From contig JAICUY010000001.1 in the NCBI GenBank assembly GCA_025935615.1, forward strand, positions 688 to 64,687: a stretch of 64,000 nucleotides of DNA. The letters run 5' to 3'. The translations under genes were made by a program, and so were the position numbers. This stretch comes from Steroidobacteraceae bacterium. Its GTDB lineage: Bacteria; Chloroflexota; Limnocylindria; QHBO01. The notes beneath the pieces were generated by a model. It searched no databases and was not told the DNA's origin. It was given only the letters and a program-made list of their open reading frames with translations. Shown here in pieces: positions 1 to 64,000 of this stretch. Within the stretch, counting starts at the first letter, position 1. Every line of letters starts with the position of its first letter.

Positions 1-2
1 GG

Positions 3-608
3 GTGGCCCTGGATCGCGCGCGACGCCTGGCCGAAGCTCTAGGCAGGGCCGATGCGGAAGCCAGCCGCCTCGACCGCTGGCAGCGCGAGGCGTCCGCCAT
101 CAGGCGGGCCGTCTTCGACAAGGGACGGCGCGACGACGGTGCCTTCGTCCAGTTCTTCGGCTCGGACCGTATCGATGCCTCCTCGCTCGTCTTCCCGCTG
201 GTCGGCTTCATCAAGGCATCGGCGCCGTCAGCCGAGGCGACCTTCAAGGCGGTCCGCGACGAGCTCGAGGAGAAGGGGTTGGTCAAGCGCTACCAGGAGG
301 ACGTCGAGGTCGAGGGCGTCACCGGCAAGGAGGCGTACTTCCTGATCTGCAGCTACTGGCTGTGCGACAACCTGGCGCTGCGGGGCGAGCTCGACGAGGC
401 TCGCCGCCGGTTCGAGGAGATCTCCGCCCATGCCAACGATGTCGGCCTCTTCAGCGAGGAATGGGACCCGGTCAACGAGCTCGCGCTCGGCAACTTCCCG
501 CAGGCGTTCACCCACATCGCGCTCATCTCGTCGGCCCACAACCTGGAGCGCGCGTCCCAGGGCCGGTTGCACGGGTCAGTTCGCCGCGAGGCGCCATCGG
601 ACGAATAG
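3..608 (+). CDS. Glycoside hydrolase family 15 (glucoamylase/trehalase-like), C-terminal fragment; the 5' end lies outside the window
   Basis: ORF is open at the window edge. C-terminal GH15-type motifs are present: ICSYWLCDNL, GLFSEEWDP, LGNFPQAFTHIALI. Confidence 0.7.
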   Translation: MALDRARRLAEALGRADAEASRLDRWQREASAIRRAVFDKGRRDDGAFVQFFGSDRIDASSLVFPLVGFIKASAPSAEATFKAVRDELEEKGLVKRYQEDVEVEGVTGKEAYFLICSYWLCDNLALRGELDEARRRFEEISAHANDVGLFSEEWDPVNELALGNFPQAFTHIALISSAHNLERASQGRLHGSVRREAPSDE

Positions 609-672
609 ACCGATGCGTCGGCGTGGCGGTCTCGCGACTCGTAACTCGTACGGCGAGCGATGATGGGAAGCG

Positions 673-1020
673 TCAGCTGCGGAGCAGGCTCCCCGTCAGG
701 CCGATCTCCACGAATCCGTCCGTGACCCGAACGGGGAACGTCTCGACCGGCTCGGTCGCCGGCGGGACCACTGCCGCACCGGTGCGAACGTCGAAACAGG
801 CCTCATGCCAGGCGCAGATCAGCACCCCGTCGCGCTGATCGAAGCCGGCTTCGCTCAACGGGAAGTCGCGGTGCGTGCAGTTGTTGGCTGTGGCGAAGAA
901 CTCGCCGCGGTGGCGGACCAGGACGACCGGCGTGCCGTCGATCTCGACTGGCAGCAGCTCGCCGTCGCGCAGCTCATCGGCGGGAAGCACCCGCACGAAC
1001 CGCGTCGCCGCGACGGTCAC
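673..1020 (-). CDS. Rieske [2Fe-2S] ferredoxin-type protein
   Basis: Cluster ligand motifs CTHRDFPL (CxH) and CAWHEACF (CxxH). Size is 115 aa. It lies directly downstream of the ALDH gene on the same strand. Confidence 0.85.
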   Translation of the reverse strand: MTVAATRFVRVLPADELRDGELLPVEIDGTPVVLVRHRGEFFATANNCTHRDFPLSEAGFDQRDGVLICAWHEACFDVRTGAAVVPPATEPVETFPVRVTDGFVEIGLTGSLLRS

Positions 1021-1033
1021 AGCCCGACAGGGA

Positions 1034-2476
1034 TCACAGCGGACGGACGAGGGCCAGCAGGCGCGGCTCGGTCATGTCCTCGATCGACCAGCGCAGCCCC
1101 TCGCGGCCGAGGCCGGAGTCCTTGACGCCGCCGTAGGGCATCGGATCGGTGCGCCAGGTCGGGATGTCGTTGACGATGATGCCGCCCACCTCGAGCTCGT
1201 CCCACGCCGTCAGCGTGCGCTCGAGGTCGTTGGTGAAGACGCCGCACTGCAGGCCGAAGGCGCTGTCGTTGATCTGGCGCAACCCGTCCTCGAAGGAATC
1301 CACGGCGAACAGGTTGACGACCGGCGCGAACACCTCTTCGCCGCAGACGCGCGCATCGGCCGGAACGTCGGCCAGGACGGTCGGCGGATACAGCTGGCCG
1401 TCCGGCTCGCCGCCGACCAGCACGCGCGCGCCGCGGTCGACTGCCTCCCGCACCCACTCGTCGGTACGCTCGACGGCCTTGCGATCGACCATGGGTCCCA
1501 TATCCGTGGCCGGATCCGAGGGATCGCCGACCCGCACGTCTCGCACGGCATCGACGAAGCGGCGCTCGAATTCGTCGTAGACGTCGCGGACCACGTAGAT
1601 GCGCTGCACACTGATGCAGACTTGGCCGGCGTAGGCAAAGGAGCCGAAGACGAGGCGCTTGACCGCCCAGTCGAGATCGGCCGATGCGTCGACCACCGCT
1701 CCGGCGTTGCCGCCCAGCTCGAGCACGACCTTCTTGCGGCCCGCCTCGGCCTTCATCTTCCAGCCGACGCTCGGCGAGCCGGTGAACGACAGCAGCTTGT
1801 ATCGGTCGTCCGACACCATTCGGTCGCCTGTCGGCCGATCCATGGGCAGGATGCTGACCGCTCCCCGCGGCAGGTCGGTCTCGGCGATGTAGTCGGCCAC
1901 CCGCAACATGACGAGCGGGTCCTTGGACGGCGGCTTGAGGACGATGCTGCAGCCGGCGGCGATGGCCGGCGCGACCTTGTGCGCGGCGAGGTTGAGCGGG
2001 AAGTTGAACGGGCTGATGCCGGCCACCGGACCGATGCCGTAGCGGCGCACGAGGCCCTGTCGGCCGCGGTTGGCAGCGCTCCAGTCCAGCGGCAGCCACT
2101 CCCCGTTGATGCGCAGCGCCTCCTCGGCCGCGGTGCGGAAGGTGAGCGCCCCGCGGGCGACTTCCCCCCGAGCGTCGCGGATCGGCTTGCCTGACTCGCG
2201 CATCAGCAGCTCGGCCAGCTCGTCGGCGTCCCGCTCGATGCACTCGGCGACGTGCGCCAGCGCGTCCCGCCGCGCGTAGCTCGGCAGGCGACGGGTCTGC
2301 TCGAAGGCCTCGACCGCTGCAAGCGTGGCGTGTTCGAGCTCGTCGGCTCCGGCCTGGAAGGTCGTCGCCACCAGCTCGCCAGTCGCCGGGTTGCGGACCT
2401 CGAGTGGCGACCCCGCCTCGACGAAGTCGCCGGCGAGATAGATCGGGACGGTTGCGGCACGAACCTGGGTGGTCAT
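1034..2476 (-). CDS. NAD(P)+-dependent aldehyde dehydrogenase
   Basis: ALDH motifs FTGSPSVG, ELGGNAG and catalytic-Cys region YAGQVCISVQR. The track ORF runs to 2536, but MTTQVRAATVPIYLAG (start near 2476) is the more plausible N-terminus. Confidence 0.88.
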   Translation of the reverse strand: MTTQVRAATVPIYLAGDFVEAGSPLEVRNPATGELVATTFQAGADELEHATLAAVEAFEQTRRLPSYARRDALAHVAECIERDADELAELLMRESGKPIRDARGEVARGALTFRTAAEEALRINGEWLPLDWSAANRGRQGLVRRYGIGPVAGISPFNFPLNLAAHKVAPAIAAGCSIVLKPPSKDPLVMLRVADYIAETDLPRGAVSILPMDRPTGDRMVSDDRYKLLSFTGSPSVGWKMKAEAGRKKVVLELGGNAGAVVDASADLDWAVKRLVFGSFAYAGQVCISVQRIYVVRDVYDEFERRFVDAVRDVRVGDPSDPATDMGPMVDRKAVERTDEWVREAVDRGARVLVGGEPDGQLYPPTVLADVPADARVCGEEVFAPVVNLFAVDSFEDGLRQINDSAFGLQCGVFTNDLERTLTAWDELEVGGIIVNDIPTWRTDPMPYGGVKDSGLGREGLRWSIEDMTEPRLLALVRPL

Positions 2477-2544
2477 CAGTCTGGCGATTGTAGCCCTCGG
2501 ACGGCGCGCGACCGTCGAGCGTCCATCGGCTACCATCGGGGAGC

Positions 2545-3471
2545 ATGAACCCCTGGTACCTCCTCCTCGAGCTGGCCGTCGCGATCTCGTTCGTCCTGGC
2601 CGCCCATGCCGCGCTGCGCCGCGGCCGGCTGCCGTTCTTCGAGCTGCTGTCGGCCGCGATCTTCGGGATCCTGCTCGAAGAGGGCGACCAGCTCATGTTC
2701 GAGAGCTACCACTACGCATCTGACTGGATCGTGGCGATCGACCGGGCACCGGTCGCCATCGGCCTGACCTGGGCCCTGATCCTGGCGGGAGCGATGCGCA
2801 TCACCGACGCGCTCGGCGTGCGACGCCGCTATGCGCCATTCGTCGACAGCGTGCTGGCCATCAGCCTCGACCTCGCGTTCGACGCCATCGCTATTCGGAT
2901 GGGACTCTGGACTTGGCGCGGCATCGGTCCCGAGCAGGCGTGGTTCGGCGTTCCGGCCGGCAACTTCTACGCATGGCTGTTCGTGGCGCTCGGCTTCAGC
3001 CTGGTGACGCGCTGGCTGCGCGACGTCGCCGGGCAGCGGCCGGCGCGAGCCTGGCTGCAGCTCCTGGCGCCGGTCCCCGCCTACTTCATCCTGATCGCCG
3101 GGCTGGTGCCGTTCATCATCCTGCAGCCGCTGCTCGAGCCCGGCCACGGCGAGGGTCTCGGCATCTTCGCGGTCACGCTGCTCGCCTTCGCGGGGCTGGC
3201 GGCCTACGGCGTGTGGGGTCCCAATCGCGCCATCCCCAACGGCGAACGCCTGGCCATCGTCGACCTGCGGCTGGCATTCGCCAGCCGGCTGTCGATCCAC
3301 GCCGTCTTCCTCACGGCGCTGCTGGTGATGGGCCTGCAGTCCTCGGTACCGATGCTCCTCGTCGTCTCCCTGCTGCTGCTCGTTGCCGAGATCCCGCTCG
3401 CCTGGCTGGTGAACGCTCGTCTGAGGACCGATGCGACCGCCTCGCCGGCGGCCGAGACGGTCGGCGCATGA
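2545..3471 (+). CDS. Polytopic membrane protein resembling the DUF422 / carotenoid-biosynthesis-protein (CruF-like) family
   Basis: About 8 hydrophobic segments. Family-like stretches GILLEEG..ESYHY, LTWALI and LDLAFDAIAIRMGLWTW. The function call rests on remembered family resemblance only. Confidence 0.5.
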   Translation: MNPWYLLLELAVAISFVLAAHAALRRGRLPFFELLSAAIFGILLEEGDQLMFESYHYASDWIVAIDRAPVAIGLTWALILAGAMRITDALGVRRRYAPFVDSVLAISLDLAFDAIAIRMGLWTWRGIGPEQAWFGVPAGNFYAWLFVALGFSLVTRWLRDVAGQRPARAWLQLLAPVPAYFILIAGLVPFIILQPLLEPGHGEGLGIFAVTLLAFAGLAAYGVWGPNRAIPNGERLAIVDLRLAFASRLSIHAVFLTALLVMGLQSSVPMLLVVSLLLLVAEIPLAWLVNARLRTDATASPAAETVGA

Positions 3472-4811
3472 CCCACTGGCCGGCCGCAACAGAAGACTGC
3501 ATCCGCCATCTGCAGGCGCTGATCCGCATCCCGAGCATCAACCCGCCCGGCGGCGAGACGCCGGCCGCGGAGTACTGCGCAGCGGTGCTGCGCGAGGCGG
3601 GAATCGACGCAGAGGTGCTGGAGGCGGCGCCGGGGCGCGGCTCGTGCTTCGCGCGCCTGCCGGCCACCGTGGACGACCCGCTGCCACCGCTGGTCCTGCT
3701 CAGCCACCTCGACGTCGTCCCGGTCGACCGAGACTCCTGGAGCCGCGACCCGTTCGGCGCCGAGCTGCACGACGGCGTCGTGTGGGGACGTGGCGCGGTC
3801 GACATGAAGGACATGGTCGCCATGGAGCTGGCCGTCATGCTGGAGCTGTCCGGGTCGGGCGCCCCGCGCCGGCGCGACGTCATCTTCGCCGCCCTGGCCG
3901 ACGAGGAGGCCGGCGGTGAGTTCGGGGCGCTGCACTGGGTCGCGCAGCGGCCCGACCTGTTCCGCTCCGACGCCGGCCCGGCCGCGGCGGCGCTCAACGA
4001 GGTCGGCGGCTACTCGATCACGCTGCGCGGCCGCCGGTTCTACACCATCGAGGTCGCCGAGAAGGGCATCGTCTGGACCCGCGTACGGGCCAGCGGCACG
4101 CCGGGACATGGCTCCATGCCGCATCGCGACAACCCGGCACTCAAGCTGGCGGCGGCAGTCACCCGTCTGGCGGACGCCGGGCGTCCGGCGCGCGTCACCG
4201 ACGTGGTGCGCAACTTCTTCGACGGCCTGGGGCTCGGCGACGTCGCCGCGCTGGCTGCGACCGATCCCGCGGCCGCATCGGTCGCGCTCGAGCGCGCGGT
4301 CGACGATCCCGTTCTACGTCGCTCGTTCGACGCCATGTTGCGCGACACGATCTCCCCCAACACCATCCACGTCGGGCAGAAGGTCAACGTCATTCCCGGC
4401 CTCGGCGAGGCGGAGATCGATGTCCGCACCCTGCCCGGCACCGATCAGCAGGCGCTGCTTGCCGAGCTTGGCGCGATCGCCGGCGATGACGTCGAGGTCG
4501 AGGCGGTGATGACCATGCCGCCGGTCGAGGCCGCCGCCAACGCCGAGATCGTCGGACTGATGCGCGAGGCGCTGTTGCGCGCGGATCCGGACGGCACGCC
4601 GCTGCCGATGATGATCACGCCCGGCACCGACGCCAAGGCGATGGCCCGCCTCGGCATCCCGACCTACGGGTTCGCGCCGCTGCGGCTCGATGCCGACGTG
4701 CCCTTCCTGTCGCTGTTCCACGGCAACGACGAGCGCGTGCCGGTCAGCGCCATCGCCTTCGGCCTGCCGGTGTTATTCGAGGTTGTGAGTACGTTCTGTC
4801 GCGCCGCCTAA
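3468..4811 (+). CDS. M20-family metallopeptidase (ArgE/DapE/CPG2-like)
   Basis: Motifs LLSHLDVVPV, GRGAVDMKD and ADEEAGGEFG. The ATG at 3468 overlaps the upstream stop (ATGA). The 185 aa upstream in track ORF 2913-4811 are an Arg/Pro/Ala-rich out-of-frame overlap of the membrane gene. Confidence 0.85.
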   Translation: MTHWPAATEDCIRHLQALIRIPSINPPGGETPAAEYCAAVLREAGIDAEVLEAAPGRGSCFARLPATVDDPLPPLVLLSHLDVVPVDRDSWSRDPFGAELHDGVVWGRGAVDMKDMVAMELAVMLELSGSGAPRRRDVIFAALADEEAGGEFGALHWVAQRPDLFRSDAGPAAAALNEVGGYSITLRGRRFYTIEVAEKGIVWTRVRASGTPGHGSMPHRDNPALKLAAAVTRLADAGRPARVTDVVRNFFDGLGLGDVAALAATDPAAASVALERAVDDPVLRRSFDAMLRDTISPNTIHVGQKVNVIPGLGEAEIDVRTLPGTDQQALLAELGAIAGDDVEVEAVMTMPPVEAAANAEIVGLMREALLRADPDGTPLPMMITPGTDAKAMARLGIPTYGFAPLRLDADVPFLSLFHGNDERVPVSAIAFGLPVLFEVVSTFCRAA

Positions 4812-4912
4812 GATCTTCGGCAGCAGCGTTGCTCCTCGGCGAGCGCTCAAGTGGCCGCTTCGGATTGCCGGTGCTATTCGAGGTTGTCGACCGCTTCTGC
4901 TTGAGCGCGCCG
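4757..4912 (+). repeat. Direct repeat: the last ~50 bp of the M20 peptidase gene recurs about 101 bp downstream in the intergenic region
   Basis: Copy 1 is cttcggcctgccggtgttattcgaggttgtgagtacgttctg. Copy 2 is cttcggattgccggtgctattcgaggttgtcgaccgcttctg. Both would translate as GLPVLFEVV..FC. Confidence 0.6.
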
Positions 4913-4968
4913 AGAGGGGTTTTGAGCCCCTCGGCTATACTCCACCGGTTAGCACGCACCATTCGACC

Positions 4969-6009
4969 ATGACCGATCAGACCGATCCCGCACCCGCACC
5001 CCGGGTTCACGCCTTCGTCTTCCCGGGGCAGGGCTCCCAATACGTGGGCATGGGCCAGACGCTCGTCGACCAATCCCCCATCGCCGCCCAGACGCTCGAA
5101 CGAGCCGATGCGGCCCTCGGCTTCCCGCTGTCACGCCTGATTCTCGAAGGCCCGGCCGAAGAGCTCGACCGGACCGTCAATGCACAGCCGGCCATCCTCG
5201 CCACCAGCGTCGCCTTCCTCGAGGCGATGCGCGACGAGGCGCGCCAGGCGGGCATCGAGCTCGAGCCGCGCGCGGTGGCAGGCCACTCCGCCGGACAGTA
5301 CGCCGCCGCCGTGGCAGCCGACGCCCTCGACTTCGCCGATGCGCTGCGACTGGTCCGCGAACGCGGCCGGATTATGCAGGAGCGCGGCATCGAGGGCGGC
5401 ATGGGCGCGGTCATCGGCCTGACGGACGAGCAGGTGGACGAGATCGTGGAGCAGGCGCGCGAGCACGGGGAGATCGCCGTCGCCAACGACAACGCCCCGG
5501 GCCAGATCGTCCTGTCCGGCGTCATCCCGGCCCTGGTCTTCGCCCTCGAGATGAGCAAAACGGTCGGTGCGCGCCGCGCCGTGCGGCTGACGGTGAGCGT
5601 CGCCAGCCACTCCCCGCTCATGCGCCGCGCGCGGGAGGAGTTCAGCTCGATCCTCGCCCGCGTCCCGTTCCGCGAACCGAACGTGCCGATGCTCGGCAAC
5701 GTCCACGCCAGCGTGATCCACACCGCTGACGGGCTGCGCAGCGAGCTGTCCGACCACCTCGTCCACGGCGTGCAGTGGACCGACACCGTGCGGCGCATGG
5801 TCGCCGACGGCGTCACCGACTTCGTCGAGGTCGGCCCGGGCCGGGTGCTGACCGGGCTCATCAAGCGCATCAGCCCCGTGTCTGGCGCGCACGCCACCGA
5901 CGCGCCGCGTGCCGATGGTTCGCGCATCTGGCTGCCGTCGACCGGCACCGCCGAGGGCGCGCCGAATGCCGCTGACGGCGCGCCGAATCCCGCCGAGGGC
6001 ACCGCGTGA
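4969..6009 (+). CDS. fabD: Malonyl-CoA:ACP transacylase
   Basis: FVFPGQGSQYVGMG and active-site GHSAGQYAA. Has a ~40 aa Ala/Pro/Gly-rich C-terminal tail. The stop overlaps the next gene. Confidence 0.9.
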   Translation: MTDQTDPAPAPRVHAFVFPGQGSQYVGMGQTLVDQSPIAAQTLERADAALGFPLSRLILEGPAEELDRTVNAQPAILATSVAFLEAMRDEARQAGIELEPRAVAGHSAGQYAAAVAADALDFADALRLVRERGRIMQERGIEGGMGAVIGLTDEQVDEIVEQAREHGEIAVANDNAPGQIVLSGVIPALVFALEMSKTVGARRAVRLTVSVASHSPLMRRAREEFSSILARVPFREPNVPMLGNVHASVIHTADGLRSELSDHLVHGVQWTDTVRRMVADGVTDFVEVGPGRVLTGLIKRISPVSGAHATDAPRADGSRIWLPSTGTAEGAPNAADGAPNPAEGTA

Positions 6010-7286
6010 GCCAGCGCCGGGCCGTGGTGACCGGCCTGGGCGTGGTGTCTCCGGTCGGTATCGGCCTCGACCAGGCCTGGGAGTCGCTGGTGGCCGGTCG
6101 GTCGGGGATCGCCGACGTCACGCTGTTCGACGCATCGGCCTACGACATCCACGTCGCCGGCGAGGTCAAGGGCTTCGACGCGACGAAGTACATGGAGCCG
6201 CGCGACGTGCGCCGCCACGACCGCAACACGCACCTCGCGGTGGCCGCCACCGGCGAGGCGCTGCGCAACGCCGGCATGCTGAATGGCGATAACCGCCTGA
6301 CCGGCGTCGATCCTGATCGATTCGGGATGGTCTTCGGCACGGGCATCGGCGGCATCGGGATCATGACGGAGGGCATCCGCACGCTGATCGAGCGCGGCCC
6401 GGGCCGCATCAGCCCCTTCCTGCTGCCGCACATGCTGCCCGACTCTGCCTCCGGGCAGGTGGCCATCGAGTTCGGCATTCGCGGCCCGAACATGGCGGTC
6501 GTCAGCGCCTGCGCCACCGGCGGCCACGCCGTCGGTGAGGCGATGGAGACGATCGTGCGCGGCCAGGCGGACGTCATGCTCGGCGCCGGCACCGAGGCGG
6601 TCATCGTGCCGCTGGCCTTTGCCGGCTTCCAGCAGATGAAGGCGCTTGGTTCGCCCATCGACCCCGACAGCGGCGAGTACAACCCGGCCATCGCCTCGCG
6701 CCCGTTCGACGCCACGCGTGACGGCTTCGTGGTCAGTGAGGGGGCGGCGGTGCTCGTCCTTGAGGAGCTCGAGCACGCCCGCGCCCGCGGCGCCACACCC
6801 ATCGCCGAGGTAATCGGCTACGGGTCGGCGGCGGACGCGTTCCACATGGCCGCCCCGGCCGAGCAGGGTGAAGGCAACCAGCGCGCCATGCGCGCAGCGC
6901 TGCAGCGTGCCGGCATCGGTCCGGACGAGGTCGACTACATCAACCCGCACGGAACGTCGACGCCGCTCAACGACCGGTTCGAGACGATGGCCATCGAGGC
7001 CGTCTTCGGCGAGCACGCCCGCGAGCTGGCCATCTCCAGCACCAAGTCGATGACCGGCCACATGATGGGCGCGGCCGGTGCCCTTGAGGCGCTGGTCTGC
7101 GCCCAGGTCATCCGCACCGGCTGCATTCCGCCCACCATCAACTACCGGCATCCGGATCCGGAGCTGACCCTCGACTATGTGCCGAACACGGCTCGCGCCG
7201 CCGACGTCCGGGTGGCGCTCTCCAACTCGATGGGCCTGGGCGGCCACAACTCGACGGTGATCCTGCGCCGCCTCGATGAGGACTGA
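6006..7286 (+). CDS. fabF: Beta-ketoacyl-ACP synthase II (KAS II, KasA/FabF-like), copy 1
   Basis: Catalytic Cys in VVSACATGGHAVGEA. His motifs NPHGTSTPLND and KSMTGHMMGAAG. C-terminal NSMGLGGHNS. Confidence 0.9.
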   Translation: MSQRRAVVTGLGVVSPVGIGLDQAWESLVAGRSGIADVTLFDASAYDIHVAGEVKGFDATKYMEPRDVRRHDRNTHLAVAATGEALRNAGMLNGDNRLTGVDPDRFGMVFGTGIGGIGIMTEGIRTLIERGPGRISPFLLPHMLPDSASGQVAIEFGIRGPNMAVVSACATGGHAVGEAMETIVRGQADVMLGAGTEAVIVPLAFAGFQQMKALGSPIDPDSGEYNPAIASRPFDATRDGFVVSEGAAVLVLEELEHARARGATPIAEVIGYGSAADAFHMAAPAEQGEGNQRAMRAALQRAGIGPDEVDYINPHGTSTPLNDRFETMAIEAVFGEHARELAISSTKSMTGHMMGAAGALEALVCAQVIRTGCIPPTINYRHPDPELTLDYVPNTARAADVRVALSNSMGLGGHNSTVILRRLDED

Positions 7287-8523
7287 CGGGCGCCGCGCGG
7301 TCGTCACCGGCGTTGGCGCGGTGACGCCCATCGGCAACGACGCAGACACCTACTGGCGCAACCTGGTGGCCGGCGTCTCCGGGGTGGCGCGCATCACCGC
7401 CTACGACCCGTCCGCCGAGGAGGTCCAGATCGCGGCCGAGGTCAAGGGCTTCGAGCCACGCGACTTCATGGACTTCAAGCAGGCGCGACGCATGAGCCGG
7501 TTCAGCCAGCTGGCGGTGGCGGCGGCGGCCCAGGCCATCGCCTCAGCCGGCCTGGAGGTGACCGATGCGAACCGCGACGACATCGCGGTGGTCGTCAACA
7601 CCGGCGGCGGCGGCATCGGCGACGTCGCGCTCGGTGAGCGCATCTTCCTGGAGCAGGGCGGCAAGCGGGTCAGCCCGTTCATGGTGCCGATGCTGTCGCC
7701 GTCCATGGCGGCCTGCCAGATCAGCATCCAGAACGACCTGCGCGGGCCGGTGGTGACCGCCGTGGCCGCCTGCGCGTCGAGCGCGCAGGCCTTCGTCGAC
7801 GCGCAGCGCATGATCGAGCACGGCGACGCCGAGGTGGTGGTCGCCGGCGGAACGGAGAGCGCCATCCTGCCGGTTGCCTTCGCGGCACTGGCCAACATGG
7901 GCGCGCTGTCGAAGCGCAACGAAGATCCCGAGCGCGCCTCGCGTCCCTTCGACGCCGGGCGCGACGGGTTCGTCTTCGGCGAGGGAGCCGCCGTTCTGGT
8001 GGTCGAGGCGGCGGAGCACGCCGAACGTCGCGGTGCACCGATCCTGGCGGAGATCGCGGGGGGTGGCATGACCGCCGACGCGTACCACATCTCGGCTCCC
8101 GAGCCGTCGGGCAGTGGCGCGGCGCGCGCCATGACCCGTGCCCTGCGCGACGCAGGCATGGAGCCTGAGCAGATCACCTATGTCGCCGCCCACGGCACGT
8201 CGACGCCGCTCAACGATGCGACCGAGACGAAGGCCATCCACGCCGCCTTCGGCGCGCACGCGCCAAAGCTGGCGGTCAGCTCCAACAAGAGCATGATCGG
8301 CCACACCCTTGGCGCGGCCGGCGCCATGAGCGCGCTGGCTGCCGTCCTTGCCATCCGCGACGGCGTGATCCCGCCGACCATCAACTACGAGACGCCCGAT
8401 CCCGCCTGCGATCTCGACTATGTCGCGAACGTCGCGCGCCGCACCCCGGTCGAGGCGGCCATCGTCAACGGCTTCGGCTTCGGCGGCCAGAATGCGGTGG
8501 CCGTCTTCCGCAGGTACGCGTAG
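7276..8523 (+). CDS. fabF: Beta-ketoacyl-ACP synthase II (KAS II, KasB/FabF-like), copy 2
   Basis: Catalytic Cys in AVAACASSAQAF. His motifs AAHGTSTPLND and KSMIGHTLGAAG. Overlaps copy 1 by 11 nt. Confidence 0.9.
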   Translation: MRTDGRRAVVTGVGAVTPIGNDADTYWRNLVAGVSGVARITAYDPSAEEVQIAAEVKGFEPRDFMDFKQARRMSRFSQLAVAAAAQAIASAGLEVTDANRDDIAVVVNTGGGGIGDVALGERIFLEQGGKRVSPFMVPMLSPSMAACQISIQNDLRGPVVTAVAACASSAQAFVDAQRMIEHGDAEVVVAGGTESAILPVAFAALANMGALSKRNEDPERASRPFDAGRDGFVFGEGAAVLVVEAAEHAERRGAPILAEIAGGGMTADAYHISAPEPSGSGAARAMTRALRDAGMEPEQITYVAAHGTSTPLNDATETKAIHAAFGAHAPKLAVSSNKSMIGHTLGAAGAMSALAAVLAIRDGVIPPTINYETPDPACDLDYVANVARRTPVEAAIVNGFGFGGQNAVAVFRRYA

Positions 8524-8578
8524 CGGGCGGACCATCGGCCCGCTCGGGCCCGGGCCGCCCAGCCCGTACGCTGCCGGC

Positions 8579-9037
8579 GTGACCGAAGTGAACGGCTTGC
8601 GCCTCGCCTACCGCGGCTTCATCGGCGGCCTGGCCGCCAGCTATGCCTGGCTGGCGCTGGCGATGGTGCTGTCGGGGCTGCTCGTGGCCGACCCGCTCGC
8701 GCCGCTGCGACCGATGGCCTCCGCGCTCTCGCCGGCAGCGACGTCGGCCGAGCTCGCCTTCGTGCTCGGCCTGCTGCTGACGCAGGCGGGCGGCGGACTG
8801 GCCGGGATCTGCTTCGCGTACTTCTTCGCCCGCTTCTTCACGGTGCGCCGCACGCTGCTCGTCGCCGCCGCCTCGTACGCGGTTCTGTCGTGGGCCCTGG
8901 TGCAGGCCGCCGGCCTCGGCGTGCCACCGGCGGTGGCGCCGGCGACCGTGGTGGCCGCGCTGGGCTACGGCCTCCTGCTCGGTGTCGGGACACCGTTGCG
9001 CAGCGAGGTGCTGCGGACTCAGTCGCCGGTCACGTAG
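8579..9037 (+). CDS. Hypothetical membrane protein (about 4 TM segments)
   Basis: The hydrophobic ORF portion starts at an in-frame GTG (VTEVNGLRLAYRGFIGGLAA...). The upstream part of track ORF 8420-9037 overlaps the fabF end and looks non-coding. Confidence 0.45.
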   Translation: MTEVNGLRLAYRGFIGGLAASYAWLALAMVLSGLLVADPLAPLRPMASALSPAATSAELAFVLGLLLTQAGGGLAGICFAYFFARFFTVRRTLLVAAASYAVLSWALVQAAGLGVPPAVAPATVVAALGYGLLLGVGTPLRSEVLRTQSPVT

Positions 9038-9603
9038 AGCTGCGGCTCGTGCTGCGGCCGGTGACCCGGCAGCGTCCCGACCCAGTCGCGCAGTGCCGAC
9101 TCGGTGGTGCTGAATGCCAGCTCCCCCCACGGCAACTCGTCGGGCGCAAACGCACGCACCTCGGAGGTCTCGGCGCCCGGCGCGGCCTCGCCGCCGACCA
9201 CGGTCGCCTCGTAGATCAGCGTCACCACCCCGGCGTGCGGCCGCGAATAGACGCCGATCAGGCGTCCGACCTCGACCAGCAGCCGGGTCTCCTCCTCCGT
9301 CTCGCGCCGCGCTCCCTCGGCGGTCGACTCGCCGAGCTCGAGGAACCCGCCGGGGTAGCTCCAGCGTCCGCTTGCCGGTTCGATCGCACGCCGCGCAAGC
9401 AGCACACGACCATCGGAGACCGGCAGCGTCCCGACCACCATCCGCGGATTGCGCCAGGTGACGTGATCGTTGGGGCAGACCAGGCGCGGACGGTGATCGG
9501 CTTCGAGCAGCTTCGCCCGGACGGGCTCGCCGCAGGCGGGACAGAAGCGCGGTTCCTCCCCAAGGCTGACGGGATGGTGCGAGGTCGTGTCGCGCTCCGG
9601 CAT
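9019..9603 (-). CDS. NUDIX hydrolase with N-terminal zinc ribbon
   Basis: Nudix box GGFLELGESTAEGARRETEEETRL. N-terminal CPACG...CPNDH. Confidence 0.85.
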   Translation of the reverse strand: MPERDTTSHHPVSLGEEPRFCPACGEPVRAKLLEADHRPRLVCPNDHVTWRNPRMVVGTLPVSDGRVLLARRAIEPASGRWSYPGGFLELGESTAEGARRETEEETRLLVEVGRLIGVYSRPHAGVVTLIYEATVVGGEAAPGAETSEVRAFAPDELPWGELAFSTTESALRDWVGTLPGHRPQHEPQLYVTGD

Positions 9604-9668
9604 GTGTCCATGCTAGAGCGCCGGCCGCGGGTGGGCGGGGGCGCCGGGCGCATCGGTACAATGCGGGC

Positions 9669-9851
9669 ATGAGCCTCGAAATGACCGCGCCCGAACGCGA
9701 CCTGCTGCTCGACATCCTCACCGATGAGCTGGGACGCCTGAAGGGCGAGATCTACAAGACCGAGACCTGGGAGTACAAGGAGCAGCTCAAGGCGCGCGAG
9801 CAGACCCTCGAGTCGCTCATCGCGCGGCTCCAGGACCTCGCGACCGCCTGA
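9669..9851 (+). CDS. Small (60 aa) predicted coiled-coil protein, unknown function
   Basis: Protein-like, Lys/Glu/Leu-rich composition that is atypical for GC-artefact ORFs. Ends 10 nt before cysS. Confidence 0.5.
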   Translation: MSLEMTAPERDLLLDILTDELGRLKGEIYKTETWEYKEQLKAREQTLESLIARLQDLATA

Positions 9852-9861
9852 CGCCGCTCCC

Positions 9862-11283
9862 ATGACCGATGCGCTGCCCGAGGTGCGGCTCTACAACTCG
9901 CTGACCAGATCGGTCGAGAGGCTGCGGCCGCTCGAACCGGGACGGGTCTCGATCTACACCTGCGGCAGCACGGTGTACCGCTACGCTCATATCGGCAACC
10001 TGCGGACCTACCTGTTCGGCGATCTCCTGCATCGGACGCTCGAGTACCTCGGCTACGAGGTGCGCTACGTGAAGAACATCACCGACGTCGGGCACATGCG
10101 CGACGACACGCCGGACCAGGACCGCATGGAGCTGGCGGCCGAAACCGAGGGCCGATCGCCGTCCGAGATCGCGCAGTTCTACACCGATGCCTGGCTCACC
10201 GACGAGCGGCTGCTCAACATCCTGCCGGCCGACGTCATGCCGCGTGCCACCGAGCACGTCCCGCAGATGCTCGAGCTGACCGCGACGCTGCTCGACAAGG
10301 GGCTGGCCTACGAGGTCGACGGCACGGTCTATTACGACGTCAGCGCCTTCGCGGGCTACGGCAAGCTGTCGGGGCAGCGGCTGGAGGAGATGAAGCCCGG
10401 GCATCGTGTCGACGTCGAGTCCGACAAGCGCGATCCGGAGGACTTCGCGCTGTGGAAGGCAGCCGGCGAGCATCGGCTCATGAAATGGCCATCACCCTGG
10501 GGCGATGGCTTCCCGGGATGGCACATTGAGTGCTCGGCCATGTCGATGCACTACCTCGGCGACCGCTTCGACGTCCACACCGGCGGGATCGATCTCAAGT
10601 TCCCCCACCACGAGGATGAGATCGCGCAATCCGAGGGCGCGCTCGGCCACCAGGTCGTGAGCATCTGGATGCACGGCGAGTTCCTCACCCTGGCCGACGC
10701 CAAGATGGCGAAATCCGCCGGCAACGTCATCCGCGTCGCCGATCTGCCGTCGAAGGGCTTTGAGCCGCTCGCCTTCCGCTACCTGGCGCTGACGGCACAC
10801 TACCGCTCGAAGCTCGACTTCACCGAGAGGGCCATGCACGCCGCGGCCTCGGCGCTCCGGCGCCTGCGGCGAGCGGTCGCGGAAGGAGCATCCGAGCGGA
10901 CCGATGCGGACCTCTCCGCGGCGCCGCTGGCTGGCTATCGCGATCGTTTCGTGGCTGCCGTCTCGGAGGACCTCGGCCTGCCGGCGGCGTTGGCGGTCGC
11001 CCATGCCGTGGCGAGCGACGGCGACCTGACGCCGCCGCAGCGACGTGTGCTGCTGCTCGATTTCGATCGGGTGCTCGGATTGTCGCTGGACGCCCCGGTC
11101 GGCGGGGAGGTGGAGCTGCCGGAGGGCGCCGCCGCGCTGCTCGCCCGTCGGGCCGAGGCGCGCGAGGCACGCGATTTCGCGACCTCCGATGCGTTGCGCG
11201 ACGAGCTGGCGGCGCTCGGCGTCGAGGTCCGCGATACCCGCGACGGCCAGGTCACCACGGTCGCCGGCACCCGGTCCGGATGA
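9862..11283 (+). CDS. cysS: Cysteine--tRNA ligase
   Basis: HIGH-type motif YAHIGNLRTY, KMSKS-type motif KMAKSAGN, and WPSPWGDGFPGWHIECSAM. Confidence 0.95.
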   Translation: MTDALPEVRLYNSLTRSVERLRPLEPGRVSIYTCGSTVYRYAHIGNLRTYLFGDLLHRTLEYLGYEVRYVKNITDVGHMRDDTPDQDRMELAAETEGRSPSEIAQFYTDAWLTDERLLNILPADVMPRATEHVPQMLELTATLLDKGLAYEVDGTVYYDVSAFAGYGKLSGQRLEEMKPGHRVDVESDKRDPEDFALWKAAGEHRLMKWPSPWGDGFPGWHIECSAMSMHYLGDRFDVHTGGIDLKFPHHEDEIAQSEGALGHQVVSIWMHGEFLTLADAKMAKSAGNVIRVADLPSKGFEPLAFRYLALTAHYRSKLDFTERAMHAAASALRRLRRAVAEGASERTDADLSAAPLAGYRDRFVAAVSEDLGLPAALAVAHAVASDGDLTPPQRRVLLLDFDRVLGLSLDAPVGGEVELPEGAAALLARRAEAREARDFATSDALRDELAALGVEVRDTRDGQVTTVAGTRSG

Positions 11284-11341
11284 GGTCATGGCGTCACGCC
11301 GGGCGAATGTTGCCGCGCTGCACCACGTGACGTGGATTTGC

Positions 11342-11371
11342 TTGACGGTGGTAGTACCGGGCTGGTACGTT
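11342..11371 (+). promoter_or_regulatory. Candidate sigma70-type promoter for the lasso precursor operon
   Basis: TTGACG, then 18 nt, then TACGTT, about 47 nt upstream of the precursor ATG. Pattern match only. Confidence 0.25.
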
Positions 11372-11417
11372 TCGCGCAAGGCGACGTGCCCTCACCATCG
11401 TCAGGAGAACTCTCATC

Positions 11418-11564
11418 ATGCAGATCGAGTACGAGGCGCCCCGGATCGAAGATCTGGGTTCCATCGCCGATCACACATTCGACAACCCGGGCAAGGGCGA
11501 CAAGTCGTCCGAGCCCATGGAGACTGACAAGTTCGGCGAGTATTCGCATCCCTTCGCCAGCTGA
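11418..11564 (+). CDS. Lasso peptide precursor (A peptide), 48 aa: MQIEYEAPRIEDLGSIADHTF / DNPGKGDKSSEPMETDKFGEYSHPFAS
   Basis: Not in the ORF track (<60 aa). AGGAGA lies 9 nt upstream of the ATG. The leader fits YxxPxLx3Gx5Tx (Y-17, P-14, I-12, G-8, T-2). Located immediately upstream of the lasso cyclase, RRE and the rest of the cluster. The translation was cross-checked against the overlapping track frames. Confidence 0.8.
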   Translation: MQIEYEAPRIEDLGSIADHTFDNPGKGDKSSEPMETDKFGEYSHPFAS

Positions 11565-11586
11565 CCAGCGCTCCGCTCTGACGACG

Positions 11587-11616
11587 AACCGGGCCTTCGG
11601 GCCCGGTTTTCGTTTC
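11587..11616 (+). terminator. Stem-loop plus U-rich tract just after the precursor gene (terminator/attenuator)
   Basis: aaccgggcc-ttcg-ggcccggtt (9 bp GC-rich stem, tetraloop) followed by ttcgtttcc. It sits between the precursor stop and the cyclase start. Confidence 0.5.
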
Positions 11617-11650
11617 CCGGCGATCAACCTCCACCCGTCACCCTGACGCC

Positions 11651-13429
11651 GTGGCTGCCATCGCGCTGGCCCATGGCCGGCAGTCAGCTCCCGCCGCGAG
11701 CGTGGTCGAGGCGATGCTCGCCGCCGCGCCGCACCGCGGCCCGACGCACCAGACCTTGATCCATGGCTCCACGGTGCTCGGAATCAGCCGCGGCGAGGAC
11801 GACGAGGACGCCTGTCTCGGGACTGACCGCGGCTTCGCGATCTGCTTCGCCGGTTCGTTCGACAACATGGCCGATCTCGGCATCGAGCTGGGGCTCGACG
11901 ACGGAAGCCGAACCGGGACCGTCGCCGACGTCCTGGGTGTCCTGGCCGAAGGCTACCGCCGCTTCCGCGAGGAGCTGCCGAACCGGATGCGCGGCGTCTA
12001 CGCCGTCGCCATCAGCGACGGCCAACGCGTGCTGTGCTTCCGCGACCACGTCGGCTACCGACCACTCTTCTATCGCTTCGACACGGACGCGCTGTACGCG
12101 GCCAGTGAAGCCAAGCAGGTCATCGCCGGTGCAGGCATCCCGCGTCAGCCGGACCTCGACGTGGTGGAGGCGATCTATTTCCGGACATATGACGACGCGA
12201 CGCCGGCGGCGCTGCGCGGCGTACGGCGGCTGCCCAAGGCGACCAGCCTGTCGCTTGCCGGGGGTCAACCGCGGCTGCAACGGTACTGGCATCCCGAACG
12301 GCTGCTCGAGACGGCCACCTTCAGCCGCGCCGAGCTGAAGGAACGATTCACGTCGCTCATGGAGCAGGCCGTCGGTCGCAGCCTCTCGCGGCCGGCCGCC
12401 ATCTCGCTCAGCGGCGGGATCGACTCTCCGGCGGTTGCCGCATTCGCCGCACCGATCCATCGCCACCGCTTCGGTCGCCCGCTGCAGGCCTTGTCCGTCG
12501 TGTACCCGCGCCATCCCTCGGTCGACGAGAGCAGCTACGTCAAGATCGTCACCGCTGCGCTCGATATCCCACTGCATGCCTACGAGCAGACGGCGAACGC
12601 CGTCGCCGATCTGCGGCGCTGGACCGCATTGGCCGATACGCCGTATCCGGCCGCGGCCCTGGCCCAATACGAGGAGGACTACCTCCGCGCCCGGGCTTTG
12701 GACGCCCGCGTCCTGCTGACCGGGGAGCACGCCGAATTCGTGATGGGCATGCAATGGCACGTCCTCGACCACCTGCTGACGCACCGCCGCTGGACCCCCG
12801 CGGCGCGGCAGCTGCGCGAGCGGCGCGGCCGCGGTGCATCGTGGATTGGCCTGACCCGCCTGGTGTTGCGCTCGCTGGCCTCGGACCGCGTGATGGCCGC
12901 GCGCAACCGCTTCGCTGCCCGACCGGCCAGCGTTCCGGCCTGGATCGACCGGAGCCGGCTCGTTCCCGACGATCCCGTCTCGGCGCGCGAACGATGGCGC
13001 GACTCGCAATTGACCGGCTTCGTCGGCCCCGGCATCTCACTCGAAGCGGAGGAGGTCTGCCAGCAGGTCTGCGGCGTGCGATCGCGCAAGCCGTGGACCG
13101 ATATCGACCTCTGGGAGTTCTTCCTCAGCCTGCCGGCCGAGATGAAGTTCCCCGACCTGCGGGCGAAGGGCCTGGTGCGCGACCTGCTCCGCGGACGCGT
13201 GCCGGATGAAATCCTCGACCGGCGCGACAAGACGGTCTTCGATGCAGCCGCGATGGCCGACGTCGACTACGCCGCGCTGCGCGGCCTGCTGATCGATTCG
13301 CCGCACCGGATCAGCGGCGTCGATTATCGGCGACTGGCCGCGGCGCTCGACGCCGAGCGACTGACCCCGATCGAGTACCGCTGGGCGCGGAACCTCGCCA
13401 ACGTCCACGCATTCCTGTCACAGTGGTGA
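11651..13429 (+). CDS. Lasso peptide macrolactam synthetase (C protein; asparagine synthetase B-like)
   Basis: 592 aa. PP-loop-type LSGGIDSPAVAAFA. AsnB-like architecture. Sits between the precursor and the PqqD-like gene. Confidence 0.85.
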   Translation: MAAIALAHGRQSAPAASVVEAMLAAAPHRGPTHQTLIHGSTVLGISRGEDDEDACLGTDRGFAICFAGSFDNMADLGIELGLDDGSRTGTVADVLGVLAEGYRRFREELPNRMRGVYAVAISDGQRVLCFRDHVGYRPLFYRFDTDALYAASEAKQVIAGAGIPRQPDLDVVEAIYFRTYDDATPAALRGVRRLPKATSLSLAGGQPRLQRYWHPERLLETATFSRAELKERFTSLMEQAVGRSLSRPAAISLSGGIDSPAVAAFAAPIHRHRFGRPLQALSVVYPRHPSVDESSYVKIVTAALDIPLHAYEQTANAVADLRRWTALADTPYPAAALAQYEEDYLRARALDARVLLTGEHAEFVMGMQWHVLDHLLTHRRWTPAARQLRERRGRGASWIGLTRLVLRSLASDRVMAARNRFAARPASVPAWIDRSRLVPDDPVSARERWRDSQLTGFVGPGISLEAEEVCQQVCGVRSRKPWTDIDLWEFFLSLPAEMKFPDLRAKGLVRDLLRGRVPDEILDRRDKTVFDAAAMADVDYAALRGLLIDSPHRISGVDYRRLAAALDAERLTPIEYRWARNLANVHAFLSQW

Positions 13430-13722
13430 ACGTGGAGATCACGGTCGAATCGGTCGTCCAGCGCAACCCGCAGGTCGTCGGCCGCGCCCTGGCGCCGGGC
13501 GAGGGGGGCGTCCTGCTCCACCTCTCGACCGCGGCCTACCATCGGGTGAACCCGGTGGGACTGGCGATCTGGGACCTCCTCGAGCATCCGCGCCGCGTCG
13601 ACGACGTCATCACCGCGCTGCGCGAAACCGTGGCGAATGCGCCGGCTGCGCTCGACCGCGACGTGCTCACCTTCCTGCAGTCGGTGGTGGATCGTGACCT
13701 CGTGCTCGTGGAAGAGGCCTAA
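13423..13722 (+). CDS. PqqD-like RiPP recognition element (lasso B1 protein)
   Basis: 99 aa. PqqD-family pattern: GGVLLHLSTAAYHRVNPVGLAIWDLLEHPRRVDDVITAL...DVLTFLQSVVDRDLV. Overlaps the cyclase stop by 7 nt. Confidence 0.8.
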   Translation: MVNVEITVESVVQRNPQVVGRALAPGEGGVLLHLSTAAYHRVNPVGLAIWDLLEHPRRVDDVITALRETVANAPAALDRDVLTFLQSVVDRDLVLVEEA

Positions 13723-15038
13723 GCTCGCGAGCGGCCATCAAAGCGCGCTACGCCGATGACGTGCCCGTCCAGCGCGATTCCCTCGACTGAGCGGTAGCCT
13801 GACTCGACCATCTCGTTCGCAAGCGCGTCCCACTGGTCCGGGAGCATCTGAAGCACGACCGCAGCGCCGGGCCGCAGGAACGGCCGGGCGTCGCGAATGA
13901 GCTGCCGCTGGAGGCCGAGGCCATCAGCGCCCCTTCCCTCGACCGTTGCGGCAGGCACCGATCCGAGCGCCACCCGGCGGGTCGAGGGAACGTACGGGAG
14001 GTTCGCGATCAGGCAGTCGACCGGTCCGATGCCCGACGGATCCATTCCGGCCAGCAACGCTCCACGCTCGAAGCGCACCGCCAGGCCGAGTCGGGCTGCG
14101 TTCCTGCTCGCGGCGCGCACGGCTCGACCGGATCGATCGGTGCCGACCACCGTTGCCTGCGGCAGGCGCGCCGCAATCCCGAGCGCGATGGCACCGCAGC
14201 CGGTTCCGATTTCGAGCAGCAGCGGCCGCTCGACCGCCTCGATGTGCCGCAGCGCGACATCGATGACCACGTCGGCCGACGCGGTCGGCACGAACACGCC
14301 GGGCGGCACGATCACCTCGATTCCGGCCAGTCGGACGCGAACGCCGAGATCGCCGTACGCCGGCGCGCCGGCCAGCAGGCGCCGCAGCCTCGCCGGACGA
14401 GCCCACCGCTGGAACCCCGAGGCGATCGTCCATGCCGGGCCCAGCGCTCCACCGAAGATCGGACCTGGTCCCGGCCGATCCGGGCCGCCGAGAGCGCGTC
14501 GCGCGCGATCCAGCGCCGCATGCACGCCGCTCTCGACGGCAATGCGCCGGGCCGCGCGCCAGTCGAGCGTGCCCGCCATCACACGCAGCCGCTCCCAATC
14601 CGCCTCGTGTCCCCGTCCTGGACGGCACGACTGCACGGCCAGATGCACCGCGAGCGCTTCGGGATCGGGCGTGCGCAGTGGACCGTCTCCGCCAGACGCC
14701 AACAAGCGCCCGGCGAGCGCGTCGAGGCTCGCCGGCGGAAATGGGGCGGCCGGCAGGCCCCAGAGCAGATCGAGGTACTGGCCCGTATCGGTCCAGTAGG
14801 TTCGGCCAGGCTGGAGCCGGCCAAGGCCGCGCCGGACCCACGAGTAGCGCCAATCGAGCAACTCGACGGCGGTCGTCGCCGCGGCGCGGCTGTCGCGCGC
14901 GACCAGCACCTGCATCGGTCGATAGCCCGCCTGCGCAGTCGCCGGCAGTGCCGTGCCGGTCAGCACAACGCCCGACAGCCCGCCCGCTCCGAATCCTTCG
15001 GCGATGGAGTCCTGGTCGAGCCCGCGCATCGCCGGCAC
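13719..15038 (-). CDS. Fusion protein: N-terminal degenerate nucleotidyltransferase-like (PF14907-like) domain plus C-terminal HemK/PrmC-like class I SAM methyltransferase
   Basis: C-terminal half has VFVPTASADVVIDVAL, SAM motif LLEIGTGCGAIALGIA, VVGTDRS and motif IV ANLPYVP (an NPPY variant). The N-terminal half aligns by eye to the 18462-19586 protein (YLDLLWGL vs PLDLHWSL; ALAVHLAVQ vs RLIHLAVHG; LDWRAARRIA vs VDWSAVAERS). GTG start lies 4 nt after the B2 stop. Confidence 0.7.
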   Translation of the reverse strand: MPAMRGLDQDSIAEGFGAGGLSGVVLTGTALPATAQAGYRPMQVLVARDSRAAATTAVELLDWRYSWVRRGLGRLQPGRTYWTDTGQYLDLLWGLPAAPFPPASLDALAGRLLASGGDGPLRTPDPEALAVHLAVQSCRPGRGHEADWERLRVMAGTLDWRAARRIAVESGVHAALDRARRALGGPDRPGPGPIFGGALGPAWTIASGFQRWARPARLRRLLAGAPAYGDLGVRVRLAGIEVIVPPGVFVPTASADVVIDVALRHIEAVERPLLLEIGTGCGAIALGIAARLPQATVVGTDRSGRAVRAASRNAARLGLAVRFERGALLAGMDPSGIGPVDCLIANLPYVPSTRRVALGSVPAATVEGRGADGLGLQRQLIRDARPFLRPGAAVVLQMLPDQWDALANEMVESGYRSVEGIALDGHVIGVARFDGRSRA

Positions 15039-15042
15039 GGGG

Positions 15043-15510
15043 CTATGCCGGACGGGGGTAGCGGGTCATCTCCTCGTAGCCGGCGCCACCAGGCGGCGGT
15101 CCGATGTCGCGGCCGTCGAGGAGGACCCAGGCGTGTGCATCGGGCGATGCGGCGCGGTGATGGAGACCAATGACCAGCTCGGCGGCGTCACCCTGCGCCC
15201 GCAACATCCGGTAGAGCACCAGCGCCCGCACCAGGCAACGCGGCTGCCAGGGACCGATGCGCAGGCCGCGGGTGACGGCGCGGCTCAGCAGCGCCAACGG
15301 GACGCGCTGGCGACTGGTGCCCGGCGGCGCCGATGCGACCGCCTGCAACGGCTGACGGCGCAACGCAACAGCCACGCGTGCGGCGCTGACCCAGACCCTC
15401 ACCAGCAGCCGCGCCTGCTCGCCACGCGAGGCAGGCTTCATGGCCGGCCCGGTCGGCGCGGGGGTCGATGACATGCGCGGATAGTGCCGCACGCGGCTCG
15501 CGCCCGCCAC
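15043..15510 (-). CDS. Lasso leader peptidase (B2 protein; transglutaminase-like Cys protease)
   Basis: CLVRALVLYRMLRAQG...ELVIGL...AHAWVLLDGRDIG matches the B2 Cys...His core pattern. The start may be 15510 or the internal Met at 15474. Confidence 0.8.
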   Translation of the reverse strand: MAGASRVRHYPRMSSTPAPTGPAMKPASRGEQARLLVRVWVSAARVAVALRRQPLQAVASAPPGTSRQRVPLALLSRAVTRGLRIGPWQPRCLVRALVLYRMLRAQGDAAELVIGLHHRAASPDAHAWVLLDGRDIGPPPGGAGYEEMTRYPRPA

Positions 15511-15519
15511 GGGCGCGGG

Positions 15520-16446
15520 TCAGCGCACGTTCGCGACCAGTCGTTCGAGCGCATCGATCACCTCCTGCATGCGGGCCATGCTGAGCGGCCGGTGGAGGTC
15601 GTAGGCCGGAACGCGAGACGTCAGGTCGACCACGCGCGCGAAGCAGGAACGGCGCGAGTCGTCCGTCGGAAGACGGAAGCTGAGCGCGAAGAGGTCCCGT
15701 GTCGCGCCGGCGGCATCCAGCGGGCGGATGCCGAGCTGATCGGCCCGCCGCAGCAGGACGATGGCGCGCAGCGGGACCGGCCGTCCGTCGCCCCGTCGCG
15801 CCTGGTCGAAGATTATCGCCTGCCGGCCAGCGTCCGACGAGCCTTCCGCATGACGTGCGCCCGGCAGCCGCAGAAGCTGCGCAACGTCCGGCCGCAGGCG
15901 AACCGCCGCCGGTCCGGGGTACAGGGCCGGCTCGGCACCAAGTGCGCAGCGCACCGTGTCTTCGGCCAGCAGCCGGTGGCCGACGGCGGCCAGCCCCGCA
16001 GCCAGGGTCGTCTTGCCGTGCATGCTCGGTCCTGCCAGCAGCAGCGCGCTGCCGCCGATCTCGACCGCCGAGGCGTGGACCGACAGGTCGCCGGCATGCA
16101 GCGCGCACAACGCGGCCGGGATGCCAAGCAGGCGCAACTCGCGTCGCAACGGCTCGGCGCCGCCTTCGACCCGGATCCGCGCGTCATCGGGTGCCACTTC
16201 GTAGCGACCGACGTCGCTTGCCCAGAAGACGTACCTGGTGCCCTGCCGGTGCAGCGTGGCGTGGAACGGGTTGTCCGGCCGCGCATGCCACACCGCGATG
16301 GGCTCGCCGCTGGGCGGCGGCAGATTCGCCTCCTCGACGAGGAGCGGCGTTTCGCCGGAATCGGAGCGCAGCGTCTGGAACGGCAGCGACGATCGCAGCC
16401 CGAAGCCGACGGCGCTGCCGACGACGTCGCGAGAGGGACCTGGCAT
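15520..16446 (-). CDS. HPr kinase/phosphorylase-like protein kinase (lasso precursor Ser kinase type)
   Basis: HASAVEIGGSALLLAGPSMHGKTTLAAGL (HprK C-terminal domain with P-loop). The ATG lies 5 nt after the permease stop. The N-terminal 256 aa of track ORF 15520-17217 are an out-of-frame overlap of the permease gene. Confidence 0.72.
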   Translation of the reverse strand: MPGPSRDVVGSAVGFGLRSSLPFQTLRSDSGETPLLVEEANLPPPSGEPIAVWHARPDNPFHATLHRQGTRYVFWASDVGRYEVAPDDARIRVEGGAEPLRRELRLLGIPAALCALHAGDLSVHASAVEIGGSALLLAGPSMHGKTTLAAGLAAVGHRLLAEDTVRCALGAEPALYPGPAAVRLRPDVAQLLRLPGARHAEGSSDAGRQAIIFDQARRGDGRPVPLRAIVLLRRADQLGIRPLDAAGATRDLFALSFRLPTDDSRRSCFARVVDLTSRVPAYDLHRPLSMARMQEVIDALERLVANVR

Positions 16447-16451
16447 GCCGC

Positions 16452-17285
16452 TCAGTACTGCGACAGGGAGCCGTCGGTCTGGGCGAAGCGGATGGCCCGG
16501 CCGCAGGCCCACAGCCCCAGCGGCACCAGCAGCACGCCGAGCGCAGCGAGCGCGGCGAAGTGCGGCCACAGGGTGGCAAATCCTTCCCCACTCAGCGTCG
16601 AACGCCGCATCAGCTCGAGGGCGTGCGTCAGCGGCAGAAGCTGCGCGAGCGCCTGCAGCCAGACGGGGAGCACGCTGACGGGGTAGAAGACCCCGGCCAA
16701 CAGCACCGACGCCATGCCGAGCAGCAGGCTGATGGGGTTGCCCTGCTTGACGACGATCACCACGCTTGCTGCGACGAGACCCATCCCGTTGAAGGCGACC
16801 ACCGACAGCGCCAGCGCCGCCAGCGCGACCGGCACGTTGGCGCTGCCGAGGTCGAGCCCGAGCGCCAGGCCGACCACGGCGTAGACGAGCAGCGTGACGA
16901 CTGCCATGGCGTGCGCCCAGAGCGAGGCACCGACCAGCAGGACCCATAACCGATTCGGGCTGAGCAGCATGAGCTCCAGCGTTCCCATCAGCTGACCTTC
17001 GCGGACCCGGGAGCTGATGCCCGACAGGCCCAGCGCCAGCAGGTTGGACAGCGCAATGCCGACAAGCGCGAAGGCAAAGTAGTTGCCGCCGTAGGCACTC
17101 AGGTTGCCACCGAGCTGGCCGCCGAAGGCGCGGCCCAGGAAATAGACGCTCAGCACGCTGGCCAGCGACCCGCCGGTCGACAGCAGGAAGCCCATTCGAT
17201 AGCTGGTGGCCGTCCACATGTCGCGAATGAATGTCGCCCCGAGCACGCGCGGCCAGCCGTCCATCACCCGCTCAAGCATCGGCAT
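16452..17285 (-). CDS. ABC-2 type transporter permease
   Basis: 277 aa with about 6 TM segments. Overlaps the ATPase gene end by 14 nt. Confidence 0.8.
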   Translation of the reverse strand: MPMLERVMDGWPRVLGATFIRDMWTATSYRMGFLLSTGGSLASVLSVYFLGRAFGGQLGGNLSAYGGNYFAFALVGIALSNLLALGLSGISSRVREGQLMGTLELMLLSPNRLWVLLVGASLWAHAMAVVTLLVYAVVGLALGLDLGSANVPVALAALALSVVAFNGMGLVAASVVIVVKQGNPISLLLGMASVLLAGVFYPVSVLPVWLQALAQLLPLTHALELMRRSTLSGEGFATLWPHFAALAALGVLLVPLGLWACGRAIRFAQTDGSLSQY

Positions 17286-18267
17286 GCACCGCGCGATAGA
17301 CGTCCTCGAGGGTCGGCTCTCGCGTCGTACAGCCCTCGATCCGCAGTCCGCGATCGAGCAGCAGCTGCAGCACGGCGCTCAGGGAGCCGCGGCCACGATC
17401 CAGGCGCACGCTGATGCGCGAGCCGACGGTCGCTGCCGTCACGTCGGCCGCTTCGACGCCCGGCAGATCACACAACGCCGCCCGCACGGGCTCGGTCCGA
17501 CCGTCGACCGCGAGCTCGACGAAGCTCGAGAGTCCCATCCGCGCGCTCAGCTCACTCATACTGCCGACCTCGATCATCGCGCCGCGCCGCATGATCGCGA
17601 TCCGATCGCAGATGGCCTCGGCTTCGGAGAGCGCGTGCGTCGCCAGGAAGACGGTGTATCCGCGCTTCCCGACGATGTGGCTGGTGATGTAGGTGCGCAG
17701 CTCGTCCGCCGCGATCGGATCGAGGGCGCGAGTCGGCTCATCGAGAAACAGGATCTGCGGATCGGTCAGCATGCCGCGCGCGATTCCGAACTTCTGGCGG
17801 GTGCCGGTCGAATAGCTGTCGAAGCGCCGGTCGGCATACTCGCTGACGCCCAGCGTATCCAGCAGCTCGTCGATGCGCCGATCGATCAGGCGGCGCGGCA
17901 CGTGGTACAGCGTCGCGAAGTACCACAGGTTCTGGCGTCCGGTGAGGCGCCAGTAGAAGCTGCGTTCGTCACCACTCACCAGCCCGATCAGCTGCCGGAC
18001 GCGATGCGGCTCGTCCACCACGTCGTGGCCGCCCACCAGCGCACGCCCCGAGGTCGGAAGCAGGGTCGTCGTCAGCATCCGGATCAGCGTCGTCTTTCCC
18101 GCACCGTTCTCGCCGAGCAGACCGAACAGCTCGCCGCGCCGCACACTCAGGTCGACGCCGTCGACGGCGGCGTCGCGTGCCGGCTGACGACCGTAGCGCA
18201 GCAGGTCCCGATAGCCGCTCACACGGCGGAACCGCTTGGTCAGATGCTCCGTTTCGATCGCGTTCAC
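17272..18267 (-). CDS. ABC transporter ATP-binding protein (DrrA/ABC-2 type)
   Basis: Walker A GENGAGKTT, signature YSTGTRQKF, Walker B ILFLDEPT. A GTG at 18267 is preceded by GGAG. The track ORF extends to 18369. Confidence 0.88.
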   Translation of the reverse strand: MNAIETEHLTKRFRRVSGYRDLLRYGRQPARDAAVDGVDLSVRRGELFGLLGENGAGKTTLIRMLTTTLLPTSGRALVGGHDVVDEPHRVRQLIGLVSGDERSFYWRLTGRQNLWYFATLYHVPRRLIDRRIDELLDTLGVSEYADRRFDSYSTGTRQKFGIARGMLTDPQILFLDEPTRALDPIAADELRTYITSHIVGKRGYTVFLATHALSEAEAICDRIAIMRRGAMIEVGSMSELSARMGLSSFVELAVDGRTEPVRAALCDLPGVEAADVTAATVGSRISVRLDRGRGSLSAVLQLLLDRGLRIEGCTTREPTLEDVYRAVHADA

Positions 18268-18461
18268 ACGACGCTCCGCTGGTCCTCGGCTCCCTCCGTT
18301 CGCCGGCACATGATGCCGGGCGGCGCGAAGGGGTGGCAGTATGCATCGCCTAGCGGTCGCGCGCCGCATGACGTTCAGTCGCCGGGAGGCCCACTCTGCC
18401 GTTCCTTCGTCGGTTTTCCGGTCGGCGCCTTCCGGGCACCCGATCCGAGCGCGACGCAGCG

Positions 18462-19586
18462 GTGCGCCTACTGTGCCTCTTGGTGGCGGATGAGGCGCCC
18501 GCGCCGGACACGGTCATGGCGCTGCTCCGCCAGACGACCGTGCCCGCTGTCCTGGCGCTCGCGCGCTACCACGCCGTGGCCGGACTCGCCTACGAGCGCC
18601 TCGATCCAGTGCCGGTGCCTGAGCCGTTGCTTCGCGGCCTGGCAGATCTTCGCGAGCAGGCGGTCCGCCGTCACCTCCTGGTGACCTGGGCGCTCGCCCG
18701 GCTGCAGCCACTCCTCGACGCGTCCTCCGTGGCGTGGTCGGTCGTCAAAGGGCCGGTGCTCGCAGAGCTGTACGCGGCGCCGGGGCGGCGCAGCTATCGC
18801 GATCTCGATCTGCTCGTCGATCCTGCGGGCTTTCCCGACGTCCTCGCACGTCTCCAGGAGGCGGGCGGCGAGCTGCTCGATACCAACTGGCGCGTCCTTC
18901 GTCGTGAGCTGCGTGGCGAGCTCCACCTCGTCCTGTCCGGTGGCGTGCCACTCGACCTGCACTGGTCGCTGATCAACATGTATCGGGCCGATACGGCTAT
19001 CGACACGTCCGAGATCCTGGGACGGCGGGTGGCGGTCGAGCTCGGCGGCGTGCCCGCCTGGAGCCTCGAGCCCAGCGACCGACTCATCCATCTGGCGGTT
19101 CACGGAGCGCTGTCAGGCGCCGACCGGCTGGTGTGGATCAAGGATGTGGACCTCGCCGCTCGTGACGCGGCGGTCGATTGGAGCGCGGTCGCCGAGCGAA
19201 GCCGCCGTTGGAAGGTGGCGCGCCCGGTGGGGCTGATGCTGTACCGCGCCGCACGCACCCTCGAGACGCCGCTGCCCCGTGGTCTCGCGGACAGCCTGCT
19301 GGGGCGCCGCTACCGCCGTGTCGCCGACCTCATCGACCGATACTCGCCCTGGCAGCAGGCGCTCGGCAGGGTGACGACGCCGAGCCTGCTGCTGGCGCGC
19401 AGCAGCGGCCAGGGCCCGGTCGGGACGATCGGCTGGCTCGCGCGACGGACGGTTCGCAATCTCGACCCGCGCGAGCCGGCCGCCTCGTCGGCGTTCACGC
19501 CAGCCGGCAGCGACGACGACCGCCGCGCCTACCTAGCGGCGGTCGCCGACGTGGCCAATCCTGCTCGGCGCTCGGTCAGGGAGTGA
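18462..19586 (+). CDS. Nucleotidyltransferase-family protein (uncharacterised NTP_transf_5 / PF14907 type)
   Basis: YRDLDLLVDPAGF (DxD) and LDLHWSL pattern. GTG start. Divergent from the ABC/kinase operon. Confidence 0.68.
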   Translation: MRLLCLLVADEAPAPDTVMALLRQTTVPAVLALARYHAVAGLAYERLDPVPVPEPLLRGLADLREQAVRRHLLVTWALARLQPLLDASSVAWSVVKGPVLAELYAAPGRRSYRDLDLLVDPAGFPDVLARLQEAGGELLDTNWRVLRRELRGELHLVLSGGVPLDLHWSLINMYRADTAIDTSEILGRRVAVELGGVPAWSLEPSDRLIHLAVHGALSGADRLVWIKDVDLAARDAAVDWSAVAERSRRWKVARPVGLMLYRAARTLETPLPRGLADSLLGRRYRRVADLIDRYSPWQQALGRVTTPSLLLARSSGQGPVGTIGWLARRTVRNLDPREPAASSAFTPAGSDDDRRAYLAAVADVANPARRSVRE

Positions 19587-21615
19587 CGGCCAGCTGATCC
19601 CAGGTCGCGGGAAAGACCGGCGAATTCAGACCCTGCGAGGTGGCGATGATGCCCGCGGCCAGCGGCCGGCCGTCGAGCCACGAGGCCGGGACCGTGCGCC
19701 GGGCGTCGTTGCCGCCGAAGTCACGCCAGTGATCGCCACCGTCGAGCGAGTACTTCGGCACATACGTGTTCGTCGCCGTCTTGACCGCGATGCGCAGATC
19801 GACACACGCCGCACCCGCGATGTCCGGGTCGGCGCGGCGGCTGAGCCCACGGCCCGTCCCCCTGACCTCGCGGACGTCATGGACCGACGAGGTATCACCC
19901 TTCACGTCGACCACGGCCTTGATGTAGTCGTCCTGCTGGCCGAGCCCGAAGAACACGCCCACCGCCTGGTAGGGCACGTCCGGATACGGTGAGCACACGC
20001 GACCCCGCACGAAGAAGTTCGTGCCATTCGGGACGAAGGCGCGCTGGAAGGCATAGCGCTGCCGATTCTCATGATCGATGGCATCGCCCTCCGGGACCGC
20101 ATTGATGGTGAGCCTGCCACCGCTGACATCGACGTTGGCGGCGTCGTACAGCGACGTGTACGGCCCATTGGCGTTGTACATCACGCCGTCGAAGCCGAGG
20201 TCCTGGAGCAGCGTGGCGTCGCTGACCGGTCCGTCGAAGTCGAGCGTGAACGAAGCCGCGGCTCCGCTGCCATTGGCCGGATCGAGTGCGAAGGCATCGC
20301 AACCGTCGCTGATGCCATCGCCATCGTGATCGCCGGCCATCGCCACAGTGACCGATACGGTGGCGGTGTCCGTCCCGCTGCGCCCGTCACCCACACGGTA
20401 GGTCAGCGTATCCGGGCCGGTGTACGAAGCGTCAGGACGGTAGCTGATGGCCCGGCCGTTGCGGACGATCGACGCCGTTCCATGACCCGGCTGGTTGGTG
20501 ATGCTCGTCATGCTCAGGTGATCGCCATCCGGATCGCTATCGTTGCGCAGCACCCAGAACAGGCGACTGCAGTCCTCGGCCACGGACATGGTGTCCGCCG
20601 CGGCAATCGGCGCGTGGTCACCGAGCGCCCGCGCCACCGCCGACGAAACCTGATCGGTCCCGCCGATGACGATGATCTTTGTCGGCGTCAGCCGCAGGAT
20701 TTCGCGCCGGGTGCTGGGCGGGATCGAGTCATGCTTGACGAGCAGCACCGGGCCCTGGCCCTTGGTGGCAGTCCCCGCGCCCATCGCATACGGCAGCGCC
20801 GTGCCGCTCACCACCCAGACGGTGGAGACCCGCGAAGTGAAGTGACGCCGACTGGTCTTGGCAACCGTCGAGTATTGCGTTGGGCCGGACTCGCGCCGCA
20901 CGGTGGCGATGGTGGCCAGCCGATCCGCGACGGCCGCCGAGATGACATCCGTGCCGCCGGCGATGATGATGCGATCGGGGTTGAGCCGGCGAAGCTCCGT
21001 AGCGGTCGACGCCGGTAGGCTGCCCGCGCGAGAGAACAGGATCGGTCCGCGCCCGTGGGCCGCGGGTGCGGCTCCCAGTGCCCAGGCGGCCTTGTTCGGG
21101 TTGGCGATGTACGCCATCTTGGCGCCCGCGTTGAATCGCGCCTGACTGACGTCAACCGCCGTGCCGTAGCGCGAATGGCCAGTGCGCCGCACGACCGGCG
21201 CGATCGCCCGCAGAGAGCGCCGGACGGCGGTTGACACCTGTCCGGCCGGACCGACGATCACGATGCGGTCGGGCCGCAGGCGCTCGAGCTCGTTGCGCGT
21301 CACGCTCGGAACGTGATCTCGCTTCACCAGCAGGACCGGTCCATGCTTGACCGCGGCAGCCGCCGCGACGAGTCCCTCGGCGGGACGATCACCGTTGACC
21401 ACGTAGACGACCGATACTCCGGCCGCGAAATGCAGCCGACTGACCCGCGCCGCGGTCGAGTACCGATTCGACCCGGCCTCGCGGATGTAGGTCGACGCGG
21501 CAACCGGCGCCGCGGATCGAAATGCGGGTGCGATCGAGGCTCCGGCGATAAGAAGGCCGGACATCAGACCAACGAAAACGGGCCGCACTGAACGGCCAAT
21601 GAGCAGGCTGGGCAC
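19576..21615 (-). CDS. Secreted multidomain surface protein: signal peptide, 3-4 cell-wall-binding-2 (CWB2)-like repeats, cadherin/Ig-like domain, Asp-rich calcium-type motif, C-terminal lectin/LamG-like domain
   Basis: Repeats of the type SGxxRYxTAxxVSxxxF...VVNG...VLL...P..T..EL.RL.P.RIxIxGG...VS. Also VLRNDSDPDGDHL and DHDGDGISDGCD. Confidence 0.7.
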   Translation of the reverse strand: MPSLLIGRSVRPVFVGLMSGLLIAGASIAPAFRSAAPVAASTYIREAGSNRYSTAARVSRLHFAAGVSVVYVVNGDRPAEGLVAAAAAVKHGPVLLVKRDHVPSVTRNELERLRPDRIVIVGPAGQVSTAVRRSLRAIAPVVRRTGHSRYGTAVDVSQARFNAGAKMAYIANPNKAAWALGAAPAAHGRGPILFSRAGSLPASTATELRRLNPDRIIIAGGTDVISAAVADRLATIATVRRESGPTQYSTVAKTSRRHFTSRVSTVWVVSGTALPYAMGAGTATKGQGPVLLVKHDSIPPSTRREILRLTPTKIIVIGGTDQVSSAVARALGDHAPIAAADTMSVAEDCSRLFWVLRNDSDPDGDHLSMTSITNQPGHGTASIVRNGRAISYRPDASYTGPDTLTYRVGDGRSGTDTATVSVTVAMAGDHDGDGISDGCDAFALDPANGSGAAASFTLDFDGPVSDATLLQDLGFDGVMYNANGPYTSLYDAANVDVSGGRLTINAVPEGDAIDHENRQRYAFQRAFVPNGTNFFVRGRVCSPYPDVPYQAVGVFFGLGQQDDYIKAVVDVKGDTSSVHDVREVRGTGRGLSRRADPDIAGAACVDLRIAVKTATNTYVPKYSLDGGDHWRDFGGNDARRTVPASWLDGRPLAAGIIATSQGLNSPVFPATWDQLAVTP

Positions 21616-21716
21616 GATTACTCTCCTCCCCGGATTTGGCAGCTCGCGGACGATACCCGAATGGGGGATGCTGTGTCGAGACTTTCGTACGACGGCGCCA
21701 GGCAGGTTTCGGCTGG

Positions 21717-22904
21717 TCAGGCGTCACCGGGCAACGGGACACCGACCGGCACGAGCCCTTGCTGGCGCAGCTCCCGCCACAGGTCGCCGGGAATCGGACG
21801 GGTGAAGTTGTGCACGTTCTCCTCGAGCTCGGCGACGGACCGCACCCCGACCAGGACGGTGCCGACGGCCGGATGGGCCAGCGGGAACTGCATCGCCGCG
21901 GCGGCCAGCGGCACGCCATGGCGTTCGCACACCTCCTGCATGCGAAGCGCGCGCTTCAGCGGCTCGCTGCTGCCGCCGACGGCGTGGTAGTCGAAGGCCG
22001 CTCCCGGTCGCGGATCGGCCAGGATGCCGCTGTTGAAGACCCCGCCGATGTTGACGCTCATGCCTCGCTCGGCTGCGGCGGGCAGGAGGTCGCGCAGGCC
22101 GGTCTGATTGAGGAGCGTGTATCGGCCCGCCAGCAGGAAGCAGTCGAAATCGGCCTCGCGGGCGAAGCGGGCCAGCGGCGCCGATTCGTTCATGCCGACG
22201 CCGATGGCCTGCACCGAACCGTCGCCGCGCAGCCGATCGAGGGCCCGATAGGCGCCCTCCAATGCCTCGCGATGATGCGTATCGGGGTCGTGGATGAAGA
22301 GCATCTCGACCCGATCGACTCCCAAGCGCTGGAGACTCGACTCGACGGACCGCATCACGCCGTCGTAGCTGAAGTCGAAGTAGGCCTCGAGCGCCCGCTC
22401 GTCGCCGCGATCGAACGGAAAGCCGAGGCCGTAGGCCGGATCCTTGCCCGTCAGCCGCCGCGCCACCCGTCCGGCATGTCGTGCGATCAGCGCGGGGCCG
22501 CGTTCGGGCCCGACCACCGACTGCTTCAGGACCGAGGCGACCTTGCGCGTGGTCGACACGCGGCGCAGCCGCCGCCCGACCTTGGTCGAGATCACGACCG
22601 CATCGCGCGGGATGCCGCGGATGGCATGGCCGACGCGCGTCTCGGCCAGGCCGGCGCCGTACTGCGGGGCCGTATCGATCAGGCGGACGCCGAGCTCCAC
22701 CGCTCGCGCCACGATGCGTCCGGCTTCGTCGTCGTCTACCACGATGCCCAGCTCGCCGAGCATGTTGCCCATCGCCACCGTGCCGAGCCCCAGGCGCGGT
22801 GCGCGCAGCGCTGTCGTGCCAACCGTGAAGGTGCCGATCCCGGTGTGCGGGCGCTCATCGATGGGGGTGGTCACCGTCGGGCGTTCTCCTTCGCGCTGGG
22901 GCAT
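21717..22904 (-). CDS. Aldo/keto reductase family oxidoreductase
   Basis: LGLGTVAMGN, IDTAPQYGAG, and C-terminal VLVGVRSVAELEENV. Confidence 0.8.
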   Translation of the reverse strand: MPQREGERPTVTTPIDERPHTGIGTFTVGTTALRAPRLGLGTVAMGNMLGELGIVVDDDEAGRIVARAVELGVRLIDTAPQYGAGLAETRVGHAIRGIPRDAVVISTKVGRRLRRVSTTRKVASVLKQSVVGPERGPALIARHAGRVARRLTGKDPAYGLGFPFDRGDERALEAYFDFSYDGVMRSVESSLQRLGVDRVEMLFIHDPDTHHREALEGAYRALDRLRGDGSVQAIGVGMNESAPLARFAREADFDCFLLAGRYTLLNQTGLRDLLPAAAERGMSVNIGGVFNSGILADPRPGAAFDYHAVGGSSEPLKRALRMQEVCERHGVPLAAAAMQFPLAHPAVGTVLVGVRSVAELEENVHNFTRPIPGDLWRELRQQGLVPVGVPLPGDA

Positions 22905-23303
22905 TCAGGGCAGTTGAGCGGCGACGAGCAGCACCGCGGGCAGCAACCCTAGCCCGAGCAGGTAGGTCAGCGCCAGCGCGCGGTGCGTGGCGGCAACGGC
23001 ACCCAGGCTGGAAAGGGCCGCCAGGGCAAGGAAGGTCGGGATCGGCGCCCAGGCATTGACGTAGATGACGGTGGTCGCCGCCAGGCCGGCGATCGACAGG
23101 CTGACCGGAACCGTGAGTGCCATCTTGGCCGCCCGGTCGCGCAGGCCGGCCACGCTCAGAAAGGCCCAGCCGGGTGCGACGCCCACGAAGGCCACCAGCA
23201 CCACTTCGCGCAACGGAAAGGCCGGCAGCACAGCCGCGACCGACGCGACTAGTGCGGACAGAGGCAACCAGGCGAGCGGTGCCCGGAGCACGCGCATCGT
23301 CAT
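22905..23303 (-). CDS. Hypothetical membrane protein (4 TM)
   Basis: Hydrophobic 132-aa ORF abutting the AKR start and overlapping the upstream gene stop by 4 nt. Confidence 0.5.
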   Translation of the reverse strand: MTMRVLRAPLAWLPLSALVASVAAVLPAFPLREVVLVAFVGVAPGWAFLSVAGLRDRAAKMALTVPVSLSIAGLAATTVIYVNAWAPIPTFLALAALSSLGAVAATHRALALTYLLGLGLLPAVLLVAAQLP

Positions 23304-25180
23304 CGCCGCGCGAACGCATCCATGCGGTACACCGCCGCGTCCGGATTGACGTAGACCAGCGTCCCCCGCCGAACGAGCTCGTCGACGCGCGACGACCAGT
23401 CCTGCTCGGACATGCCATACACGAGCCGCGCGTACTGGTGCTGGCTGCGGCTGATGATGAGCCAGGCGTGCCCGCCGTCGGGTGCCCGCGAGCGCATCTC
23501 GCCCACCAGCCCGTCGATGTCGTCGTCGCGGAAGAACCTTGCCAGATTGGGGTCGGCGTGCTGCTCGTATTCGGCGTAGCCAAGCGCCACGCGCGTGTTG
23601 ACGCCTGCGATGGGTTCACCCGGGTCGGCGTGATCCGTCACGAACTGGAGCGCCTGATACTCGTCGGCGGTGACCATCTCGTACGCCTCGTTGCCGTACC
23701 GCGTCAGGATGAACGTGCCGGCCATGGCCATCGAGGCCAGGATGACGACGACCGACAGGCGCCACGACGCTCGGTTTTCGTCGGGCAGGAAGGCGGCCGC
23801 CACGAAGAAGGCAACGGCGGGCAGCGAGAACAGGTAGATCCGCAGCAGGATCTCGCCGCCGTAGCTCTGCAGCAGGATGAGCCCGAACGGCACGACCCCG
23901 AGCACCGCCAGCGAGAGGTCGATGCGCCGCTGCCAGAGCCGACGCATGGCACCCACCACCGCCAGCAACCAGATCGCCGCGGTGAACGCCAGGCGACCGA
24001 CGACGACGACCTGGTGCCCGAAGCTTCCGACGAGGCGGTCGGTGACGTTGGCTGCAGCGTTCTGGTTGGCCTGACCGATGCCTTGGACCAAGCCCCCCAG
24101 GTGGCCGCTCAGGTAGGTCACGGCCATGAATCCGAACCAGCCACTCAGCAGAACCACCATCGTCAGCAGGAGGCTTCGCGGACCGATACGGCCGAGAACC
24201 ATCAGCGCCATCACCGCTGCCAGGATGGCGAACGGGGTGAGCTGGTGGCTCGCCACCGACATGGCGGTGAGCAGCCCGATTGCCGCCACCAGCCCGACCT
24301 CTTCGCGCTCCGTGACCAGGGTCTGCGCACGCTGCACGGCCGTCGAGGTGGGATCGATGAATGCGTCCCGCATTCTTCGCGGAACGGCGTTCAACGCCGC
24401 CCCCAGCCACCGCCATGGTGGTGTCGGCCACCGGCCCGGGCGCCGGAACCAGGTCAGCAGGATCGCGATGATCGAAAGGTAAAGGAGCAGGTTGAATCCC
24501 TGCGGCGAGAAGTAGTCCTGCGCCACCCAATTGGTCAGGCAGAAGAACCAGATGCCGAGCCAGATGAGGCGGGCATCCGATGTGGCGGACCGCATGATGA
24601 GGTACAGCGGCGGCAGGTAGAGCAGCGTCTGCGCGGTTGGGACCCATGCCAGGATTCCCAGGAGATCGAGGCCGCTGACCGAGCTCACGAACGCGCTGAG
24701 CACGAAGAAGGCCGGCCAGTCGAAACGCGCATCCCGCAACGGGAACAGGTCGCCGGTGCGAGCGATCGCGTCGCTGAATCCAACGTGAAGCCAGGCCGTC
24801 ACGAACCGCGGCGCCTGTTCGAAGAAGGCCGGAGCCCCGTACAGCATCACGACCAGGGCGACGATCTGGAGGGCCAGCAGTGTCCCGCTCAGGGGGCGAA
24901 GACGCAGCGACAGGACGAACGCAGCCGTCAGCAATCCCACGCATCCCAGCGCCGGAAGCGGCACGATCGAGATGATCCCGAAGTCGTCGATTGCCCGAAC
25001 GTCGAGGCGCGACATCAGCGCCACCCAGACCGCCAGGGCCACCACGCTCAGCGCCGCAATGACCGCGATCGTGATCCGCCGGCCGGCGAAGGCACCGCTC
25101 CACGTCAGGTCCCGCCCGCCGCGAGGCAGCCAAGAGCGTACCGGGCTGACCCGAACGTCACGCAGCTGGGATTCTTCCAC
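23300..25180 (-). CDS. Large polytopic membrane protein with C-terminal extracytoplasmic domain (possible GT-C-like glycosyltransferase or polymerase)
   Basis: More than 12 hydrophobic segments, then a soluble tail of about 150 aa. The start is uncertain: an in-frame GTG at about 25180 avoids overlap with the divergent small ORF, while the track ORF runs to 25369. Confidence 0.6.
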   Translation of the reverse strand: MEESQLRDVRVSPVRSWLPRGGRDLTWSGAFAGRRITIAVIAALSVVALAVWVALMSRLDVRAIDDFGIISIVPLPALGCVGLLTAAFVLSLRLRPLSGTLLALQIVALVVMLYGAPAFFEQAPRFVTAWLHVGFSDAIARTGDLFPLRDARFDWPAFFVLSAFVSSVSGLDLLGILAWVPTAQTLLYLPPLYLIMRSATSDARLIWLGIWFFCLTNWVAQDYFSPQGFNLLLYLSIIAILLTWFRRPGRWPTPPWRWLGAALNAVPRRMRDAFIDPTSTAVQRAQTLVTEREEVGLVAAIGLLTAMSVASHQLTPFAILAAVMALMVLGRIGPRSLLLTMVVLLSGWFGFMAVTYLSGHLGGLVQGIGQANQNAAANVTDRLVGSFGHQVVVVGRLAFTAAIWLLAVVGAMRRLWQRRIDLSLAVLGVVPFGLILLQSYGGEILLRIYLFSLPAVAFFVAAAFLPDENRASWRLSVVVILASMAMAGTFILTRYGNEAYEMVTADEYQALQFVTDHADPGEPIAGVNTRVALGYAEYEQHADPNLARFFRDDDIDGLVGEMRSRAPDGGHAWLIISRSQHQYARLVYGMSEQDWSSRVDELVRRGTLVYVNPDAAVYRMDAFARR

Positions 25181-25198
25181 CGTCGAAGAGCCTATACG

Positions 25199-25453
25199 AT
25201 GGCCGTCGTGACCACCACGGTGAACGATTTCCTGGCAGAGGTGGCGGCAGCCGGCGGGCCGCCGCTCTACCTCCTGCACGTCATCGTCATCGTCGTCCTG
25301 TTCGTCATTCTCCTCGAGCGAGGCATGCTCGACCGCCGCCGGCTCGTCCGTCATGTGCGTGCCAGGCAATTTCTGACCGCCGTGTCGATCCCTCTGATCG
25401 TGGCATGGGTCGTCGCGATCAGCGAGCGTGTCGCAGAGTTCCTGCGCCCGTGA
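25199..25453 (+). CDS. Small (84 aa) two-TM membrane protein
   Basis: This is the C-terminal part of the otherwise antisense track ORF 23117-25453. It has an ATG start and hydrophobic, protein-like sequence (LYLLHVIVIVVLFVILL, AVSIPLIVAWVVAI). Its TGA overlaps the GTG of the next gene (GTGA). Confidence 0.45.
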   Translation: MAVVTTTVNDFLAEVAAAGGPPLYLLHVIVIVVLFVILLERGMLDRRRLVRHVRARQFLTAVSIPLIVAWVVAISERVAEFLRP

Positions 25454-26190
25454 CGCAGCTCGCGCGGCGATCTGAGGCCGTGGATCCGCGGCTGCCCCTG
25501 TACGTCGCCGCGGTGGTCACCGCCGAAGCGGTGCTGACCTTCAACGTGACGATGAGCCTCGTCCTGCACGCCTGCGTGCTGCTGGCCGTGGCGACCGAGC
25601 AGGCGTTCTCCCGCGCGCCGCACCAGCCCGCGATCGTGGCCCTCACGCTGGTGCCGATCATCCGCCTGCTCGGGGCTGCGCTGGTCGGACCGCCGTTCCC
25701 GTACCTGCTGTGGTACGTCCTCGTCGGCGTGCCCGCCCTCGTCTGCGCATTGCTCGTTGCACGTGCCATCGGACTGACGGGGGCGGTGCTGGGCCTCGCC
25801 CGTCCCCGATCGCTCGCCATCGAGGCTGCGATCGTCGCGTGCGGCGTGCCGGCTGGCCTCCTGGGACTCGCCATCCCCGACCGCCCGCTCAGCGTGCCGG
25901 GCGACCCGAACCTCGGCCTGCTGGCGCTCACCTTCCTCCCGTGTGTTGCCCTGCTCGAGGAGCTCGTGTTCCGCGGCGTGTTGCCGCGCAGCATCGGTCC
26001 GGCTCACCCCATCCTGGCCATCGCCCTTCCGTCACTGGTCTACGGTTCGATGTATCTGGGTGGCGGTGCGGCGAGCGCGGCATTGATGGCGGGGTTGGGC
26101 GCCATCGCCACGCTTGCGAGTTGGCGAAGCGGAAGCCTCATCGGCGTCATCGGTGCCCATCTCGTCTTTCGGATCGTGCTTCAGCTCTAG
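25450..26190 (+). CDS. CPBP-family intramembrane glutamic endopeptidase (CAAX protease / Abi type)
   Basis: Motif 1 is EELVFRGVL. Multi-TM protein. C-terminal AHLVFRIV. Confidence 0.72.
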   Translation: MTQLARRSEAVDPRLPLYVAAVVTAEAVLTFNVTMSLVLHACVLLAVATEQAFSRAPHQPAIVALTLVPIIRLLGAALVGPPFPYLLWYVLVGVPALVCALLVARAIGLTGAVLGLARPRSLAIEAAIVACGVPAGLLGLAIPDRPLSVPGDPNLGLLALTFLPCVALLEELVFRGVLPRSIGPAHPILAIALPSLVYGSMYLGGGAASAALMAGLGAIATLASWRSGSLIGVIGAHLVFRIVLQL

Positions 26191-26218
26191 GCTGCCTGCG
26201 CGCTCGACCTCTCAACAT

Positions 26219-27505
26219 TCAGGGAGCGCGCACGATCGGATCCGGTATCGGCCCGTAGAAGCGGACCTCGCTCCCCGGGTCCTCCAGGAACGGCGCATGG
26301 CGGAATCCGCCCTGCGAGGAGATCGGCCCGACGCTCACGTCTCGCGCCAGCGATCCGAAGTGGATCAGGTACGAATTGGCATCGTCGCCTTTCCCGAAGG
26401 CGAGGTCGCTGAGCAGCACGCCGGTGGTCGGCCGATCGCCCGCGACACCGATCGCGATCTGAGCATTCGCCGATCCGCCCTGCGGGTTGTTGTCGGCCAG
26501 GGTGTCGCCAACGATGGTGAAGGCGCTCCCGCCCTCGATGCTGATCCCCCCTTCCGCATTCCCCTCCCACTTGTTGCTGGAGAGGCGGGTGCGAACGCAG
26601 CCCGGGATGAGCCGGATGCCGACGCCACCGTTGTTGTAGGCGTGGTTCATCCGGTACATCAATGAGGCGCTCCGACTCAGGAAGCCATCCCCATCGTTGC
26701 GGAACACGACGTTGCCCTCCAGCAGCATGTCGCCCGCGAGCTCGTCGTTGAGAATGCCGACGCCATGGCCGTCAAAGACGCGGTTGAAGAGCGCGAACCC
26801 GTCGTAGGGACGGCGTCCGGTGCTCGCTCCGGCGAACCGGATGCCGACCCCGCTCGACTGGCTCACCGCCGTGAGTGACACCGTCGGACGGATCCCCTCC
26901 ACGTCGATCCCCTGCGCGCGGTCCATCCCATCGACATGCACGAGGCTGATCAGTGGGCCGTAGGCGTTCGGCGTGGCCTGAACGAGGAAGCCGTCGTTTG
27001 GAAACGATTCTGCCGGCACCAGCTGCGATCCCAGCGCCGCCTCGCCATAGCCCGCGCCGTTCCCCACGTTGATGCCCACCAGTGCCAGCCCGTCACCCGA
27101 GATGACGACCGGGCGCGCGAGTTCGAAGCGGCCCTCGCTGAGCTTCACCTCCCCGCCACCGTGCGATGCGAGGTTCGCCAGCGCGGCATTGATCTCGTCG
27201 TCTGCCGTACCGGCCACCACGACCGATGCCGCAGCTTTGCTCGCCGCGCTCGCATCGCTCGCAGCAATCAGGACGAAGGCGCCGCTGGGCTGGGGCGGAT
27301 ACCAGATCGCCCCTCCCAGCGACGGATCCCCGGCCTCCGGACTCGGCGATCCGGCGATCGCGCTGGGATTCGCGGATGCGGGCGCCTGCGACACGGACGG
27401 AAACGGACTCGAAATTGGTTCAGTGGGCGATCGCGGCAGCAGCACGCCGACAAGCACGCCGGCAAGGACGCCGGCCGGCACAAGGATCCAGGGGAGCCGT
27501 CGCAT
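26219..27505 (-). CDS. Secreted right-handed parallel beta-helix repeat protein
   Basis: N-terminal signal/TM segment MRRLPWILVPAGVLAGVLVGVLL. Repeated G-x-G-I/N-x-x turns (GVGIRF, GHGVGILND, NNGGVGIRL, AEGGISIEGG). Confidence 0.68.
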   Translation of the reverse strand: MRRLPWILVPAGVLAGVLVGVLLPRSPTEPISSPFPSVSQAPASANPSAIAGSPSPEAGDPSLGGAIWYPPQPSGAFVLIAASDASAASKAAASVVVAGTADDEINAALANLASHGGGEVKLSEGRFELARPVVISGDGLALVGINVGNGAGYGEAALGSQLVPAESFPNDGFLVQATPNAYGPLISLVHVDGMDRAQGIDVEGIRPTVSLTAVSQSSGVGIRFAGASTGRRPYDGFALFNRVFDGHGVGILNDELAGDMLLEGNVVFRNDGDGFLSRSASLMYRMNHAYNNGGVGIRLIPGCVRTRLSSNKWEGNAEGGISIEGGSAFTIVGDTLADNNPQGGSANAQIAIGVAGDRPTTGVLLSDLAFGKGDDANSYLIHFGSLARDVSVGPISSQGGFRHAPFLEDPGSEVRFYGPIPDPIVRAP

Positions 27506-27761
27506 GTGACCTCGATGTCGATTCGCGGGCGGGTGGCTGAGATTGTCCGATCTTTCGTGCCGGGCTGCAGACGGACGGTCAGGAACCGCGTCGCGAGGGG
27601 GTGACGGTGCCGGACGTCAACGGCATTCGCAGGTTGGGACCCCGAATCGGTCCAAAAGGCTGGCCCGCTGCTTGCTGAGTGCTTCCCAAATTACCCAGCC
27701 TCGGGTACCTTTTGACCATCCAGAAGTCATCTTTTCGTCCGGAAGTACTAGGGGAGAAGAC

Positions 27762-28586
27762 GTGAACGCGAAACAACGTGGGTCGCGCCCCCGGCGAAGC
27801 GCGTGGAGCCAGGCAGGACTGCTCGTCGGCTCCATCGGCCTGCTCGTGGCAGTCGCTGCGCCGGTGCTGGCGAACTCGGTTCCGACCGATCCCGAGCCCG
27901 ATATTGCCTGCCCTGCGGACTTTGGCTCAGGCTTGCTGACCAAATACACCACCGATGTCGGTTCGGCAGACGACCCGGCCACCTGGAAGGTCAGCGTCGA
28001 GTTCACGCTTGCCGACGACGGCAGCGGTGTGAGCTGCCAGCTGAGCCTCGCCAGCTATGAGCTGGCGAGCGCAGCCTTCGTTCCGCCGCAGACGGTCTTC
28101 GACAGCGCAACCGGAACCTTCGGAGCCGGTACGCACGTTCTCACCGTCGCGCTGCCGCATACCGGTTCGCTGCCAGGCTGCTTCGCGCAGTACGACTTCG
28201 TCTTCGGACCAGTGCTCGACACCATCACCGAGTCGCAGCGCTACGGCGACCGTCAGGTGCGGGCACGCATCGTCGGTACCGAGGACTGCAGCAGCGGCGG
28301 CGTTCAGCCCACCCCGACGGTCACTGCAACCCCGACGATCACAGCCACCGCGACGGCCACTCCGACGCAGGCAGTCGCCCCCACCCCGACCCAGGAAGTG
28401 GAAGGCGGAACCGGAACGCCGGCGCCGGAACAGAGCGTCAAGGCGGGCACCGGGTTGCCGAACACGAGCACCGACGGTCATGACGGAGGCGGCAATGCGC
28501 CGCTCCTGCCGCTGGTGCTGATCGTCGCGGCGCTCGGCGGCCTCAGCTTCGTCAGCGTGGCTCGCAGCGCGGTACGCGCGCGCTGA
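27762..28586 (+). CDS. Cell-wall-anchored surface protein with LPXTG-like sorting signal
   Basis: GTG start preceded by GGGGAGA. Signal peptide LLVGSIGLLVAVAAPVLA. Pro/Thr-rich linker. C-terminal LPNTS, then a hydrophobic stretch, then ARSAVRAR. Confidence 0.7.
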   Translation: MNAKQRGSRPRRSAWSQAGLLVGSIGLLVAVAAPVLANSVPTDPEPDIACPADFGSGLLTKYTTDVGSADDPATWKVSVEFTLADDGSGVSCQLSLASYELASAAFVPPQTVFDSATGTFGAGTHVLTVALPHTGSLPGCFAQYDFVFGPVLDTITESQRYGDRQVRARIVGTEDCSSGGVQPTPTVTATPTITATATATPTQAVAPTPTQEVEGGTGTPAPEQSVKAGTGLPNTSTDGHDGGGNAPLLPLVLIVAALGGLSFVSVARSAVRAR

Positions 28587-28668
28587 CGCTCAAGCGCCGC
28601 CCGTGGGGCGGCGCTACACTCGACCATCGAGGGCGGCGCTTCGCCCTTCCATAGTCCATGTCGCCCTG

Positions 28669-29211
28669 GTGAAATTCATCGACACCCCGATATCCGGGGC
28701 TACCATCGTCCAGCTCGAGCCCCTGCGTGATGACCGCGGGTTTTTCGCGCGCGCCTTCTCGGCTCCGGAGTTCGCGGAGCACGGGCTTGCTTCGGTCGTG
28801 GCACAGGTCAACCTGTCTTCGAATGCGGTGCGAGGGACCGTGCGCGGCTTGCACTACCAGGTTTCTCCGGCGCCCGAGGCCAAGCTCATCCGGTGCATCG
28901 CGGGAGCGGCATATATGGTCGTGGTCGACATGCGCGACGACAGCCCGACGCGGCTGCAGCACGTGGCGGTCGAGCTTCGGCGTGGAGACCTGCGCAGCCT
29001 GCATGTTCCGGAACAATGCGCCGTTGGGATGCAGACGCTCGAGGACTCGACCGAGCTGCTCTACCAGGTGAGCGGCTTTTATACCCCGGGCGCCGAACGC
29101 GGCCTGCGCTGGGATGACCCGGCGCTCGGCATCGCCTGGCCGCTCCCGGCGAGCGTCATCTCGGCCAAGGACGCGGCCTGGCCGCTGCTGGCGTCGGAGT
29201 CCGCCCGGTGA
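28669..29211 (+). CDS. rmlC: dTDP-4-dehydrorhamnose 3,5-epimerase-like (RmlC cupin)
   Basis: DDRGFFARAF, RGLHYQ, KLIRCIAGAAYMVVVDMR, LRWDDPALGIAWP. The start is taken at the in-frame GTG (VKFIDTPISG). Confidence 0.78.
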   Translation: MKFIDTPISGATIVQLEPLRDDRGFFARAFSAPEFAEHGLASVVAQVNLSSNAVRGTVRGLHYQVSPAPEAKLIRCIAGAAYMVVVDMRDDSPTRLQHVAVELRRGDLRSLHVPEQCAVGMQTLEDSTELLYQVSGFYTPGAERGLRWDDPALGIAWPLPASVISAKDAAWPLLASESAR

Positions 29212-30503
29212 TCATCGTCGACCGTGCCCTGCAGGAGCGCGCCGCCAGTGGCCGGCCGGTACAGGTCGGCATGGTGGGCGCGGGCGCAATGGGCCGGGGC
29301 ATCGCGCGGCAGATGTTCCGCGCATTTCCAGGCCTGCGGTTGGCCGCCGTCGCCAACCGCACGGTGGCGAATGCCGAGCGAGCGTATCGCGAAGCGGGAC
29401 AGGACGAGTTCGGGGCCGCGAGCAGCGTCGGCGAGCTCGACGCGGCCGTCGCGGCCGGTCGGTTCGTGGTGACCGACGATCCATTGCTGCTGTGCGAGTC
29501 GCCGGCGATCGAGGTCCTGGTCGAGGTGACGGGCACCGTCGACCACGCCGCCGAGGTGGTGCTGCGTGCCATCTCGAACGGGAAGCATCTCGTCCTGATG
29601 AACGCCGAGCTCGACGGGACGGTAGGACCGCTCCTGAAGGCCTACGCCGATGACGCCGGCGTCATCATCAGCGCCTGTGACGGCGATCAGCCAGGGGTCG
29701 AAGCAAACCTGTATCGGTTCGTGCAGGGCATTGGCTTCCGCCCGTTGGTTGCCGGAAATATCAAGGGGCTCCAGGATCCGTACCGGACTCCGGAGACGCA
29801 GGCCGGCTGGGCAGCCCAGTGGGGCCTCGGTGTCGAGATGGTGACCAGCTTCGCCGACGGCACCAAGGTCTCATTCGAACAGGCGATCGTGGCCAACGGC
29901 ACTGGTCTGCGAGCTCCGAAGCGAGGGTTGAACGCCTGGGAGCACCGCGCGCATGTCGACGAGCTCGCCGAACGCTATGACATCGACGAGCTGGAGCGGC
30001 TGGGTGGGATCGTCGACTACGTGATCGGTGCCCAACCGGCGCCGGGCATCTACGTCATCGCCACGCATGACGATCCGCTCGAGCGCCACTACATGAAGCT
30101 CTACAAGCGCGGCGACGGACCGCTGTATGTGTTCTACACCCCGCAGCACCTCTGCCATTTCGAGGTGCCGACCAGCGTCGCGCGCGTTGCCCTGCTGGGC
30201 GATGCGGTCCTGGCGCCGATCGGCGGCCCTGTGGTCGACGTCGTCGCCACCGCCAAGCACGACCTCCGGCCCGGCGACGTGCTCGACGGCATCGGCGGCT
30301 TCACGGTCTACGGGCAGTGCGAGGACTCGGCGATGACGCGCGCCGAGCGGCTGCTGCCCATGGGTGTGGCGCCGGGATGCTGCGTGACCCGCGCCGTCGA
30401 TCGTGACACGGTGCTGACCTACGATGACGTCGAGCTTCCGCCGGGCAGGACCATCGATCGCCTCCGGATAGAGCAAGATGCGCGTTTCGGAAGCCAGGCG
30501 TGA
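29208..30503 (+). CDS. NAD(P)-binding oxidoreductase with C-terminal SAF-like domain (COG4091-type 'predicted homoserine dehydrogenase')
   Basis: Rossmann motif VGMVGAGAMGRGIA. Family resemblance is from memory. Translationally coupled to both neighbours. Confidence 0.55.
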   Translation: MIIVDRALQERAASGRPVQVGMVGAGAMGRGIARQMFRAFPGLRLAAVANRTVANAERAYREAGQDEFGAASSVGELDAAVAAGRFVVTDDPLLLCESPAIEVLVEVTGTVDHAAEVVLRAISNGKHLVLMNAELDGTVGPLLKAYADDAGVIISACDGDQPGVEANLYRFVQGIGFRPLVAGNIKGLQDPYRTPETQAGWAAQWGLGVEMVTSFADGTKVSFEQAIVANGTGLRAPKRGLNAWEHRAHVDELAERYDIDELERLGGIVDYVIGAQPAPGIYVIATHDDPLERHYMKLYKRGDGPLYVFYTPQHLCHFEVPTSVARVALLGDAVLAPIGGPVVDVVATAKHDLRPGDVLDGIGGFTVYGQCEDSAMTRAERLLPMGVAPGCCVTRAVDRDTVLTYDDVELPPGRTIDRLRIEQDARFGSQA

Positions 30504-31525
30504 TGGCCGCCATCTCGATCTTCATCCCCGTCTACAACGACACGCGCTGGCTGCCCGGCGCCATCGAGAGCGTGCTCTCGCAGTCCCACACCGATTGGCA
30601 GCTCATCGTCGGCGACAACGCGTCGAGCGAGGACATCGAGGCAGTCGTGCGCCGGTACGCCGACCCTCGCCTCCGCTATCGGCGCTGGGAGACGCACGTC
30701 GGCATCGACGAGAACTTCAACCGGACGGCGCTGCTCGCCGAGGCCCCTTGGGTGCAGCTGCTCGGCGCCGATGATCGCCTGCGGCCGGGCTGCCTGGAGC
30801 GGATCGCAGCTGCGATCGACGGTTGGGATTCGACCGGGCGCCTGGCCATGGTCGTCACCGCCTGCCGGCGCGTCGATGAGGCGGGCCGCCCGGCCGATCA
30901 CATCTGGTATGGCTCGCGTCGGCGGCTGGACGTCTCGCCTGGCGTGTACGACAGCCGCGCATGGTTCGGTGTCCACCTGCGGGACGGCCATCCGCCCTGG
31001 AACGTCGGATCGGTCGCCATCGCGCGCAGCGTGATCGAGGAGTCCGGGGGCTTCTTCCGACCCGAGGTGGGCCTGTCCTGCGATGTCGAGCTGTCGCTAC
31101 GCGCGGCTGCGTACGGCTCGGTGGTGTACATCGACGAGGCGCTCCTCGACTTCACGGTGCGGCCGGACGCCGACAGCTCCATCCGGTTGTGGGAGAACCG
31201 CTCCGGCAACGACCGGCGCACCCCGATCGAAAAGGCCCTGCTGGCGGGACTCAGCGTGCATCGCCATCGCCGTCGCGTGGATCCGCAGGAGGAGCGCCGG
31301 GTGCGAGGCGCCATCGCGCGCTCACATCTGCAGCGAGCGGCTCAGCATCGGGTGCTACCCGATGGTCGCGGCCGGCGCGGAGCGCTGGACGACGTTGTGA
31401 CGGCCATCCGCTGGAGCACGCGCGCCATCATCCATCCGTACGCGATGGCATATGCCACAGCCTCGCTGGTGGCGCCGAGCATGCTGCTGCGCGCGGCCAA
31501 GGACTGGCTCTCCGCCCGTCACTAG
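30500..31525 (+). CDS. Family 2 glycosyltransferase
   Basis: ISIFIPVYNDTRWLPGAIESVLSQSHTDWQLIVGDNAS and LGADD (DxD-type). Confidence 0.8.
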   Translation: MMAAISIFIPVYNDTRWLPGAIESVLSQSHTDWQLIVGDNASSEDIEAVVRRYADPRLRYRRWETHVGIDENFNRTALLAEAPWVQLLGADDRLRPGCLERIAAAIDGWDSTGRLAMVVTACRRVDEAGRPADHIWYGSRRRLDVSPGVYDSRAWFGVHLRDGHPPWNVGSVAIARSVIEESGGFFRPEVGLSCDVELSLRAAAYGSVVYIDEALLDFTVRPDADSSIRLWENRSGNDRRTPIEKALLAGLSVHRHRRRVDPQEERRVRGAIARSHLQRAAQHRVLPDGRGRRGALDDVVTAIRWSTRAIIHPYAMAYATASLVAPSMLLRAAKDWLSARH

Positions 31526-31568
31526 TCCCGGAGCGAGCGCCAGGCGACATCTCCTCAGCCAGCAGCCA

Positions 31569-32921
31569 TCACGACGGCGTGTCGATGGTGACCCAGTCGA
31601 TCAGAACGTGACCCGCGGCAGGCGCCGGCAGGTCACCTGACGGCAGCGTTTCGTTCTGCAGCACATAGTGCATCGGGCCCTGCGGAACGTGCTGGGTTGA
31701 GCGCCCGATGAGACGGCCATCGACGAAGAAGGCGGCGTACGGGGTTGGCGCCCGAGGGTTCCATTCCATGGTGTAGACATGCCACTGCTGGATGCTCGCT
31801 CCGCTGTCGTAGGCATCCTGATTGCGACCGCTGGACGGCTTCGGGTCGTAGTGCATGAAAGCGTGAGCGGTGGCTCCGAGGTCGAGCACTGCTTCCGGGA
31901 AGTCGACCTCGCCGTGGTAGTTCCCCGAACCGTCGTTTGGCCACAACAGGTACGCGACCTTGTATCCCGGAATGACCTCGGTGCGCATGCACAGGCTGAT
32001 GCGCTGACCGTACGTGTCGCCCAGCAACGGCAGCAGGGCTGCGACGTAGCGGGTGCCGCTTTCCGAATGTAGGAAGATGTCAAGCAGGCCATTGCCCTCG
32101 CTGACCGTCCGGCCGGAGTCGTAGGTCCCTCGACCGCTGGAGTCGTGCCAGCCGGCCGGTCGATTGCGCCAGTCGCGCCCCGCGACGGGACCGGGCCACG
32201 AACCGAGCGGCGTCTCTTCGCTGAACTGGCTCGTGACGCGCCTCGTCCAGCCACCGGGGGGTCCGCCACTGCCGGTGGCGCATCGGCTGCCTGATGGCGG
32301 CTGCGTCGGGCCGGGCGTCGCCGCCGGGGTGCTGCTCGGCGCGGGAGTCGGCTGCTGCGTCGGCGTCGGGGTTGGATCCGGCGTCGGATCCGGGGTGCTG
32401 CGCGGCGTCGACGTGGGTTGGGGCGTCAAGGTTGGCTGTGCCGAGGGCGAGGCGGTGGCAGCCGGAGGCGCTGCGTCCGCCACGGTCAGCGTCGTGGAGG
32501 CAACGACGACGTCGCCGCCCCCAGCCGATGCCTTGCGGGTTGCCGCGGCCACGGTCGCGGCGGCCAGGGTGTGAGCGCCGGGAGTGACGTCCGGAACGAC
32601 CAGCCGCGCCTTCAGCTGGCCCCGACCGTTGACCTTGACCAACGGAAGTCCGGCATCCTTGCCGTCCAGGGAGAGCTGAAGTCGCAGTTGCGGGACGAAC
32701 CCGTCGCCGACCACGCTGACCGCAGTGCCGGCTCGCGCCACCGACGGGTCGACGACCAACGCCGGGCCGGCCGCGCCGCTGCTCGAACGAGGCAACAGGG
32801 ACGCTATCAGGGCAGCGACCATGATCCCGGTCGCGAGCCAATCACGAAGGCGTGCGCGCGGGGCGCGCGACGGGGGAACTGGATGTTGGCGAATCCAACG
32901 CCGGCCATCCCAGAAAGCCAT
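31569..32921 (-). CDS. Secreted protein: TM/signal segment, Ig/IPT-like domain, Pro/Thr linker, GH16-like concanavalin-fold domain
   Basis: PT-rich linker PQPTSTPRSTPDPTPDPTPTPTQQPTP. GH16-type catalytic pattern ExDxxE appears as GEVDFPE. Also WHVYTMEW. Confidence 0.62.
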   Translation of the reverse strand: MAFWDGRRWIRQHPVPPSRAPRARLRDWLATGIMVAALIASLLPRSSSGAAGPALVVDPSVARAGTAVSVVGDGFVPQLRLQLSLDGKDAGLPLVKVNGRGQLKARLVVPDVTPGAHTLAAATVAAATRKASAGGGDVVVASTTLTVADAAPPAATASPSAQPTLTPQPTSTPRSTPDPTPDPTPTPTQQPTPAPSSTPAATPGPTQPPSGSRCATGSGGPPGGWTRRVTSQFSEETPLGSWPGPVAGRDWRNRPAGWHDSSGRGTYDSGRTVSEGNGLLDIFLHSESGTRYVAALLPLLGDTYGQRISLCMRTEVIPGYKVAYLLWPNDGSGNYHGEVDFPEAVLDLGATAHAFMHYDPKPSSGRNQDAYDSGASIQQWHVYTMEWNPRAPTPYAAFFVDGRLIGRSTQHVPQGPMHYVLQNETLPSGDLPAPAAGHVLIDWVTIDTPS

Positions 32922-33130
32922 GGCGGGTCTCCTTCGGCAGCCCGGCTAGCTCAAAGAGCCCCGTGGCTTTGCGGCGCCGCCTCGCGACGGCTGTGCTCGT
33001 TCGGTTGTGACCGCCGGTTGTGCCCGGGCAGCAAACGAGGCTGGACGTTACCCGAGGCAGCGCTTGGCTGGCAATGACCAGAACGGCGCATCGGTGACCA
33101 GTCATTGGTCACCGGCGAAGGATCACCGCA

Positions 33131-34279
33131 TCAGCGAATCAGCCGAGATCCTTGACCAGGCAGCAGCGACCGATACAGCTCCGCCGTCCGTGCCGCCGTC
33201 TCGTCCCAGGTCGGCAGCGGGGGCGGGACGAAGGGTGTGCCTGCGGCGTCGAGCTGAGCGAGCACCGCGGCTGCGACATCAACGCTGCCGGCGTCGGCGC
33301 CCACCACCCGCGCCCCGTTGAGCCCGCGCAGATCACCGAGCGCGGAGCCGTCGCTCACGACCAACCGACAACCGAGGGCGAGCGCCTCGTACGCTCCCAG
33401 TCCCTGCGACTCATAGTCGGACAGCAGGACCGCGACCGATGCGCCGGCGAGCTCGTGTGCCACCTCATCGCGCGGGACCCCACGCATCGCGACCGATGAA
33501 CCGATCCCGAGCCGGTCCGCCGTCACGCGCAACCGATCGGCGTCGGACCCATCACCGAGGATCAGCAGCCTGGCGTCCGGACGGGCGCGGTGAACCAGGG
33601 GGAGGGCTGCGAGGACGCGGTCATGGCCCTTGTAACGCTCCAGCCGCCCCACCGACACGATGAGATTCGGATCTCGCCGTGCCAGCTCCCCCGCGCCATG
33701 TGGGAGATCCGAGCCGGATGGGATCACGACGAACCGCCGCCGCGGAATACCGAGCCGTCCGGCGAAGAGCGCCGCCTCGAAGGGCGACACCGCCACCAGG
33801 CGGCGCGCGCGACGCATGAGCGGCCCCAGTGCCCGCACCTGGGTCGAGCGCAGCCGATGACGCATCGGCGAGGAATGACCTCCCGAATGTATGGTGAGGA
33901 CGAACGGCAGCCCTGCCCGCAGCGCGGCGAGCATGGCGATCGGCGGCACGGCGGTGTGATAGCCCTGCACGTGGATGACGTCGGCGGCCGAGCGAGCGAT
34001 GCGCGCGGCCACGGAAGGCGCCAGGTACAGGTCCATGCGGCGCGGCCACGCTCGCACTCGCTCGATGCGCACGCCGTCGATGACCTCGGCCGGCGGCAAT
34101 GTCCCGTCGCGGTCCGTGGTCACGACGCGCACGTCATACCCGTGATCGGCGACCAGCCGACGCGCCAGCTCGTAGGTGTGCGTCTCCACGCCGCCGCGGT
34201 AGGGCGGATAGCGCGGGGTTGCCATCAGCACCCGCACCGGCCGCGACCCAATCGGCGCATCGGCCGATCGGCCGCTCAC
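33131..34279 (-). CDS. Family 4 glycosyltransferase (GT-B)
   Basis: N-terminal VLMATPRYPPYRGGVETH. C-terminal E-x7-E-like region SDYESQGLGAYEALALG. Confidence 0.85.
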   Translation of the reverse strand: MSGRSADAPIGSRPVRVLMATPRYPPYRGGVETHTYELARRLVADHGYDVRVVTTDRDGTLPPAEVIDGVRIERVRAWPRRMDLYLAPSVAARIARSAADVIHVQGYHTAVPPIAMLAALRAGLPFVLTIHSGGHSSPMRHRLRSTQVRALGPLMRRARRLVAVSPFEAALFAGRLGIPRRRFVVIPSGSDLPHGAGELARRDPNLIVSVGRLERYKGHDRVLAALPLVHRARPDARLLILGDGSDADRLRVTADRLGIGSSVAMRGVPRDEVAHELAGASVAVLLSDYESQGLGAYEALALGCRLVVSDGSALGDLRGLNGARVVGADAGSVDVAAAVLAQLDAAGTPFVPPPLPTWDETAARTAELYRSLLPGQGSRLIR

Positions 34280-35268
34280 GATCCCGGCTCGACCGCCTGC
34301 CGTGGTGAGGCGTCAACCTGCCCGCGGACCCGGCCGGCCGCATATCCGAGACTGGTGATGCCGAGCCCGGCGACGACCGCCGCCGCGCGCCCGAAACCGG
34401 CCGTGGACCGCAGCCGCAGACCGTCGGCGAGATACCCGAATGCCGCGCGCGGCAGTGTCACGAACGCGTGGCGACGCTCCGAGGCAAGCCCGTGCTGGGT
34501 GCCCACCAGGCGAGCGACGACTGCCTTGGACACGCCCTCGGCATAGCACCGCCGGCGAAAATAGGACCACCCGGCGCGAGCCGCCGGCACGCGGTGGCTG
34601 ACGCGCGCAGCCGGCTGGTACAGCAGGAGCGATGACGGTGCCTGCTGCGACACGCGGATGCAGAGCTCGGTCTCCTCGCCGCCGACCGGGCGGTCGCCCA
34701 CGCGGCCGACATCGGTGTGGAAGCCGCCCACCACGTCGAATGCCTCGCGCCGGAAGGACATGTTGCAACCCAGGAAGTTGCGGATCGGCGACAAGGTGGT
34801 CGGGAGGCCCCGGTAGCTGCAGCCGACCACCCAGTCGAACTCTTCGGGAAACCAGGACGGTCGCCGCGCGTCCCAGGCCGGTAGCGCGGCGCCGCCGACC
34901 CCGATCACGTTCGGCGCGCTGGCATACGCGCTGGCAAGCGCTGCCAGCCATCCGCGGTCGGCGACGGCATCATCGTCGAGGAAGGCGATGATGTCACCGC
35001 GCGCAACGCCCAGGCCGGTATTGCGGGCATCCGATAGTCCCTGCCGACCGGTGTTGCTGACCACGATCACACCGTCGAACAATGCCGCCGCGCGGACGCG
35101 CAGCCCCTCGTTGTGATCGATCACCAGCACGATCTCGGAAGGCGGCAGGTCCTGTCCACGGATCGAGGTGATGGCTGCCACGAGGTCGTCCCAACGCTCG
35201 TCGCTGAAGGCGCACACGATCACCGAGATAGAGCCGGTGTCGGCCACGCCTCCCGCCTCGGGATTCAT
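34276..35268 (-). CDS. Family 2 glycosyltransferase
   Basis: ISVIVCAFSDERWDDLVAAITSIRGQ and FLDDDAVADRGW (DxD). Confidence 0.85.
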   Translation of the reverse strand: MNPEAGGVADTGSISVIVCAFSDERWDDLVAAITSIRGQDLPPSEIVLVIDHNEGLRVRAAALFDGVIVVSNTGRQGLSDARNTGLGVARGDIIAFLDDDAVADRGWLAALASAYASAPNVIGVGGAALPAWDARRPSWFPEEFDWVVGCSYRGLPTTLSPIRNFLGCNMSFRREAFDVVGGFHTDVGRVGDRPVGGEETELCIRVSQQAPSSLLLYQPAARVSHRVPAARAGWSYFRRRCYAEGVSKAVVARLVGTQHGLASERRHAFVTLPRAAFGYLADGLRLRSTAGFGRAAAVVAGLGITSLGYAAGRVRGQVDASPRQAVEPGS

Positions 35269-36575
35269 GAGGCCGGGTCAGCGCTCGGCGGTCGCATTGC
35301 GCGCACGACCCGCGGCGCCATGAAGATCGCTTCCACGAACAGGACCAACAGCCTGCCCAGCGCCACGCCTTCGAGGCCGTACAGCAGGCCGCCCAGTGAC
35401 GCGGCCGCCAACTCAGCCACCAGCGTCGCGAAACCGATGCCGCCGGCCCGCAGAACGCTGCCGCGCAGCCGTTGCACCGCGATCCAGTGATCCTTGATCA
35501 GCAGTGGCAGCGTCGACAGCGCCAGCAGGACGAGCGTCGTGTACGCGACTTCGGCATACCGCGGTCCGAACAGGCCAAGCAGCGGGTGGCCGATGAGCAC
35601 CAGCACGCCGGTGCCGAGGACCGCGATCGCGGCCGTGACGGCCATCGAAAACCGGACCTCGTGCCACAGCCGTTCGGGGGCCTGGGCACCGACCACGTAC
35701 AGGGTGAACGTCGTCGAGGTGCCGATCAGCGTGAGGAAGTTCGCGACCAGCAGCGCGACGTAGAAGTTGGCGTTCGCCTCGCGCGACAGGACGACCGTGA
35801 CCAGAACCGGCAGCAGCCAGACCGATGCCGATCGAGTGAGGTTGAGCAGATGGTGGGAAAGCGCGGCCGAGGTAAGGGTGCGCAGCCTGCCCCAGACCAA
35901 GGGGCGGACATCCGACGCGAAGCCGAATCCGCGCTCGGCAACCACCAGCGCAACCAGCGACAGGAGGATGGCCACCACCCATGCGCCGTAGAGTCCCATT
36001 CCGGCAGTGCCGGCCACGAGAACAGCCACGGCGATGAGCGGCAGGCGCACCAGGGAGAAGACCACGTTGCGGCCCAACTGCCGCAGGTTCTTGGACACCG
36101 CCACCAGGACGGTGTCGAGCACGGAGCTCCCGGCAGTGGCGCCGACGCCCAGGGCGAAGAGCAGCAGGATCGGCAGCCCATCCGACACTGGCGCCAGCTC
36201 GTCGGACAGGACGGGTGCGAGGATGCCGAAGGCGAGACCCAGCGCCAGGCCGACGGCACTTGCCGCCGCCAGCGCCGATGCGACCAGTGCCGTCGGTCGC
36301 GACTCGAGATGGAGGACGCCGGCCAACGTCGTCGGCAGGCCGAGCACCGCGATCTGGGACAGGAAGACCATGGCCGATACCGCCGCGCCGGCGAGGCCGA
36401 CCGCCTCCTGTGGATAGGCTCGCGCGGCGAGCCACCAGAAGGCGAACCCCGTCACACTGGTTGCCAGGTTGGCGAGCACCAGACCGCCGGTCGTGCCGAT
36501 CGTGCGCCGGAATGGCGCCAGCCGGCCGACGAGCGTGCTCATCACGACGGGGACCGGTACGCTGGGGGGCGTCAT
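35265..36575 (-). CDS. Polysaccharide/oligosaccharide flippase (Wzx / MOP superfamily)
   Basis: 436 aa with about 12-14 TM segments. Embedded in a GT operon, with 4-nt overlaps on both sides. Confidence 0.72.
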   Translation of the reverse strand: MTPPSVPVPVVMSTLVGRLAPFRRTIGTTGGLVLANLATSVTGFAFWWLAARAYPQEAVGLAGAAVSAMVFLSQIAVLGLPTTLAGVLHLESRPTALVASALAAASAVGLALGLAFGILAPVLSDELAPVSDGLPILLLFALGVGATAGSSVLDTVLVAVSKNLRQLGRNVVFSLVRLPLIAVAVLVAGTAGMGLYGAWVVAILLSLVALVVAERGFGFASDVRPLVWGRLRTLTSAALSHHLLNLTRSASVWLLPVLVTVVLSREANANFYVALLVANFLTLIGTSTTFTLYVVGAQAPERLWHEVRFSMAVTAAIAVLGTGVLVLIGHPLLGLFGPRYAEVAYTTLVLLALSTLPLLIKDHWIAVQRLRGSVLRAGGIGFATLVAELAAASLGGLLYGLEGVALGRLLVLFVEAIFMAPRVVRAMRPPSADPAS

Positions 36576-37531
36576 GCGGTTGCCAGCCTGCGTTCCGGCT
36601 CATCGGCCGGCAGCCAACCGCTCAGGTCACGGTCGATCAGGGCCGCAAGGCGGCGGATCTCGGGTTCGAACTCCGCCATCAGCTGCTGGCGCAGCGCCGT
36701 CGGCATCGGCGGCCGGTCCACGGGACGGCTGTTGAAGGCGAGCAGCGCCGCACGTACTCGGTGCGCGAATGGCGAGCGGCGCAGCAGCGGAATGAGCTTG
36801 GCGACCGGCGCGGGCGGCCGGACCATCATTGCCTGCACCGTGCGGTTGAGCGGTTCCTTGCTCTCGTTCACGCGACGGAACTCGGGCCGGAACGTCTCGT
36901 CGACGCCCAGGAAGCGAAGGACGTCGGCGTACTCTGCCTCGACATCGGCAATGAAGTCGTCGAACAGAATGATCTTCACCCGTTCACGACCGAAGACGTC
37001 GAGGTAGCGCTCGACCTGCTCGGCGAAGTGGACGGCCTGGCGGTAGAGAAGCACTTCCGGCCGCCGACTCGGTCCCAGGCGACGCCCCTCGCGCCGGTCA
37101 GGCTCTGCCGCCAGCGCTTCTGCGAAGTCGTCGATCGTCTCGCCCCGATAGAAGAGCAGCTCTCGATGCAGTGAGTACATCACGTCGACCGGGTGGCGCA
37201 GCATGATGATGATCCGCGCACCGGGCGAGAATTCGCGAATCTCGGAGGCCGCCGTCTTCGAGAACAGGTACCAGGTCGTGGCCTCGCCTGTTCGCTGCCC
37301 CGGCCGGGCCTCGGCGAAGAGCGCGAGGTAGTCCCGCTCGGTGAGCCGCACGTGCAGCTGGGTCAGGTCCTGACCGAAGTACATCGGCTCCTTGTGGAGC
37401 GGCATGTAGACGTCGGGATGCGCGCGCAGGTACTCGTACATCGCGGTCGTACCGCAACGCGGCGCGCCCACGATGAAGAAGTCGGGCGTGGCGACAGGCA
37501 TGCTGAATCGGGTTCGGTCCTGCTGATCCAT
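36572..37531 (-). CDS. Sulfotransferase-family protein (PAPS-dependent type)
   Basis: 5'-PSB loop FFIVGAPRCGTTAMYEYL. 3'-PB-like region IIIMLRHPVDVMYS. The start may be the Met at 37531 (just after the kinase stop) or 37561. Confidence 0.72.
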   Translation of the reverse strand: MDQQDRTRFSMPVATPDFFIVGAPRCGTTAMYEYLRAHPDVYMPLHKEPMYFGQDLTQLHVRLTERDYLALFAEARPGQRTGEATTWYLFSKTAASEIREFSPGARIIIMLRHPVDVMYSLHRELLFYRGETIDDFAEALAAEPDRREGRRLGPSRRPEVLLYRQAVHFAEQVERYLDVFGRERVKIILFDDFIADVEAEYADVLRFLGVDETFRPEFRRVNESKEPLNRTVQAMMVRPPAPVAKLIPLLRRSPFAHRVRAALLAFNSRPVDRPPMPTALRQQLMAEFEPEIRRLAALIDRDLSGWLPADEPERRLATA

Positions 37532-37535
37532 GGTC

Positions 37536-38519
37536 TCAATCGAGCTGTGCGAGGAGGACACGCGAGCCGTGTGCCTCGTACTGCACCGACACGTCGCGGA
37601 GGGCGGGGAGTGCGGCCAATACTGATGCCTTCGCCTCCGGCTCGCAAAGGAAGAGGAGGAACCCGCCTCCGCCGGCGCCGCACAGCTTGCCGCCGACGAC
37701 GCCCGCCGCCCGCGCCTCGCCGTACCAGCCGTCGATCTGGTCGGTCGTCACCGTGCTGGCCAGCTCGCGCTTGAGCTGCCAGCCCTCGTCCAGCATGGCG
37801 CCGAACGCGCCGAAGTCAGGTGAAGGGCTGGCCATCAGTGCCTGGAGCTCATAGGCCTGCTGGCGCATCCGTTCGAGATCTGCACGGTGTTCCGGAGTTC
37901 GCGCGCGTTGCTCGAAGAGGACCGTGCTCGAGCGCCGCTGATGGCCGGTCCACAGCATCATCATCCGGTCGAACAGGTCGTCGACGATACCGATGCCGCC
38001 GCGGTACGGCTGGACGGTCACGTCCCCACCTGGGCGAAAGGCGAACAGGTTCAGTCCGCCGAAGGCGGCGGCGTACTGGTCCTGCTTGCCGATCGGCTGG
38101 CCGAGCAGCTCGATCTCGATGTGGCACGCCTCCTCGGCCAGCTGGCCGGCCGTCACGCGCTCGCCGCGGAAGGTGTGCAACGCGTTCAGCAGCCCCACCG
38201 CAAAGGCGCTCGACCCGCCCAGCCCGGAGGAGTCCGGCAGATCGCTCACGACGCTGACGTAGATCGGCGGCTCGACCTCGAGCAGTCGCAGGCACTCGCG
38301 CGCGATGTCGTTGCGAATCGCATCGACACTGGCGACCGACTCGCTCAACGAATAGTTGATCCGGACTTTCTCGTCGAAGACCGGCCCGTGGCGCTTGAGG
38401 GTCACGTAGACGTACTTGTCGATGGTCGTGCTGAAGACCGCACCGCCGTCCTGCTCATAGAAGGCCGGCAGATCGGTTCCCCCGCCGGCGAAGGAAAGAC
38501 GCAGCGGGGTCTGGGTCAT
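37536..38519 (-). CDS. hddA: GHMP-family sugar kinase, D-glycero-alpha-D-manno-heptose-7-phosphate kinase type
   Basis: TPLRLSFAGGGTDLPAFY, GHMP motif SGLGGSSAFAVGLLNAL, and GGKLCGAGGGGFLLF. Confidence 0.75.
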   Translation of the reverse strand: MTQTPLRLSFAGGGTDLPAFYEQDGGAVFSTTIDKYVYVTLKRHGPVFDEKVRINYSLSESVASVDAIRNDIARECLRLLEVEPPIYVSVVSDLPDSSGLGGSSAFAVGLLNALHTFRGERVTAGQLAEEACHIEIELLGQPIGKQDQYAAAFGGLNLFAFRPGGDVTVQPYRGGIGIVDDLFDRMMMLWTGHQRRSSTVLFEQRARTPEHRADLERMRQQAYELQALMASPSPDFGAFGAMLDEGWQLKRELASTVTTDQIDGWYGEARAAGVVGGKLCGAGGGGFLLFLCEPEAKASVLAALPALRDVSVQYEAHGSRVLLAQLD

Positions 38520-38562
38520 CACGATCCCCTGCGCCGGCAGTCCGCGCCCAGGGGTCCATCGG

Positions 38563-39012
38563 TTAGCCATGCCGCAGCGACCAGTCGTACGGGATCTCGG
38601 CGGTGAAGGGATCGAGCCGTTCCATCTCGCTCGGGTCGTGCGGCTCGCTGGCGCAGTTGGCCAGGATGACCTGCTTGTCGCCGAAGGCCTTGTAGCCGTT
38701 GGCGATCCCCGGCGGCATCTGGACCAGGACGTAATTGTCCTCGCCGAGATAGACCTCCTGGAGCTCGCCCCTGGTCGGCGAATCGGGCCGCAGGTCGTAC
38801 ATCACCAGCTTGGCGCGTCCCGAGATGACCGCGTTGTTGACCGTCATGGTGCGATGGATGTGCCAGGCCTTGACGGTCCCCGGCCATGCCGTCGAGAAGT
38901 AGATCTCGCCAAAGCCGACGAAGTGCGGATCGGTCGCCTTGAGCATGTGCATGATCTTTCCGCGCTCATCCACGATCTGCCGCAGCGGAACGATCTTGAC
39001 ACCGTCGATCAC
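38563..39012 (-). CDS. Small cupin sugar-nucleotide epimerase (RmlC-like, short form)
   Basis: 149 aa with DERGKIMHMLK, GEIYFSTAWPGTVKAWHIH and PPGIANGYKA. Confidence 0.65.
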   Translation of the reverse strand: MIDGVKIVPLRQIVDERGKIMHMLKATDPHFVGFGEIYFSTAWPGTVKAWHIHRTMTVNNAVISGRAKLVMYDLRPDSPTRGELQEVYLGEDNYVLVQMPPGIANGYKAFGDKQVILANCASEPHDPSEMERLDPFTAEIPYDWSLRHG

Positions 39013-40055
39013 TGCGCCATCTCGGCGACCTGCCAGCGCAACCGGTCATCGAGCGCTCCACTGTCGAGCAGGGCGCGCAGCCGCTTGAGCCGCGTATAGC
39101 GATCGCTGGTGAAGCCCGCATAGGTCAGATCGTGCTCGGTCAGGATGCCCGCCAGCTCCACGGCCCCCTGCTCCGGTGTGCGCTCAAACTGGAACTCGGG
39201 GAAGGTGGCCGCCCATTTGCCGAAGTTGGTCCGATACGTTCGCTGGTCGGCGTCCGGCTGCGCCAGGACCTCGAGGTCCGAGCCGGGAACGGCATGTTGC
39301 ACGGCCGCCGCCAGTTCCCGGACCTGCTTGTTGAGCGCTGCCGCGCCGACGTTGAAGGCCTGGGCGTGCACCATCTCGCGCGGCGCCTCGAGCGCAGCCA
39401 GGAAGGCGCGGGCAACATCGCCGATGTAGACCACCGGGCGCCACGGCCGGCCGTCGCCCAGGACGGTGATGCGTCCGGTCGTCAGCGCGCTGCCGACCAG
39501 GCTATTGAGCACCGTATCGAACCGCATCCGCGGTGAGAAACCGTAGATCGTCCCGTTGCGCAGCAGCACCGGCGAGAAATCGGGTGCCGCGAGCTCGAGC
39601 AGCGACTGTTCGGCGGCCACCTTCGACCGCGCGTAGTCGGTCTGCGGGTTCAGTGGCGAATGCTCGTCGACCTCGCCTCCTTCGGAGAGGCCGTACATGA
39701 TGCAGGACGAGGCGAACAGGAACCTTCCGACACCGGCCTCCCTTGCCGAACCTGCCAGACGCCGTGTTCCCTCGCGGTTGATCGAATCGGTCCAGTCCGG
39801 GTTCAGGTTGCCGATCGGGTCGTTGCTCAGGGCGGCGAGGTGGACGACCGCATCGAATCCCTCGAGATCATGGGCGCTGACGTCACGGATGTCGCGATCC
39901 ATGGTCCGGATGTCGGGCACCGGTGCGAGATCGCAGTCGCGATAGAAGTCGACATCCAAGCCGACCACATCGTGGCCGGCGGCAGCCATGACGGGCGCCA
40001 TGACCGATCCGACATAGCCACGATGGCCGGTGATGAGAACGCGCTGGGCAGTCAA
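39009..40055 (-). CDS. NAD-dependent sugar-nucleotide epimerase/dehydratase (extended SDR)
   Basis: VLITGHRGYVGS (GxxGxxG) and catalytic YARSK. Confidence 0.85.
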   Translation of the reverse strand: MTAQRVLITGHRGYVGSVMAPVMAAAGHDVVGLDVDFYRDCDLAPVPDIRTMDRDIRDVSAHDLEGFDAVVHLAALSNDPIGNLNPDWTDSINREGTRRLAGSAREAGVGRFLFASSCIMYGLSEGGEVDEHSPLNPQTDYARSKVAAEQSLLELAAPDFSPVLLRNGTIYGFSPRMRFDTVLNSLVGSALTTGRITVLGDGRPWRPVVYIGDVARAFLAALEAPREMVHAQAFNVGAAALNKQVRELAAAVQHAVPGSDLEVLAQPDADQRTYRTNFGKWAATFPEFQFERTPEQGAVELAGILTEHDLTYAGFTSDRYTRLKRLRALLDSGALDDRLRWQVAEMAQ

Positions 40056-41272
40056 GCGGAGATCCTTTCGAGTTTGCTGGTGGTCATGGCTCGAGCGTGG
40101 TCGAGCAGGCTGGTGCTCTCGTCCACCGATCGGTACCGGCAGCCGGCCGCATCGGCGGCCTGACCGTCGCGTTCATCGTCGCCGATGAACGTGGTGCGCG
40201 AGAGGTCGAGCTGGAGCTCGCGCTGCGCCTGGAACAGCATGCCGGGACGCGGCTTGCGGCACGCGCAGCCGTCGTCCCAGCCGTGCGGGCAGTAATAGAT
40301 GGCGTCGATGCGTCCCCCGGCCTCGGTCGCCTCCCAGACCATCCGGCCGTGGACCTCGCGCAGGTCGGCCTCGGTCATCGCGCCGCGCGCGATCCCAGCC
40401 TGGTTGGAGACGACCACCACCTGGTAGCCCGCATCGGCAAAAGTGGCGAGCGCTTCCAGGCTGCCATCGAGCCAAGCGAACTCGGCCGGGGTGCGGACGT
40501 ACTCGGCCCGCGGTGGGCGCCGGTTGAGCACGCCGTCGCGATCGAGGATGACGGTCGGCTGCCGGGCGAAGAACGTCTCGGTCAGCGGCAGCCGATGCAT
40601 TGACCCGACGCTGTAGTAGCGGTGCTCCGAAACGAAGGCGGCCAGCTGCCCCTGCTCCGCAAGCGCCGGGTAGAGCGCCTGTTCCACGAGCTCGTCGCCG
40701 TCAGGGGGTAACAGAGCGAGAGAGCTCTTGGGCAGCAGCGCGTAGCTGATCTCGACGCCCTTGAGGTCGGGCGCCGAACGGCTCCGGTCGAACGCCTCGA
40801 CCATACTGTCGGCCCCGACGCGCGTGTTGGAGCGCGAATAGCCGTCCGAGTTGGCGTAGACCGTCACCATCGCCGGCGCATCGACAGCCAGGTAGTGCGC
40901 CCAGTGCCTGTCCATGTCGAGCGGCCAGTAGTTGTCGCAGTAGAGCAGCATGAACAGCTCGTCGAGACGCGGCAGTGCCAGCAGCATCCGTTTGGCGGTG
41001 AGGTCGTCGGCGCCCGAAACGACATAGTCGATCGAAACGCCGAAGCGACGACCGTCTCCGAAATGCTCCTGAATCACATCGGGGAGGTAGCCGAGCAGCA
41101 TCAGGATGCGCTCGAACCCCTGCTCGGCGAGCAGCTCGACGACATGCTCGAGGAATGGCCGGCCGCCGAACTCGATCATCGGCTTCGGGCGATCATCGGT
41201 CAGCGGCCGCATGCGGGTACCGCGCCCGCCGGCCAGGATCACCGCCTGGCGCGGGCGCTCGGGACGCATCAT
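40052..41272 (-). CDS. Bifunctional sugar-1-phosphate nucleotidyltransferase (HddC-like) / D,D-heptose-1,7-bisphosphate phosphatase (GmhB-like HAD)
   Basis: N-terminal AVILAGGRGTRMRPLTDDRPKPMI. C-terminal HAD motifs VILDRDGVLN, VVVSNQAGIARG, CPHGWDDGCACRKPRPGM and FIGDDERD. Confidence 0.8.
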   Translation of the reverse strand: MMRPERPRQAVILAGGRGTRMRPLTDDRPKPMIEFGGRPFLEHVVELLAEQGFERILMLLGYLPDVIQEHFGDGRRFGVSIDYVVSGADDLTAKRMLLALPRLDELFMLLYCDNYWPLDMDRHWAHYLAVDAPAMVTVYANSDGYSRSNTRVGADSMVEAFDRSRSAPDLKGVEISYALLPKSSLALLPPDGDELVEQALYPALAEQGQLAAFVSEHRYYSVGSMHRLPLTETFFARQPTVILDRDGVLNRRPPRAEYVRTPAEFAWLDGSLEALATFADAGYQVVVVSNQAGIARGAMTEADLREVHGRMVWEATEAGGRIDAIYYCPHGWDDGCACRKPRPGMLFQAQRELQLDLSRTTFIGDDERDGQAADAAGCRYRSVDESTSLLDHARAMTTSKLERISA

Positions 41273-41287
41273 CCTGCTCGGCCCGGT

Positions 41288-42826
41288 CTAGGCCGGCACG
41301 GGCGCCCGATCGTTGATCAGGCAGGTCGTCACGATGTCGGCGACAGCGGCGTGGGCACTCTCGACCAGCCCGTACTCCCCGGGCTCGGTTGCCACCCAGA
41401 TTGCCTGATCCAGCAGCTCGAGCGCGGCCCCGCCGTCGAAACCGACGAGGCCCAGCGTGCGCACCTCTCGCTCGCGCGCCGCGTGCAGCAGGGCGACGAT
41501 GTTCGGCGAGTTCCCGCTGGCCGAGACGATGACAACCAGGTCGCCCGGACGTGCGAAGTTCTCGAGCTGCCCGGCGAAGATGCGCTCGACCCCCTCATCG
41601 TTGGCGAGGGCGGTCAGCCACGGCGTGTTGTCGCTGAGGTTCATGACCCGGAACGGCAGCCGTCCGGAGGTCCGGGTGGCCTTGCCGAGGTCATTGACCC
41701 AGTGCGCGGCAGTCGCCGAGCTGCCGCCGTTGCCGGCGAAGTAGATGGTCGCGCCGCGATCCCGCGCAGCGCGCAGCTCCTCGACGAAGCCGGCAATGGC
41801 CGCGCGGTCGACCGAGCCCATGAGGCCAGTCAGCCGCTCGATGTACGTATCGGTCACCGCGTCCCACGAAGAGGGCCTGTCGGTAATGGCGAAGGCCTGG
41901 TACGTCGACGTCGAGCGATCCTCGGCGATCAGTTTCACCTCGGCGAAATCGGCGGCGTCGAATGGCGAGTGGGCGGTGCCGTTGCCATTAGTGACGTGGC
42001 CATTGCCGTTGCCGTGCCCGTTCCCGTTGGTCGCATGGCCGTTGCCGTCGGCGTGCCCGTTCCCGTTCGTGATCGGCAGCATGGCCGCCATTTCGAGGGG
42101 GCGCCATTCCGGCGCCAGCGCCAGCAATCGATCCGCAGCCGTCGGACGCGTCGCCCGTCGTCGCTCACCCCAGATCGTGCGCAGGACTCGCCAGCCGTCG
42201 GGAACCGTTCGCAGGCGACCGATGCCCATGACTCGGCGATCCTCGAAGCTCGGCACCTCGACGACACGCAGACCGGCGCGGAGAGCACGAATGTTCATCA
42301 TCGTCTCGATCTCGAAGCCGTCGCCGTCGAGCTCGAGCAGCGGCAGCACGTCCCGCCAGAACGCGTTGTAGCCGTAGCACAGGTCGGTGTAGCGGCCGCC
42401 GTACATGCTCCGCACCAGCCGCACGAACGTGGCGTTGCCGAGGCGGCGGTGGAAGGGCATGTCGCTGGTGCCCGCGCCGTGCAGGAAGCGCGATCCCTTG
42501 GCGAAGTCGGCGCCGGCCAGCAGGGCATGGACGAAGACTGGGATCTCAGCCGGATCGGTCGAGCCGTCGGCGTCGAGCATGACCAGAATGTCGCCGGTCG
42601 CGGCCCCGAATCCTGAGCGCAACGCGGCGCCCTTGCCGCGGCCCTGCTGGGCCACGATGCGCACATCGGGGATCAGTTCGCGGGCGACCTCCACGGTTCG
42701 GTCAGTCGAGTTGCCATCGACGAGAAGCACCTCATCGACGATCCGCGGAATCCTTGGCAAAACGTGGGGGAGATTTCCCTCCTCGTTGAGTGCCGGAATG
42801 ATGACCGAGATAGTAGGTTTCGACAT
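41288..42826 (-). CDS. Fusion: GT2 (polyprenyl-phosphate glycosyltransferase-like), Asn/Gly/His repeat linker, and SIS domain (GmhA-like sedoheptulose-7-P isomerase)
   Basis: N-terminal ISVIIPALNEEGNL, LVDGNSTDRT and VMLDADGS. Linker NGNGHADGNGHATNGNGHGNGNGHVTNGNG. C-terminal IYFAGNGGSSATAAHWVNDL and VVIVSASGNSPNIV. The start MSKPT is preceded by GGGAGAAGGA. Confidence 0.75.
   Translation of the reverse strand: MSKPTISVIIPALNEEGNLPHVLPRIPRIVDEVLLVDGNSTDRTVEVARELIPDVRIVAQQGRGKGAALRSGFGAATGDILVMLDADGSTDPAEIPVFVHALLAGADFAKGSRFLHGAGTSDMPFHRRLGNATFVRLVRSMYGGRYTDLCYGYNAFWRDVLPLLELDGDGFEIETMMNIRALRAGLRVVEVPSFEDRRVMGIGRLRTVPDGWRVLRTIWGERRRATRPTAADRLLALAPEWRPLEMAAMLPITNGNGHADGNGHATNGNGHGNGNGHVTNGNGTAHSPFDAADFAEVKLIAEDRSTSTYQAFAITDRPSSWDAVTDTYIERLTGLMGSVDRAAIAGFVEELRAARDRGATIYFAGNGGSSATAAHWVNDLGKATRTSGRLPFRVMNLSDNTPWLTALANDEGVERIFAGQLENFARPGDLVVIVSASGNSPNIVALLHAAREREVRTLGLVGFDGGAALELLDQAIWVATEPGEYGLVESAHAAVADIVTTCLINDRAPVPA
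41969..42067 (-). repeat. In-frame imperfect tandem repeat encoding (N-G-N-G-H-x)n
   Basis: ccattgccgtt / cccgttcccgtt units are visible in the DNA. They encode NGNGHADGNGHATNGNGHGNGNGHVTNGNGTAH. Confidence 0.8.
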
Positions 42827-43256
42827 CCGGTCCTTCTCCCCCAACAGGTTGGCTGATGAGTGCGTGCCGCAGATTGCGAGCACCCGAAATCGGATGACGA
42901 AGACCGCATCCCCGGTCCCGCCATACGACGAGACCGATTTGGGGCACTCCCCCCAAGGGCCATCAGGGGAAGGCCATGCTAGGACCTACGTACTATGAAC
43001 GCAATAAACGCTTCTTAACCTAACCCCCCTTTTCGGCACTTTCGTTGCGTGCCCGCAACGGACCCTGCCCGCGCACATGACCGGGCGGACCTTCGGCCCA
43101 CCCTTGAGCCGGATGGGTGATTGCGGGGAATGCGGCGCAGGCGATACCGTCCGCCGCGCACGAGGATCTGGACGCTGCCTGCCTGGCCCTCAGCCGGCGA
43201 CCGTCGCGCACGAACGGCGCGCGACGCCGCTGCATCGCCCAGTGGAGGTTGGTAGC

Positions 43257-43712
43257 GTGCGACTCATCACTCGTTTCATCTCGCATTCGTTCCTGGCGGT
43301 CCTCGAAGGGCTTCTCATCGCCACCCTCGTCATCGGCCTCATCGCCGGCTCGGCGCTCGCCGCCAAGGGCGGTGGCCGCGACGGTCGGACGAACGGTTCG
43401 GGCACCGTGGCACTCGTCCTCCTGGACTCGACCGATGGCGTGGCCCACCGCGGCCAGCGCGTCACGTTCGAAGTTGCGACGACCGCGTCCGACCGCCCAT
43501 TCGTCGGGCTCCGCTGCTGGCAAGGCAGCGAGTGGGTCTACGACGGCTACGTGGGGTACTTCCCGGATTACCTGTGGGATCCCTGGTTCGTCCTCGACTC
43601 GAACTACTGGGCCGACGGAACCGATGCGTTCTGCACCGCCCGCCTCTTCTACTACGACAAGCGTGGCAACCAGAAGGTGCTGACCAGCACCGACTTCGCG
43701 GTCGCACCCTGA
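43257..43712 (+). CDS. Small secreted/membrane-anchored protein, unknown function
   Basis: GTG start 8 nt after GGAGG. N-terminal TM/signal segment FLAVLEGLLIATLVIGLIAGSALA. Trp/Tyr-rich domain. Confidence 0.5.
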   Translation: MRLITRFISHSFLAVLEGLLIATLVIGLIAGSALAAKGGGRDGRTNGSGTVALVLLDSTDGVAHRGQRVTFEVATTASDRPFVGLRCWQGSEWVYDGYVGYFPDYLWDPWFVLDSNYWADGTDAFCTARLFYYDKRGNQKVLTSTDFAVAP

Positions 43713-43730
43713 CCGAGCGGCGAGCGTAAC

Positions 43731-43763
43731 GAGAAGGCCCCGGCGATGCGCCGGGGCCTTCTC
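43731..43763. terminator. Bidirectional stem-loop between convergent genes
   Basis: gagaaggccccggcg-atg-cgccggggccttctc (15 bp perfect stem), followed by cgctttc. Confidence 0.55.
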
Positions 43764-43787
43764 CGCTTTCAGATGGTCCCACTCACG

Positions 43788-46241
43788 TCAGGGGGCCGGC
43801 TGTGTCGTCCCGTCGACGATCGTGATGCTCGAGTGCTCATTTCCGCAGTCACTCGTCACGTCGAGATGCGCGGAGTTGTTCGACTCGAAGACCGCAATCC
43901 AGTGGAACGTCGTGCCATCGTCCCCGTATGCCGTGGTGTTGCTCGTGCCCACCGTGTCAGACAGCGTGGTGTCGCCGAGATCGTCGGTGTCCGACACCGT
44001 CAGCGGTCCCTCTGAATAGTTGGCACTCGTCAGATCGCCGTTACCACAGGTGGAATCGTTGACCCACATGTAGAAGGTCACGTCACCGTCCAGGTCGCCG
44101 GCGCCCGCCGCCACGCTGATGGTGGCGGAATCGTTCGGGATGAAGTCCTGGGCAGTATCGAGGGTCGGCTGGAGCTGCTGGACCGTCACGTCCTCGTCAG
44201 TGTCGTCGCAGGCCGTGTTGTGATCCGTCCCCAGCGTGTTGAGCGTCGACCCGGGATCGTAGGTCGCCACCCAGTGATAATCACCTGGCAGGTCCGGCAC
44301 GAACCCGGAGGTCATGTAGTCGTCGTCACCCGTCACGTCCACTGACTCCGGATTGTCTCCGGTGCCGGTCGCCGAGGTTTCGCAGTCACCCGGGCCGAGC
44401 AGCTGGAACGAGATCGTTCCGCCGGCCGGGCTGTCCATGGTGGCATTGATGGTCGGATAGTCGGTATCCGTGCCATCGTCCCCCGGCTGATAGGCCGTCC
44501 CGCCCAGCGTTGCGCTGTCATAGACGGCGCCGCCGAATGGAACGTCATCGGTCAGGGCGACACCGTTCTCGTCGACGGCAACGGTGTCGAGATCGGGAGT
44601 GACCGGCAGGACCTCGAAGCACTCACCGAGGCTGCTGTCGGTCGCGTCGGGCACGCCCTCCGTATCGGAGGTGAACTCGCCACGCCAGCAGTACCGTCCG
44701 ACGGACGTCAGGTTCGCCGAGGCCGAGACAATCGGCTGGACGGTGTCCTGGTCCACGGCCTGCGAATCGACCGGGAAGCCACCGCTCTCACAGGTGTCCG
44801 GATCGTCGATCGGTCCGCAGAGGTAGAAGTCCAGCGTGCCGCTCCAGGTGCTCGTGCCGTTGATGTCCAGCGCCGCCGAATCGGTGACGTCGACACCAGC
44901 GGTGCCGGTCCCGATCTGAACGTCGGGCAGCCCGAGGTTGTCGCTGTCCGTATCGGTCAGCGCCGTGCCTGACCCATCGGCGGGCGTCGTCACCAGCTCG
45001 GAGCCGCAGGCCTCGAACTGGCCGAGCACGAAGTCCTTGAGCTGCGCGCCGACCTCCGGTGCCGAGCGGGTCTCTGCGAGGAAGCTCGAGAAACACCCCT
45101 CGAGGCCGATCGAGCTCAAATTGATGCCGCCCTCGACCAGGCCTCCACTCGGAATGAAGCCTCCGGCGCTGGCGCCCTTTGCCTTGTAGGCCCACGGCGA
45201 GGGGACGCTCGTGTTGTTCACGGTCCCGCAGCCGTTCTGTCCGGAGCCACCAGGGACGCAGTCGCCCATGGCACCCACCGGCCCGTTCAGCACGCCGTTG
45301 GTGTTGCCGCCGCTGCCCACCCACTCGAAGACGCGGATGTTGACGGTGGCGCCGCCCTGCGTGAACGTGCCGAGGATCAGGATGTCTCCGGGCGTATCGT
45401 CGCTTGGGTCGTTCGGCGTGCCGTTGCTGTCGTGGGCCGTGTGCATGCCACTGAACGTGCCGTCGCCTTCGAGGCTGACGGGCGAATGGAAGAACCAGAA
45501 GCCGAAGTCCTTGGCCCCATTGACCGCCAGGCGATCGGCGCCGAAGTACAGGAACTGGCTGCCGCCGGTGTCGTACTTGGCTGCGAAGGCGTCCAGGATC
45601 TCGTCGGCGTCAGGCACGGACGAGTCGGTGTAGCGCCAGTTCGGGATATCGAGGTCGTCCTTCGATCCACCGGTGGTGTAGACGCTGTGACCTTCGGGAT
45701 CGTGGATCCAGGCGCACTCGATGGCACCGATGTCGTTGCACTTGGTGTCCGCGTCGTCCTGGACCTCGCTGTACACCTGATCCCAGTCGTCGCCATCCGT
45801 GGTCGCGACCGTGATCTTGGTGATGTCGCCTTCGAAGCCCGAGGCGGCATGCGCGGCGGCGGTGGTGCTGTTCGCTCCGCGCGTCACGGCGTAGGTGCGC
45901 TTGTTGACGGTTCCCGACGGACAACCACCGGTTGCGCTTCCGCTGCCGGTGACCGCGGTCACGGTCATCTGCTCCGCGCCGATCTGGATCGTAAAGCTCG
46001 GTGGGGCGGACTGCGCAATGAGCTGGCAGGCCGTGAATGACGTCGCGGTCGCGGTGATGTTTCCGCTCAGCGCGCCGATGCGTTGCGTGGTGAGGTCATT
46101 GGTCGCGTTCTTGTCAAGCTCGAAATCGGTCTGCGTCAGGCCCTGGGCAACTGCGGCCAGCAGCAGCGTGAGCACCGCGACGCCGGCCGCCAGCGCACCC
46201 CAGCGCTGCTTGGCGCGGGGATTGGACGTGGAAAGTGTCAT
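43788..46241 (-). CDS. Large (817 aa) secreted Asp/Thr/Gly-rich protein with repeated Ig-like (prealbumin-like) modules; no recognisable anchor
   Basis: Signal peptide WGALAAGVAVLTLLLAAVAQG. Recurring module pattern ...P.LDT...D.AT(L/I)...G(T/D)(I/V)(S/T)F.L/M...C...Y.W.A.Y.... Confidence 0.68.
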   Translation of the reverse strand: MTLSTSNPRAKQRWGALAAGVAVLTLLLAAVAQGLTQTDFELDKNATNDLTTQRIGALSGNITATATSFTACQLIAQSAPPSFTIQIGAEQMTVTAVTGSGSATGGCPSGTVNKRTYAVTRGANSTTAAAHAASGFEGDITKITVATTDGDDWDQVYSEVQDDADTKCNDIGAIECAWIHDPEGHSVYTTGGSKDDLDIPNWRYTDSSVPDADEILDAFAAKYDTGGSQFLYFGADRLAVNGAKDFGFWFFHSPVSLEGDGTFSGMHTAHDSNGTPNDPSDDTPGDILILGTFTQGGATVNIRVFEWVGSGGNTNGVLNGPVGAMGDCVPGGSGQNGCGTVNNTSVPSPWAYKAKGASAGGFIPSGGLVEGGINLSSIGLEGCFSSFLAETRSAPEVGAQLKDFVLGQFEACGSELVTTPADGSGTALTDTDSDNLGLPDVQIGTGTAGVDVTDSAALDINGTSTWSGTLDFYLCGPIDDPDTCESGGFPVDSQAVDQDTVQPIVSASANLTSVGRYCWRGEFTSDTEGVPDATDSSLGECFEVLPVTPDLDTVAVDENGVALTDDVPFGGAVYDSATLGGTAYQPGDDGTDTDYPTINATMDSPAGGTISFQLLGPGDCETSATGTGDNPESVDVTGDDDYMTSGFVPDLPGDYHWVATYDPGSTLNTLGTDHNTACDDTDEDVTVQQLQPTLDTAQDFIPNDSATISVAAGAGDLDGDVTFYMWVNDSTCGNGDLTSANYSEGPLTVSDTDDLGDTTLSDTVGTSNTTAYGDDGTTFHWIAVFESNNSAHLDVTSDCGNEHSSITIVDGTTQPAP

Positions 46242-46611
46242 GCCCGTGTCTCCGATTCAGTGGATGGCATACATGGGCAGCAGACGACGAAATGCGATCT
46301 CGAAAGGCCTCTCATAACCCCTCTCGCGAGCAGCCGCTCTCGGTGCGGCATCCGGCCACGCAGTCACGCGCGGACATCACTCCCCGCCCAAGCGGGATGG
46401 CGCCATGCGGCGCGCCCGATCAGGGACGAATGAGTGCACTCAAGGGGCACGCGCGCACATGCAGATATGCAGGCGGGGCAGGCGCCGACCGAACGTAGCC
46501 GGTCACTACGTGCGCTGGCCGGGAGCGGGCAGCTCGGGAAGCCCGGGGAGGCGTAAGAAGAACCGGAGCGCGACCGTACGCCGGTCAGTTAGGTGGCGTC
46601 AATCCGTAGAA

Positions 46612-46956
46612 CTACGGATTTTGGGCACTCTGGACCAGAGAATTCAGGTCGCGCATCAGCCGGGAGCGAGCCCACATCGGCCCCAATCCGGCGGCTCGCG
46701 CTGCGGCGTGTGCGTCGAGATCGGTGTGCGGCCCGAAGAGCACGACCCGCGTCGCGGCATGGCCCCGCCAGGCGCGCAGGCGCGGTCCCCAATCGTCGCG
46801 GCGATCCCCCCAGTCCACCAGCAGCAGGTCGACCGATGCGGCATCGGGAAGCTCGTCCGGGCCGTCGATCCGGTGCACGTCAGCGCGCGCCTGTGAGGCA
46901 GCCTCGAGGATGCGACTGGCGGTGATCAGGTCACCGACCAGCGCCACGACCTTCAC
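46612..46956 (-). CDS. Hypothetical protein (about 115 aa), flavodoxin/receiver-like pattern, unknown function
   Basis: The GTG start overlaps the upstream stop (GTGA). The VKVVALVGDL...DLLLVDW...VVLFGPH pattern alternates beta and alpha elements. Confidence 0.45.
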   Translation of the reverse strand: MKVVALVGDLITASRILEAASQARADVHRIDGPDELPDAASVDLLLVDWGDRRDDWGPRLRAWRGHAATRVVLFGPHTDLDAHAAARAAGLGPMWARSRLMRDLNSLVQSAQNP

Positions 46957-47396
46957 TCCGGCCGACTGGTCGCCGCCGAATCGTCGAAGTGTGGCTCCCC
47001 ACCGGCGGCGAAGCCGTGATGCACGCCGTTGGCGCTGCCGTTGGCATACCCATTGGCGTGGTGCGCGAACCCATTCCCGTTCGGCGCCCCGTTGCCGACG
47101 GACTGGTCCTGGATGAAGCGCGCGATGCGCATCGGGTAGACCCCGATCACCACCGGAGCACGCACCTCGACCGACAGCTCGACGCCGATCTCGTCGCGCT
47201 CCCACAGGTCCTGGAGCTTCGAGGCCTCGCGCTCGGGAAGGCCGACGTAGGCGGTGGTGCCATTGCGCCGCATGCAGCAGATTGCATCCGGCTCATCCAG
47301 CACGAACCGACGCCGGAGCTCGGCGACAGTCACGTATGGGCGGGTCGTGATGAACCGGCGGAGACTCGAAGTGCTCGGCCGCTTGCTGGCACTCAT
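46953..47396 (-). CDS. Hypothetical protein with possible N-terminal winged-helix segment and Asn/Gly/His-rich C-terminal region
   Basis: Protein-like composition, with LRRFITTRPYVTVAELRRRF. Low-complexity GNGAPNGNGFAHHANGYANGSANGVHHG. Confidence 0.5.
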   Translation of the reverse strand: MSASKRPSTSSLRRFITTRPYVTVAELRRRFVLDEPDAICCMRRNGTTAYVGLPEREASKLQDLWERDEIGVELSVEVRAPVVIGVYPMRIARFIQDQSVGNGAPNGNGFAHHANGYANGSANGVHHGFAAGGEPHFDDSAATSRPE

Positions 47397-47454
47397 GGCT
47401 ATCCGACGAGTCTACCGCGCCAGCGCACCGAACGCAGGTCGGCGCCAGGCTCGA

Positions 47455-48384
47455 TCAGCCGCGCTCGCCGAAGACGCTGCGCAGCACGAACAGCACGTTG
47501 GCCGGCCGCTCGGCCAGGCGGCGCATGAAGTAGGGATACCACTCGGTGCCGTACGGAACGTAGATGCGCAGCCGGTAGCCCTGCTCCAGCAGCGCGCGCT
47601 GCAGGTCACGCCGAATGCCGTACAGCATCTGGAACTCGAACCGATCGCGGCCGATCCCGGACTCCTCGACGAACGAGCGCACCGCTTCGATCATCTCCGG
47701 ATCGTGGCTGGCGATGGCCGGGTAGGCATCGGCCTCCAGCAGCAGCTTCGCCATCTCCACGAAGGATTGACCGATGCGGCCGCGGTCGTGCCAGGCGATC
47801 TCGGCCGGCTCCGCGTACGCGCCCTTGCAGATCCGCACCCGGATCCCGGCCTGGGCCATGGCCCGCGCATCGGCCAGCGACCGATGCAGGTAGGCCTGCA
47901 GCACGACGCCGACGTCGCAGCCCTGGGCGTGCAGGCGCTGCGCGACCTCGAGGGTCCGATCGGTGTAGGCCGCCGACTCCATGTCGATGCGCACGAAGAT
48001 GGCATGTCGGGCACCGGCCTCGACCACCGGGGCGATGATTTCCAGGCAGGACTCGACCCCGAGGTCGAGGCCCATCTGGGTGAGCTTTAGGCTGACGTTG
48101 GCGTCGAGGCCCTCGGCGGCGATGCGCTCGATGGTGGCGACGTAGGCCGCCGCCGCCCGGTCCGCGGCGGCACGATCCTCGACGCTCTCGCCGAGCACGT
48201 CGAGCGTCGCCATCGCGCCGCTGCCGTTCAGGGTGCGCACGGCCTCGACTGCCTGGTCGAGCGTGGTGCCGGCCACGAAACGCAGCGCCACGCGGCGCAG
48301 GAGGGGCGTATGGAGCGCCAGCCACGCCACCCAGCCGAGGTGGCTGAGCCACAGGAAGAAGCCGCGCAGCGCCGACGCCAGCAT
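47455..48384 (-). CDS. Proline dehydrogenase (monofunctional PRODH)
   Basis: LDVLGESV, NVSLKLTQMG, RICKGAY and C-terminal YGTEWYPYFMRRLAERPANV. Confidence 0.85.
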   Translation of the reverse strand: MLASALRGFFLWLSHLGWVAWLALHTPLLRRVALRFVAGTTLDQAVEAVRTLNGSGAMATLDVLGESVEDRAAADRAAAAYVATIERIAAEGLDANVSLKLTQMGLDLGVESCLEIIAPVVEAGARHAIFVRIDMESAAYTDRTLEVAQRLHAQGCDVGVVLQAYLHRSLADARAMAQAGIRVRICKGAYAEPAEIAWHDRGRIGQSFVEMAKLLLEADAYPAIASHDPEMIEAVRSFVEESGIGRDRFEFQMLYGIRRDLQRALLEQGYRLRIYVPYGTEWYPYFMRRLAERPANVLFVLRSVFGERG

Positions 48385-48403
48385 CCGTGCGAGTGTACCG
48401 GCG

Positions 48404-48715
48404 TCAGCCCCGGCGACCGTGGCTCCAGCCGCGCGCCCGCTCGACGGCCGTGCGGATCAGCTCCCTGGTTGGCAACGGGCGGCGAAGGCGGAGGCCGACC
48501 GGTGCATCGGTCGGGTCGATCACGTCGATACCGTCGATCCGAATCGTGGGCGAGCCGGGGAAGTCGAGGAGGGCCGCATCCGCATCGCTGCCGACGGCGA
48601 TCATCTGGATCGGCGTTTCGAAGGCGTCCTCGGTGAGCACCTCGACGAGCCGCTGACGGAGGGTCATGTACTCCGGGTCGCGGTCCCAATAGAGGAGCTC
48701 TACCCGCATCGGCAT
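48404..48715 (-). CDS. Small thioredoxin-fold-like protein lacking the usual Cys motif
   Basis: Resembles, from memory, the 'LYFDGCPSH...FLGSPTVRVDG' family. Here it reads LLYWDRDPEY...FPGSPTIRIDG. Confidence 0.4.
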   Translation of the reverse strand: MPMRVELLYWDRDPEYMTLRQRLVEVLTEDAFETPIQMIAVGSDADAALLDFPGSPTIRIDGIDVIDPTDAPVGLRLRRPLPTRELIRTAVERARGWSHGRRG

Positions 48716-48751
48716 CGGTGACGAGTATGACCCGCCTAGACTTCGCAGGGC

Positions 48752-49999
48752 ATGCCTCCCGTCAGCCGCCGCGTGCCGCTCCTGGCGCTCTTCATCTCGA
48801 ACGCGATCAGCATGACCGGCAACGTCCTGACCCTGGTCGCCATCCCCTGGTTCGTGCTGCAGACCACCGGCAGCGCGGCCCTCACCGGCCTGGTCGCGTT
48901 CTTCACGACGCTGCCGGCGGTGATCGCCGCCTTTTTCGGCGGCGCGGTGGTCGACCGCCTCGGCTACCGGCGCATGAGCGTCGTATCGGATCTGGCCAGC
49001 GGCCTCTGCGTCGCTGCCATCCCGCTCCTGTTCGACACGGTCGGGCTCGATCTGTGGATGCTGCTTGCGCTCGTCTTCGCCGGTGCCCTTCTCGACGCGC
49101 CGGGCAGCACGGCGCGGTCCGCGATCCTTCCCGACCTCGCCGGCATGGCGGGCATGAGCCTGGAGCGGGCATCGGGAATCTCACAGGCCATCAGCCGCGG
49201 CTCGAGCCTGCTCGGGGCACCGCTGGCCGGCCTGCTCATCGTCCTGCTGGGAGCGAGCAACGTGCTGTGGGTCGATGCGGCCAGCTTCGGCGTCTCGGCG
49301 CTCATTGTCCGGCTGCTCATCCCACCGGCTGGGGCACGGGCCGAGGCCCACGGCAGCTACCTCGGCGAGCTGCGCGAGGGACTCGCCTTCATCGGCCGAG
49401 ACCGGCTGATCCTGGCGGTGGTGCTGACGGCCATGATCACCAACTTCCTGGACGCGCCGCTGTTCAGCGTCGTGCTGCCGATCTATGCCAGCCGCGTCTT
49501 CGGCAGCGCGCTGGACCTGGGCCTGGTCATCGGCGCCTTCGGTGGTGCGGCGCTCGTGAGCTCGGTCATCTTCGGAGCAGTCGGACACCGCCTGCCGCGG
49601 CGGCTCAGCTTCGGGATCGCCTTCGTCGTCGCCGGGCTGCCGTTCTGGGTCCTCGCCACGCTGCCGCCGCTGCCGGTGGTCATCGCCGCGGCCGCCGTCA
49701 CCGGACTGGCCGGCGGCCCCATCAACCCCATCCTCAGCACCGTCATCTACGAGCGGGTGCCGGCGCGCCTGCGCGGTCGGGTGATCGGCACCATTCGGTC
49801 CGGCGCCTACGTCGCGATCCCGGCCGGCGTGCTGATCGCGGGCCTGGTGGTGGAGGGGCTCGGCCTGCGCGGCGTGCTGCTGGCGATCGCGGCCGGCTAC
49901 CTGATCGTCACGCTGTCGATCTTCGTCAACCCGGCCATGCACGGGCTCGACCGCCGCTCACCGGTCGAGCCGGCCGGCCCGGTGGATCAGCCGGCGTAG
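48752..49999 (+). CDS. MFS transporter
   Basis: 415 aa with 12 predicted TM segments. Loop motif GGAVVDRLGYRR (MFS signature-like). Confidence 0.8.
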   Translation: MPPVSRRVPLLALFISNAISMTGNVLTLVAIPWFVLQTTGSAALTGLVAFFTTLPAVIAAFFGGAVVDRLGYRRMSVVSDLASGLCVAAIPLLFDTVGLDLWMLLALVFAGALLDAPGSTARSAILPDLAGMAGMSLERASGISQAISRGSSLLGAPLAGLLIVLLGASNVLWVDAASFGVSALIVRLLIPPAGARAEAHGSYLGELREGLAFIGRDRLILAVVLTAMITNFLDAPLFSVVLPIYASRVFGSALDLGLVIGAFGGAALVSSVIFGAVGHRLPRRLSFGIAFVVAGLPFWVLATLPPLPVVIAAAAVTGLAGGPINPILSTVIYERVPARLRGRVIGTIRSGAYVAIPAGVLIAGLVVEGLGLRGVLLAIAAGYLIVTLSIFVNPAMHGLDRRSPVEPAGPVDQPA

Positions 50000-50256
50000 G
50001 TGAAAAAGCCGACCAGGCAGAAGATCGCCACCACGCCCAACGCCACGCCCACGTAGACACGCCGGCGCTCCTCGCCGGTCATCCCCTCGCTCGGGCGGCC
50101 GGCTGCCGTCCGCGAACGACCCCGCCAGCCGAGGTAGCGCTCGGTGTTGGCGTCGACCCGATCCCGGAGCCGGTACTGCTGCCAGGCCGGCCAGCCGACC
50201 AGGTAGGCGGCCACACCCGCCGCGGCGGCGGCCAGCAGCCAGATCCAGGCGCTCAC
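49987..50256 (-). CDS. Small two-TM membrane protein
   Basis: Hydrophobic N- and C-terminal segments. Its start overlaps the pgl stop by 4 nt, making it the last gene of the PPP operon. Confidence 0.45.
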   Translation of the reverse strand: MSAWIWLLAAAAAGVAAYLVGWPAWQQYRLRDRVDANTERYLGWRGRSRTAAGRPSEGMTGEERRRVYVGVALGVVAIFCLVGFFTYAG

Positions 50257-50990
50257 GCCGGCGAGGGCGCTCCGGCGGCCGAGGCTGCGTCAACCAGCCA
50301 TTCGATGCGCTCGGCATCGACGCGGCCGGCCGGCAGGTCGCTGTCCCCTTCGCGCACCTGCCGGAGCGCCGATCGCTTGTCGGCGCCGGTCACCACGAAG
50401 ATCACCAACCGCGCTGCGTCGAGCACCGGGTAGGTGAAGGTCATGCGCCACGTCTCGAGCGACGGCGCCCAGTTGGGAACGACCCAGCGGTCGTCGACGT
50501 CGAGCGCCTCGCTCCCCGGAAAGAGCGATGCCGTGTGGCCGTCGGCGCCCATCCCCAGCCAGATCAGGTCGAAGCGCGGGGGCTGGTGGTCGGGCGGATG
50601 GAAGACGTGCTCCATCTCGGCGGCATAGGCACGGGCCGCGGCGTCGCGATCGGCGGCGTCGGCCGGCATGCGATGCACCCGCTCGTCGGCGATACCGGGA
50701 AGCCGCGACAGCAGCATCTGCCTGGCGACGCCGAAGTTGGACTCGGGGTCGTCGGGCGGCACCGAGCGGTCGTCGCCCCAGAACCACTCGACCCGATCCC
50801 ACTCGACCATCGCGAGCCGCGGCTCGACGGTGAGCAGCGGGTAGACCGCCTTCGGCGTCGATCCGCCGGAAAGCGCGACGCGGAACACGCCTCGCTCGCC
50901 GATCGCCGCCTGCGCTGCGCCGATCAGGCGGTCGGCGGCGGCCGCCGCCACGGCAGACACGTCGGGCAGCACGCGGAATTCGGTGGTCAT
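50253..50990 (-). CDS. pgl: 6-phosphogluconolactonase
   Basis: FRVALSGGSTPKAVYPLL and LGMGADGHTASLFPG. Confidence 0.87.
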   Translation of the reverse strand: MTTEFRVLPDVSAVAAAAADRLIGAAQAAIGERGVFRVALSGGSTPKAVYPLLTVEPRLAMVEWDRVEWFWGDDRSVPPDDPESNFGVARQMLLSRLPGIADERVHRMPADAADRDAAARAYAAEMEHVFHPPDHQPPRFDLIWLGMGADGHTASLFPGSEALDVDDRWVVPNWAPSLETWRMTFTYPVLDAARLVIFVVTGADKRSALRQVREGDSDLPAGRVDAERIEWLVDAASAAGAPSPA

Positions 50991-51006
50991 CGAACGATCT
51001 CCGGGC

Positions 51007-52259
51007 TCACGCGACGTCCTGGCTTGGCTGCGCGGCCGCCAGGAAGACCGCCGCGGCTCGGAGTGCCGCTTCGTACACCGGCTCGTTGCTCTCGGTGATG
51101 AGGTCGGAGCTGAGCAGGTCGGCCTCGGAGGGCTCGTCCATCGGCACCGTCCGCAGCAGCGCGGTCATGCCGTCGGCATTAGTGGCGACGGTCGCCTCGT
51201 CGTCGCGGTTGCGATCGATGATGAACTCGGCTGCGCCCGTCTCCCCGAGGGCACGCAGGTGCGCGTTGACCAGCTCGCCGGGCGTGAAGTCGTCGGTGGC
51301 GAGCGGCTCGATGAGCAGGTCGATCATCTCGTACCGCCCCTCGAGCCGCAGCCGCAATCGGCCGTCCTGCAGTTGCTCCATGGCGCGGTCGCGCCGCCAG
51401 CCGACCCGCGAGGCGAGCCAGCCGGCGTAGAGGAGCGCCTGGCTGATCGGCGATCGGATGCTCGGCTCCACGTCCGTGCGCTGCGCCCGCTTTCCCTCGG
51501 CTGGAACCGCGTAGCGCACCCACAGCCGGTTGAGGTTGGGAAGGTAGCGGCGGAACCGCGGTACGTCGAAGAACTCGGCGGTCAGCTCCTGCCACCAGCC
51601 GAGCCGGTCCCAGAGCAGGTCCCCCACCCCGCTGCGGCGGCGCAGGTTCGACAGGCGGCGGTAGCCGAGCAGCAGGTCGCTGAAGTCGGAGCTGTCGACG
51701 ATGAGCCGATCGGCGATGCTTACCAGCTGGTCGAAGACCGGATGGCCGAAGGGCGGATCGCCGGGCCACCAGACGTGGGTCGGCAGGTCGTGGATCAGCA
51801 GCGGCGCGACGATGCCGGACAGGTGGCGCGCCGCCTCGCCCCGCACGGTGAGCACGACCTCCTCGTAGCAGATGCGGTCCGTCTCGCCGCCCAGCGGGTG
51901 ACAGTGCGTGCTGATCCGCGCGTCGAGCGACGCGCCGCGCGCTTCGGGGTCGGCCACGAGCACGATGGCGCGAGATGGGTGCCGGATGCCGAGGTCCATC
52001 ATGGTGCGCACGACCCGGTCGGCCGCATCGGCATCGACAACCGTCACGATCAGGTTCAGGACCGATGCACGGGCGTGAGGCAGTCCCTTCTCAGTGATGA
52101 CGGCGTCCTCGCCGGACGCCTCCGGCGGCGTCCACAGCTCGGCGAGCTGCGCCTCGATGGCCGGCACGCTGGTATCGCGCGCCTCCCACACCGGCGTCGC
52201 CAGCGACGGCGCCTGGCCGAAGCGTTCCAGCTCGCGGACCACGTTCTCGTGGCCGCCGC

Positions 52260-52275
<16 letters not shown>
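51007..52275 (-). CDS. opcA: Glucose-6-phosphate dehydrogenase assembly protein OpcA
   Basis: Position directly after zwf, plus an OpcA-like sequence (LNLIVTV...DLPTHVWWPGDPPF). The start is either ATG 52275 or GTG 52263 (GTGA overlap with the zwf stop). Confidence 0.8.
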
Positions 52276-53885
<1,610 letters not shown>

Positions 53886-53888
53886 CGG

Positions 53889-54887
53889 CTAACCGCGGCT
53901 GCCGGTGGCAGTCGTCGCCGGGTGTCCGGCGTCCCCGCCGGCCTCGCCCTGCTCGACGGTCGAGGTCGGCGAGGCGGCCTTGATGGCGTGGCCGCCGAAC
54001 TCGTTCCGCAGCGCGGCGAGGACCCGGTCGCTGAACGAATCCGGAGCGCGTCGGCTGCGGAAGCGCTGCAGCAGACTGAGGGTGATGATCGGCGCAGGCA
54101 CGTCGTGCTCGATGGCGTCGAAGACCGTCCAGCGTCCCTCGCCCGAATCAGCCACCCAGCCGGCGATGTCGGCCAGGTCATTGCCCTCATTCTCGAAGGC
54201 GTTTCCGGCGAGCTCCAGCAGCCACGAGCGGATCACGCTGCCGTGGTTCCACATGCGCGCGATCGCGGCCAGATCGAGGTCGTACTCGGAGGCATGCAGG
54301 ATGTCGAAGCCCTCGCCGTAGGCCTGCATCACCCCGTACTCGATCCCGTTATGCACCATCTTGACGTAATGGCCCGCACCCGCCGGTCCGCAATACAGGT
54401 AGCCCGCCTCGGGTGCCAGTGTCTTGACCATCGGCTCGATGCGCTGGTACAGCTCCCGCTTGCCGCCGACCATGGTGCAGAAGCCGACCTCCAGCCCCCA
54501 CACCCCGCCCGAGACGCCGAAGTCGAGCCACTCGATGCCATGCTCGCCGAGCGCCGCCGCGCGCCGCTGCGAGTCGTGGAAGTTCGAGTTGCCGGCGTCG
54601 ATGACGACGTCCCCCGGCTCGAGCAGGCTCGCCAGCTGGTCGACCATGGCCTGCGTCGGATCGCCGGACGGGACGCTGATGAGGACGTGGCGCGGCGCGT
54701 CGAGCTTGCCGACGATGGTGTCGAGCGGCTCCGCCACAAAAATGCGGCCCTCGTTCTCGGGTTCGCCGGCGAGCTCGACGGCCACCGATTCGGTGCGATT
54801 CCAGACGACAACGTCGTGGCCACCGCGGGCCAGCCGACGAGCCATCCCGGCCCCCATCCGTCCCAGTCCACAGATCCCGATCTGCAT
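53889..54887 (-). CDS. gnd: 6-phosphogluconate dehydrogenase, decarboxylating (short Gnd-like type)
   Basis: MQIGICGLGRMGAGMARRL Rossmann start, GHYVKMVHNGIEYG. The upstream 66 aa of the track ORF are Arg/Pro-rich and unlikely to be coding. Confidence 0.85.
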   Translation of the reverse strand: MQIGICGLGRMGAGMARRLARGGHDVVVWNRTESVAVELAGEPENEGRIFVAEPLDTIVGKLDAPRHVLISVPSGDPTQAMVDQLASLLEPGDVVIDAGNSNFHDSQRRAAALGEHGIEWLDFGVSGGVWGLEVGFCTMVGGKRELYQRIEPMVKTLAPEAGYLYCGPAGAGHYVKMVHNGIEYGVMQAYGEGFDILHASEYDLDLAAIARMWNHGSVIRSWLLELAGNAFENEGNDLADIAGWVADSGEGRWTVFDAIEHDVPAPIITLSLLQRFRSRRAPDSFSDRVLAALRNEFGGHAIKAASPTSTVEQGEAGGDAGHPATTATGSRG

Positions 54888-54913
54888 GCGTTTCCTTTCT
54901 TGGCGTGATCCGC

Positions 54914-56650
54914 TCAGGCGGGCACGAGTGTGGTGAGCGCGTCCGCGACCATCTCCTCGAGGCGCGGCAGGCCGCTCTCGGCATCGGCCAGGTGCAGGCG
55001 AATCGCTCGGCGCTGGCGTCGCTGCAGCGACTGCAGGTCGCCGAGCGCCTGGGCCGCGATCAGCATGCCGAAGGTCTCGTCCCAACCGGGGATCGGCAGG
55101 TCCTTGCGCGGTTCCGCGGTGATCTGCAGGTAGAGGCCGCTCGCAGGCCCGCCCTTGTGCAGCTGTCCGGTCGAATGCAGGAATCGCGGGCCGAAGCCGA
55201 GCGTCGTGGCGATGCCGAGCGAATCGCGGACACGGGCGCGGACTCGCTGCAGCAACGCCTCGGTGTCGCGGTCCTGGGGCAGGTAGGCGAGCAGCGCGAA
55301 ATAGTCGCCTGCCTGCGACGACGCCAGCAGCTGGCGGATTCCGCCCTCGACGGTGACCGGCGTGTCGCCGATGGCCGCGGCGTCGGCGTAGAGCGCCATG
55401 CCCTCCGTCGCCACCAGCGGCGCCGACGTCCGCAGGTTGCCACTGTCGCGTGCCTCTGCAAGCAGCTGTTTGGTGGCGTCCTTGCTCTCCTGGACGTTGG
55501 GCTGGTCGAATGGATCGATGCCCAGCACCATGCCCGCGGCAGCCGTCGCCACCTCCCAGCGCACGAACTCCCCGCCGACGTCGACGGATGCCGGCAGCTG
55601 GATGTGGAGGAAGGGATGGCCGAGCTCAACGAGGCTGTCCTCCAGGCGCTGCCATTCGGTGTCCGGCTCGTCGGCAAGGGTGACGAGCACGAAGCAGCGG
55701 TCGTCACCGTAGGCGGCCGGCTCGCCGATCGGCTCGCCCACGACCGGGATGATCCCCGTCCCCTGCTTGCCGGTGCTTTCGGCCAGCAGCTGCTCGGCCC
55801 AGTCACCGAAGCTCGCCAGCCTCGATGAGGTGAAGATCGTCAGCTTGTTGCGTCCGGCACGCGCGGCCTCGCCGATGTAGGCGCCCAGCCGCAACCCCGG
55901 GTTCTCGTCCGGCAGCCGCCGACAGCGCTCGGCCATGTCGACGGCGCGCGACAGAAGCGCACCGATGTCGACGCCGTGGAGCACCGCCGGCACCAGCCCG
56001 AAGACGGTCAGCGCGGAGTAGCGGCCGCCGACGTCCGGCGGTGCCTCGACGATGGCGCGAAACTCCTGGGCGCGGGCAAGGTCGGCCAGCGCCGTGCCGG
56101 GATCGGTGATGGCGATGAAGTCGAGCGCCGGCGCCTCGGCGCCCATGGCGGCATGGAAGGCGTTCGGCTCGGTGGTGGTCCCCGACTTCGAGCTCACCAG
56201 GAAGATGGTCCGCGCCGCGGTCGCCCACTCGCGGAAGCCGCGCACGGCATCGGGATGGGTCGAATCCAGGATGCGCAGCTCGAGGCCGCCACTTCCCGGT
56301 GCCGCGGCCCCGCCGCCGAAGCCGAAGACCCGGCTGAAGAGCTCCGGCGCCAGCGATGAACCGCCCATGCCCAGCACCGCGGCGCGCGTGTACCCGTCGG
56401 CGCGCACCGCATCGGCGAGATGTGTCAGCTCGCCGACGCGTTCTGACATGTCGTGCGGAAGGTCGAGCCATCCGAGCCAGGCGGCCAGCACATCGGGCGG
56501 CTTCCCCGAAGCCGCCCACAGCGATCCATCCTTATGCCAGAGGCGTTCCGCGACCCCCGCATCGGTCCAGGCCTGCAGGCGGTCCGCGATCGCGGAGCCA
56601 AGGCTGTCGCCCACCGTGCGGTCGACTCGCTCGGTCATCGGTCCGGTCAC
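54914..56650 (-). CDS. pgi: Glucose-6-phosphate isomerase
   Basis: PGI signatures DVGGRYSALTVFG and DPFDQPNVQESK. Confidence 0.82.
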   Translation of the reverse strand: MTGPMTERVDRTVGDSLGSAIADRLQAWTDAGVAERLWHKDGSLWAASGKPPDVLAAWLGWLDLPHDMSERVGELTHLADAVRADGYTRAAVLGMGGSSLAPELFSRVFGFGGGAAAPGSGGLELRILDSTHPDAVRGFREWATAARTIFLVSSKSGTTTEPNAFHAAMGAEAPALDFIAITDPGTALADLARAQEFRAIVEAPPDVGGRYSALTVFGLVPAVLHGVDIGALLSRAVDMAERCRRLPDENPGLRLGAYIGEAARAGRNKLTIFTSSRLASFGDWAEQLLAESTGKQGTGIIPVVGEPIGEPAAYGDDRCFVLVTLADEPDTEWQRLEDSLVELGHPFLHIQLPASVDVGGEFVRWEVATAAAGMVLGIDPFDQPNVQESKDATKQLLAEARDSGNLRTSAPLVATEGMALYADAAAIGDTPVTVEGGIRQLLASSQAGDYFALLAYLPQDRDTEALLQRVRARVRDSLGIATTLGFGPRFLHSTGQLHKGGPASGLYLQITAEPRKDLPIPGWDETFGMLIAAQALGDLQSLQRRQRRAIRLHLADAESGLPRLEEMVADALTTLVPA

Positions 56651-57750
56651 GCCGTCGCGAGGGCCTTCCGCTGGCTGTCGATGGTCTCGAGGAGGTCGTC
56701 AACCGACTTGGCGAACGCTTCCACGCCCTCCTCGATCAGCTCGTCGGTGACGTTTTCCATGTCGATGCCCTGTGCGCCCAGGTCGCGCAGCACGCGCCGA
56801 GCGTCATCCACGTCGCGGTCGACCGTGCGCTGCACGTTGCCGTGATCCAGGAAGGCTTCGATGGTGTCCAGCGGCATGGTGTCGACCGTCTCCGGTCCGA
56901 TCAGCTCCTCGACATACAGCACGTCGCGGTAGGCGGGGTTCTTGGTCGAGGTGCTGGCCCACAGGCAGCGCTGCACCTGGGCCCCCGCGCTGCGCAGCTC
57001 CTCGAAGCCGTTGCCATGGAAGATGTCCAGGTAGGCCTGGTAGGCCATCTTTGCGTTGGCCACCGCGGCGCGACCCTTCAGATCGTCGCCTCCGTTGCTG
57101 CTCGACGCGTCGAGCCGCTTGTCAACCTTGGTGTCGACCCGGCTGACGAAGAAGCTGGCGACCGATGCGATCCGATCGATCGGCTCGCCCCTGGCGCGGC
57201 GCTGCTTCAGCCCTTCGACGTAGGCGTTCGCCACCCGCTTGTAGACGTCGACGCTGAACATCAGCGTGACGTTGATGTTGATGCCCTCGGCGATGCAGGC
57301 GGTGATGGCCGGGACGCCTGCCTCGGTCGCCGGGATCTTGATGAAGACATTCGGCCGACCGAGCCGGGTCCACAGGTGCTTGGCGCGCTCGATGGTGCGG
57401 TCGGTATCGTCGGCCAGCGCCGGCTCGACCTCGATCGAGGCGAAGCCATCCGTCCCCTGCGACTCGTCGTAGACCCGCCGCAGCTTGTCGGCGGCGTCGC
57501 CGACGTCGGCGACCGCGATCTCCTCGAAGATCTGCTCGTTGGAGTGGCCGTTGTCGATCTCGCGGCGGATGAGCTCGTCGTACTGGCCGCTGGCGACCGC
57601 CTTGCCGAAGATGGTCGGATTGCTGGTCAGGCCGCGGATGCCGGTGTCGATCATCTCGTCCAGGCGGCCGGTGGTGATGAGCTCACGGTCGATGAAATCG
57701 ATCCACGGGCTCTGGTCCTGTTCGGCGTGAAGCCGCTGCAACGTGTTCAT
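56647..57750 (-). CDS. tal: Transaldolase (actinobacterial long type)
   Basis: GLTSNPTIF and FIKIPAT (Schiff-base Lys region). 367 aa. Confidence 0.9.
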   Translation of the reverse strand: MNTLQRLHAEQDQSPWIDFIDRELITTGRLDEMIDTGIRGLTSNPTIFGKAVASGQYDELIRREIDNGHSNEQIFEEIAVADVGDAADKLRRVYDESQGTDGFASIEVEPALADDTDRTIERAKHLWTRLGRPNVFIKIPATEAGVPAITACIAEGININVTLMFSVDVYKRVANAYVEGLKQRRARGEPIDRIASVASFFVSRVDTKVDKRLDASSSNGGDDLKGRAAVANAKMAYQAYLDIFHGNGFEELRSAGAQVQRCLWASTSTKNPAYRDVLYVEELIGPETVDTMPLDTIEAFLDHGNVQRTVDRDVDDARRVLRDLGAQGIDMENVTDELIEEGVEAFAKSVDDLLETIDSQRKALATA

Positions 57751-57777
57751 GTGTGTCTCTCCTCGGATGGTTCGGCT

Positions 57778-59634
57778 TCAGCTCGCGGCGGATACCGCCT
57801 CGCGCACCAGGGCGCGGGCAGTGTCGGCGATATGGGGTGCGTCAATGCCGGCCGCGGCCAGCTGCTCGGCAGGCGTCGCCGAGCCGGGCATGTGATCGAC
57901 TGCCAGCTTCACGATGCGCGGCCGCTCGTCGCTGTCGGCGAAGACCTCCAGCACCGCGTCGCCCAGCCCGCCCTGCGGCCAGTGATCCTCGATCGTCACC
58001 AGGCGCCCGGTGTCGCGCGCCGCGACCCGCAGCGTCTCGACGTCGATCGGCTTGACGCTGTACAGGTCGATGACGCGGGCGTTGATGCCATCGTCGCGCA
58101 ACGCATCCGCCGCCTTCATCGCTTCGTGGAGCGTGATGCCGGCCCCGATCAGGGTGACCTGGTCGTCATCGGTCTGGCGAACGACCTTGCTGCCGCCGAC
58201 ATGGAACTCCTCGTCGGGCGAATAGATGACCGGCGTCTTCTCGCGGGTGGTGCGCAGAAAGACGATCCCGTCGCGGTCCGCCATCTCCGCCACCAGCCGC
58301 GCCGTCTGGTTCGGGTCGCTGGGATACAGCACCGTCGATCCGTACACCGCCCGCAGGCTGGCGATGTCCTCGAGCGCCATCTGCGACGGCCCGTCCTCGC
58401 CGATGCTGACCCCGGCGTGCGAACCGACAAGCCGGATATCGGCCTGGCTGATGGCGCCCATGCGCACGAAGTCGTAGGCGCGCGACAGGAAGGCCGCGAA
58501 GGTGCTGGCGTACGGGCGCCAGCCTCGCACCTGCATGCCGACCGCCGCCGCCACCATCTGCTGCTCGGCGATGTACATCTCGAAGTAGCGCTCGGGGTGC
58601 GCCTTCTTGAAGATCTCGGAGTAGGTGGAGTTGCTCACCTCGCCGTCGAGCGCCACGACCTTGCCGTTGGCGCTGCCCAGCGCCGCCAGCGCGTCGCCGT
58701 AGGCCTTGCGGACCGCTTCCTTGCCGCCGAGCTCGTAGCGCGGCAGCTCCAGGCTGCCTGATGTCTCGAACACATGCGGCGTACCGTCGGAGGCGGGCTT
58801 GGGAACGTGGACGCTGATGTTGCGCTCGCCGCCGAGAGCCTTGATCGCCTCGTCCGGGTTCGGCACCACCTTGCCGTGGGCGCCGTTCTGGTTCTCGACG
58901 GCCGGGTCGCCCTTGCCCTTGATCGTCTTGGCGATGACCACGCTGGGTTGGTCAGAGACCGATGCGGCCTCGCCGAACGCCCGGTCGACCGCCTCCACGT
59001 CGTGGCCGTCGACCTCGACGGCGTGCCAGCCGCACGCCTCGAAGCGATTGCGGTAGTAGTCGAGGTTCCAGCCGTGCATCGTCTCGCCGGTCTGACCCAG
59101 GCGGTTGACATCGATGATCGCGGTCAGGTTGTCAAGCTTGTTGAAGGCCGCGTGCTCGATCGCCTCCCACATCGATCCCTCGGCCATCTCGGAGTCGCCG
59201 CACAGCACCCAGATGTGGTACGGGAGCCGGTCGAGGCGCTTGCCGGCGAGTGCCACGCCGACGCCGACCGGCAGACCCTGGCCGAGGCTGCCGGTCGCCA
59301 CGTCCACCCACGGGATGACCGGAGTGGGATGGCCCTGCAGCCGGCTGCCCTGCTCGCGGAAGGTGAGCAGCTCCGCGTCGGACACAGCCCCCGCAGCCTT
59401 GTAGATCGAGTACAGCAGCGGGGATGCGTGGCCCTTGCTGAAGATGAGGTGGTCGTTGTTCGGGTTCTCGGGATGGTCGAAGTCGTAGTGCAGGTACTTC
59501 GACATGAGCACCGCCATGAGGTCCGCCGCGGACATCGAGGAGGTCGGGTGGCCGGACCCGGCGGCCGCGCTGGCTCGGATGGAATCGACGCGCAGCTGCT
59601 GGCCCAGCTCGCGCCACTGGTCGAGGTCGTTCAT
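57778..59634 (-). CDS. tkt: Transketolase
   Basis: SGHPTSSMSAADL, GSLGQGLPVGVG, GEDGPSQMALED. Confidence 0.95.
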   Translation of the reverse strand: MNDLDQWRELGQQLRVDSIRASAAAGSGHPTSSMSAADLMAVLMSKYLHYDFDHPENPNNDHLIFSKGHASPLLYSIYKAAGAVSDAELLTFREQGSRLQGHPTPVIPWVDVATGSLGQGLPVGVGVALAGKRLDRLPYHIWVLCGDSEMAEGSMWEAIEHAAFNKLDNLTAIIDVNRLGQTGETMHGWNLDYYRNRFEACGWHAVEVDGHDVEAVDRAFGEAASVSDQPSVVIAKTIKGKGDPAVENQNGAHGKVVPNPDEAIKALGGERNISVHVPKPASDGTPHVFETSGSLELPRYELGGKEAVRKAYGDALAALGSANGKVVALDGEVSNSTYSEIFKKAHPERYFEMYIAEQQMVAAAVGMQVRGWRPYASTFAAFLSRAYDFVRMGAISQADIRLVGSHAGVSIGEDGPSQMALEDIASLRAVYGSTVLYPSDPNQTARLVAEMADRDGIVFLRTTREKTPVIYSPDEEFHVGGSKVVRQTDDDQVTLIGAGITLHEAMKAADALRDDGINARVIDLYSVKPIDVETLRVAARDTGRLVTIEDHWPQGGLGDAVLEVFADSDERPRIVKLAVDHMPGSATPAEQLAAAGIDAPHIADTARALVREAVSAAS

Positions 59635-59940
59635 ATGCCGTTCAGGCTCCGCAAGTTATCTGCCGCATCTCGTCATTGGATACGCCTCAATGATACGAGT
59701 CCGGCCCCTCTTCGCCCGGCCGACCGCTCGGCCGCTGGGCCGGTGCGTCGGTCCCGACCGGCTGAAATGACTGACAGCCGGGGGCTCTCATGCGGTCTGG
59801 TCTCCCCGGGACTGAAACCGGCGGGTTTGACGGAGAACGTGGCTCATTCCGGGTGATCTCAGCTTCCAGCAGACTGATACGCACGAGAGCTTGCCTTTCC
59901 CGGTCATTTCAGCCCACACCGGATGAGACAGGCCGAACGG

Positions 59941-59976
59941 CAAACGAAAGGCGGCTCACCACGAAGGCGAGCCGCC
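59941..59976 (-). terminator. Intrinsic terminator-like hairpin after the zinc-ribbon gene
   Basis: On the minus strand: ggcggctc-(11 nt)-gagccgcc followed by tttcgtttg. Confidence 0.45.
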
Positions 59977-60001
59977 CGTATCGGTCCGGAAGGAGCAGGC
60001 G

Positions 60002-60331
60002 TCAGCCGCGCATCAGGCGGAAGCAGTCGCTGCAGTAGACCGGTCGCGCGCCGGTGGGGCGGAAGGGGACCTGGGTGTCCTTGCCGCATCGCGCGCACAC
60101 CGCGTCGAACATCTCGCGCGGACCGCGGCTGAAGCCGTTGCCAGCAGCGTAGCTGCCGTTGCCATAGCTCGTGCCACCGCCGTTGGTGGCGCGTCGCTGC
60201 GCCCGGCACGAGGAGCAACGCTTGGGCGCAGAGGCAAAGCCCTTCTGCGCGAAGAATTCCTGCTCGGATGCGGAGAAGACGAAGTCGATTCCGCAGTCGA
60301 CGCAGGTGAGCACCTGATCGGTGTAGGTCAC
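60002..60331 (-). CDS. Zinc-ribbon domain protein (two CxxC...CxxC units)
   Basis: CVDCGIDFVFSASEQEFFAQKGF..PKRCSSC and CARCGKDTQVPFRPTGARPVYCSDC. The GTG start is preceded by GGGAGG. Confidence 0.7.
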   Translation of the reverse strand: MTYTDQVLTCVDCGIDFVFSASEQEFFAQKGFASAPKRCSSCRAQRRATNGGGTSYGNGSYAAGNGFSRGPREMFDAVCARCGKDTQVPFRPTGARPVYCSDCFRLMRG

Positions 60332-60574
60332 GAAGGACCCCTCCCATGAAGTTGTTCCACGCCGAGGTGCACACGCCCGTCGACGGCGCCGATCACGGTT
60401 CTTGCCGCTACCCCGTGATCCGACGCGTGGGACGTGCTGGGAGGGGGACGGAAGCGTTCCTGCTGGCGCCGCTCGGGGCGACCCGACGCGCCGGAGTATA
60501 CGCACGCACCCTGCGAGCGCAAGAGGCAAGTTTCGAGCGTCCGCGCCGAGCGTCAGCTGAGCATCGGCTGACGG

Positions 60575-61159
60575 TCAGCCGAGCGTGACTCCGGCGGCCT
60601 CCATCTCGGCCAGCGCCCGCTCGCCGTCGTCGGGCCGCAGGTCCACCGCCGCGACCGCATCGGTCAGCAGGACGGTCTCGAAGCCGAGGCGCCGCGCGTC
60701 GAGCGCGGTGCCGCGCACGCAGTAGTCGGTGGCGAGTCCGCAGACCACGACTCGCTCGGCGTGGCGCTGGGCCAGCATGGCCACGAGCGCGGTCGGCGAC
60801 TCCTCGCCGCTCACCGGATCGCGCACCGTGAATGCGGAGTAGCCGTCCTCGCCGCCGATTCCCTTGCGGATACGCTCGCCCTCGACCCGCAGCGCCGGGT
60901 GCAGCTCGGCGCCCCACGTTCCCGCCACGCAGTGCACCGGCCAGATGCCGCCGTCCTTGGCAAAATGCGGCGTCGTCTCGGGGTGCCAGTCCTGGCTGTA
61001 GAACACGGCCGCGCCGGCTTCGCGAGCCTGCGCTACCTGATCGTTGACGCGACCGATGATCTCGTCACCGCCGCGCACCGCCAGGCTGCCCGCAGGATCG
61101 GCGAAATCGTTCTGGAGGTCGACCACCACCAGAGCGGTGCGGTCGTCGTAACCGATCAC
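60575..61159 (-). CDS. Isochorismatase-family hydrolase, nicotinamidase/pyrazinamidase-like
   Basis: ALVVVDLQNDFADP and catalytic Cys region VVCGLATDYCV. Confidence 0.8.
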   Translation of the reverse strand: MIGYDDRTALVVVDLQNDFADPAGSLAVRGGDEIIGRVNDQVAQAREAGAAVFYSQDWHPETTPHFAKDGGIWPVHCVAGTWGAELHPALRVEGERIRKGIGGEDGYSAFTVRDPVSGEESPTALVAMLAQRHAERVVVCGLATDYCVRGTALDARRLGFETVLLTDAVAAVDLRPDDGERALAEMEAAGVTLG

Positions 61160-61214
61160 TCCGCCATCTTACCGATGCGCTGGCGACGGCCACGCGCAGT
61201 AGCATTCGAAGCGC

Positions 61215-61934
61215 ATGCAGCCGCTCATTCCTCGACGCCGGCTTCGCTGTGCCGCGATGGTCGTGGTCACGGCAGTGTTGGCCGGCTGCGCACCCGCCCC
61301 GGTGACGGTGCAGGGCCAGGGCGTCTCGTCGCTGTACTGGCTGTTCATGGCCGGCGCCGCCCTGGTCTTCGTGGTCGTGGCGGGGCTCATCGGCTGGAGC
61401 ATCGTGCGCTACCGCGCCACGCCGGACAACGGGCCGCCATCCGACTTCCACACCAATGTCCGGCTCGAGCTGGTGTGGTGGGCTCTGCCGACGCTGCTGG
61501 TCATCGGCCTCTTCGCCGTGAGCGCGCGCGTGCTGGCCGACGTGGACCGGCACGGGGACGCATCGGCCCTGACGGTGCAGGTCGAAGCCTTCCAGTGGCA
61601 GTGGCGGTTCAGCTATCCCGACGGCGGGCCGACCATCACCGGGCAGCTCGACCAGCCGCCGCAGGTGGTGCTGCCGATCGGCCGCGAGATCACGTTCGAG
61701 CTGACCTCGCCCGACGTCATCCACTCGTTCTACGTCCCCGAGTTCCTGATCAAGCGTGACGCCGTACCGGGGATCAGGAACGCCATCACGCTCACCATCG
61801 ACCGCCCCGGCACCTACACGGGGCAGTGCGCCGAGTTCTGCGGCCTGCTCCACAGCGACATGCGCTTCAGCATCCGCGCCGTCGACCAGGGCGCGTTCGA
61901 CGCCTGGCTGCGCCAGCAGGGAGGAGGCTCATGA
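61215..61934 (+). CDS. ctaC: Cytochrome c oxidase subunit II
   Basis: CuA site HSFYVPEF...[12 protein letters not shown]. Confidence 0.9.
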
Positions 61935-63589
61935 CCACCGCCGAGCTCGAGCGGCCCGCGCTGACGCCGCACCCCGTCGAGCGCACCGGAATCGTCGACT
62001 ACGTGACCACCACCGACCACAAGAAGATCGGCCTGCTCTACATCTTCTCGGGGCTCGCGTTCTTCATCCTGTCCGGGATCCTGTCGCTCTTCATGCGGGC
62101 CGAGCTGACCGTTCCCGGACTTCAGTTCCTGGATCGCGGAACGTACAACCAGCTGTTCACCATGCACGGCACCGGGATGATCTTCTTCTTCGCCGCGCCG
62201 GTGGCCATTGGCCTCGCCAATTACTTCATTCCGCTCCAGATCGGCTCGCCGGACGTCGCTTTCCCGCGGGTCAACGCGTTCAGCTACTGGCTGTTCCTGT
62301 TCGGCGCGCTGACCGCCTTCTCGGGCTTCCTCACCGCCAATGGGGCGGCGGCCTTCGGCTGGACCGGCTATGCGCCGCTGTCGGACACGACCTGGTCCCC
62401 GGGCACCGGCGCGAACCTGTGGATCATGGGGCTGATCATGACCGGCACCTCCGGAATCCTGGGTGCCGTCAACTTCATCGGCACCACCTTCACCATGCGC
62501 GCGCCCGGGATGACCATGTTCCGCCTGCCCGTCTTCACCTGGAACATCCTGGTGATGAGCCTGCTCATCATGCTCACCTTCCCGGTGCTGACCTCCGCGC
62601 TGGCCATGCTCTTCATCGACCGCACGCTGGGCGGCGCCTTCTTCGAACCGGCGCAGGGCGGCAGCGCCATCCTGTGGCAGCACCTCTTCTGGTTCTTCGG
62701 CCACCCAGAGGTGTACATCCTCATCCTGCCCTTCTTCGGGATCGTGACCGAGATCATCCCGGTGTTCAGCGGCAAGCGCGTGTTCGGCTACCGGGGCTTC
62801 GTCTTCGCCACCATGCTCATCGGGGCGCTGTCGTTCAGCGTGTGGGCGCACCACATGTTCACCACCGGTGTCGTCAGCACCCTGTTCTTCGCCATCACCT
62901 CGATGATGATCGCCATTCCCACCGGCGTGAAGTTCTTCAACTGGATCGCCACCATGTGGCGTGGCCGGCTGCGCTTCGCCACGCCGATGCTGTTCTCGAT
63001 CGGTTTCCTGTTCATGTTCCTGGTCGGCGGCATCACCGGGCCGTTCCTGGCCTCGCCGGCGATCGACTACGCGGTCCATGACACCTACTACGTGGTCGCC
63101 CATTTCCACTACGTGCTGTTCGGCGGCTCGGTCTTCGCCGCGTTTGCGGGCTTCTATTTCTGGATGCCGAAGATGACCGGGCGGCTGCTCTCGGAGCGCC
63201 TGGGCCGATGGCACTTCTGGCTGATGCTGATCGGCATGAACCTCACCTTCTTCCCGATGCACCAGCTGGGTCTGGACGGCATGCCGCGTCGAGTCGCGGA
63301 CTACCCTGCGGGCGAGACGGCCTGGACCGATCTCAACATCCTGATCAGCGTCGGCGCCACGATCCTTGCGCTGTCGATCGCGATCTTCGCCCTCAACGTG
63401 GTGCTGTCGGTCTTCATGCGGCGCGGCGCGGTGGCGGCCAATGATCCATGGGGCGGCTACTCGCTCGAGTGGTGGACCACCTCTCCCCCGCCGCACCACA
63501 ACTTCACCTCCCTGCCGCCCATCCGCAGCGAGCGGCCGGTGTACGACGCGCGCCGGCACGAGACCGATCCGGGACCGCCGAATGGCTGA
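61931..63589 (+). CDS. ctaD: Cytochrome c oxidase subunit I
   Basis: ATG overlaps the ctaC stop (ATGA). [29 protein letters not shown]. Confidence 0.95.
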
Positions 63590-63594
63590 ACGGC

Positions 63595-64000
63595 ATGGCT
63601 GAGGAGCTCCGCTTCTTCCTGCGCACAGGCGCCTACTCGATCGTGGTTGGCGGCGTCTACTGGTTTGTCAGCTACGAAGTCGCCGGCAGCCTGCTGCTGC
63701 TGTTCGTGGTTTTCTCGTCGCTCGTCTTTGTCGGCGTCGCCGCCGCCTTCGTGCGGCAGGCACGCAACGAGATCGTCCCCGACGACACCGCGGGGCTCGG
63801 ACGCGTGCTGGGGGCGGTGAACCGCGTCTTCGGCTTCGAGGAGCATCGATCCGCCGCCGGGACCGATCCGCTGGCTGCCGGACTGGAGCCGATACCGACC
63901 GGCAGCCTGTGGCCGCTCGTCGCGGGCATCGCCGCACTCCTGCTGCTGCTCGGCCTCGTCTATGGGCCGTGGCTGCTGCTGCCGGGCATCGTCCTGGCCG
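63595..64000 (+). CDS. ctaF: Probable cytochrome c oxidase subunit IV (actinobacterial CtaF-like), 3' end outside the window
   Basis: Open reading frame from the ATG just after ctaD: MAEELRFFLRTGAYSIVVGGVYWFVSYE..., with hydrophobic helices. It is not in the track because it has no stop inside the window. Confidence 0.55.
   Translation, partial: MAEELRFFLRTGAYSIVVGGVYWFVSYEVAGSLLLLFVVFSSLVFVGVAAAFVRQARNEIVPDDTAGLGRVLGAVNRVFGFEEHRSAAGTDPLAAGLEPIPTGSLWPLVAGIAALLLLLGLVYGPWLLLPGIVLA

Follow-up and report, generated by a model that had tools for sequence, protein, structure and literature searches.

A predicted split-B lasso-peptide gene cluster of the kinase/PF14907 type with a HemK-like methyltransferase fusion in Candidatus Limnocylindria

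Among the closest described systems, the pseudomycoidin cluster (psm) of Bacillus pseudomycoides DSM 12442 combines a split B1/B2, a cyclase C, an HPr-kinase-like enzyme K and a nucleotidyltransferase N (PMC6993621). PsmN is needed for decorating the phosphoserine of pseudomycoidin, and its activity depends on the DxD motif (PMC6993621). The paeninodin (pade), ThcoK and SyanK clusters, from Bacillota and Proteobacteria, share an HPr-kinase homologue and a precursor with a C-terminal Ser; they lack a methyltransferase, and pade also lacks the nucleotidyltransferase (PMC8498205, PMC9266682). Paeninodin-type kinases act on the linear precursor (reviewed in PMC8498205 and PMC9266682), the catalytic residues published for lasso kinases are His-Lys-Asp-Asp (PMC9266682), and the chemistry of K and N homologues has been published (PMC6993621, PMC8498205, PMC9266682). 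SAM-dependent tailoring of lasso peptides is represented by the StspM / LasF-type C-terminal carboxyl O-methyltransferases and by the PIMT homologues (cellulonodin-2, lihuanodin), all with O-directed chemistry (methyl ester, aspartimide).

The window, the whole stretch of 64,000 nucleotides analysed here, contains nine ORFs that form a complete and intact-looking lasso gene cluster (Table 1). An earlier sequence-only reading had listed these genes with their positions and taken the cluster to be complete. An ORF check confirmed both, recovering A, B1, B2, C, the kinase, a nucleotidyltransferase (NT), the exporter and a methyltransferase (MT) fusion, and inspection of sequence motifs revealed that the catalytic motifs are intact in all cluster enzymes examined. 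Pfam and NCBIfam profile searches of the window proteins likewise agreed with the families that had been proposed, the Hpr_kinase_C match lying under its gathering score. Family searches identified cysS, FabD and two KAS genes upstream, and a CWB2 surface protein and an aldo-keto reductase are located downstream; since these flanks are housekeeping-like, the cluster is taken to span ~11.4-19.6 kb. The CysS adjoining the cluster displays 76-80% identity to Candidatus Limnocylindria / Chloroflexi MAG proteins, and the best relatives of the cluster are likewise found in Chloroflexi MAGs. Judged by these relationships, the host is an uncultured soil Chloroflexota bacterium, Candidatus Limnocylindria, instead of an organism with the "actinobacterial-type" genome previously supposed. 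In this lineage, the locus probably represents a lasso-peptide cluster that is functional, has a split B (B1/B2) and belongs to the kinase/PF14907 type, with the pathway proposed below. Its basic type appears familiar, and what seems new is one enzyme, the MT fusion, together with the host lineage.

Table 1. Features of the predicted lasso-peptide cluster, in window coordinates.
Feature	Position	Strand	Basis or remark
Shine-Dalgarno-like AGGAG, 10 nt 5' of precursor ATG	11403..11407	+	direct sequence reading
Precursor A, 48 aa, C-terminal Ser48	11418..11564	+	ORF, leader model, homologues
GC-rich stem-loop, UUCG tetraloop then UUUUCGUUU	11580..11614	+	between A and C; fold prediction
Lasso cyclase C, Asn-synthase-like, 592 aa	11651..13429	+	Asn_synthase PF00733 E 2e-28, GATase_7
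B1, PqqD-like RiPP recognition element, 99 aa	13423..13722	+	PqqD PF05402 E 3.5e-13
MT fusion, C-terminal domain, residues ~231-439, HemK/PrmC-like SAM methyltransferase	13719..14348	-	profiles, motifs
MT fusion, N-terminal domain, residues ~1-230, NTase fold, PF14907-like	14349..15038	-	profiles, BLASTP, Foldseek
B2 leader peptidase, transglutaminase-like Cys protease, 155 aa	15043..15510	-	Transglut_core3 PF13471 E 7.5e-16
HPr-kinase-like / ScmC-like peptide kinase, 308 aa	15520..16446	-	Hpr_kinase_C, HprK_rel_A, motifs
ABC-2 permease, DrrB-like	16452..17285	-	Pfam/NCBIfam drrB type
ABC ATPase, DrrA-like	17272..18369	-	Pfam/NCBIfam drrA type, 264 bits
Divergent intergenic region, 92 bp, ABC operon/NT gene	18370..18461	.	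presumed bidirectional promoters; coordinates
PF14907 nucleotidyltransferase NT, 374 aa	18462..19586	+	PF14907 E 9e-44, DLD114

The cyclase contains the PP-loop motif SGGIDS at residue 254 and presents 52-62% identity to the cyclases of those related loci that have a full-length cyclase match. Its score of 146 bits is below the 525-bit NCBIfam lasso-cyclase cut-off, which belongs to an "exception"-type model built for cyanobacteria, while B2 passes the NCBIfam lasso_biosyn_B2 model NF033537 (53 bits, cut-off 33). C and B1 share 7 nt where C ends, and the ABC ATPase and permease genes share 14 nt at the start of the permease. These separate DrrA- and DrrB-like genes contrast with the single ABC-type transporter gene of psm, psmD. 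The psm cluster also differs in phylum (Bacillota versus Chloroflexota), in gene order, with NT divergently transcribed in the window, and in lacking a methyltransferase, although its precursor ends in Ser like that of the window. NT scores 150 bits against a PF14907 cut-off of 31 and retains its DLD motif intact. It belongs to the cluster, because an orthologue is located among cluster genes in related loci, between B2 and MT in L002, L003, L005 and L007 and as a partial copy beside MT in L019. Membership of PsmN in PF14907 was taken from its published description as an "uncharacterised nucleotidyltransferase" rather than from its sequence. The window cluster contains no glycosyltransferase gene, whereas relatives carry GT2/GT4 genes and a GDP-heptose-like gene set.

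The kinase matches Pfam Hpr_kinase_C over its P-loop region with an E-value of 7e-6 (26 bits, gathering score 33) and HprK_rel_A with an E-value of 4.5e-10, and it also aligned with HPrK from the PDB. Three motifs, His124, GPSMHGKT139 and GHRLLAED, were identified, and the pattern His...GK[TS]...[LV]L[SATC]ED is kept in 14/14 kinase copies from 13 related loci. The homology thus described appears weak but specific. In the window kinase and all 14 related copies the residues read His-Lys-Glu-Asp, differing from the published His-Lys-Asp-Asp and from the H-K-D-D of the psm kinase, PsmK and PsmN having been compared by published description. At the level of families and motifs, the sequence-only reading was right to compare the cluster with paeninodin (kinase) and pseudomycoidin (kinase plus NTase). 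By comparison with PadeK, ThcoK, SyanK and PsmK, the C-terminal Ser48 is most likely the phosphorylation site. That the kinase targets this residue had been anticipated, and the window precursor does end in Ser; this ending is not universal in the family, however (-S in 57/85 precursors, -SP in 25/85, -SA in 2/85 and -VG in 1/85), whereas paeninodin-type precursors end in Ser, so that the target is not as certain as the comparison with paeninodin would suggest. Given the -SP ends, the kinase may act on a different Ser, for instance the invariant one in E[Y/F]SHP.

The precursor, MQIEYEAPRIEDLGSIADHTFDNPGKGDKSSEPMETDKFGEYSHPFAS, ends in ...PFAS and is matched weakly by the lasso leader model NF033521 (E 0.009). 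Among database proteins, 78 homologues were identified, and the precursor family (n = 85) is strongly conserved and derives entirely from uncultured bacteria. The window leader contains the motifs Y5xxP8 and T20, and the spacing from Y(W/N)xxP to Thr is exactly 15 in 85/85 precursors, as it is in lariatin, fusilassin and citrulassin. Where the leader ends and the core begins is ambiguous, the predicted core being either S30-S48 with an S1-D8 ring or D22-S48 with a D1-D7 ring; the acceptor in the window would be D8 with a cut after K29 and D7 with a cut after F21. The S30-S48 core is preferred. An Asp acceptor is present in all 85 precursors only with the K29 cut, which lies eight residues downstream of the canonical junction and places Asp at position -2 in 73/85 precursors, the window included, and Thr in 12/85. 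A cut by B2 after Phe21, with Thr20 at -2, would release a core of 27 aa, DNPGKGDKSSEPMETDKFGEYSHPFAS, in which a seven-residue ring (D1-D7) precedes 20 residues of loop and tail, and is regarded as possible but the less likely of the two. The neutral monoisotopic mass was calculated as 2126.889 for the 19-aa peptide and 2938.272 for the longer one, to which modifications would add. The invariant leader spacing favours this longer core, as do Asp28, present in 73/85 precursors, an amide residue always found at positions 22/23 (DN, NN, QT or NT, never DT; n = 85) and the segment 31-36, whose variable length would fall in the loop, where variation is usually tolerated. However, the remaining 12 precursors (the QTPGKGTKS group) have Thr28 and would be left without an acidic residue at core positions 7-9, even though complete clusters (L002, L003, L005, L007, L019) carry precursors of this group. 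In addition, Asp, Asn or Gln would be an unusual first core residue, and an N-terminal Gln is prone to pyroglutamate formation. The longer core would also place Lys26 and Asn23 in the mature peptide, accessible to the methyltransferase, and the co-occurrence of Lys26 with the MT fusion, described below, speaks for it.

Differences from the known systems were observed in the MT fusion, a protein of 439 aa (13719-15038, minus strand). MTS, Methyltransf_25 and RF_mod_PrmC (E 5e-29) match residues ~235-419 only, and the N-terminal half of the window protein has no Pfam match. A weak PF14907 match was nevertheless detected in 15/24 members of the MT-fusion family, profile-profile comparison of the N-domain with the cluster NTs gave a probability of 93% (E 3e-7), and BLASTP aligned the fusion with the window NT at E 0.02. 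Foldseek, run with the model of the N-domain alone, retrieved NTase-fold proteins only, all weak (best E 4e-3). The DxD motif is lost, YRDLDLLV of NT aligning with YRPMQVLV; by this criterion the N-domain is a catalytically dead PF14907-like domain. The NTase-like half recognised in the sequence-only reading is therefore borne out as a fold and not as an active enzyme. PF14907 is also fused to GT2 in the related locus L083 and to B2 in Firmicutes (PMC8498205), where the module is likewise joined to a second domain, of lasso tailoring or processing; the window module differs in lacking DxD and in having a methyltransferase as partner. These fusions fit a portable docking or partner module.

The closest solved relatives of the MT domain are HemK/PrmC (E 1e-21; Foldseek), followed by KMT9/N6AMT1 and PrmA. 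HemK/PrmC and HemK2/KMT9 (N6AMT1) share with it the Class I SAM fold and a motif at the NPPY position, which in the window protein reads NLPY346, alongside GTGCG. Since the top NCBIfam match is RF_mod_PrmC, JGI labels homologues as release-factor glutamine methyltransferase, and orphan copies occur outside lasso clusters in Gemmatimonadota and one Chloroflexia MAG (L004, L008, L010), the gene could be read as a housekeeping PrmC or another bystander adjoining the lasso cluster. This is very improbable. With 101 bits, the protein falls short of the PrmC equivalog model TIGR03534 (cut-off 199), and the PrmC_N substrate domain (PF17827), present in true PrmC matches, is absent from the fusion and replaced by the dead NTase-fold domain paralogous to the cluster NT. 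NPPY is altered to NLP[Y/F], as part of an invariant ANLP[Y/F], in 24/24 family members. Apart from the window, 10 independent loci have the gene inside the RiPP operon between B2 and B1, and in L027 and L170 it takes two other positions beside lasso genes. By these measures the enzyme has a HemK-like fold yet is not PrmC.

The NPPY motif marks amino/amide-N methyltransferases. The corresponding NLP[Y/F], together with HemK, KMT9 and PrmA as structural neighbours, points to N-methylation rather than O-methylation. It is rather unlikely that the enzyme acts in practice as an O-methyltransferase forming a Ser-phosphate methyl ester or modifying the C-terminal carboxylate, although the characterised lasso methylations are O-methylations only (StspM, PIMT homologues), the precursors of MT-fusion loci mostly end in Ser and the dead domain, being paralogous to PsmN's family, may dock the fusion at the C-terminus. 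In contrast with this reading, the motif is of the NPPY type, the nearest solved structures are N-methyltransferases, and the StspM/LasF and PIMT types belong to unrelated families: Methyltransf_2 has no match to the window fusion, and PCMT gave E 0.17, being marginal in 11/24 family members (best E 1.4e-3). The methylated product (+14 Da) previously predicted is thus plausible, through an enzyme class that suggests N-methylation and is not related to the O-methyltransferases known from lasso clusters. Lys26 is found in 9/10 loci with the fusion and 1/7 loci lacking it (Fisher p = 0.004, uncorrected for phylogeny), an association confounded by relatedness. This co-occurrence suggests Lys26 as a candidate methylation site, the amide of Asn23 being another; methylation at Lys26 needs residue 26 in the mature peptide and conflicts with the preferred S30 core.

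By gene content, the window cluster belongs to an uncharacterised family that recurs in uncultured bacteria from soil. The genes of the cluster are found together again in Chloroflexi MAGs and metagenome contigs: one contig (L168) displays identical architecture with 48-83% protein identity, and rearranged versions were found on about ten contigs, including L001, L002, L003, L005, L007, L019, L087 and L170. Relatives also occur in which glycosyltransferases, a second kinase or a heptose pathway take the place of MT. The cluster had been presented as potentially novel; this stands for the MT fusion, as the lasso-peptide literature searched contains no account of a lasso cluster with a HemK-type enzyme, and does not stand for the cluster as a singular object, given the matching contig and the 85 precursors. 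All family members come from uncultured organisms, and the product chemistry of the whole family is read from its genes.

In the proposed pathway, the PqqD-like B1 would bind the 48-aa precursor via the YxxP leader, and the HPr-kinase-like enzyme would phosphorylate a Ser of the linear precursor, likeliest Ser48, by analogy with PadeK, ThcoK, SyanK and PsmK. B2 would then remove the leader, and the Asn-synthase-like cyclase would form the N-terminus-to-Asp isopeptide ring (S1-D8 preferred, D1-D7 alternative). The phosphate may be decorated by the PF14907 enzyme, as PsmN probably does with hexose, while the dead PF14907-like domain would dock and the HemK-like domain would N-methylate a side chain (a Lys epsilon-amine, perhaps that of Lys26, or the Asn23 amide). 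The DrrAB-type ABC transporter would finally export the product and/or give immunity. A silent or decayed cluster, or a product that is branched-cyclic (unthreaded) instead of a true lasso, is improbable: every ORF is intact with its catalytic motifs, and the family, with relatives 48-83% identical, is apparently under purifying selection. In the absence of K and N, on the other hand, pseudomycoidin forms as a branched-cyclic, unthreaded peptide (PMC6993621), and no sigma-70-like promoter was found by a scan that covered this one promoter type, from which Chloroflexota promoters may differ.

The hairpin 3' of A has a fold energy of -40.9 kcal/mol (z -3.1). An equivalent hairpin occupies the same position in 10/10 related loci, with differing stem sequences, and the element is probably an attenuator or an mRNA-stabilising structure setting the precursor:enzyme ratio.

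An open reading frame is present at every position that the sequence-only reading had assigned to a cluster gene, and the families proposed there were borne out by Pfam and NCBIfam matches. The locus is a real and complete lasso peptide cluster of the kinase/PF14907 type, as had been suggested, with a chemistry that is predicted only. The cluster type is already known and the present variant recurs in uncultured soil bacteria. Its distinctive traits are a fusion of a catalytically dead nucleotidyltransferase (NTase) domain with a HemK-like methyltransferase (the MT fusion), its Chloroflexota host and a leader/core junction that is possibly non-canonical. Catalytic motifs are intact in the cyclase (SGGIDS), the HPr-kinase-like kinase (His, GPSMHGKT and GHRLLAED), the PF14907 nucleotidyltransferase (NT; DLD) and the methyltransferase (GTGCG and NLPY). 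The window contains one precursor gene and one HemK-like domain; no glycosyltransferase was found in the cluster, and a sigma-70 promoter scan returned no match. The cluster is taken to extend over about 11.4-19.6 kb, as it lies between genes of housekeeping-like type, with cysS, FabD and two KAS genes on its upstream side and genes for a CWB2/Ig surface protein and an aldo-keto reductase on its downstream side. The surface protein gene (19576-21615, minus strand) shares 11 nt at its end with the NT gene. It encodes 679 residues with three CWB2 cell-wall-binding repeats, Big_9 and cadherin-like domains, and was left out of the cluster because it is absent beside the cluster in relatives.

Genes accompanying the precursor gene in the lasso peptide cluster, with window positions and profile matches
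Gene	Position	Strand	Profile matches
C (cyclase)	11651-13429	+	Asn_synthase plus GATase_7
B1 (PqqD-like RRE)	13423-13722	+	PqqD
MT fusion, 439 aa	13719-15038	-	MTS; RF_mod_PrmC, E 5e-29
B2 (leader peptidase)	15043-15510	-	Transglut_core3; NCBIfam lasso_biosyn_B2 above cut-off
K (HPr-kinase-like kinase)	15520-16446	-	Hpr_kinase_C, HprK_rel_A and ScmC, weak but specific
ABC-2 permease, DrrB-like	16452-17285	-	
ABC ATPase, DrrA-like	17272-18369	-	
NT (nucleotidyltransferase)	18462-19586	+	PF14907, E 9e-44

CysS, encoded immediately upstream of the cluster, is 76-80% identical to its best named relatives, most of which come from Candidatus Limnocylindria or Chloroflexi MAGs. The nearest relatives of the cluster itself belong to Chloroflexi/Chloroflexia MAGs, and the synteny of cysS with the lasso genes is common to the window and a Ca. 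Limnocylindria contig, L001. Together these observations point to an uncultured high-GC member of the Chloroflexota, class Limnocylindria, and not to the actinobacterial-type genome of the sequence-only reading. Kinase-type lasso clusters have been described from Firmicutes and Proteobacteria, with nucleotidyltransferase or sulfotransferase genes as extras (PMC8498205, PMC9266682, PMC7533575). The present cluster extends this type of biosynthesis to the Limnocylindria of the Chloroflexota, an abundant, uncultured lineage of soil whose natural products are almost entirely uncharacterised.

In the MT fusion, the Pfam and NCBIfam methyltransferase models match just the C-terminal ~200 of the 439 residues, and the best PDB sequence matches of this domain are HemK/PrmC (E ~1e-21). 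The AlphaFold model of the fusion was confident (pLDDT 87.8, pTM 0.85), and Foldseek with the full-length model, a search dominated by the methyltransferase domain and uninformative on the N-terminal domain, ranked HemK first, followed by KMT9/N6AMT1 and PrmA. Identity with PrmC itself was ruled out, as the protein scores 101 bits against the NCBIfam equivalog cut-off of 199 bits and lacks the PrmC_N domain present in true PrmC matches. At 90% identity the family forms 24 clusters, which share 41-50% identity with the window protein, and the position of the NPPY motif is occupied by ANLP[Y/F] in all 24 members. A profile search of 1.84 billion representatives returned 243 proteins below E 1e-30, including several dozen full-length matches by manual tally of the result table. 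Nearly all matches in a scan of metagenome contigs with the MT profile were genuine PrmC genes, the sole family member being that of contig L087. The methylated group is a Gln amide in the case of HemK and a Lys amine in that of KMT9. As an NPPY-type HemK-like enzyme, the MT fusion would most plausibly target a nitrogen.

Sequence comparison identifies the N-terminal ~230 residues of the fusion as a degenerate PF14907 domain. PF14907 is matched weakly by 15 of the 24 family members, and hhalign of the N-terminal domain against the cluster NTs gave 93% probability and an E of 3e-7 over 171 columns. When modelled alone (pLDDT 85), the domain retrieved NTase-fold proteins only, comprising MenT toxins, viral poly(A) polymerases, JHP933 and ANT(2''); since all of these Foldseek matches were weak (best E 4e-3), the fold assignment leans mainly on the profile comparison. 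The matched ANT(2'') entries, 4xje and 5cfs, also came up in the work of Zyubko et al. on PsmN, the nucleotidyltransferase of the pseudomycoidin cluster (PMC6993621). In the profile alignment the NT motif YRDLDLLV is replaced by YRPMQVLV in the MT fusion, which marks its NTase module as catalytically dead. A 704-residue GT2-PF14907 fusion is encoded immediately upstream of the precursor gene in L083 (7785-9899). Considered with the MT fusion and the B2-NTase fusions reported in Firmicutes, it suggests that PF14907 is a portable module.

The combination of lasso, kinase and MT genes recurs, rearranged, in L001, L002, L003, L005, L007, L019 and L087, the last being a short contig on which only MT, B1, C and the precursor gene (A) are visible. 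The NT gene lies between B2 and MT in L002, L003, L005 and L007 and adjoins MT in L019. L168 displays an architecture identical to that of the window, with 48-83% protein identity, MT is located upstream of A in L170, and a Gaiellaceae MAG (L027) presents a collinear arrangement. In L001, two MT paralogues (2333-3649 and 4122-5450) flank B2 and there is no NT or other active PF14907 gene; the two fusions may reflect two methylation events or a heterodimer. In L019 (Chloroflexi bacterium RBG_16_72_14; 936-2087), the MT fusion is split by the alignment into four segments that fall in different frames, which makes it either pseudogenic or wrongly assembled.

In relatives that have a homologous precursor and lack the MT fusion, other tailoring genes are present instead. 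These include the GT2-PF14907 fusion, a 2OG oxygenase and GT2s in L083, a GDP-heptose-like gene set plus GT2 in L086, a PMT-like gene and a different class I methyltransferase in L167, and a second HprK-like kinase in L085 and L169. Thus, the constant core is the kinase/PF14907 pair, and extra tailoring is modular. The L086 set (7791-10627) consists of genes for a GHMP kinase, a SIS isomerase, a HAD phosphatase and an NTP_transferase, with GT2 after them, and its resemblance to the GDP-heptose pathway suggests heptosylated lasso peptides in that branch. The second HprK/ScmC-like kinase (L085 5570-6511; L169 4861-5799) follows B1, which is the slot of the MT fusion in the window; a pair of kinases in one cluster could serve two phosphorylation sites or dedicated polyphosphorylation. 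Orphan fusions of the dead-NTase/HemK-like type occur away from lasso clusters in three MAGs, two from Gemmatimonadota and one from Chloroflexia (L004 1328-2686, L008 5172-6474 and L010 9902-11254), with no lasso genes in the flanking DNA examined. Their neighbours are, respectively, an M24 peptidase and GH127, LUD-domain proteins and a cellulase, and an MFS-cNMP-binding transporter.

The 48-residue precursor, MQIEYEAPRIEDLGSIADHTFDNPGKGDKSSEPMETDKFGEYSHPFAS, is encoded behind an AGGAG ribosome-binding site. Folding of the region 3' of its gene detected a strong GC-rich stem-loop, U-rich in its tail (-40.9 kcal/mol, z -3.1), which a simple terminator scan had missed. All 10 related loci compared have an equivalent hairpin behind the precursor gene, with a different stem sequence. 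Comparison of 85 homologous precursors gave the consensus ..Y[E/Q]xPx[I/V]x[D/E]xGSIA[D/E][H/N]T[F/Y]-[D/N/Q][N/T]PGxG[D/T]KS-x(4-5)-TDK[F/Y/W]GE[Y/F]SHP-x(1-5). Positions 22/23 always include at least one amide residue (DN, NN, QT or NT; never DT).

The spacing from the Tyr to Thr20 is 15 in all 85 precursors, the canonical value for a Thr(-2) site in actinobacterial split-B systems. The corresponding cut, after residue 21, would give the window's subgroup a core beginning DNPGKGD and a D1-D7 ring, which we regard as possible but doubtful; it yields no more than 73/85 precursors with an acidic residue among core positions 7-9, the other 12 being 'QTPGKGTKS' precursors with Thr at position 28, some from complete clusters. 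A cut after Pro24, with the core starting at Gly25, was rejected, as an acidic residue then occupies positions 7-9 in only 43/85. With a cut after Lys29, Ser30 becomes core residue 1 (83 Ser, 2 Ala) and the TDK Asp, which is invariant, is residue 8 in 41 precursors and residue 9 in 44. This cut alone provides an Asp acceptor in 85/85, and on that ground a 29-residue leader and the core SSEPMETDKFGEYSHPFAS, with an S1-D8 ring, is the predicted arrangement that we favour, at about even confidence. Against it, residue -2 would be Asp in the window and ring size would differ between closely related precursors; the caulosegnins are a case in which one machinery gives two ring sizes. Lys26 is present in 9/10 loci with MT and 1/7 without (Fisher p = 0.004, relatedness ignored), the one MT-containing locus with Glu in place of Lys being L019, where MT is apparently frameshifted. 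This co-occurrence favours the core starting at Asp22 over that starting at Ser30 and, as it ignores phylogeny and runs counter to the preferred Ser30 core, is treated as a lead only. The calculated neutral monoisotopic masses of the lasso forms are 2126.889 Da for the Ser30 core, 2938.272 Da for the Asp22 core and 2612.149 Da for the rejected Gly25 core, to which each phosphate would add 79.966, each methyl 14.016 and each hexose 162.053.

The window kinase and all 14 copies from 13 related loci contain His...GK[T/S]...[L/V]L[S/A/T/C]ED, thus presenting His-Lys-Glu-Asp in contrast with the His-Lys-Asp-Asp published for lasso kinases (PMC9266682). The cluster kinase and NT are likened to PsmK and PsmN of pseudomycoidin and to the paeninodin kinase PadeK at the level of family and motif. 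Ser at or next to the precursor C-terminus is near-universal, with Ser ending 57/85 precursors (window included), -SP 25 and -SA 2, and the strict 'free C-terminal Ser' rule from Firmicutes may fail in this family. An alternative kinase target is the invariant Ser of E[Y/F]SHP. PsmN is required for the hexose(s) on the phosphoserine of pseudomycoidin (PMC6993621).

A combined reading that we put forward tentatively would make the MT fusion a new class of RiPP tailoring enzyme for side-chain N-methylation of a phosphorylated lasso peptide, together with a PF14907 docking module and a non-canonical junction. The MT fusion would N-methylate a side chain of the phosphorylated peptide, at Lys epsilon-N or Asn/Gln amide-N, and the PF14907 fold, fused in turn to protease, glycosyltransferase and methyltransferase, would dock the peptide or phosphopeptide. 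The junction may sit eight residues downstream of the canonical-looking Thr(-2) in this precursor family, where the conflict of the conserved Thr(-2) with the universally conserved Asp acceptor constitutes a natural test of site choice by B2 and C. A 2026 review of lasso modifications covers phosphorylation, acetylation, acylation, aspartimide, prenylation and glycosylation, among others, and a term search of its text returned no methyltransferase beyond the known O-methyltransferases (PMC13352647). In the literature searched, coverage of which was incomplete and is no proof of novelty, no report of lasso peptide N-methylation was found, nothing relevant linked lasso peptides with HemK, and lasso peptides with Chloroflexi and kinase returned only generic mining papers. 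Lasso peptides attract pharmaceutical interest as stable scaffolds, and each additional tailoring enzyme enlarges the range of chemistry open to their engineering. A fusion of docking domain and methyltransferase would serve this purpose in compact form and give a clue to the role of PF14907 proteins.

Elsewhere in the window, a FAS II-type block (4969-8523, plus strand) comprises a FabD-like acyltransferase followed by two tandem beta-ketoacyl synthases, and is preceded by genes for a carotenoid-synthesis-family protein and an M20 peptidase. A c-di-GMP-I riboswitch (32933-33007, minus strand; Rfam RF01051, 57 bits, E 1.6e-8) immediately precedes the gene for a 450-residue GH16-domain protein (31569-32921, minus strand). 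With GT4 (33131-34279) and GT2 (30500-31525) genes nearby, this region may be a c-di-GMP-regulated exopolysaccharide or cell-wall locus.

Follow-up and report, generated by a model that had tools for sequence, protein, structure and literature searches.

A small gene upstream of a divergent lasso-type cyclase encodes a conserved precursor peptide whose family does not retain the canonical ring acceptor

Does the short open reading frame that separates a CysS gene from an asparagine-synthase-like cyclase gene in this DNA encode a peptide precursor, and, if so, what would the neighboring enzymes make of it? An earlier note on the window (the term that we use for the whole 64-kb stretch of DNA that was analyzed) had proposed that this frame, which lies directly upstream of a lasso-type gene cluster, specifies a lasso precursor. 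In this report, we conclude that the frame is almost certainly a real gene and the precursor gene of its cluster, and that the peptide probably does not mature in the canonical way. The features on which the argument depends are collected in Table 1. The cluster map derives from GC-frame analysis combined with domain searches (Pfam and NCBIfam), and the limits of the kinase gene were set by GC frame analysis together with the public gene call.

Table 1. Features of the precursor gene and of the surrounding cluster, with positions in the window
Feature	Position	Strand	Remarks
CysS	9862-11283	+	5' neighbor of precursor
Precursor peptide gene A	11418-11564	+	48 codons plus stop, ATG start
Leader, residues 1-21, MQIEYEAPRIEDLGSIADHTF	11418-11480	+	YxxPxI RRE-binding motif (by homology), Gly-8, Thr-2, Phe-1
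Core, residues 22-48, DNPGKGDKSSEPMETDKFGEYSHPFAS	11481-11561	+	Unusually conserved; 27 residues
Core codons	Lys29 11502-11504; Asp37 11526-11528; C-terminal Ser48 11559-11561	+	
GC-rich hairpin and U-tract	11580-11618	+	Between precursor stop and cyclase start
Asn-synthase-like lasso-type cyclase C	11651-13429	+	Public calls start at 11714
B1, PqqD-like RiPP recognition element (RRE)	13423-13722	+	Pfam PqqD 3.5e-13
Fusion protein with C-terminal HemK/PrmC-like methyltransferase	13719-15038	-	N-terminal half of no assigned family
B2, transglutaminase-like leader peptidase	15043-15510	-	Pfam Transglut_core3 7.5e-16; CLVRA…HAWV motif in translation
HprK/ScmC-like peptide kinase K	15520-16446	-	Hpr_kinase_C 7.3e-6, HprK_rel_A 2.2e-9, both below cut-offs
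ABC-2 permease	16452-17285	-	Putative exporter part
ABC ATPase	17272-18369	-	Putative exporter part
NTP_transf_5 protein (PsmN/BsfN-like)	18462-19586	+	Pfam PF14907 8.7e-44

The translation of the 48-codon frame, taken from the sequence and the list of its open reading frames, is MQIEYEAPRIEDLGSIADHTFDNPGKGDKSSEPMETDKFGEYSHPFAS. Its ATG is preceded at a distance of 9 nt by an AGGAGA Shine-Dalgarno sequence (11403-11408, forward strand); the earlier note had reported both the frame and this signal, and both can be read directly from the sequence. Most homologous loci likewise have GGAG-type motifs, about 8-12 nt 5' of the start codon, and a search for a sigma-70-like promoter upstream of the frame found none. 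Three longer open reading frames overlap it, one on the forward strand (11332-11646) and two on the reverse strand (11286-11627 and 11416-11634). All three exist as described, and the judgment that they are implausible agrees with their codon-position GC, which is not coding-like (GC3 of 0.47-0.60, GC2 of 0.56-0.74). Among the overlapping frames, only that of 48 codons has coding-type codon GC, with GC1/2/3 of 0.55/0.41/0.82, a pattern like that of the flanking real genes. The overall GC content of the sequence is 69%. The frame had further been described as un-called, which is correct for the length-limited track of open reading frames only; the public gene calls of NCBI, JGI and Logan already contain the identical peptide under the name "hypothetical protein".

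Relatives of this peptide are numerous. A word-indexed search recovered at least 78 related peptide clusters, nearly all of 46-50 amino acids, and a scan of species-representative genomes located 28 loci, every one of them in soil MAGs. The hosts belong to the Gaiellaceae, Solirubrobacteraceae, Conexibacteraceae, Acidimicrobiales, Mycobacteriales, Limnocylindria, Chloroflexia, Vicinamibacterales, Binatia and Gemmatimonadaceae. More distant members, which together with the close ones make up the superfamily, came from a profile search over 1.84 billion representatives; the statistics on cores given below refer to 99 distinct close cores and to 135 superfamily representatives (109 for the Lys-Asp spacing). 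In every locus examined a cyclase homolog lies near the peptide gene, usually directly downstream of it. Further, the genes for C, B1, B2, K, the ABC-2 transporter and the NTP_transf_5 protein accompany the homologs in the 28 loci, from several phyla, despite rearranged gene order, and the enzyme set is found beside distant superfamily members as well. A ScmC/HprK-like gene is found in almost every related locus, and the methyltransferase fusion gene recurs among these loci. When 20 loci were compared, differences at the third codon position were about twice as frequent as those at position 1 or 2, and 727 of the 1399 differing codons were synonymous. Judged from such comparisons of sequence, the 48-codon frame is under purifying selection.

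The N-terminal part of the peptide has the features of a lasso leader. Counted from a cut after Phe21, the residues Tyr5, Pro8, Ile10, Gly14 and Thr20 occupy positions -17, -14, -12, -8 and -2. The earlier note had stated that this arrangement matches the pattern YxxPxLx3Gx5Tx exactly; all of the spacings do agree, but "exactly" is slightly generous, because position -12 holds Ile rather than Leu. Superfamily members carry Ile (59), Val (51) or Leu (25) at this position, and the motif in the literature is [Y/W]xxPx[L/V/I/F/A] (PMC13381572). The pattern is confirmed, and it is conserved in the relatives: Pro8, Gly14 and Thr20 are invariant in the family, and Tyr5, Asp12, Ile16, His19 and Phe21 are at least 90% conserved. 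A relaxed form of the motif, Y..P.[LIVM]...G.....T., occurs once in the six frames of the window, where shuffled sequences lead one to expect about 0.12 occurrences, or 0.01 if an acid at core positions 7-9 is demanded in addition. Other candidates for the precursor were discarded; the leader motif appears this one time, and the remaining intergenic gaps of the cluster are too short.

The NCBIfam model lasso_leader_L3 (NF033521) aligns with residues 5-18 of the precursor at 16.0 bits (E = 0.0094), below its cut-off of 19 bits. The same model is matched by 48 of 69 relatives at E <= 0.1; individual scans of members gave a score above the cut-off for P0025 alone (19.6 bits). Matches to the NCBIfam lasso_cyano and benenodin models were set aside, as their alignments are confined to the leader and are uninformative on the core. 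A full-text literature search with the leader sequence GSIADHTF, which covered the main text of openly accessible papers, returned no paper, a weak sign of novelty.

It might be supposed that the frame is neither a gene nor a substrate and arose by chance in the region between CysS and the cyclase. The peptide matched no family in a Pfam search, and its sub-threshold score against lasso_leader_L3 could be read in the same way. On the other hand, at least 78 protein clusters and 28 species-level genomes keep the peptide, always beside a cyclase; purifying selection acts on the frame and its GC3 is of the coding type; and the leader motif is far rarer by chance than this supposition needs. We give the supposition next to no credence and consider it effectively refuted by the conservation of the homologs, the synteny and the purifying selection. 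Thus the proposal that this frame is the precursor has stood up: its conservation beside cyclase homologs in related genomes was looked for and found in the 28 loci, the cyclase neighbors it in each related locus examined, and the leader motif picks out no rival small frame as a better precursor in any of the six reading frames.

The precursor frame is co-oriented with the cyclase gene and adjoins it, and B1 and B2 are encoded in the same cluster. The cyclase is a divergent enzyme of the Asn-synthase family, with matches to Pfam Asn_synthase (2.3e-28) and to GATase_7. Against the NCBIfam lasso-cyclase model lass_lactam_cya (NF033535) it scores 145.7 bits, below the cut-off of 525 bits, in a partial alignment of residues 68-390, and a search of solved structures returned no lasso cyclase relative for it, only a hydroxyamidotransferase and AsnB. 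B1 matches the NCBIfam lasso_PqqD models below their cut-offs. Its best match among solved structures is TbiB1 (5v1u), a lasso RRE, at 1.2e-7, and by Pfam it is an RRE of the PqqD family. The N-terminal half of the methyltransferase fusion protein has a weak similarity to NTP_transf_5 (E = 0.025).

The hairpin between the precursor and cyclase genes has a 10-bp stem (CCGGGCC…). This intergenic region folds with a minimum free energy of -34.1 kcal/mol (z = -3.4), and none of 200 shuffled sequences folds equally well. The hairpin is likely to be an attenuator or terminator; a hairpin and U-tract in this place are what one would look for in an attenuator that separates a RiPP precursor gene from the genes of its enzymes. 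An Rfam scan over the hairpin gave sub-threshold noise only, with no family at threshold, and a known RNA element overlapping the open reading frame was likewise rejected.

The company that the frame keeps recalls a described kind of pathway. Published work takes a kinase together with a nucleotidyltransferase of the NTP_transf_5 type as the signature of paeninodin-like lasso clusters, in which the kinase phosphorylates the C-terminal Ser of the precursor and the nucleotidyltransferase homolog adds hexose (PMC9266682, PMC13381572, PMC10368454). The locus has an HprK-like kinase (scoring below the cut-offs), an NTP_transf_5 protein, the C-terminal Ser48, split B1 and B2 proteins and the leader motif. 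Paeninodin (PadeA) and pseudomycoidin (PsmA/K/N) are similar to it in having A, C, split B1/B2, an HprK-like kinase, an NTP_transf_5 protein and a transporter, and also in an aromatic-xx-P-x-aliphatic leader, Thr at -2 and a terminal Ser (PMC9266682, PMC13381572). The differences from paeninodin, a product of Bacillota, begin with the hosts, which here are uncultured soil Chloroflexota, Actinomycetota, Gemmatimonadota and others. Here, too, the cluster has the extra methyltransferase fusion gene, and the family has a near-invariant core that starts with Asp, Asn or Gln and an invariant Lys-(8-10 residues)-Asp-x-F-x-E-x-S block. Further, paeninodin and pseudomycoidin join the alpha-amine of residue 1 to an Asp or Glu at positions 7-9, an acceptor that is not conserved in the family described here.

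Three other systems bear comparison. BsfA/BsfK of Bradymonas sediminis comprises the same genes (A, B1, B2, C, D, K and N), its cut is assigned from a YxxPxL motif at -17 to -12, and its B1 helps the kinase as well as B2 (PMC10368454). The residue at -2 is Ile in BsfA and Thr in the present peptide. The core of BsfA begins with Gly1, has Asp8 and is phosphorylated on Ser3; that of the present peptide begins with Asp1 and contains neither Ser nor Thr at positions 1-8. The canonical actinobacterial lasso leaders that discrete RREs read (TbiB1/TbiA, of the fusilassin type) share the YxxPxLx3Gx5Tx leader pattern, and TbiB1 is the best match of B1 among solved structures; the present peptide differs from the TbiA type in falling below the lasso_leader_L3 cut-off and in having no conserved acceptor downstream of the cut. 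The linear polyphosphorylated peptides resemble it in their leader (YxxPxVLxHQxIxFET), RRE, HprK-like kinase and NTP transferase (PMC13381572). Their clusters, however, are devoid of a cyclase and B2, employ a signal-peptidase-I-like leader peptidase and yield linear products, whereas the cluster in the window has C and B2.

The site at which the leader is removed is important for every model of the product. The placement of the cut between Phe21 and Asp22 in the earlier note had been inferred from a published rule for assigning cleavage, which sets YxxPxL at -17 to -12 (PMC10368454); the two supports given here are independent of that rule. The first is a sister precursor, P0154, one of the precursors from the profile search in which this leader precedes a textbook core. 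It reads …GSISDHTF and then, at the same boundary, GKPGRHYDFGNFGSI. Its core is of the canonical Gly1…Asp8 kind and begins right after the shared leader, and its locus holds C, B1, B2 and a kinase. The second is the parity of Cys residues. Among 78 Cys-containing representatives, 74 have an even Cys count in the product only if the cut falls at offsets -2 to 0 relative to the bond that follows T-x. Likewise, sequences with Cys in the leader have an even count without the leader in 8 of 8 cases and with it in 0 of 8. Cleavage at Phe21-Asp22 is, on this comparative evidence, very probable.

Downstream of this cut, the peptide is less ordinary than the label of lasso precursor implies. The gene, the leader and the cut all stand, but the ordinary core that the label suggests is doubtful: the canonical feature, a conserved Asp or Glu at core positions 7-9, is present in this precursor and is not conserved throughout the family. 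From phylum to phylum the core hardly varies (DNPGKGDKS…ETDKFGEYSHP), which is unusual among known lasso peptides. This precursor has Asp at core position 7 (Asp28), as do 83 of 99 close relatives. An acid at core positions 7-9 is absent from 14 of the 99 distinct close cores, for example QTPGKGTK… of Chloroflexia and DNPGQGNK… of a Solirubrobacteraceae MAG, and full-length cyclases accompany such precursors (loci L010, L015 and L017). Some cores, such as P0046 and P0087, are devoid of acids apart from the counterparts of Asp37 and Glu41. What the family does conserve throughout is Lys29, an Asp 8-10 residues later (Asp37), Glu41 and Ser43. The conserved Lys lies 8-10 residues before the conserved Asp of D-x-F-x-E-x-S in 93 of 109 representatives, and Arg takes its place in at most 3% of the sequences at these offsets. 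The stretch between the cleavage site and this Lys, by contrast with its fixed distance to Asp, varies in length from 5 to 47 residues across the superfamily. Ser is the C-terminal residue in 67 of the 99 close and 70 of the 135 distant members, an enrichment that agrees with the target of the kinase in paeninodin and pseudomycoidin (PMC9266682). A literature search for a precedent of Asp at position 1 returned irrelevant matches only. Judged from this pattern of conservation, the product of residues 22-48 is probably non-canonical.

Under the rule that the literature applies by default (PMC10368454), a canonical lasso would result: after the Phe21-Asp22 cut, the alpha-amine of Asp22 would be joined to Asp28 in a 7-residue ring through which a 20-residue tail is threaded, with Ser48 phosphorylated. 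The prevalence of Asp at core position 7, here and in the 83 close relatives, accords with this product, as do the full canonical enzyme set in the cluster and the "xxPG" at core positions 1-4, which recurs in the canonical sister core GKPGRHYD. Yet Asp28 is less conserved than its invariant neighbors Pro24, Gly25, Gly27 and Lys29, and Thr or Asn replaces it in at least three lineages with intact cyclases (L010; L015/L017/L020). In the superfamily, moreover, an acid at core positions 7-9 is no commoner than chance, being found in 39 of 135 representatives (29%) where composition alone predicts 33%. An Asp at position 1 and a near-invariant 27-residue core are also atypical. We therefore regard a canonical ring as rather unlikely.

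The acceptor of the ring is more probably Asp37, because Asp37 and Glu41 are the sole acids conserved throughout the family. For the nucleophile, our tentative choice is the side chain of Lys29. A ring between Lys29 and Asp37 would explain why neither residue varies, why the distance between them is fixed, why Arg is excluded and why residue +1 is free to change. That residue is highly variable (Gly in 9 of 135 representatives and Pro in 2 of 135), and such variability, Pro included, is atypical for an alpha-amine nucleophile. We know of no case in which a Lys side chain serves as the nucleophile of a lasso cyclase. A Lys side-chain isopeptide does have a precedent in the class V lasso peptides lariocidin B and gelatinamin A (PMC13178200). 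There, however, the Lys bond closes a second ring to the C-terminus after the canonical ring has formed. The bonds of this class, the only documented lasso Lys isopeptides, are made by a separate clostripain-like transpeptidase (PMC13178200), an enzyme that is absent from the cluster in the window.

Three further considerations weigh against a Lys29 ring. With a nucleophile other than the alpha-amine, the conserved B2 is hard to explain chemically. A canonical ring is chemically possible in this particular peptide, which has Asp at core position 7. The Lys-Asp spacing, finally, could mean enzyme recognition or some other modification of Lys, given the methyltransferase in the cluster. The first of these would be answered if the alpha-amine of Asp22, freed by B2, were joined to Asp37, which would retain the known chemistry of lasso cyclases and use the universally conserved Asp. 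The resulting 16-residue ring would be a lariat and not a tight lasso. Across the superfamily, however, such rings would span anything between about 13 and more than 50 residues, because the Lys is found at positions from 5 to 47. This arrangement would not account for why Lys29 is invariant, why its spacing to the Asp is fixed at 8-10 or why Arg is absent, and the highly variable residue +1, at which even Pro is tolerated, speaks against an alpha-amine nucleophile. This arrangement seems to us unlikely, and somewhat more so than the canonical ring.

Another way to restore conventional chemistry is to suppose that the leader has two parts. Residues 22-29 would then be a discarded spacer, a notion that we find improbable, and the core would start after Lys29 (…GDK/SSEPMETD…, the slash marking the cut), so that an 8-residue ring between Ser30 and Asp37 would be formed in a 19-residue lasso, SSEPMETDKFGEYSHPFAS. 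That lasso is equally improbable. Its attractions are a canonical ring size of 8 or 9 in most members and the many distant members that read [T/V/I]-K/G-C-x3-C-H-x-D, with Thr, Val or Ile at -2, Gly1 and Asp9. The leader of microcin J25 ends in the same manner, T-K/G. Ile or Val at -2 is also known in phosphorylated lasso peptides (PMC10368454). The Cys parity tests, however, led us to reject a second cut after Lys29 as the leading model. In the 41 sequences with Cys between the T-x bond and the Lys, the count is even in 39 when the spacer is taken together with the tail and in 5 for the tail alone; because of this, the spacer seems to stay in the product. The parity optimum lies at the bond after T-x and not after Lys. 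Further, the geometry of B1 and B2 does not readily accommodate a gap between RRE motif and cut that varies over 5-47 residues; Ala is absent after the Lys, where the turn-formers Gly, Ser, Asp and Asn dominate; and domain searches found no second protease in the cluster.

We thus rank the Lys29-Asp37 ring first, as a tentative preference, then the ring from Asp22 to Asp28, then the one from the alpha-amine to Asp37 and, far behind, the Ser30-Asp37 ring. The remaining probability could lie with unforeseen chemistry, for example another reaction of an Asn-synthase homolog or a modification of Lys by the methyltransferase. In part, the conserved block at the C-terminus may also be a recognition element of the follower type, by analogy with the one shown for triculamin (10.64898/2026.07.03.736388).

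We propose, with the reserve that applies to its ring, that the peptide is precursor A of a paeninodin-like, kinase-associated lasso-type RiPP that matures in five steps. By homology, the PqqD-like B1 would bind the leader (residues 1-21) through Tyr5, Pro8 and Ile10. The HprK-like kinase would then phosphorylate the precursor, most likely at Ser48, as in paeninodin; the invariant Ser43 is an alternative site. In the third step, which has comparative support, B2 would cut after Thr20-Phe21 and free the 27-residue core DNPGKGDKSSEPMETDKFGEYSHPFAS. The Asn-synthase-like cyclase would next adenylate the side-chain carboxylate and close a macrolactam on Asp37, the most likely nucleophile being the epsilon-amine of Lys29, which is invariant. 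Such a product would have a 9-residue ring closed from side chain to side chain, with 8 residues as an arm on its N-terminal side and 11 as a tail on its C-terminal side. Finally, the NTP_transf_5 protein and the methyltransferase fusion protein would decorate the peptide and the ABC-2 pump would export it. All of the evidence for this mechanism is comparative, and the kinase, the cyclase and B1 score below the NCBIfam cut-offs.

The assignment of the precursor gives a function to a small gene that public calls label "hypothetical protein", and a paeninodin-like lasso cluster of a high-GC soil bacterium, itself uncultured, is thereby complete. The assignment also brings to light a peptide family with hundreds of metagenomic members in several phyla and an unusually conserved core, a family that keeps the lasso machinery and leader but not the residue that defines lasso ring closure. 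Standard rules for scoring precursors require an Asp or Glu at core positions 7-9, and such rules would mis-score or skip most of the precursors of this family. If the Lys…Asp pair is a cross-link, then the chemistry of lasso cyclases is wider than known, and a nine-gene cluster would yield a new and easily testable peptide topology. For the superfamily as a whole, which extends through soil Chloroflexota, Actinomycetota, Gemmatimonadota, Acidobacteriota and Binatia, we offer as a speculation, held a little more loosely than the model for this one peptide, that the cyclase joins the side chain of a Lys29-type residue to an Asp 8-10 residues downstream, in place of the customary bond from the N-terminal amine to an Asp or Glu at positions 7-9, to form a "two-armed" isopeptide ring. 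If that is true, the near-invariant D-K-F-G-E-Y-S-H tail would suggest that the target or ligand is conserved as well, and a metal is one possibility.

The most strongly conserved stretch of the precursor lies near its C-terminus. Across the entire precursor superfamily, no part is better preserved than the D-x3-E-x2-H block (residues 37-44). In other subfamilies, Cys stands in for His44 (…GEYSC, …GECSC) and for Tyr42. Spaced i/i+4/i+7, the Asp, the Glu and the His or Cys look like one face of a putative metal- or ligand-binding site; alternatively, the cyclase or the kinase may recognise the peptide by them.

The same leader and a C-terminal …CDKFGEYSH block recur in the precursors of five Gemmatimonadaceae MAG loci (L030-L034), where the spacer between the two is 31-41 residues long. 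Exactly two Cys are conserved after the leader in these peptides, one in the spacer and one directly preceding the conserved Asp; this pairing suggests a disulfide between them. No homologue of B2, the transglutaminase-like peptidase, was found by tblastn within the flanks examined around these precursors.

Coordinates of the features discussed
Feature	Position	Strand	Remark
CysS	9862-11283	+	directly upstream of the precursor
DKFGEYSH block, residues 37-44	11526-11549	+	in the precursor ORF
Hairpin and U-tract	11580-11618	+	between precursor stop and cyclase start
Fusion protein, 439 aa	13719-15038	-	TIGR03534 match in C-terminal half
679-aa protein	19576-21615	-	three CWB2 cell-wall-binding repeats and a cadherin-like/Big_9 domain

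The precursor is followed by a strong hairpin with a 10-bp GC stem, a UUCG loop and a subsequent U-tract. It was not flagged by a consensus terminator scan; its probable role is that of an attenuator that sets the precursor-to-enzyme ratio. For the cyclase, the longest ORF begins at GTG 11651 (592 aa) and public gene calls begin at ATG 11714 (571 aa). With either start, the N-terminal Cys that serves as nucleophile in glutamine-dependent Asn synthases is missing from the protein, as would be expected of a lasso cyclase.

On the other side of the precursor, the 134-nt gap to CysS holds a small hairpin (11323-11335). A CysS homologue (76% identical) is also found in a Candidatus Limnocylindria MAG (L008) whose precursor is 83% identical to ours, and there it lies about 4.6 kb upstream of the precursor. 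A related Chloroflexota bacterium is the probable source of the window. The CWB2 protein adjoins the cluster's end and is probably a surface protein with no relation to it.

The C-terminal half of the fusion protein forms a HemK/PrmC-like N5-glutamine-type methyltransferase (TIGR03534, 5e-29, under the cut-off). A Pfam search with its N-terminal ~210 residues returned no match; this part is weakly similar to the adjacent NTP_transf_5 protein (E = 0.025). Homologues of the fusion protein are present again in six related clusters (L008, L012, L015, L017, L021 and L022). Candidate targets of the predicted methyltransferase are Lys29, Asn23 or the peptide's N-terminus.

The second residue after the predicted T-x| cut is Asn in this peptide's subfamily (Asn23, 11484-11486), and it is Thr in the majority of the distant superfamily members (P0092-P0236), which read HTF-x-T-P-G-G. 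This Thr stands 19 residues from the leader Tyr, exactly as far as the Ser3 that is phosphorylated in precursors of linear polyphosphorylated peptides (PMC13381572), whereas Ser3 of BsfA, the phosphorylated lasso precursor of Bradymonas sediminis, is one residue farther (PMC10368454). In the HTF-x-T-P-G-G subfamilies, the Thr may be the kinase site.

What the first reader, a model, noticed from the sequence alone, without database searches (positions are those of the whole stretch)
11481..11564. Predicted core peptide is atypical: Asp at position 1, only a 7-residue ring possible, C-terminal Ser
The core is DNPGKGDKSSEPMETDKFGEYSHPFAS (27 aa). The ring acceptor must be Asp/Glu at position 7-9. 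Only Asp7 qualifies (position 8 is Lys, position 9 is Ser), giving the smallest known ring size. Residue 1 is Asp, whereas characterised lasso peptides I can recall start with Gly, Ala, Ser, Cys, Leu or Trp. An Asp1 would leave a free side-chain carboxylate beside the isopeptide. The hydrophilic, acidic tail ending in Ser parallels paeninodin (...HYDS), whose terminal Ser is phosphorylated. Phe18/Tyr21/His23/Phe25 are candidate steric plugs.
Basis: partly seen in the sequence, partly recalled or inferred. Interest (0 to 1): 0.75.

Follow-up and report, generated by a model that had tools for sequence, protein, structure and literature searches.

The report
Lasso-type peptide precursor, ring uncertain

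Summary
Observation confirmed. ORF 11418..11564 (+) encodes MQIEYEAPRIEDLGSIADHTF|DNPGKGDKSSEPMETDKFGEYSHPFAS. It sits in a complete lasso cluster: cyclase C, B1, B2, HprK-like kinase, NTP_transf_5, ABC exporter and a HemK-like methyltransferase fusion.

Cleavage after HTF, giving Asp1, is well supported. The leader motif Y-17/P-14/I-12/G-8/T-2 fits perfectly in 79/79 relatives, and Cys parity in relatives shows the N-terminal core segment is retained. The C-terminal Ser parallel with paeninodin/pseudomycoidin also holds: Ser or Ser-Pro ends 166/223 cores.

"Only Asp7 can be the acceptor" does not survive comparison. Seven of 79 close relatives read QTPGKGT and one reads DNPGQGN, with no acid at 7-9, yet they keep intact cyclases. 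These include the window's nearest cyclase relatives. Among 122 representative cores, 29% have Asp/Glu at 7-9 against 34% expected by chance, and two start with Pro.

What is invariant is a Lys 8-9 residues before an invariant Asp (94/122; shuffles at most 33). In the window these are K8 and D16.

Best model (about 0.4): the ring closes on Asp16, probably from Lys8 N-epsilon, leaving DNPGKGD as a free N-terminal extension. The canonical Asp1-Asp7 ring is the main rival (about 0.27). Seven-residue rings and an acidic residue 1 (Glu1) are already known.

The parts
11403..11407 (+). Shine-Dalgarno-like AGGAG, 10 nt before the ATG
   Evidence: read directly
11418..11480 (+). Leader peptide MQIEYEAPRIEDLGSIADHTF (21 aa) with Y-17, P-14, I-12, G-8, T-2
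   Evidence: motif in 79/79 relatives; sub-threshold hit to NF033521 lasso leader (16 bits, cutoff 19)
11481..11561 (+). Core peptide DNPGKGDKSSEPMETDKFGEYSHPFAS (27 aa); stop codon 11562-11564
11481..11501 (+). N-terminal heptapeptide DNPGKGD (Asp1...Asp7). This is the canonical 7-residue ring candidate, or in the preferred model a free N-terminal extension. D1 and D7 covary: Q1 goes with T7, and 11/13 D1 representatives have D7
11502..11504 (+). Lys8, invariant (74/74 unique near-family cores; Lys in 188, Arg in 1 of 196 anchored cores). Proposed N-epsilon nucleophile
11526..11528 (+). Asp16, the invariant Asp of the C-terminal module. Proposed isopeptide acceptor
11517..11549 (+). Conserved module M13-E-T-D16-K-F-G-E20-Y-S-H23. 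M13 and H23 occupy the positions of a covarying Cys pair in relatives
11559..11561 (+). C-terminal Ser27, the likely site of phosphorylation and perhaps further hexosylation
   Evidence: precedent in PMC6993621 and PMC9266682
11580..11614 (+). GC-rich stem-loop with a UUCG loop and a U-rich 3' side, between the precursor and cyclase genes (terminator/attenuator-like)
   Evidence: -30.2 kcal/mol, z = -3.3, 0/200 shuffles as stable. Not called by the simple terminator scan
11651..13429 (+). Lasso cyclase C homologue (Asn_synthase + GATase_7, 592 aa, PP-loop SLSGGIDSPA)
13423..13722 (+). B1 / PqqD-like RiPP recognition element (99 aa)
13719..15038 (-). 439-aa fusion: N-terminal half of unknown family (weakly NTP_transf_5-like) plus a C-terminal HemK/PrmC-like N-methyltransferase
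   Evidence: homologues in L013, L014, L016, L017, L023, L027
15043..15510 (-). B2 leader peptidase (Transglut_core3; NF033537 53 bits, cutoff 33)
15520..16446 (-). HprK-related kinase (308 aa from the ATG at 16446), with H...GPSMHGKTT...AED motif
16452..17285 (-). ABC-2 permease
17272..18369 (-). ABC ATPase (DrrA-like); start codon uncertain
18462..19586 (+). NTP_transf_5 'uncharacterised nucleotidyltransferase' (374 aa)
   Evidence: 8.7e-44

Best explanation
The ORF is the precursor of an exported, kinase- and nucleotidyltransferase-tailored lasso-type RiPP. It belongs to a large uncharacterised superfamily found in soil Chloroflexota, Actinomycetota and Gemmatimonadota.

Proposed steps:
1. 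B1 binds the YxxPxI leader (inferred from the family motif).
2. The HprK-like kinase phosphorylates the C-terminal Ser27 on the linear precursor, and NTP_transf_5 may extend the phosphate (inferred by analogy with paeninodin and pseudomycoidin).
3. B2 cuts after Thr-Phe, so the product starts with Asp1. This is supported by the motif and by Cys parity in relatives.
4. The Asn-synthetase-type cyclase adenylates the family-invariant Asp16, not Asp7, and closes an isopeptide with the invariant Lys8 side-chain amine. This gives a 9-residue span, K8-S-S-E-P-M-E-T-D16. The tail KFGEYSHPFAS is held by Tyr21/His23, and DNPGKGD is left as a free N-terminal extension. This step is inferred from comparative evidence only.
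5. The ABC transporter exports the product.

Asp1 is therefore probably real. It is probably a free N-terminal residue, not half of a 7-residue ring.
For: Cluster: C, B1, B2, kinase, NTP_transf_5 and ABC genes.

Cleavage site: the leader motif is perfect in 79/79. Of 45 representative cores with a Cys between HTF and the Lys, 43 have an even total Cys count but only 5 an even count after the Lys. Cys3 co-occurs with the Cys of E-C-S in 18/19. The segment is therefore retained.

Against D7 as the cyclase's acceptor:
- 7/79 close relatives are Q1/T2/T7 and L011 is N7.
- Their cyclases are full length with the PP-loop and more than 150 invariant columns, and B1, B2 and kinase are present.
- QT precursors occur with two distant cyclase lineages, one of them the window's nearest.
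- Among 122 representative cores, 35 (29%) have D/E at 7-9 against 34% expected by chance.
- The most non-canonical types lie next to intact cyclases.
- Pro is residue 1 in two clusters with intact cyclases, whereas Pro is reported never to occur at position 1 of canonical lasso cores (PMC13632552).
- Positive control: 5/5 paeninodin-family precursors have D9.

For K8 and D16:
- Lys lies 8-9 residues before the module Asp in 94/122 (shuffle mean 19, maximum 33) and 10 residues before in 20 more, while the distance from HTF to that Asp ranges from 12 to 55.
- The site holds Lys in 188 cores and Arg in 1.
- A Cys 3 residues before the module Asp covaries with a Cys just after E-x-S (38 both, 66 neither, 1 tail-only). 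From my own knowledge, this is the ring-to-tail disulfide geometry of class I/III lasso peptides.
Against: There is no experimental data. A lasso cyclase using a Lys side-chain amine has no precedent that I could find.

Within the D1/N1 subfamily Asp7 is almost always kept (all 72 D1/N1 near-family cores; 11/13 D1 representatives), so Asp7 is under selection for some reason. The window peptide satisfies every canonical rule for a 7-residue ring.

The x-x-P-G start is shared with paeninodin-family cores, whose ring starts at residue 1. Relatives such as ITPGGHTKD have a canonical Asp9.

Lys invariance could reflect recognition or another modification instead of nucleophile chemistry. Asp16 versus Glu20 as the acceptor cannot be separated by sequence. 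The Cys-parity argument assumes that the Cys residues form disulfides. The representative sequences are metagenomic ORF calls, and my anchoring used regular expressions.
Confidence: 0.4

Rival explanations
1. Canonical class II lasso peptide. B2 cuts after HTF, the cyclase joins the alpha-amine of Asp1 to the Asp7 side chain (7-residue ring), the 20-residue tail is threaded and locked by F18/Y21/H23, and Ser27 is phosphorylated. The Q1/T7 and N7 relatives would then be non-cyclised or differently processed offshoots.
For: All canonical rules are met in this peptide. D7 is conserved in all D1/N1 near-family members and in 11/13 D1 representatives. Seven-residue rings exist (xanthomonins, huascopeptin) and an acidic residue 1 is tolerated by at least one cyclase (Glu1 in palassoptide A2). 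The x-x-P-G start is shared with paeninodin-family cores, whose ring begins at residue 1.
Against: Acceptor-less close relatives keep intact, highly conserved cyclases, B1, B2 and kinase, and they include the window's nearest cyclase relatives. Family-wide there is no enrichment of D/E at 7-9. Pro1 members exist. This model does not explain the invariant Lys...Asp pair at fixed spacing.
Confidence: 0.27
2. Head-to-side-chain macrolactam with a large ring. The alpha-amine of Asp1 is joined to the invariant Asp16 (or Glu20), giving a 16-20-residue branched-cyclic, probably unthreaded peptide. The variable segment loops out between conserved N-terminal (x-x-P-G) and C-terminal binding elements.
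For: It uses the invariant acid and explains conservation of the first four core residues. The Cys3 to E-C-S Cys pairing places the N-terminus next to the module. Pseudomycoidin shows that a kinase-type cluster can yield an unthreaded branched-cyclic product.
Against: Ring size would vary from 12 to 55 residues across the family, which is unlike any enzyme-templated macrolactam. It leaves the invariant Lys unexplained, and Pro1 members argue against an alpha-amine nucleophile.
Confidence: 0.1
3. Long leader with cleavage after Lys8. The real core is SSEPMETDKFGEYSHPFAS, forming a canonical Ser1-Asp8 lasso (Ser1-Asp9 in the one-residue-longer relatives).
For: Fixed spacing of 8-9 between the residue after Lys and the invariant Asp. 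The residue after Lys is G (41), D (33) or S (21), resembling canonical position-1 preferences.
Against: Cys parity shows that the segment before Lys pairs with the C-terminal module (43/45 even in total against 5/45 even after Lys). No Thr at -2 of that site (P/G dominate), whereas HTF has the invariant Thr at the canonical distance from YxxPxI.
Confidence: 0.08
4. Bicyclic product: both an Asp1-Asp7 alpha-amine ring and a Lys8-Asp16 side-chain ring are formed in D-type members. Q1/T7 members carry only the second ring, with Gln1 perhaps capping itself as pyroglutamate.
For: It reconciles the strong D1/D7 coupling within the subfamily with the family-wide K...D signal. A lasso peptide with a second isopeptide bond (lariocidin) is known.
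Against: It requires one cyclase to perform two regiochemically different closures. There is no direct evidence.
Confidence: 0.07

Closest known systems
Paeninodin / pseudomycoidin (kinase-type lasso peptides of Firmicutes)
   Same: Split B1/B2, Asn-synthetase-type cyclase, HprK-like kinase, ABC exporter, an uncharacterised nucleotidyltransferase (as psmN), a C-terminal Ser, an acidic tail, and a core starting x-x-P-G.
   Different: No hit to the paeninodin family model NF033524, while true members score 55-68 bits. Residue 1 is Asp, not Ala/Gly. There is no Asp9. A conserved K...D-K-F-G-E-Y-S-H module is absent from paeninodin. The family does not obey the 7-9 acceptor rule. Different phyla.
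Xanthomonins I-III and huascopeptin (7-residue macrolactam rings)
   Same: If the canonical reading is right, the same ring size, closed on residue 7.
   Different: Those start with Gly1. They have no kinase or nucleotidyltransferase tailoring. The ring assignment here is doubtful.
Palassoptide A2 (Glu1-Glu8, Actinomyces; PMC13632552)
   Same: An acidic residue at core position 1 with a free side-chain carboxylate next to the isopeptide.
   Different: Glu, not Asp; an 8-residue ring; an unrelated precursor family; no tailoring kinase.
BsfA of Bradymonas sediminis (PMC10368454)
   Same: A cluster with kinase plus nucleotidyltransferase. The YxxPxL motif at -17 to -12 was used to place the cleavage site. 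It shows that lasso kinases need not target the C-terminal Ser.
   Different: Ile at -2, a Gly1-Asp8 ring, phosphorylation on Ser3, C-terminal Asp.
Class I/III lasso peptides (siamycin/sviceucin type, BI-32169), from my own knowledge
   Same: In Cys-containing relatives, a Cys 3 residues before the presumed acceptor Asp pairs with a tail Cys 7-8 residues after it, like ring-to-tail disulfides.
   Different: The window peptide has Met13/His23 instead of the Cys pair. In the known classes the ring begins at the N-terminal residue.
Lariocidin B (second isopeptide bond, figure-of-eight lasso)
   Same: A precedent for a lasso-family product with an isopeptide bond other than the canonical one.
   Different: An unrelated sequence and cluster. 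It has the canonical ring as well.

Membership tests
Lasso peptide biosynthetic gene cluster | Asn-synthetase-homologous ATP-dependent cyclase (C) | tested here: met
   PF00733 2.3e-28 and GATase_7. NF033535 lasso cyclase at 1.8e-42, but below that model's strict cutoff. PP-loop SLSGGIDSPA. The PDB sequence search finds only Asn-synthetase-fold entries.
Lasso peptide biosynthetic gene cluster | Transglutaminase-like leader peptidase (B2) and PqqD-like RRE (B1) | tested here: met
   NF033537 at 53.4 bits (cutoff 33); PF13471; PF05402 at 50 bits (cutoff 23.4).
Lasso peptide biosynthetic gene cluster | Precursor leader with YxxPxL at -17 to -12 and Thr at -2 | tested here: met
   Y-17, P-14, I-12, G-8, T-2 in the window and in 79/79 relatives. 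The rule is as stated in PMC10368454.
Lasso peptide (product) | Asp/Glu at core position 7, 8 or 9 as isopeptide acceptor | tested here: inconclusive
   The window has Asp7. However, 7/79 close relatives and L011 lack any acid at 7-9 while keeping intact cyclases, and 87/122 representative cores lack one, which is the chance level.
Lasso peptide (product) | N-terminal alpha-amine macrolactam with a threaded tail | not testable with these tools
   This needs MS/MS, NMR, and carboxypeptidase or thermal assays. Indirect evidence against an alpha-amine nucleophile across the family: Pro1 members.
Paeninodin family lasso peptide (NCBIfam NF033524) | Match to the family HMM above cutoff (27 bits) | tested here: not met
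   No hit at E <= 1 for the window peptide. P0226 and P0227 score 55 and 68 bits.
Paeninodin family lasso peptide (NCBIfam NF033524) | Ala/Gly1-Asp9 ring | tested here: not met
   The window has Asp1 and Ser9. 5/5 control members have A/G1 and D9.
Phosphorylated (kinase-type) lasso peptides | HprK-related kinase in the cluster with catalytic His / GK[ST] / [DE]D motif | tested here: met
   TIGR04352 6.7e-10, PF07475 8.4e-6 (both below curated cutoffs). Motif H...GPSMHGKTT...AED read. Motif definition from PMC10368454.
Phosphorylated (kinase-type) lasso peptides | Conserved C-terminal Ser as phospho-acceptor | tested here: met
   Ser27 in the window. S or SP terminal in 76/79 of the near family and 83/122 representatives. 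Phosphorylation itself is not testable here.
Pseudomycoidin-type phospho-glycosylated lasso peptides | PsmN-like nucleotidyltransferase acting on the phospho-Ser | tested here: inconclusive
   PF14907 NTP_transf_5 at 8.7e-44. The paper calls PsmN a member of 'a family of uncharacterized nucleotidyltransferases'. I did not compare with the PsmN sequence directly.
Seven-residue-ring lasso peptides (xanthomonin/huascopeptin type) | Isopeptide from residue 1 to Asp/Glu7 | not testable with these tools
   This is the only canonical possibility in this sequence, but comparative data disfavour it.

The most novel reading that the evidence does not exclude
The whole superfamily (at least 148 clusters at 50% identity, in soil Chloroflexota, Actinomycetota and Gemmatimonadota) makes a new topological class of lasso-like peptide. 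A lasso-cyclase homologue joins an internal Lys N-epsilon to an Asp 8-9 residues downstream. The leader peptidase still cuts at the canonical Thr-x site, so the product carries a free N-terminal extension of variable length (7 to more than 45 residues). In the window this extension is DNPGKGD. The C-terminal Ser is phosphorylated and possibly glycosylated.
Probability: 0.35. Interest if true: 0.9.

Novelty: new variant of a known kind. Interest (0 to 1): 0.75.

Why it matters
Genome-mining tools and textbooks define lasso peptides by one rule: the new N-terminus is joined to an Asp/Glu at position 7-9. This window belongs to a widespread, wholly uncharacterised family. It has the complete lasso enzyme set and a perfect lasso leader, yet about 70% of its members cannot obey that rule. 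A different pair of residues (Lys and Asp at fixed spacing) is invariant instead.

If the cyclase really uses a Lys side chain, that would extend the chemistry of lasso cyclases. It would create a scaffold with a free, variable N-terminal arm, which is useful for engineering. It would also mean that current mining tools mis-assign or discard these clusters.

Even under the conservative reading, this would be the first Asp1 lasso peptide, one with the smallest known ring, and the first kinase-type lasso system outside Firmicutes and Proteobacteria to be looked at in detail.

The unusually strong conservation of the core across phyla also hints at a conserved physiological role, not a hypervariable antibiotic. 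That last point is inference.

Tried and rejected
1. Alternative cleavage before Met13 with a Met13-Glu20 8-residue ring. The spacing is constant, but the -2 residue is unconserved (T/E/I/V/D/Q/N/P in the alignment; K/R/G/Q in Cys-containing relatives). Dropped.

2. Cleavage after Lys8 (a Ser9-Asp16 ring). Disfavoured by Cys parity and by the lack of Thr at -2. Kept only as a minor rival.

3. A second 'T-x' cleavage in the TRC... relatives, which would give Cys1-Asp9. It works for P0166 but fails for P0140, P0153, P0156, P0103 and P0136 (by inspection). Rejected as a general rule.

4. QT-type clusters as decaying loci. Rejected: their cyclases are full length with the PP-loop and more than 150 invariant columns, and B1, B2, kinase and NTP_transf_5 are present.

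5. A second precursor gene in the QT loci. None found.

6. Membership of the paeninodin family. No HMM hit.

7. The Ser of E-Y-S as the universal kinase target. That Ser is replaced in several members (GELAG, GESAG, GETAG), whereas a terminal Ser or Ser-Pro is much more general.

8. PDB sequence searches for the kinase and B2 gave nothing. Pfam on the N-terminal half of the methyltransferase fusion gave nothing.

9. Literature searches for a Lys-linked or N-terminally extended lasso peptide found nothing relevant. PMC4919450 and PMC6092944 are not held, so I could not check whether the original paeninodin genome mining saw this family.

10. I did not attempt structure prediction. Monomer AlphaFold cannot model isopeptide or threaded topologies, and a peptide-enzyme fusion would not be an admissible input.
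Full report
**1. The observation**

Window 11418..11564 (+) is an ATG-initiated 48-codon ORF. It encodes MQIEYEAPRIEDLGSIADHTFDNPGKGDKSSEPMETDKFGEYSHPFAS. An AGGAG lies 10 nt upstream of the ATG. The quoted coordinates 11481-11564 are the 27 core codons plus the stop.

The gene is real.
- It has 78 relatives at 59-90% identity in the 5.8-billion-protein collection.
- A profile built from them finds 148 representative clusters among 1.84 billion proteins.
- Pairwise codon comparisons at 73-79% nucleotide identity show 12-16 synonymous against 7-11 non-synonymous codon differences.

**2. The surroundings**

The ORF heads a complete lasso-type cluster:

| Gene | Coordinates | Evidence |
|---|---|---|
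| Asn-synthase/GATase_7 cyclase | 11651-13429 (+) | PP-loop SLSGGIDSPA |
| PqqD-like B1 | 13423-13722 (+) | PF05402 |
| HemK/PrmC-like N-methyltransferase fusion, 439 aa | 13719-15038 (-) | N-terminal half of unknown family |
| Transglutaminase-like B2 | 15043-15510 (-) | NF033537 above cutoff |
| HprK-related kinase | 15520-16446 (-) | H...GPSMHGKTT...AED |
| ABC-2 permease | 16452-17285 (-) | PF01061 |
| DrrA-like ABC ATPase | 17272-18369 (-) | start codon uncertain |
| NTP_transf_5 protein | 18462-19586 (+) | PF14907, 8.7e-44 |

A strong stem-loop lies between the precursor and cyclase genes (11580-11614; -30.2 kcal/mol, z = -3.3). Upstream are housekeeping genes: FabD-like, two KAS genes, NUDIX and CysS.

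The nearest relatives come from Chloroflexota. P0008 is named Candidatus Limnocylindria, and L010 and L023 are Chloroflexia MAGs. More distant relatives come from Thermoleophilia/Solirubrobacterales, other Actinomycetota and Gemmatimonadota MAGs.

**3. What holds up: cleavage site and C-terminal Ser**

The leader matches the lasso consensus exactly: Y-17, P-14, I-12, G-8, T-2. It does so in all 79 near-family sequences. PMC10368454 uses the same -17 to -12 rule to place a cleavage site.

Independent support comes from Cys-containing relatives.
- Of 99 representative cores with Cys, 94 have an even number.
- Of the 45 that carry a Cys in the variable segment right after HTF, 43 are even in total but only 5 are even once that segment is removed.
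- A Cys at core position 3 co-occurs with a Cys in the distal E-C-S motif in 18 of 19 cases.

So the segment after HTF is kept in the product, and Asp1 is very probably the mature N-terminus.

A terminal Ser or Ser-Pro ends 76/79 near-family cores and 83/122 representatives, against a 9% Ser background. The kinase accompanies the precursor in every sufficiently long locus. This matches paeninodin and pseudomycoidin, where the kinase phosphorylates the C-terminal Ser of the linear precursor and the PsmN nucleotidyltransferase adds hexose to the phosphate (PMC6993621; PMC9266682). Lasso kinases can also act elsewhere, for example on Ser3 in BsfA, so the site remains an inference.

**4. What does not hold up: Asp7 as the necessary acceptor**

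(a) Seven of 79 close relatives read HT[FY]|QTPGKGTKS (Q1, T2, T7). L011 reads DNPGQGNKS. None of these has an acid at positions 7-9.

(b) These are not decaying loci. Their cyclases are 596-599 aa with the PP-loop and more than 150 columns invariant across both types. B1, B2, kinase and NTP_transf_5 are present.

(c) In a cyclase tree, QT-type precursors go with two distant lineages. One of them (L006 62%, L023 58% identity) is the window's nearest. A cyclase very like the window's therefore works on a substrate without Asp7.

(d) The profile search reveals a superfamily with the same leader (...GSIAxHTF) and a conserved C-terminal module, [C/F/L/M]-x-x-D-[K/P]-F-(x)-G-E-[Y/C]-S-[H/C]. The two are separated by a segment that places the module Asp anywhere from core position 12 to 55. 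Among 122 representative cores, only 35 (29%) have Asp/Glu at 7-9. Chance from composition is 34%.

(e) The most non-canonical types (xTPGGxxKGCxxxCHxD..., TRC...ECS) lie next to full-length cyclases, and where the contig allows, next to B2, kinase and NTP_transf_5.

(f) Two clusters have Pro as core residue 1 next to intact cyclases. Pro is reported as the only residue never seen at position 1 of lasso cores and the only one a very tolerant cyclase rejects (PMC13632552).

(g) As a positive control, five NCBI-named paeninodin-family precursors all have A/G1, D9 and a terminal Ser.

**5. What is invariant instead**

Anchoring on the module Asp shows a Lys 8 or 9 residues upstream in 94/122 representatives. 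Shuffles of the upstream segment give a mean of 19 and a maximum of 33. The Lys is 10 residues upstream in 20 more. Over 196 anchored unique cores the site holds Lys in 188, Arg in 1 and neither in 7. In the near family K8 is 74/74, while K5 varies freely and includes R. The residue after the Lys is G, D, S or N.

A Cys three residues before the module Asp covaries with a Cys immediately after E-x-S: 38 both, 66 neither, 16 ring-side only, 1 tail-only. From my own knowledge, this resembles the ring-to-tail disulfides of class I/III lasso peptides. The window has Met13 and His23 at these two positions.

A fixed-size unit that ends at an invariant carboxylate and starts at an invariant amine is what an enzyme-templated macrolactam should look like. 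In the window it is K8-S-S-E-P-M-E-T-D16.

**6. Mechanism proposed**

Shown: the gene set, the leader motif, the retention of the N-terminal segment (through Cys parity), the non-conservation of Asp7, and the K...D invariance.

Inferred:
- B1 binds the leader.
- The kinase phosphorylates Ser27 on the linear precursor, and NTP_transf_5 may elaborate it.
- B2 cuts after Thr20-Phe21.
- The cyclase adenylates Asp16 and Lys8 N-epsilon attacks.
- The tail KFGEYSHPFAS is held by Tyr21/His23.
- DNPGKGD remains as a free N-terminal arm.
- The ABC transporter exports the product.

I put this at about 0.4. Asp16 versus Glu20 as the acceptor cannot be separated by sequence. A Lys nucleophile has no precedent that I could find.

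The main rival is the canonical Asp1-Asp7 ring (about 0.27). It is favoured by the strong retention of Asp7 within the D1/N1 subfamily and by its coupling to residue 1 (Q1 goes with T7; 11/13 D1 representatives have D7). That coupling is not explained by my preferred model. It is the reason I also keep a bicyclic variant (about 0.07).

Two lesser rivals remain. One is an alpha-amine to Asp16 large ring (about 0.1), which suffers from the wildly variable ring size, the unexplained Lys and the Pro1 members. The other is a second cleavage after Lys8 giving a Ser9-Asp16 lasso (about 0.08), which is contradicted by Cys parity and by the absence of Thr at -2.

**7. Comparison with what is known**

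The system works like the paeninodin/pseudomycoidin type, with kinase plus nucleotidyltransferase tailoring of a C-terminal Ser. It shares the x-x-P-G core start. It is not a member of that family, because there is no NF033524 hit, no A/G1 and no D9.

Seven-residue rings are known (xanthomonins in 2014, huascopeptin in 2020). An acidic residue 1 has been shown for Glu (palassoptide A2, 2026). I found no characterised Asp1 lasso peptide.

No Pfam or NCBIfam model covers the precursor. There is only a sub-threshold leader hit, 16 against a cutoff of 19 bits.

**8. Verdict**

Asp1 and the Ser27 parallel stand. The Asp7 ring is doubtful.

This is a large, uncharacterised lasso-type superfamily that does not follow the 7-9 acceptor rule and instead conserves a Lys...Asp pair.

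Novelty: a new variant of a known kind. It would be categorically new chemistry for a lasso cyclase if the Lys linkage is confirmed. Interest 0.75.

**Limits**

- All evidence is comparative.
- The representatives are metagenomic ORF calls clustered at 50% identity.
- Anchoring used regular expressions.
- The Cys argument assumes disulfides.
- Genomic context was checked for about 25 loci, not for all members.

Noticed in passing
window 11580-11614 (+): A very stable GC-rich hairpin with a UUCG tetraloop and a U-rich 3' flank lies between the precursor gene and the cyclase gene (-30.2 kcal/mol, z = -3.3). It looks like a terminator or attenuator that would give excess precursor transcript. The simple terminator scan did not call it.
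   Followed up: partly
window 13719-15038 (-): A 439-aa protein fuses a HemK/PrmC-type N-methyltransferase (NLPY motif) to an N-terminal half with no Pfam hit and only a weak colinear similarity to NTP_transf_5 (29% over 139 aa, E = 0.02). Homologues recur in relatives L013, L014, L016, L017, L023 and L027. The L014 core contains no Gln or Asn, so the target is not an amide nitrogen there. The substrate is unknown; the alpha-amine, Lys or His are candidates.
   Followed up: partly
window 11481-11501; relatives P0032, P0034, P0045, P0071-P0074, P0079, P0085, L023: The first seven core residues exist in two discrete states, D-N-P-G-x-G-D and Q-T-P-G-K-G-T (positions 1, 2 and 7 change together). 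N1 and N1/T2 intermediates always keep D7. The QT state occurs with two distant cyclase lineages and in both the short and the one-residue-longer core backgrounds. No explanation so far accounts for this coupling.
   Followed up: partly
P0173 (199 aa) and P0192 (382 aa): Two proteins carry 4-5 tandem copies of a leader-like unit (YEPPxLxxLGSxxxLT followed by DEPSGS...), as if several lasso-type leader/core units were concatenated in one polypeptide.
   Followed up: no
window 9862-11283 and 11418; loci L005, L006, L008: The cysteinyl-tRNA synthetase gene lies immediately upstream of the precursor, both in the window and in the QT-type relatives. In L010, CysS is about 10 kb away on the other strand. 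So the cluster's insertion site next to CysS is conserved among the closest relatives.
   Followed up: partly
L026 10080-11739; L027 9800-13534: In these two MAG loci the cyclase homologue is split over several reading frames. These are either frameshift pseudogenes or long-read assembly errors. L027 still carries an intact NNPGKGD-type precursor.
   Followed up: no
L009/L012 (Conexibacteraceae MAG), 3291-19282: This relative's cluster carries extra tailoring genes: a GT2-NTP_transf_5 fusion, two further GT2 glycosyltransferases, a 2OG-Fe(II) oxygenase and an acyltransferase_3. L001 has a PMT-family glycosyltransferase. This suggests glycosylation is a common elaboration in the family.
   Followed up: no
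window 4969-8523 (+): A FabD-like acyltransferase is followed by two adjacent beta-ketoacyl synthase genes with overlapping stop and start codons. This looks like ordinary fatty-acid synthesis context, but the tandem KAS pair is notable.
   Followed up: partly
window 19576-21615 (-): A 679-aa protein with three CWB2 cell-wall-binding repeats and a cadherin-like/Big_9 domain lies directly after the cluster. It is probably an unrelated surface protein.
   Followed up: no
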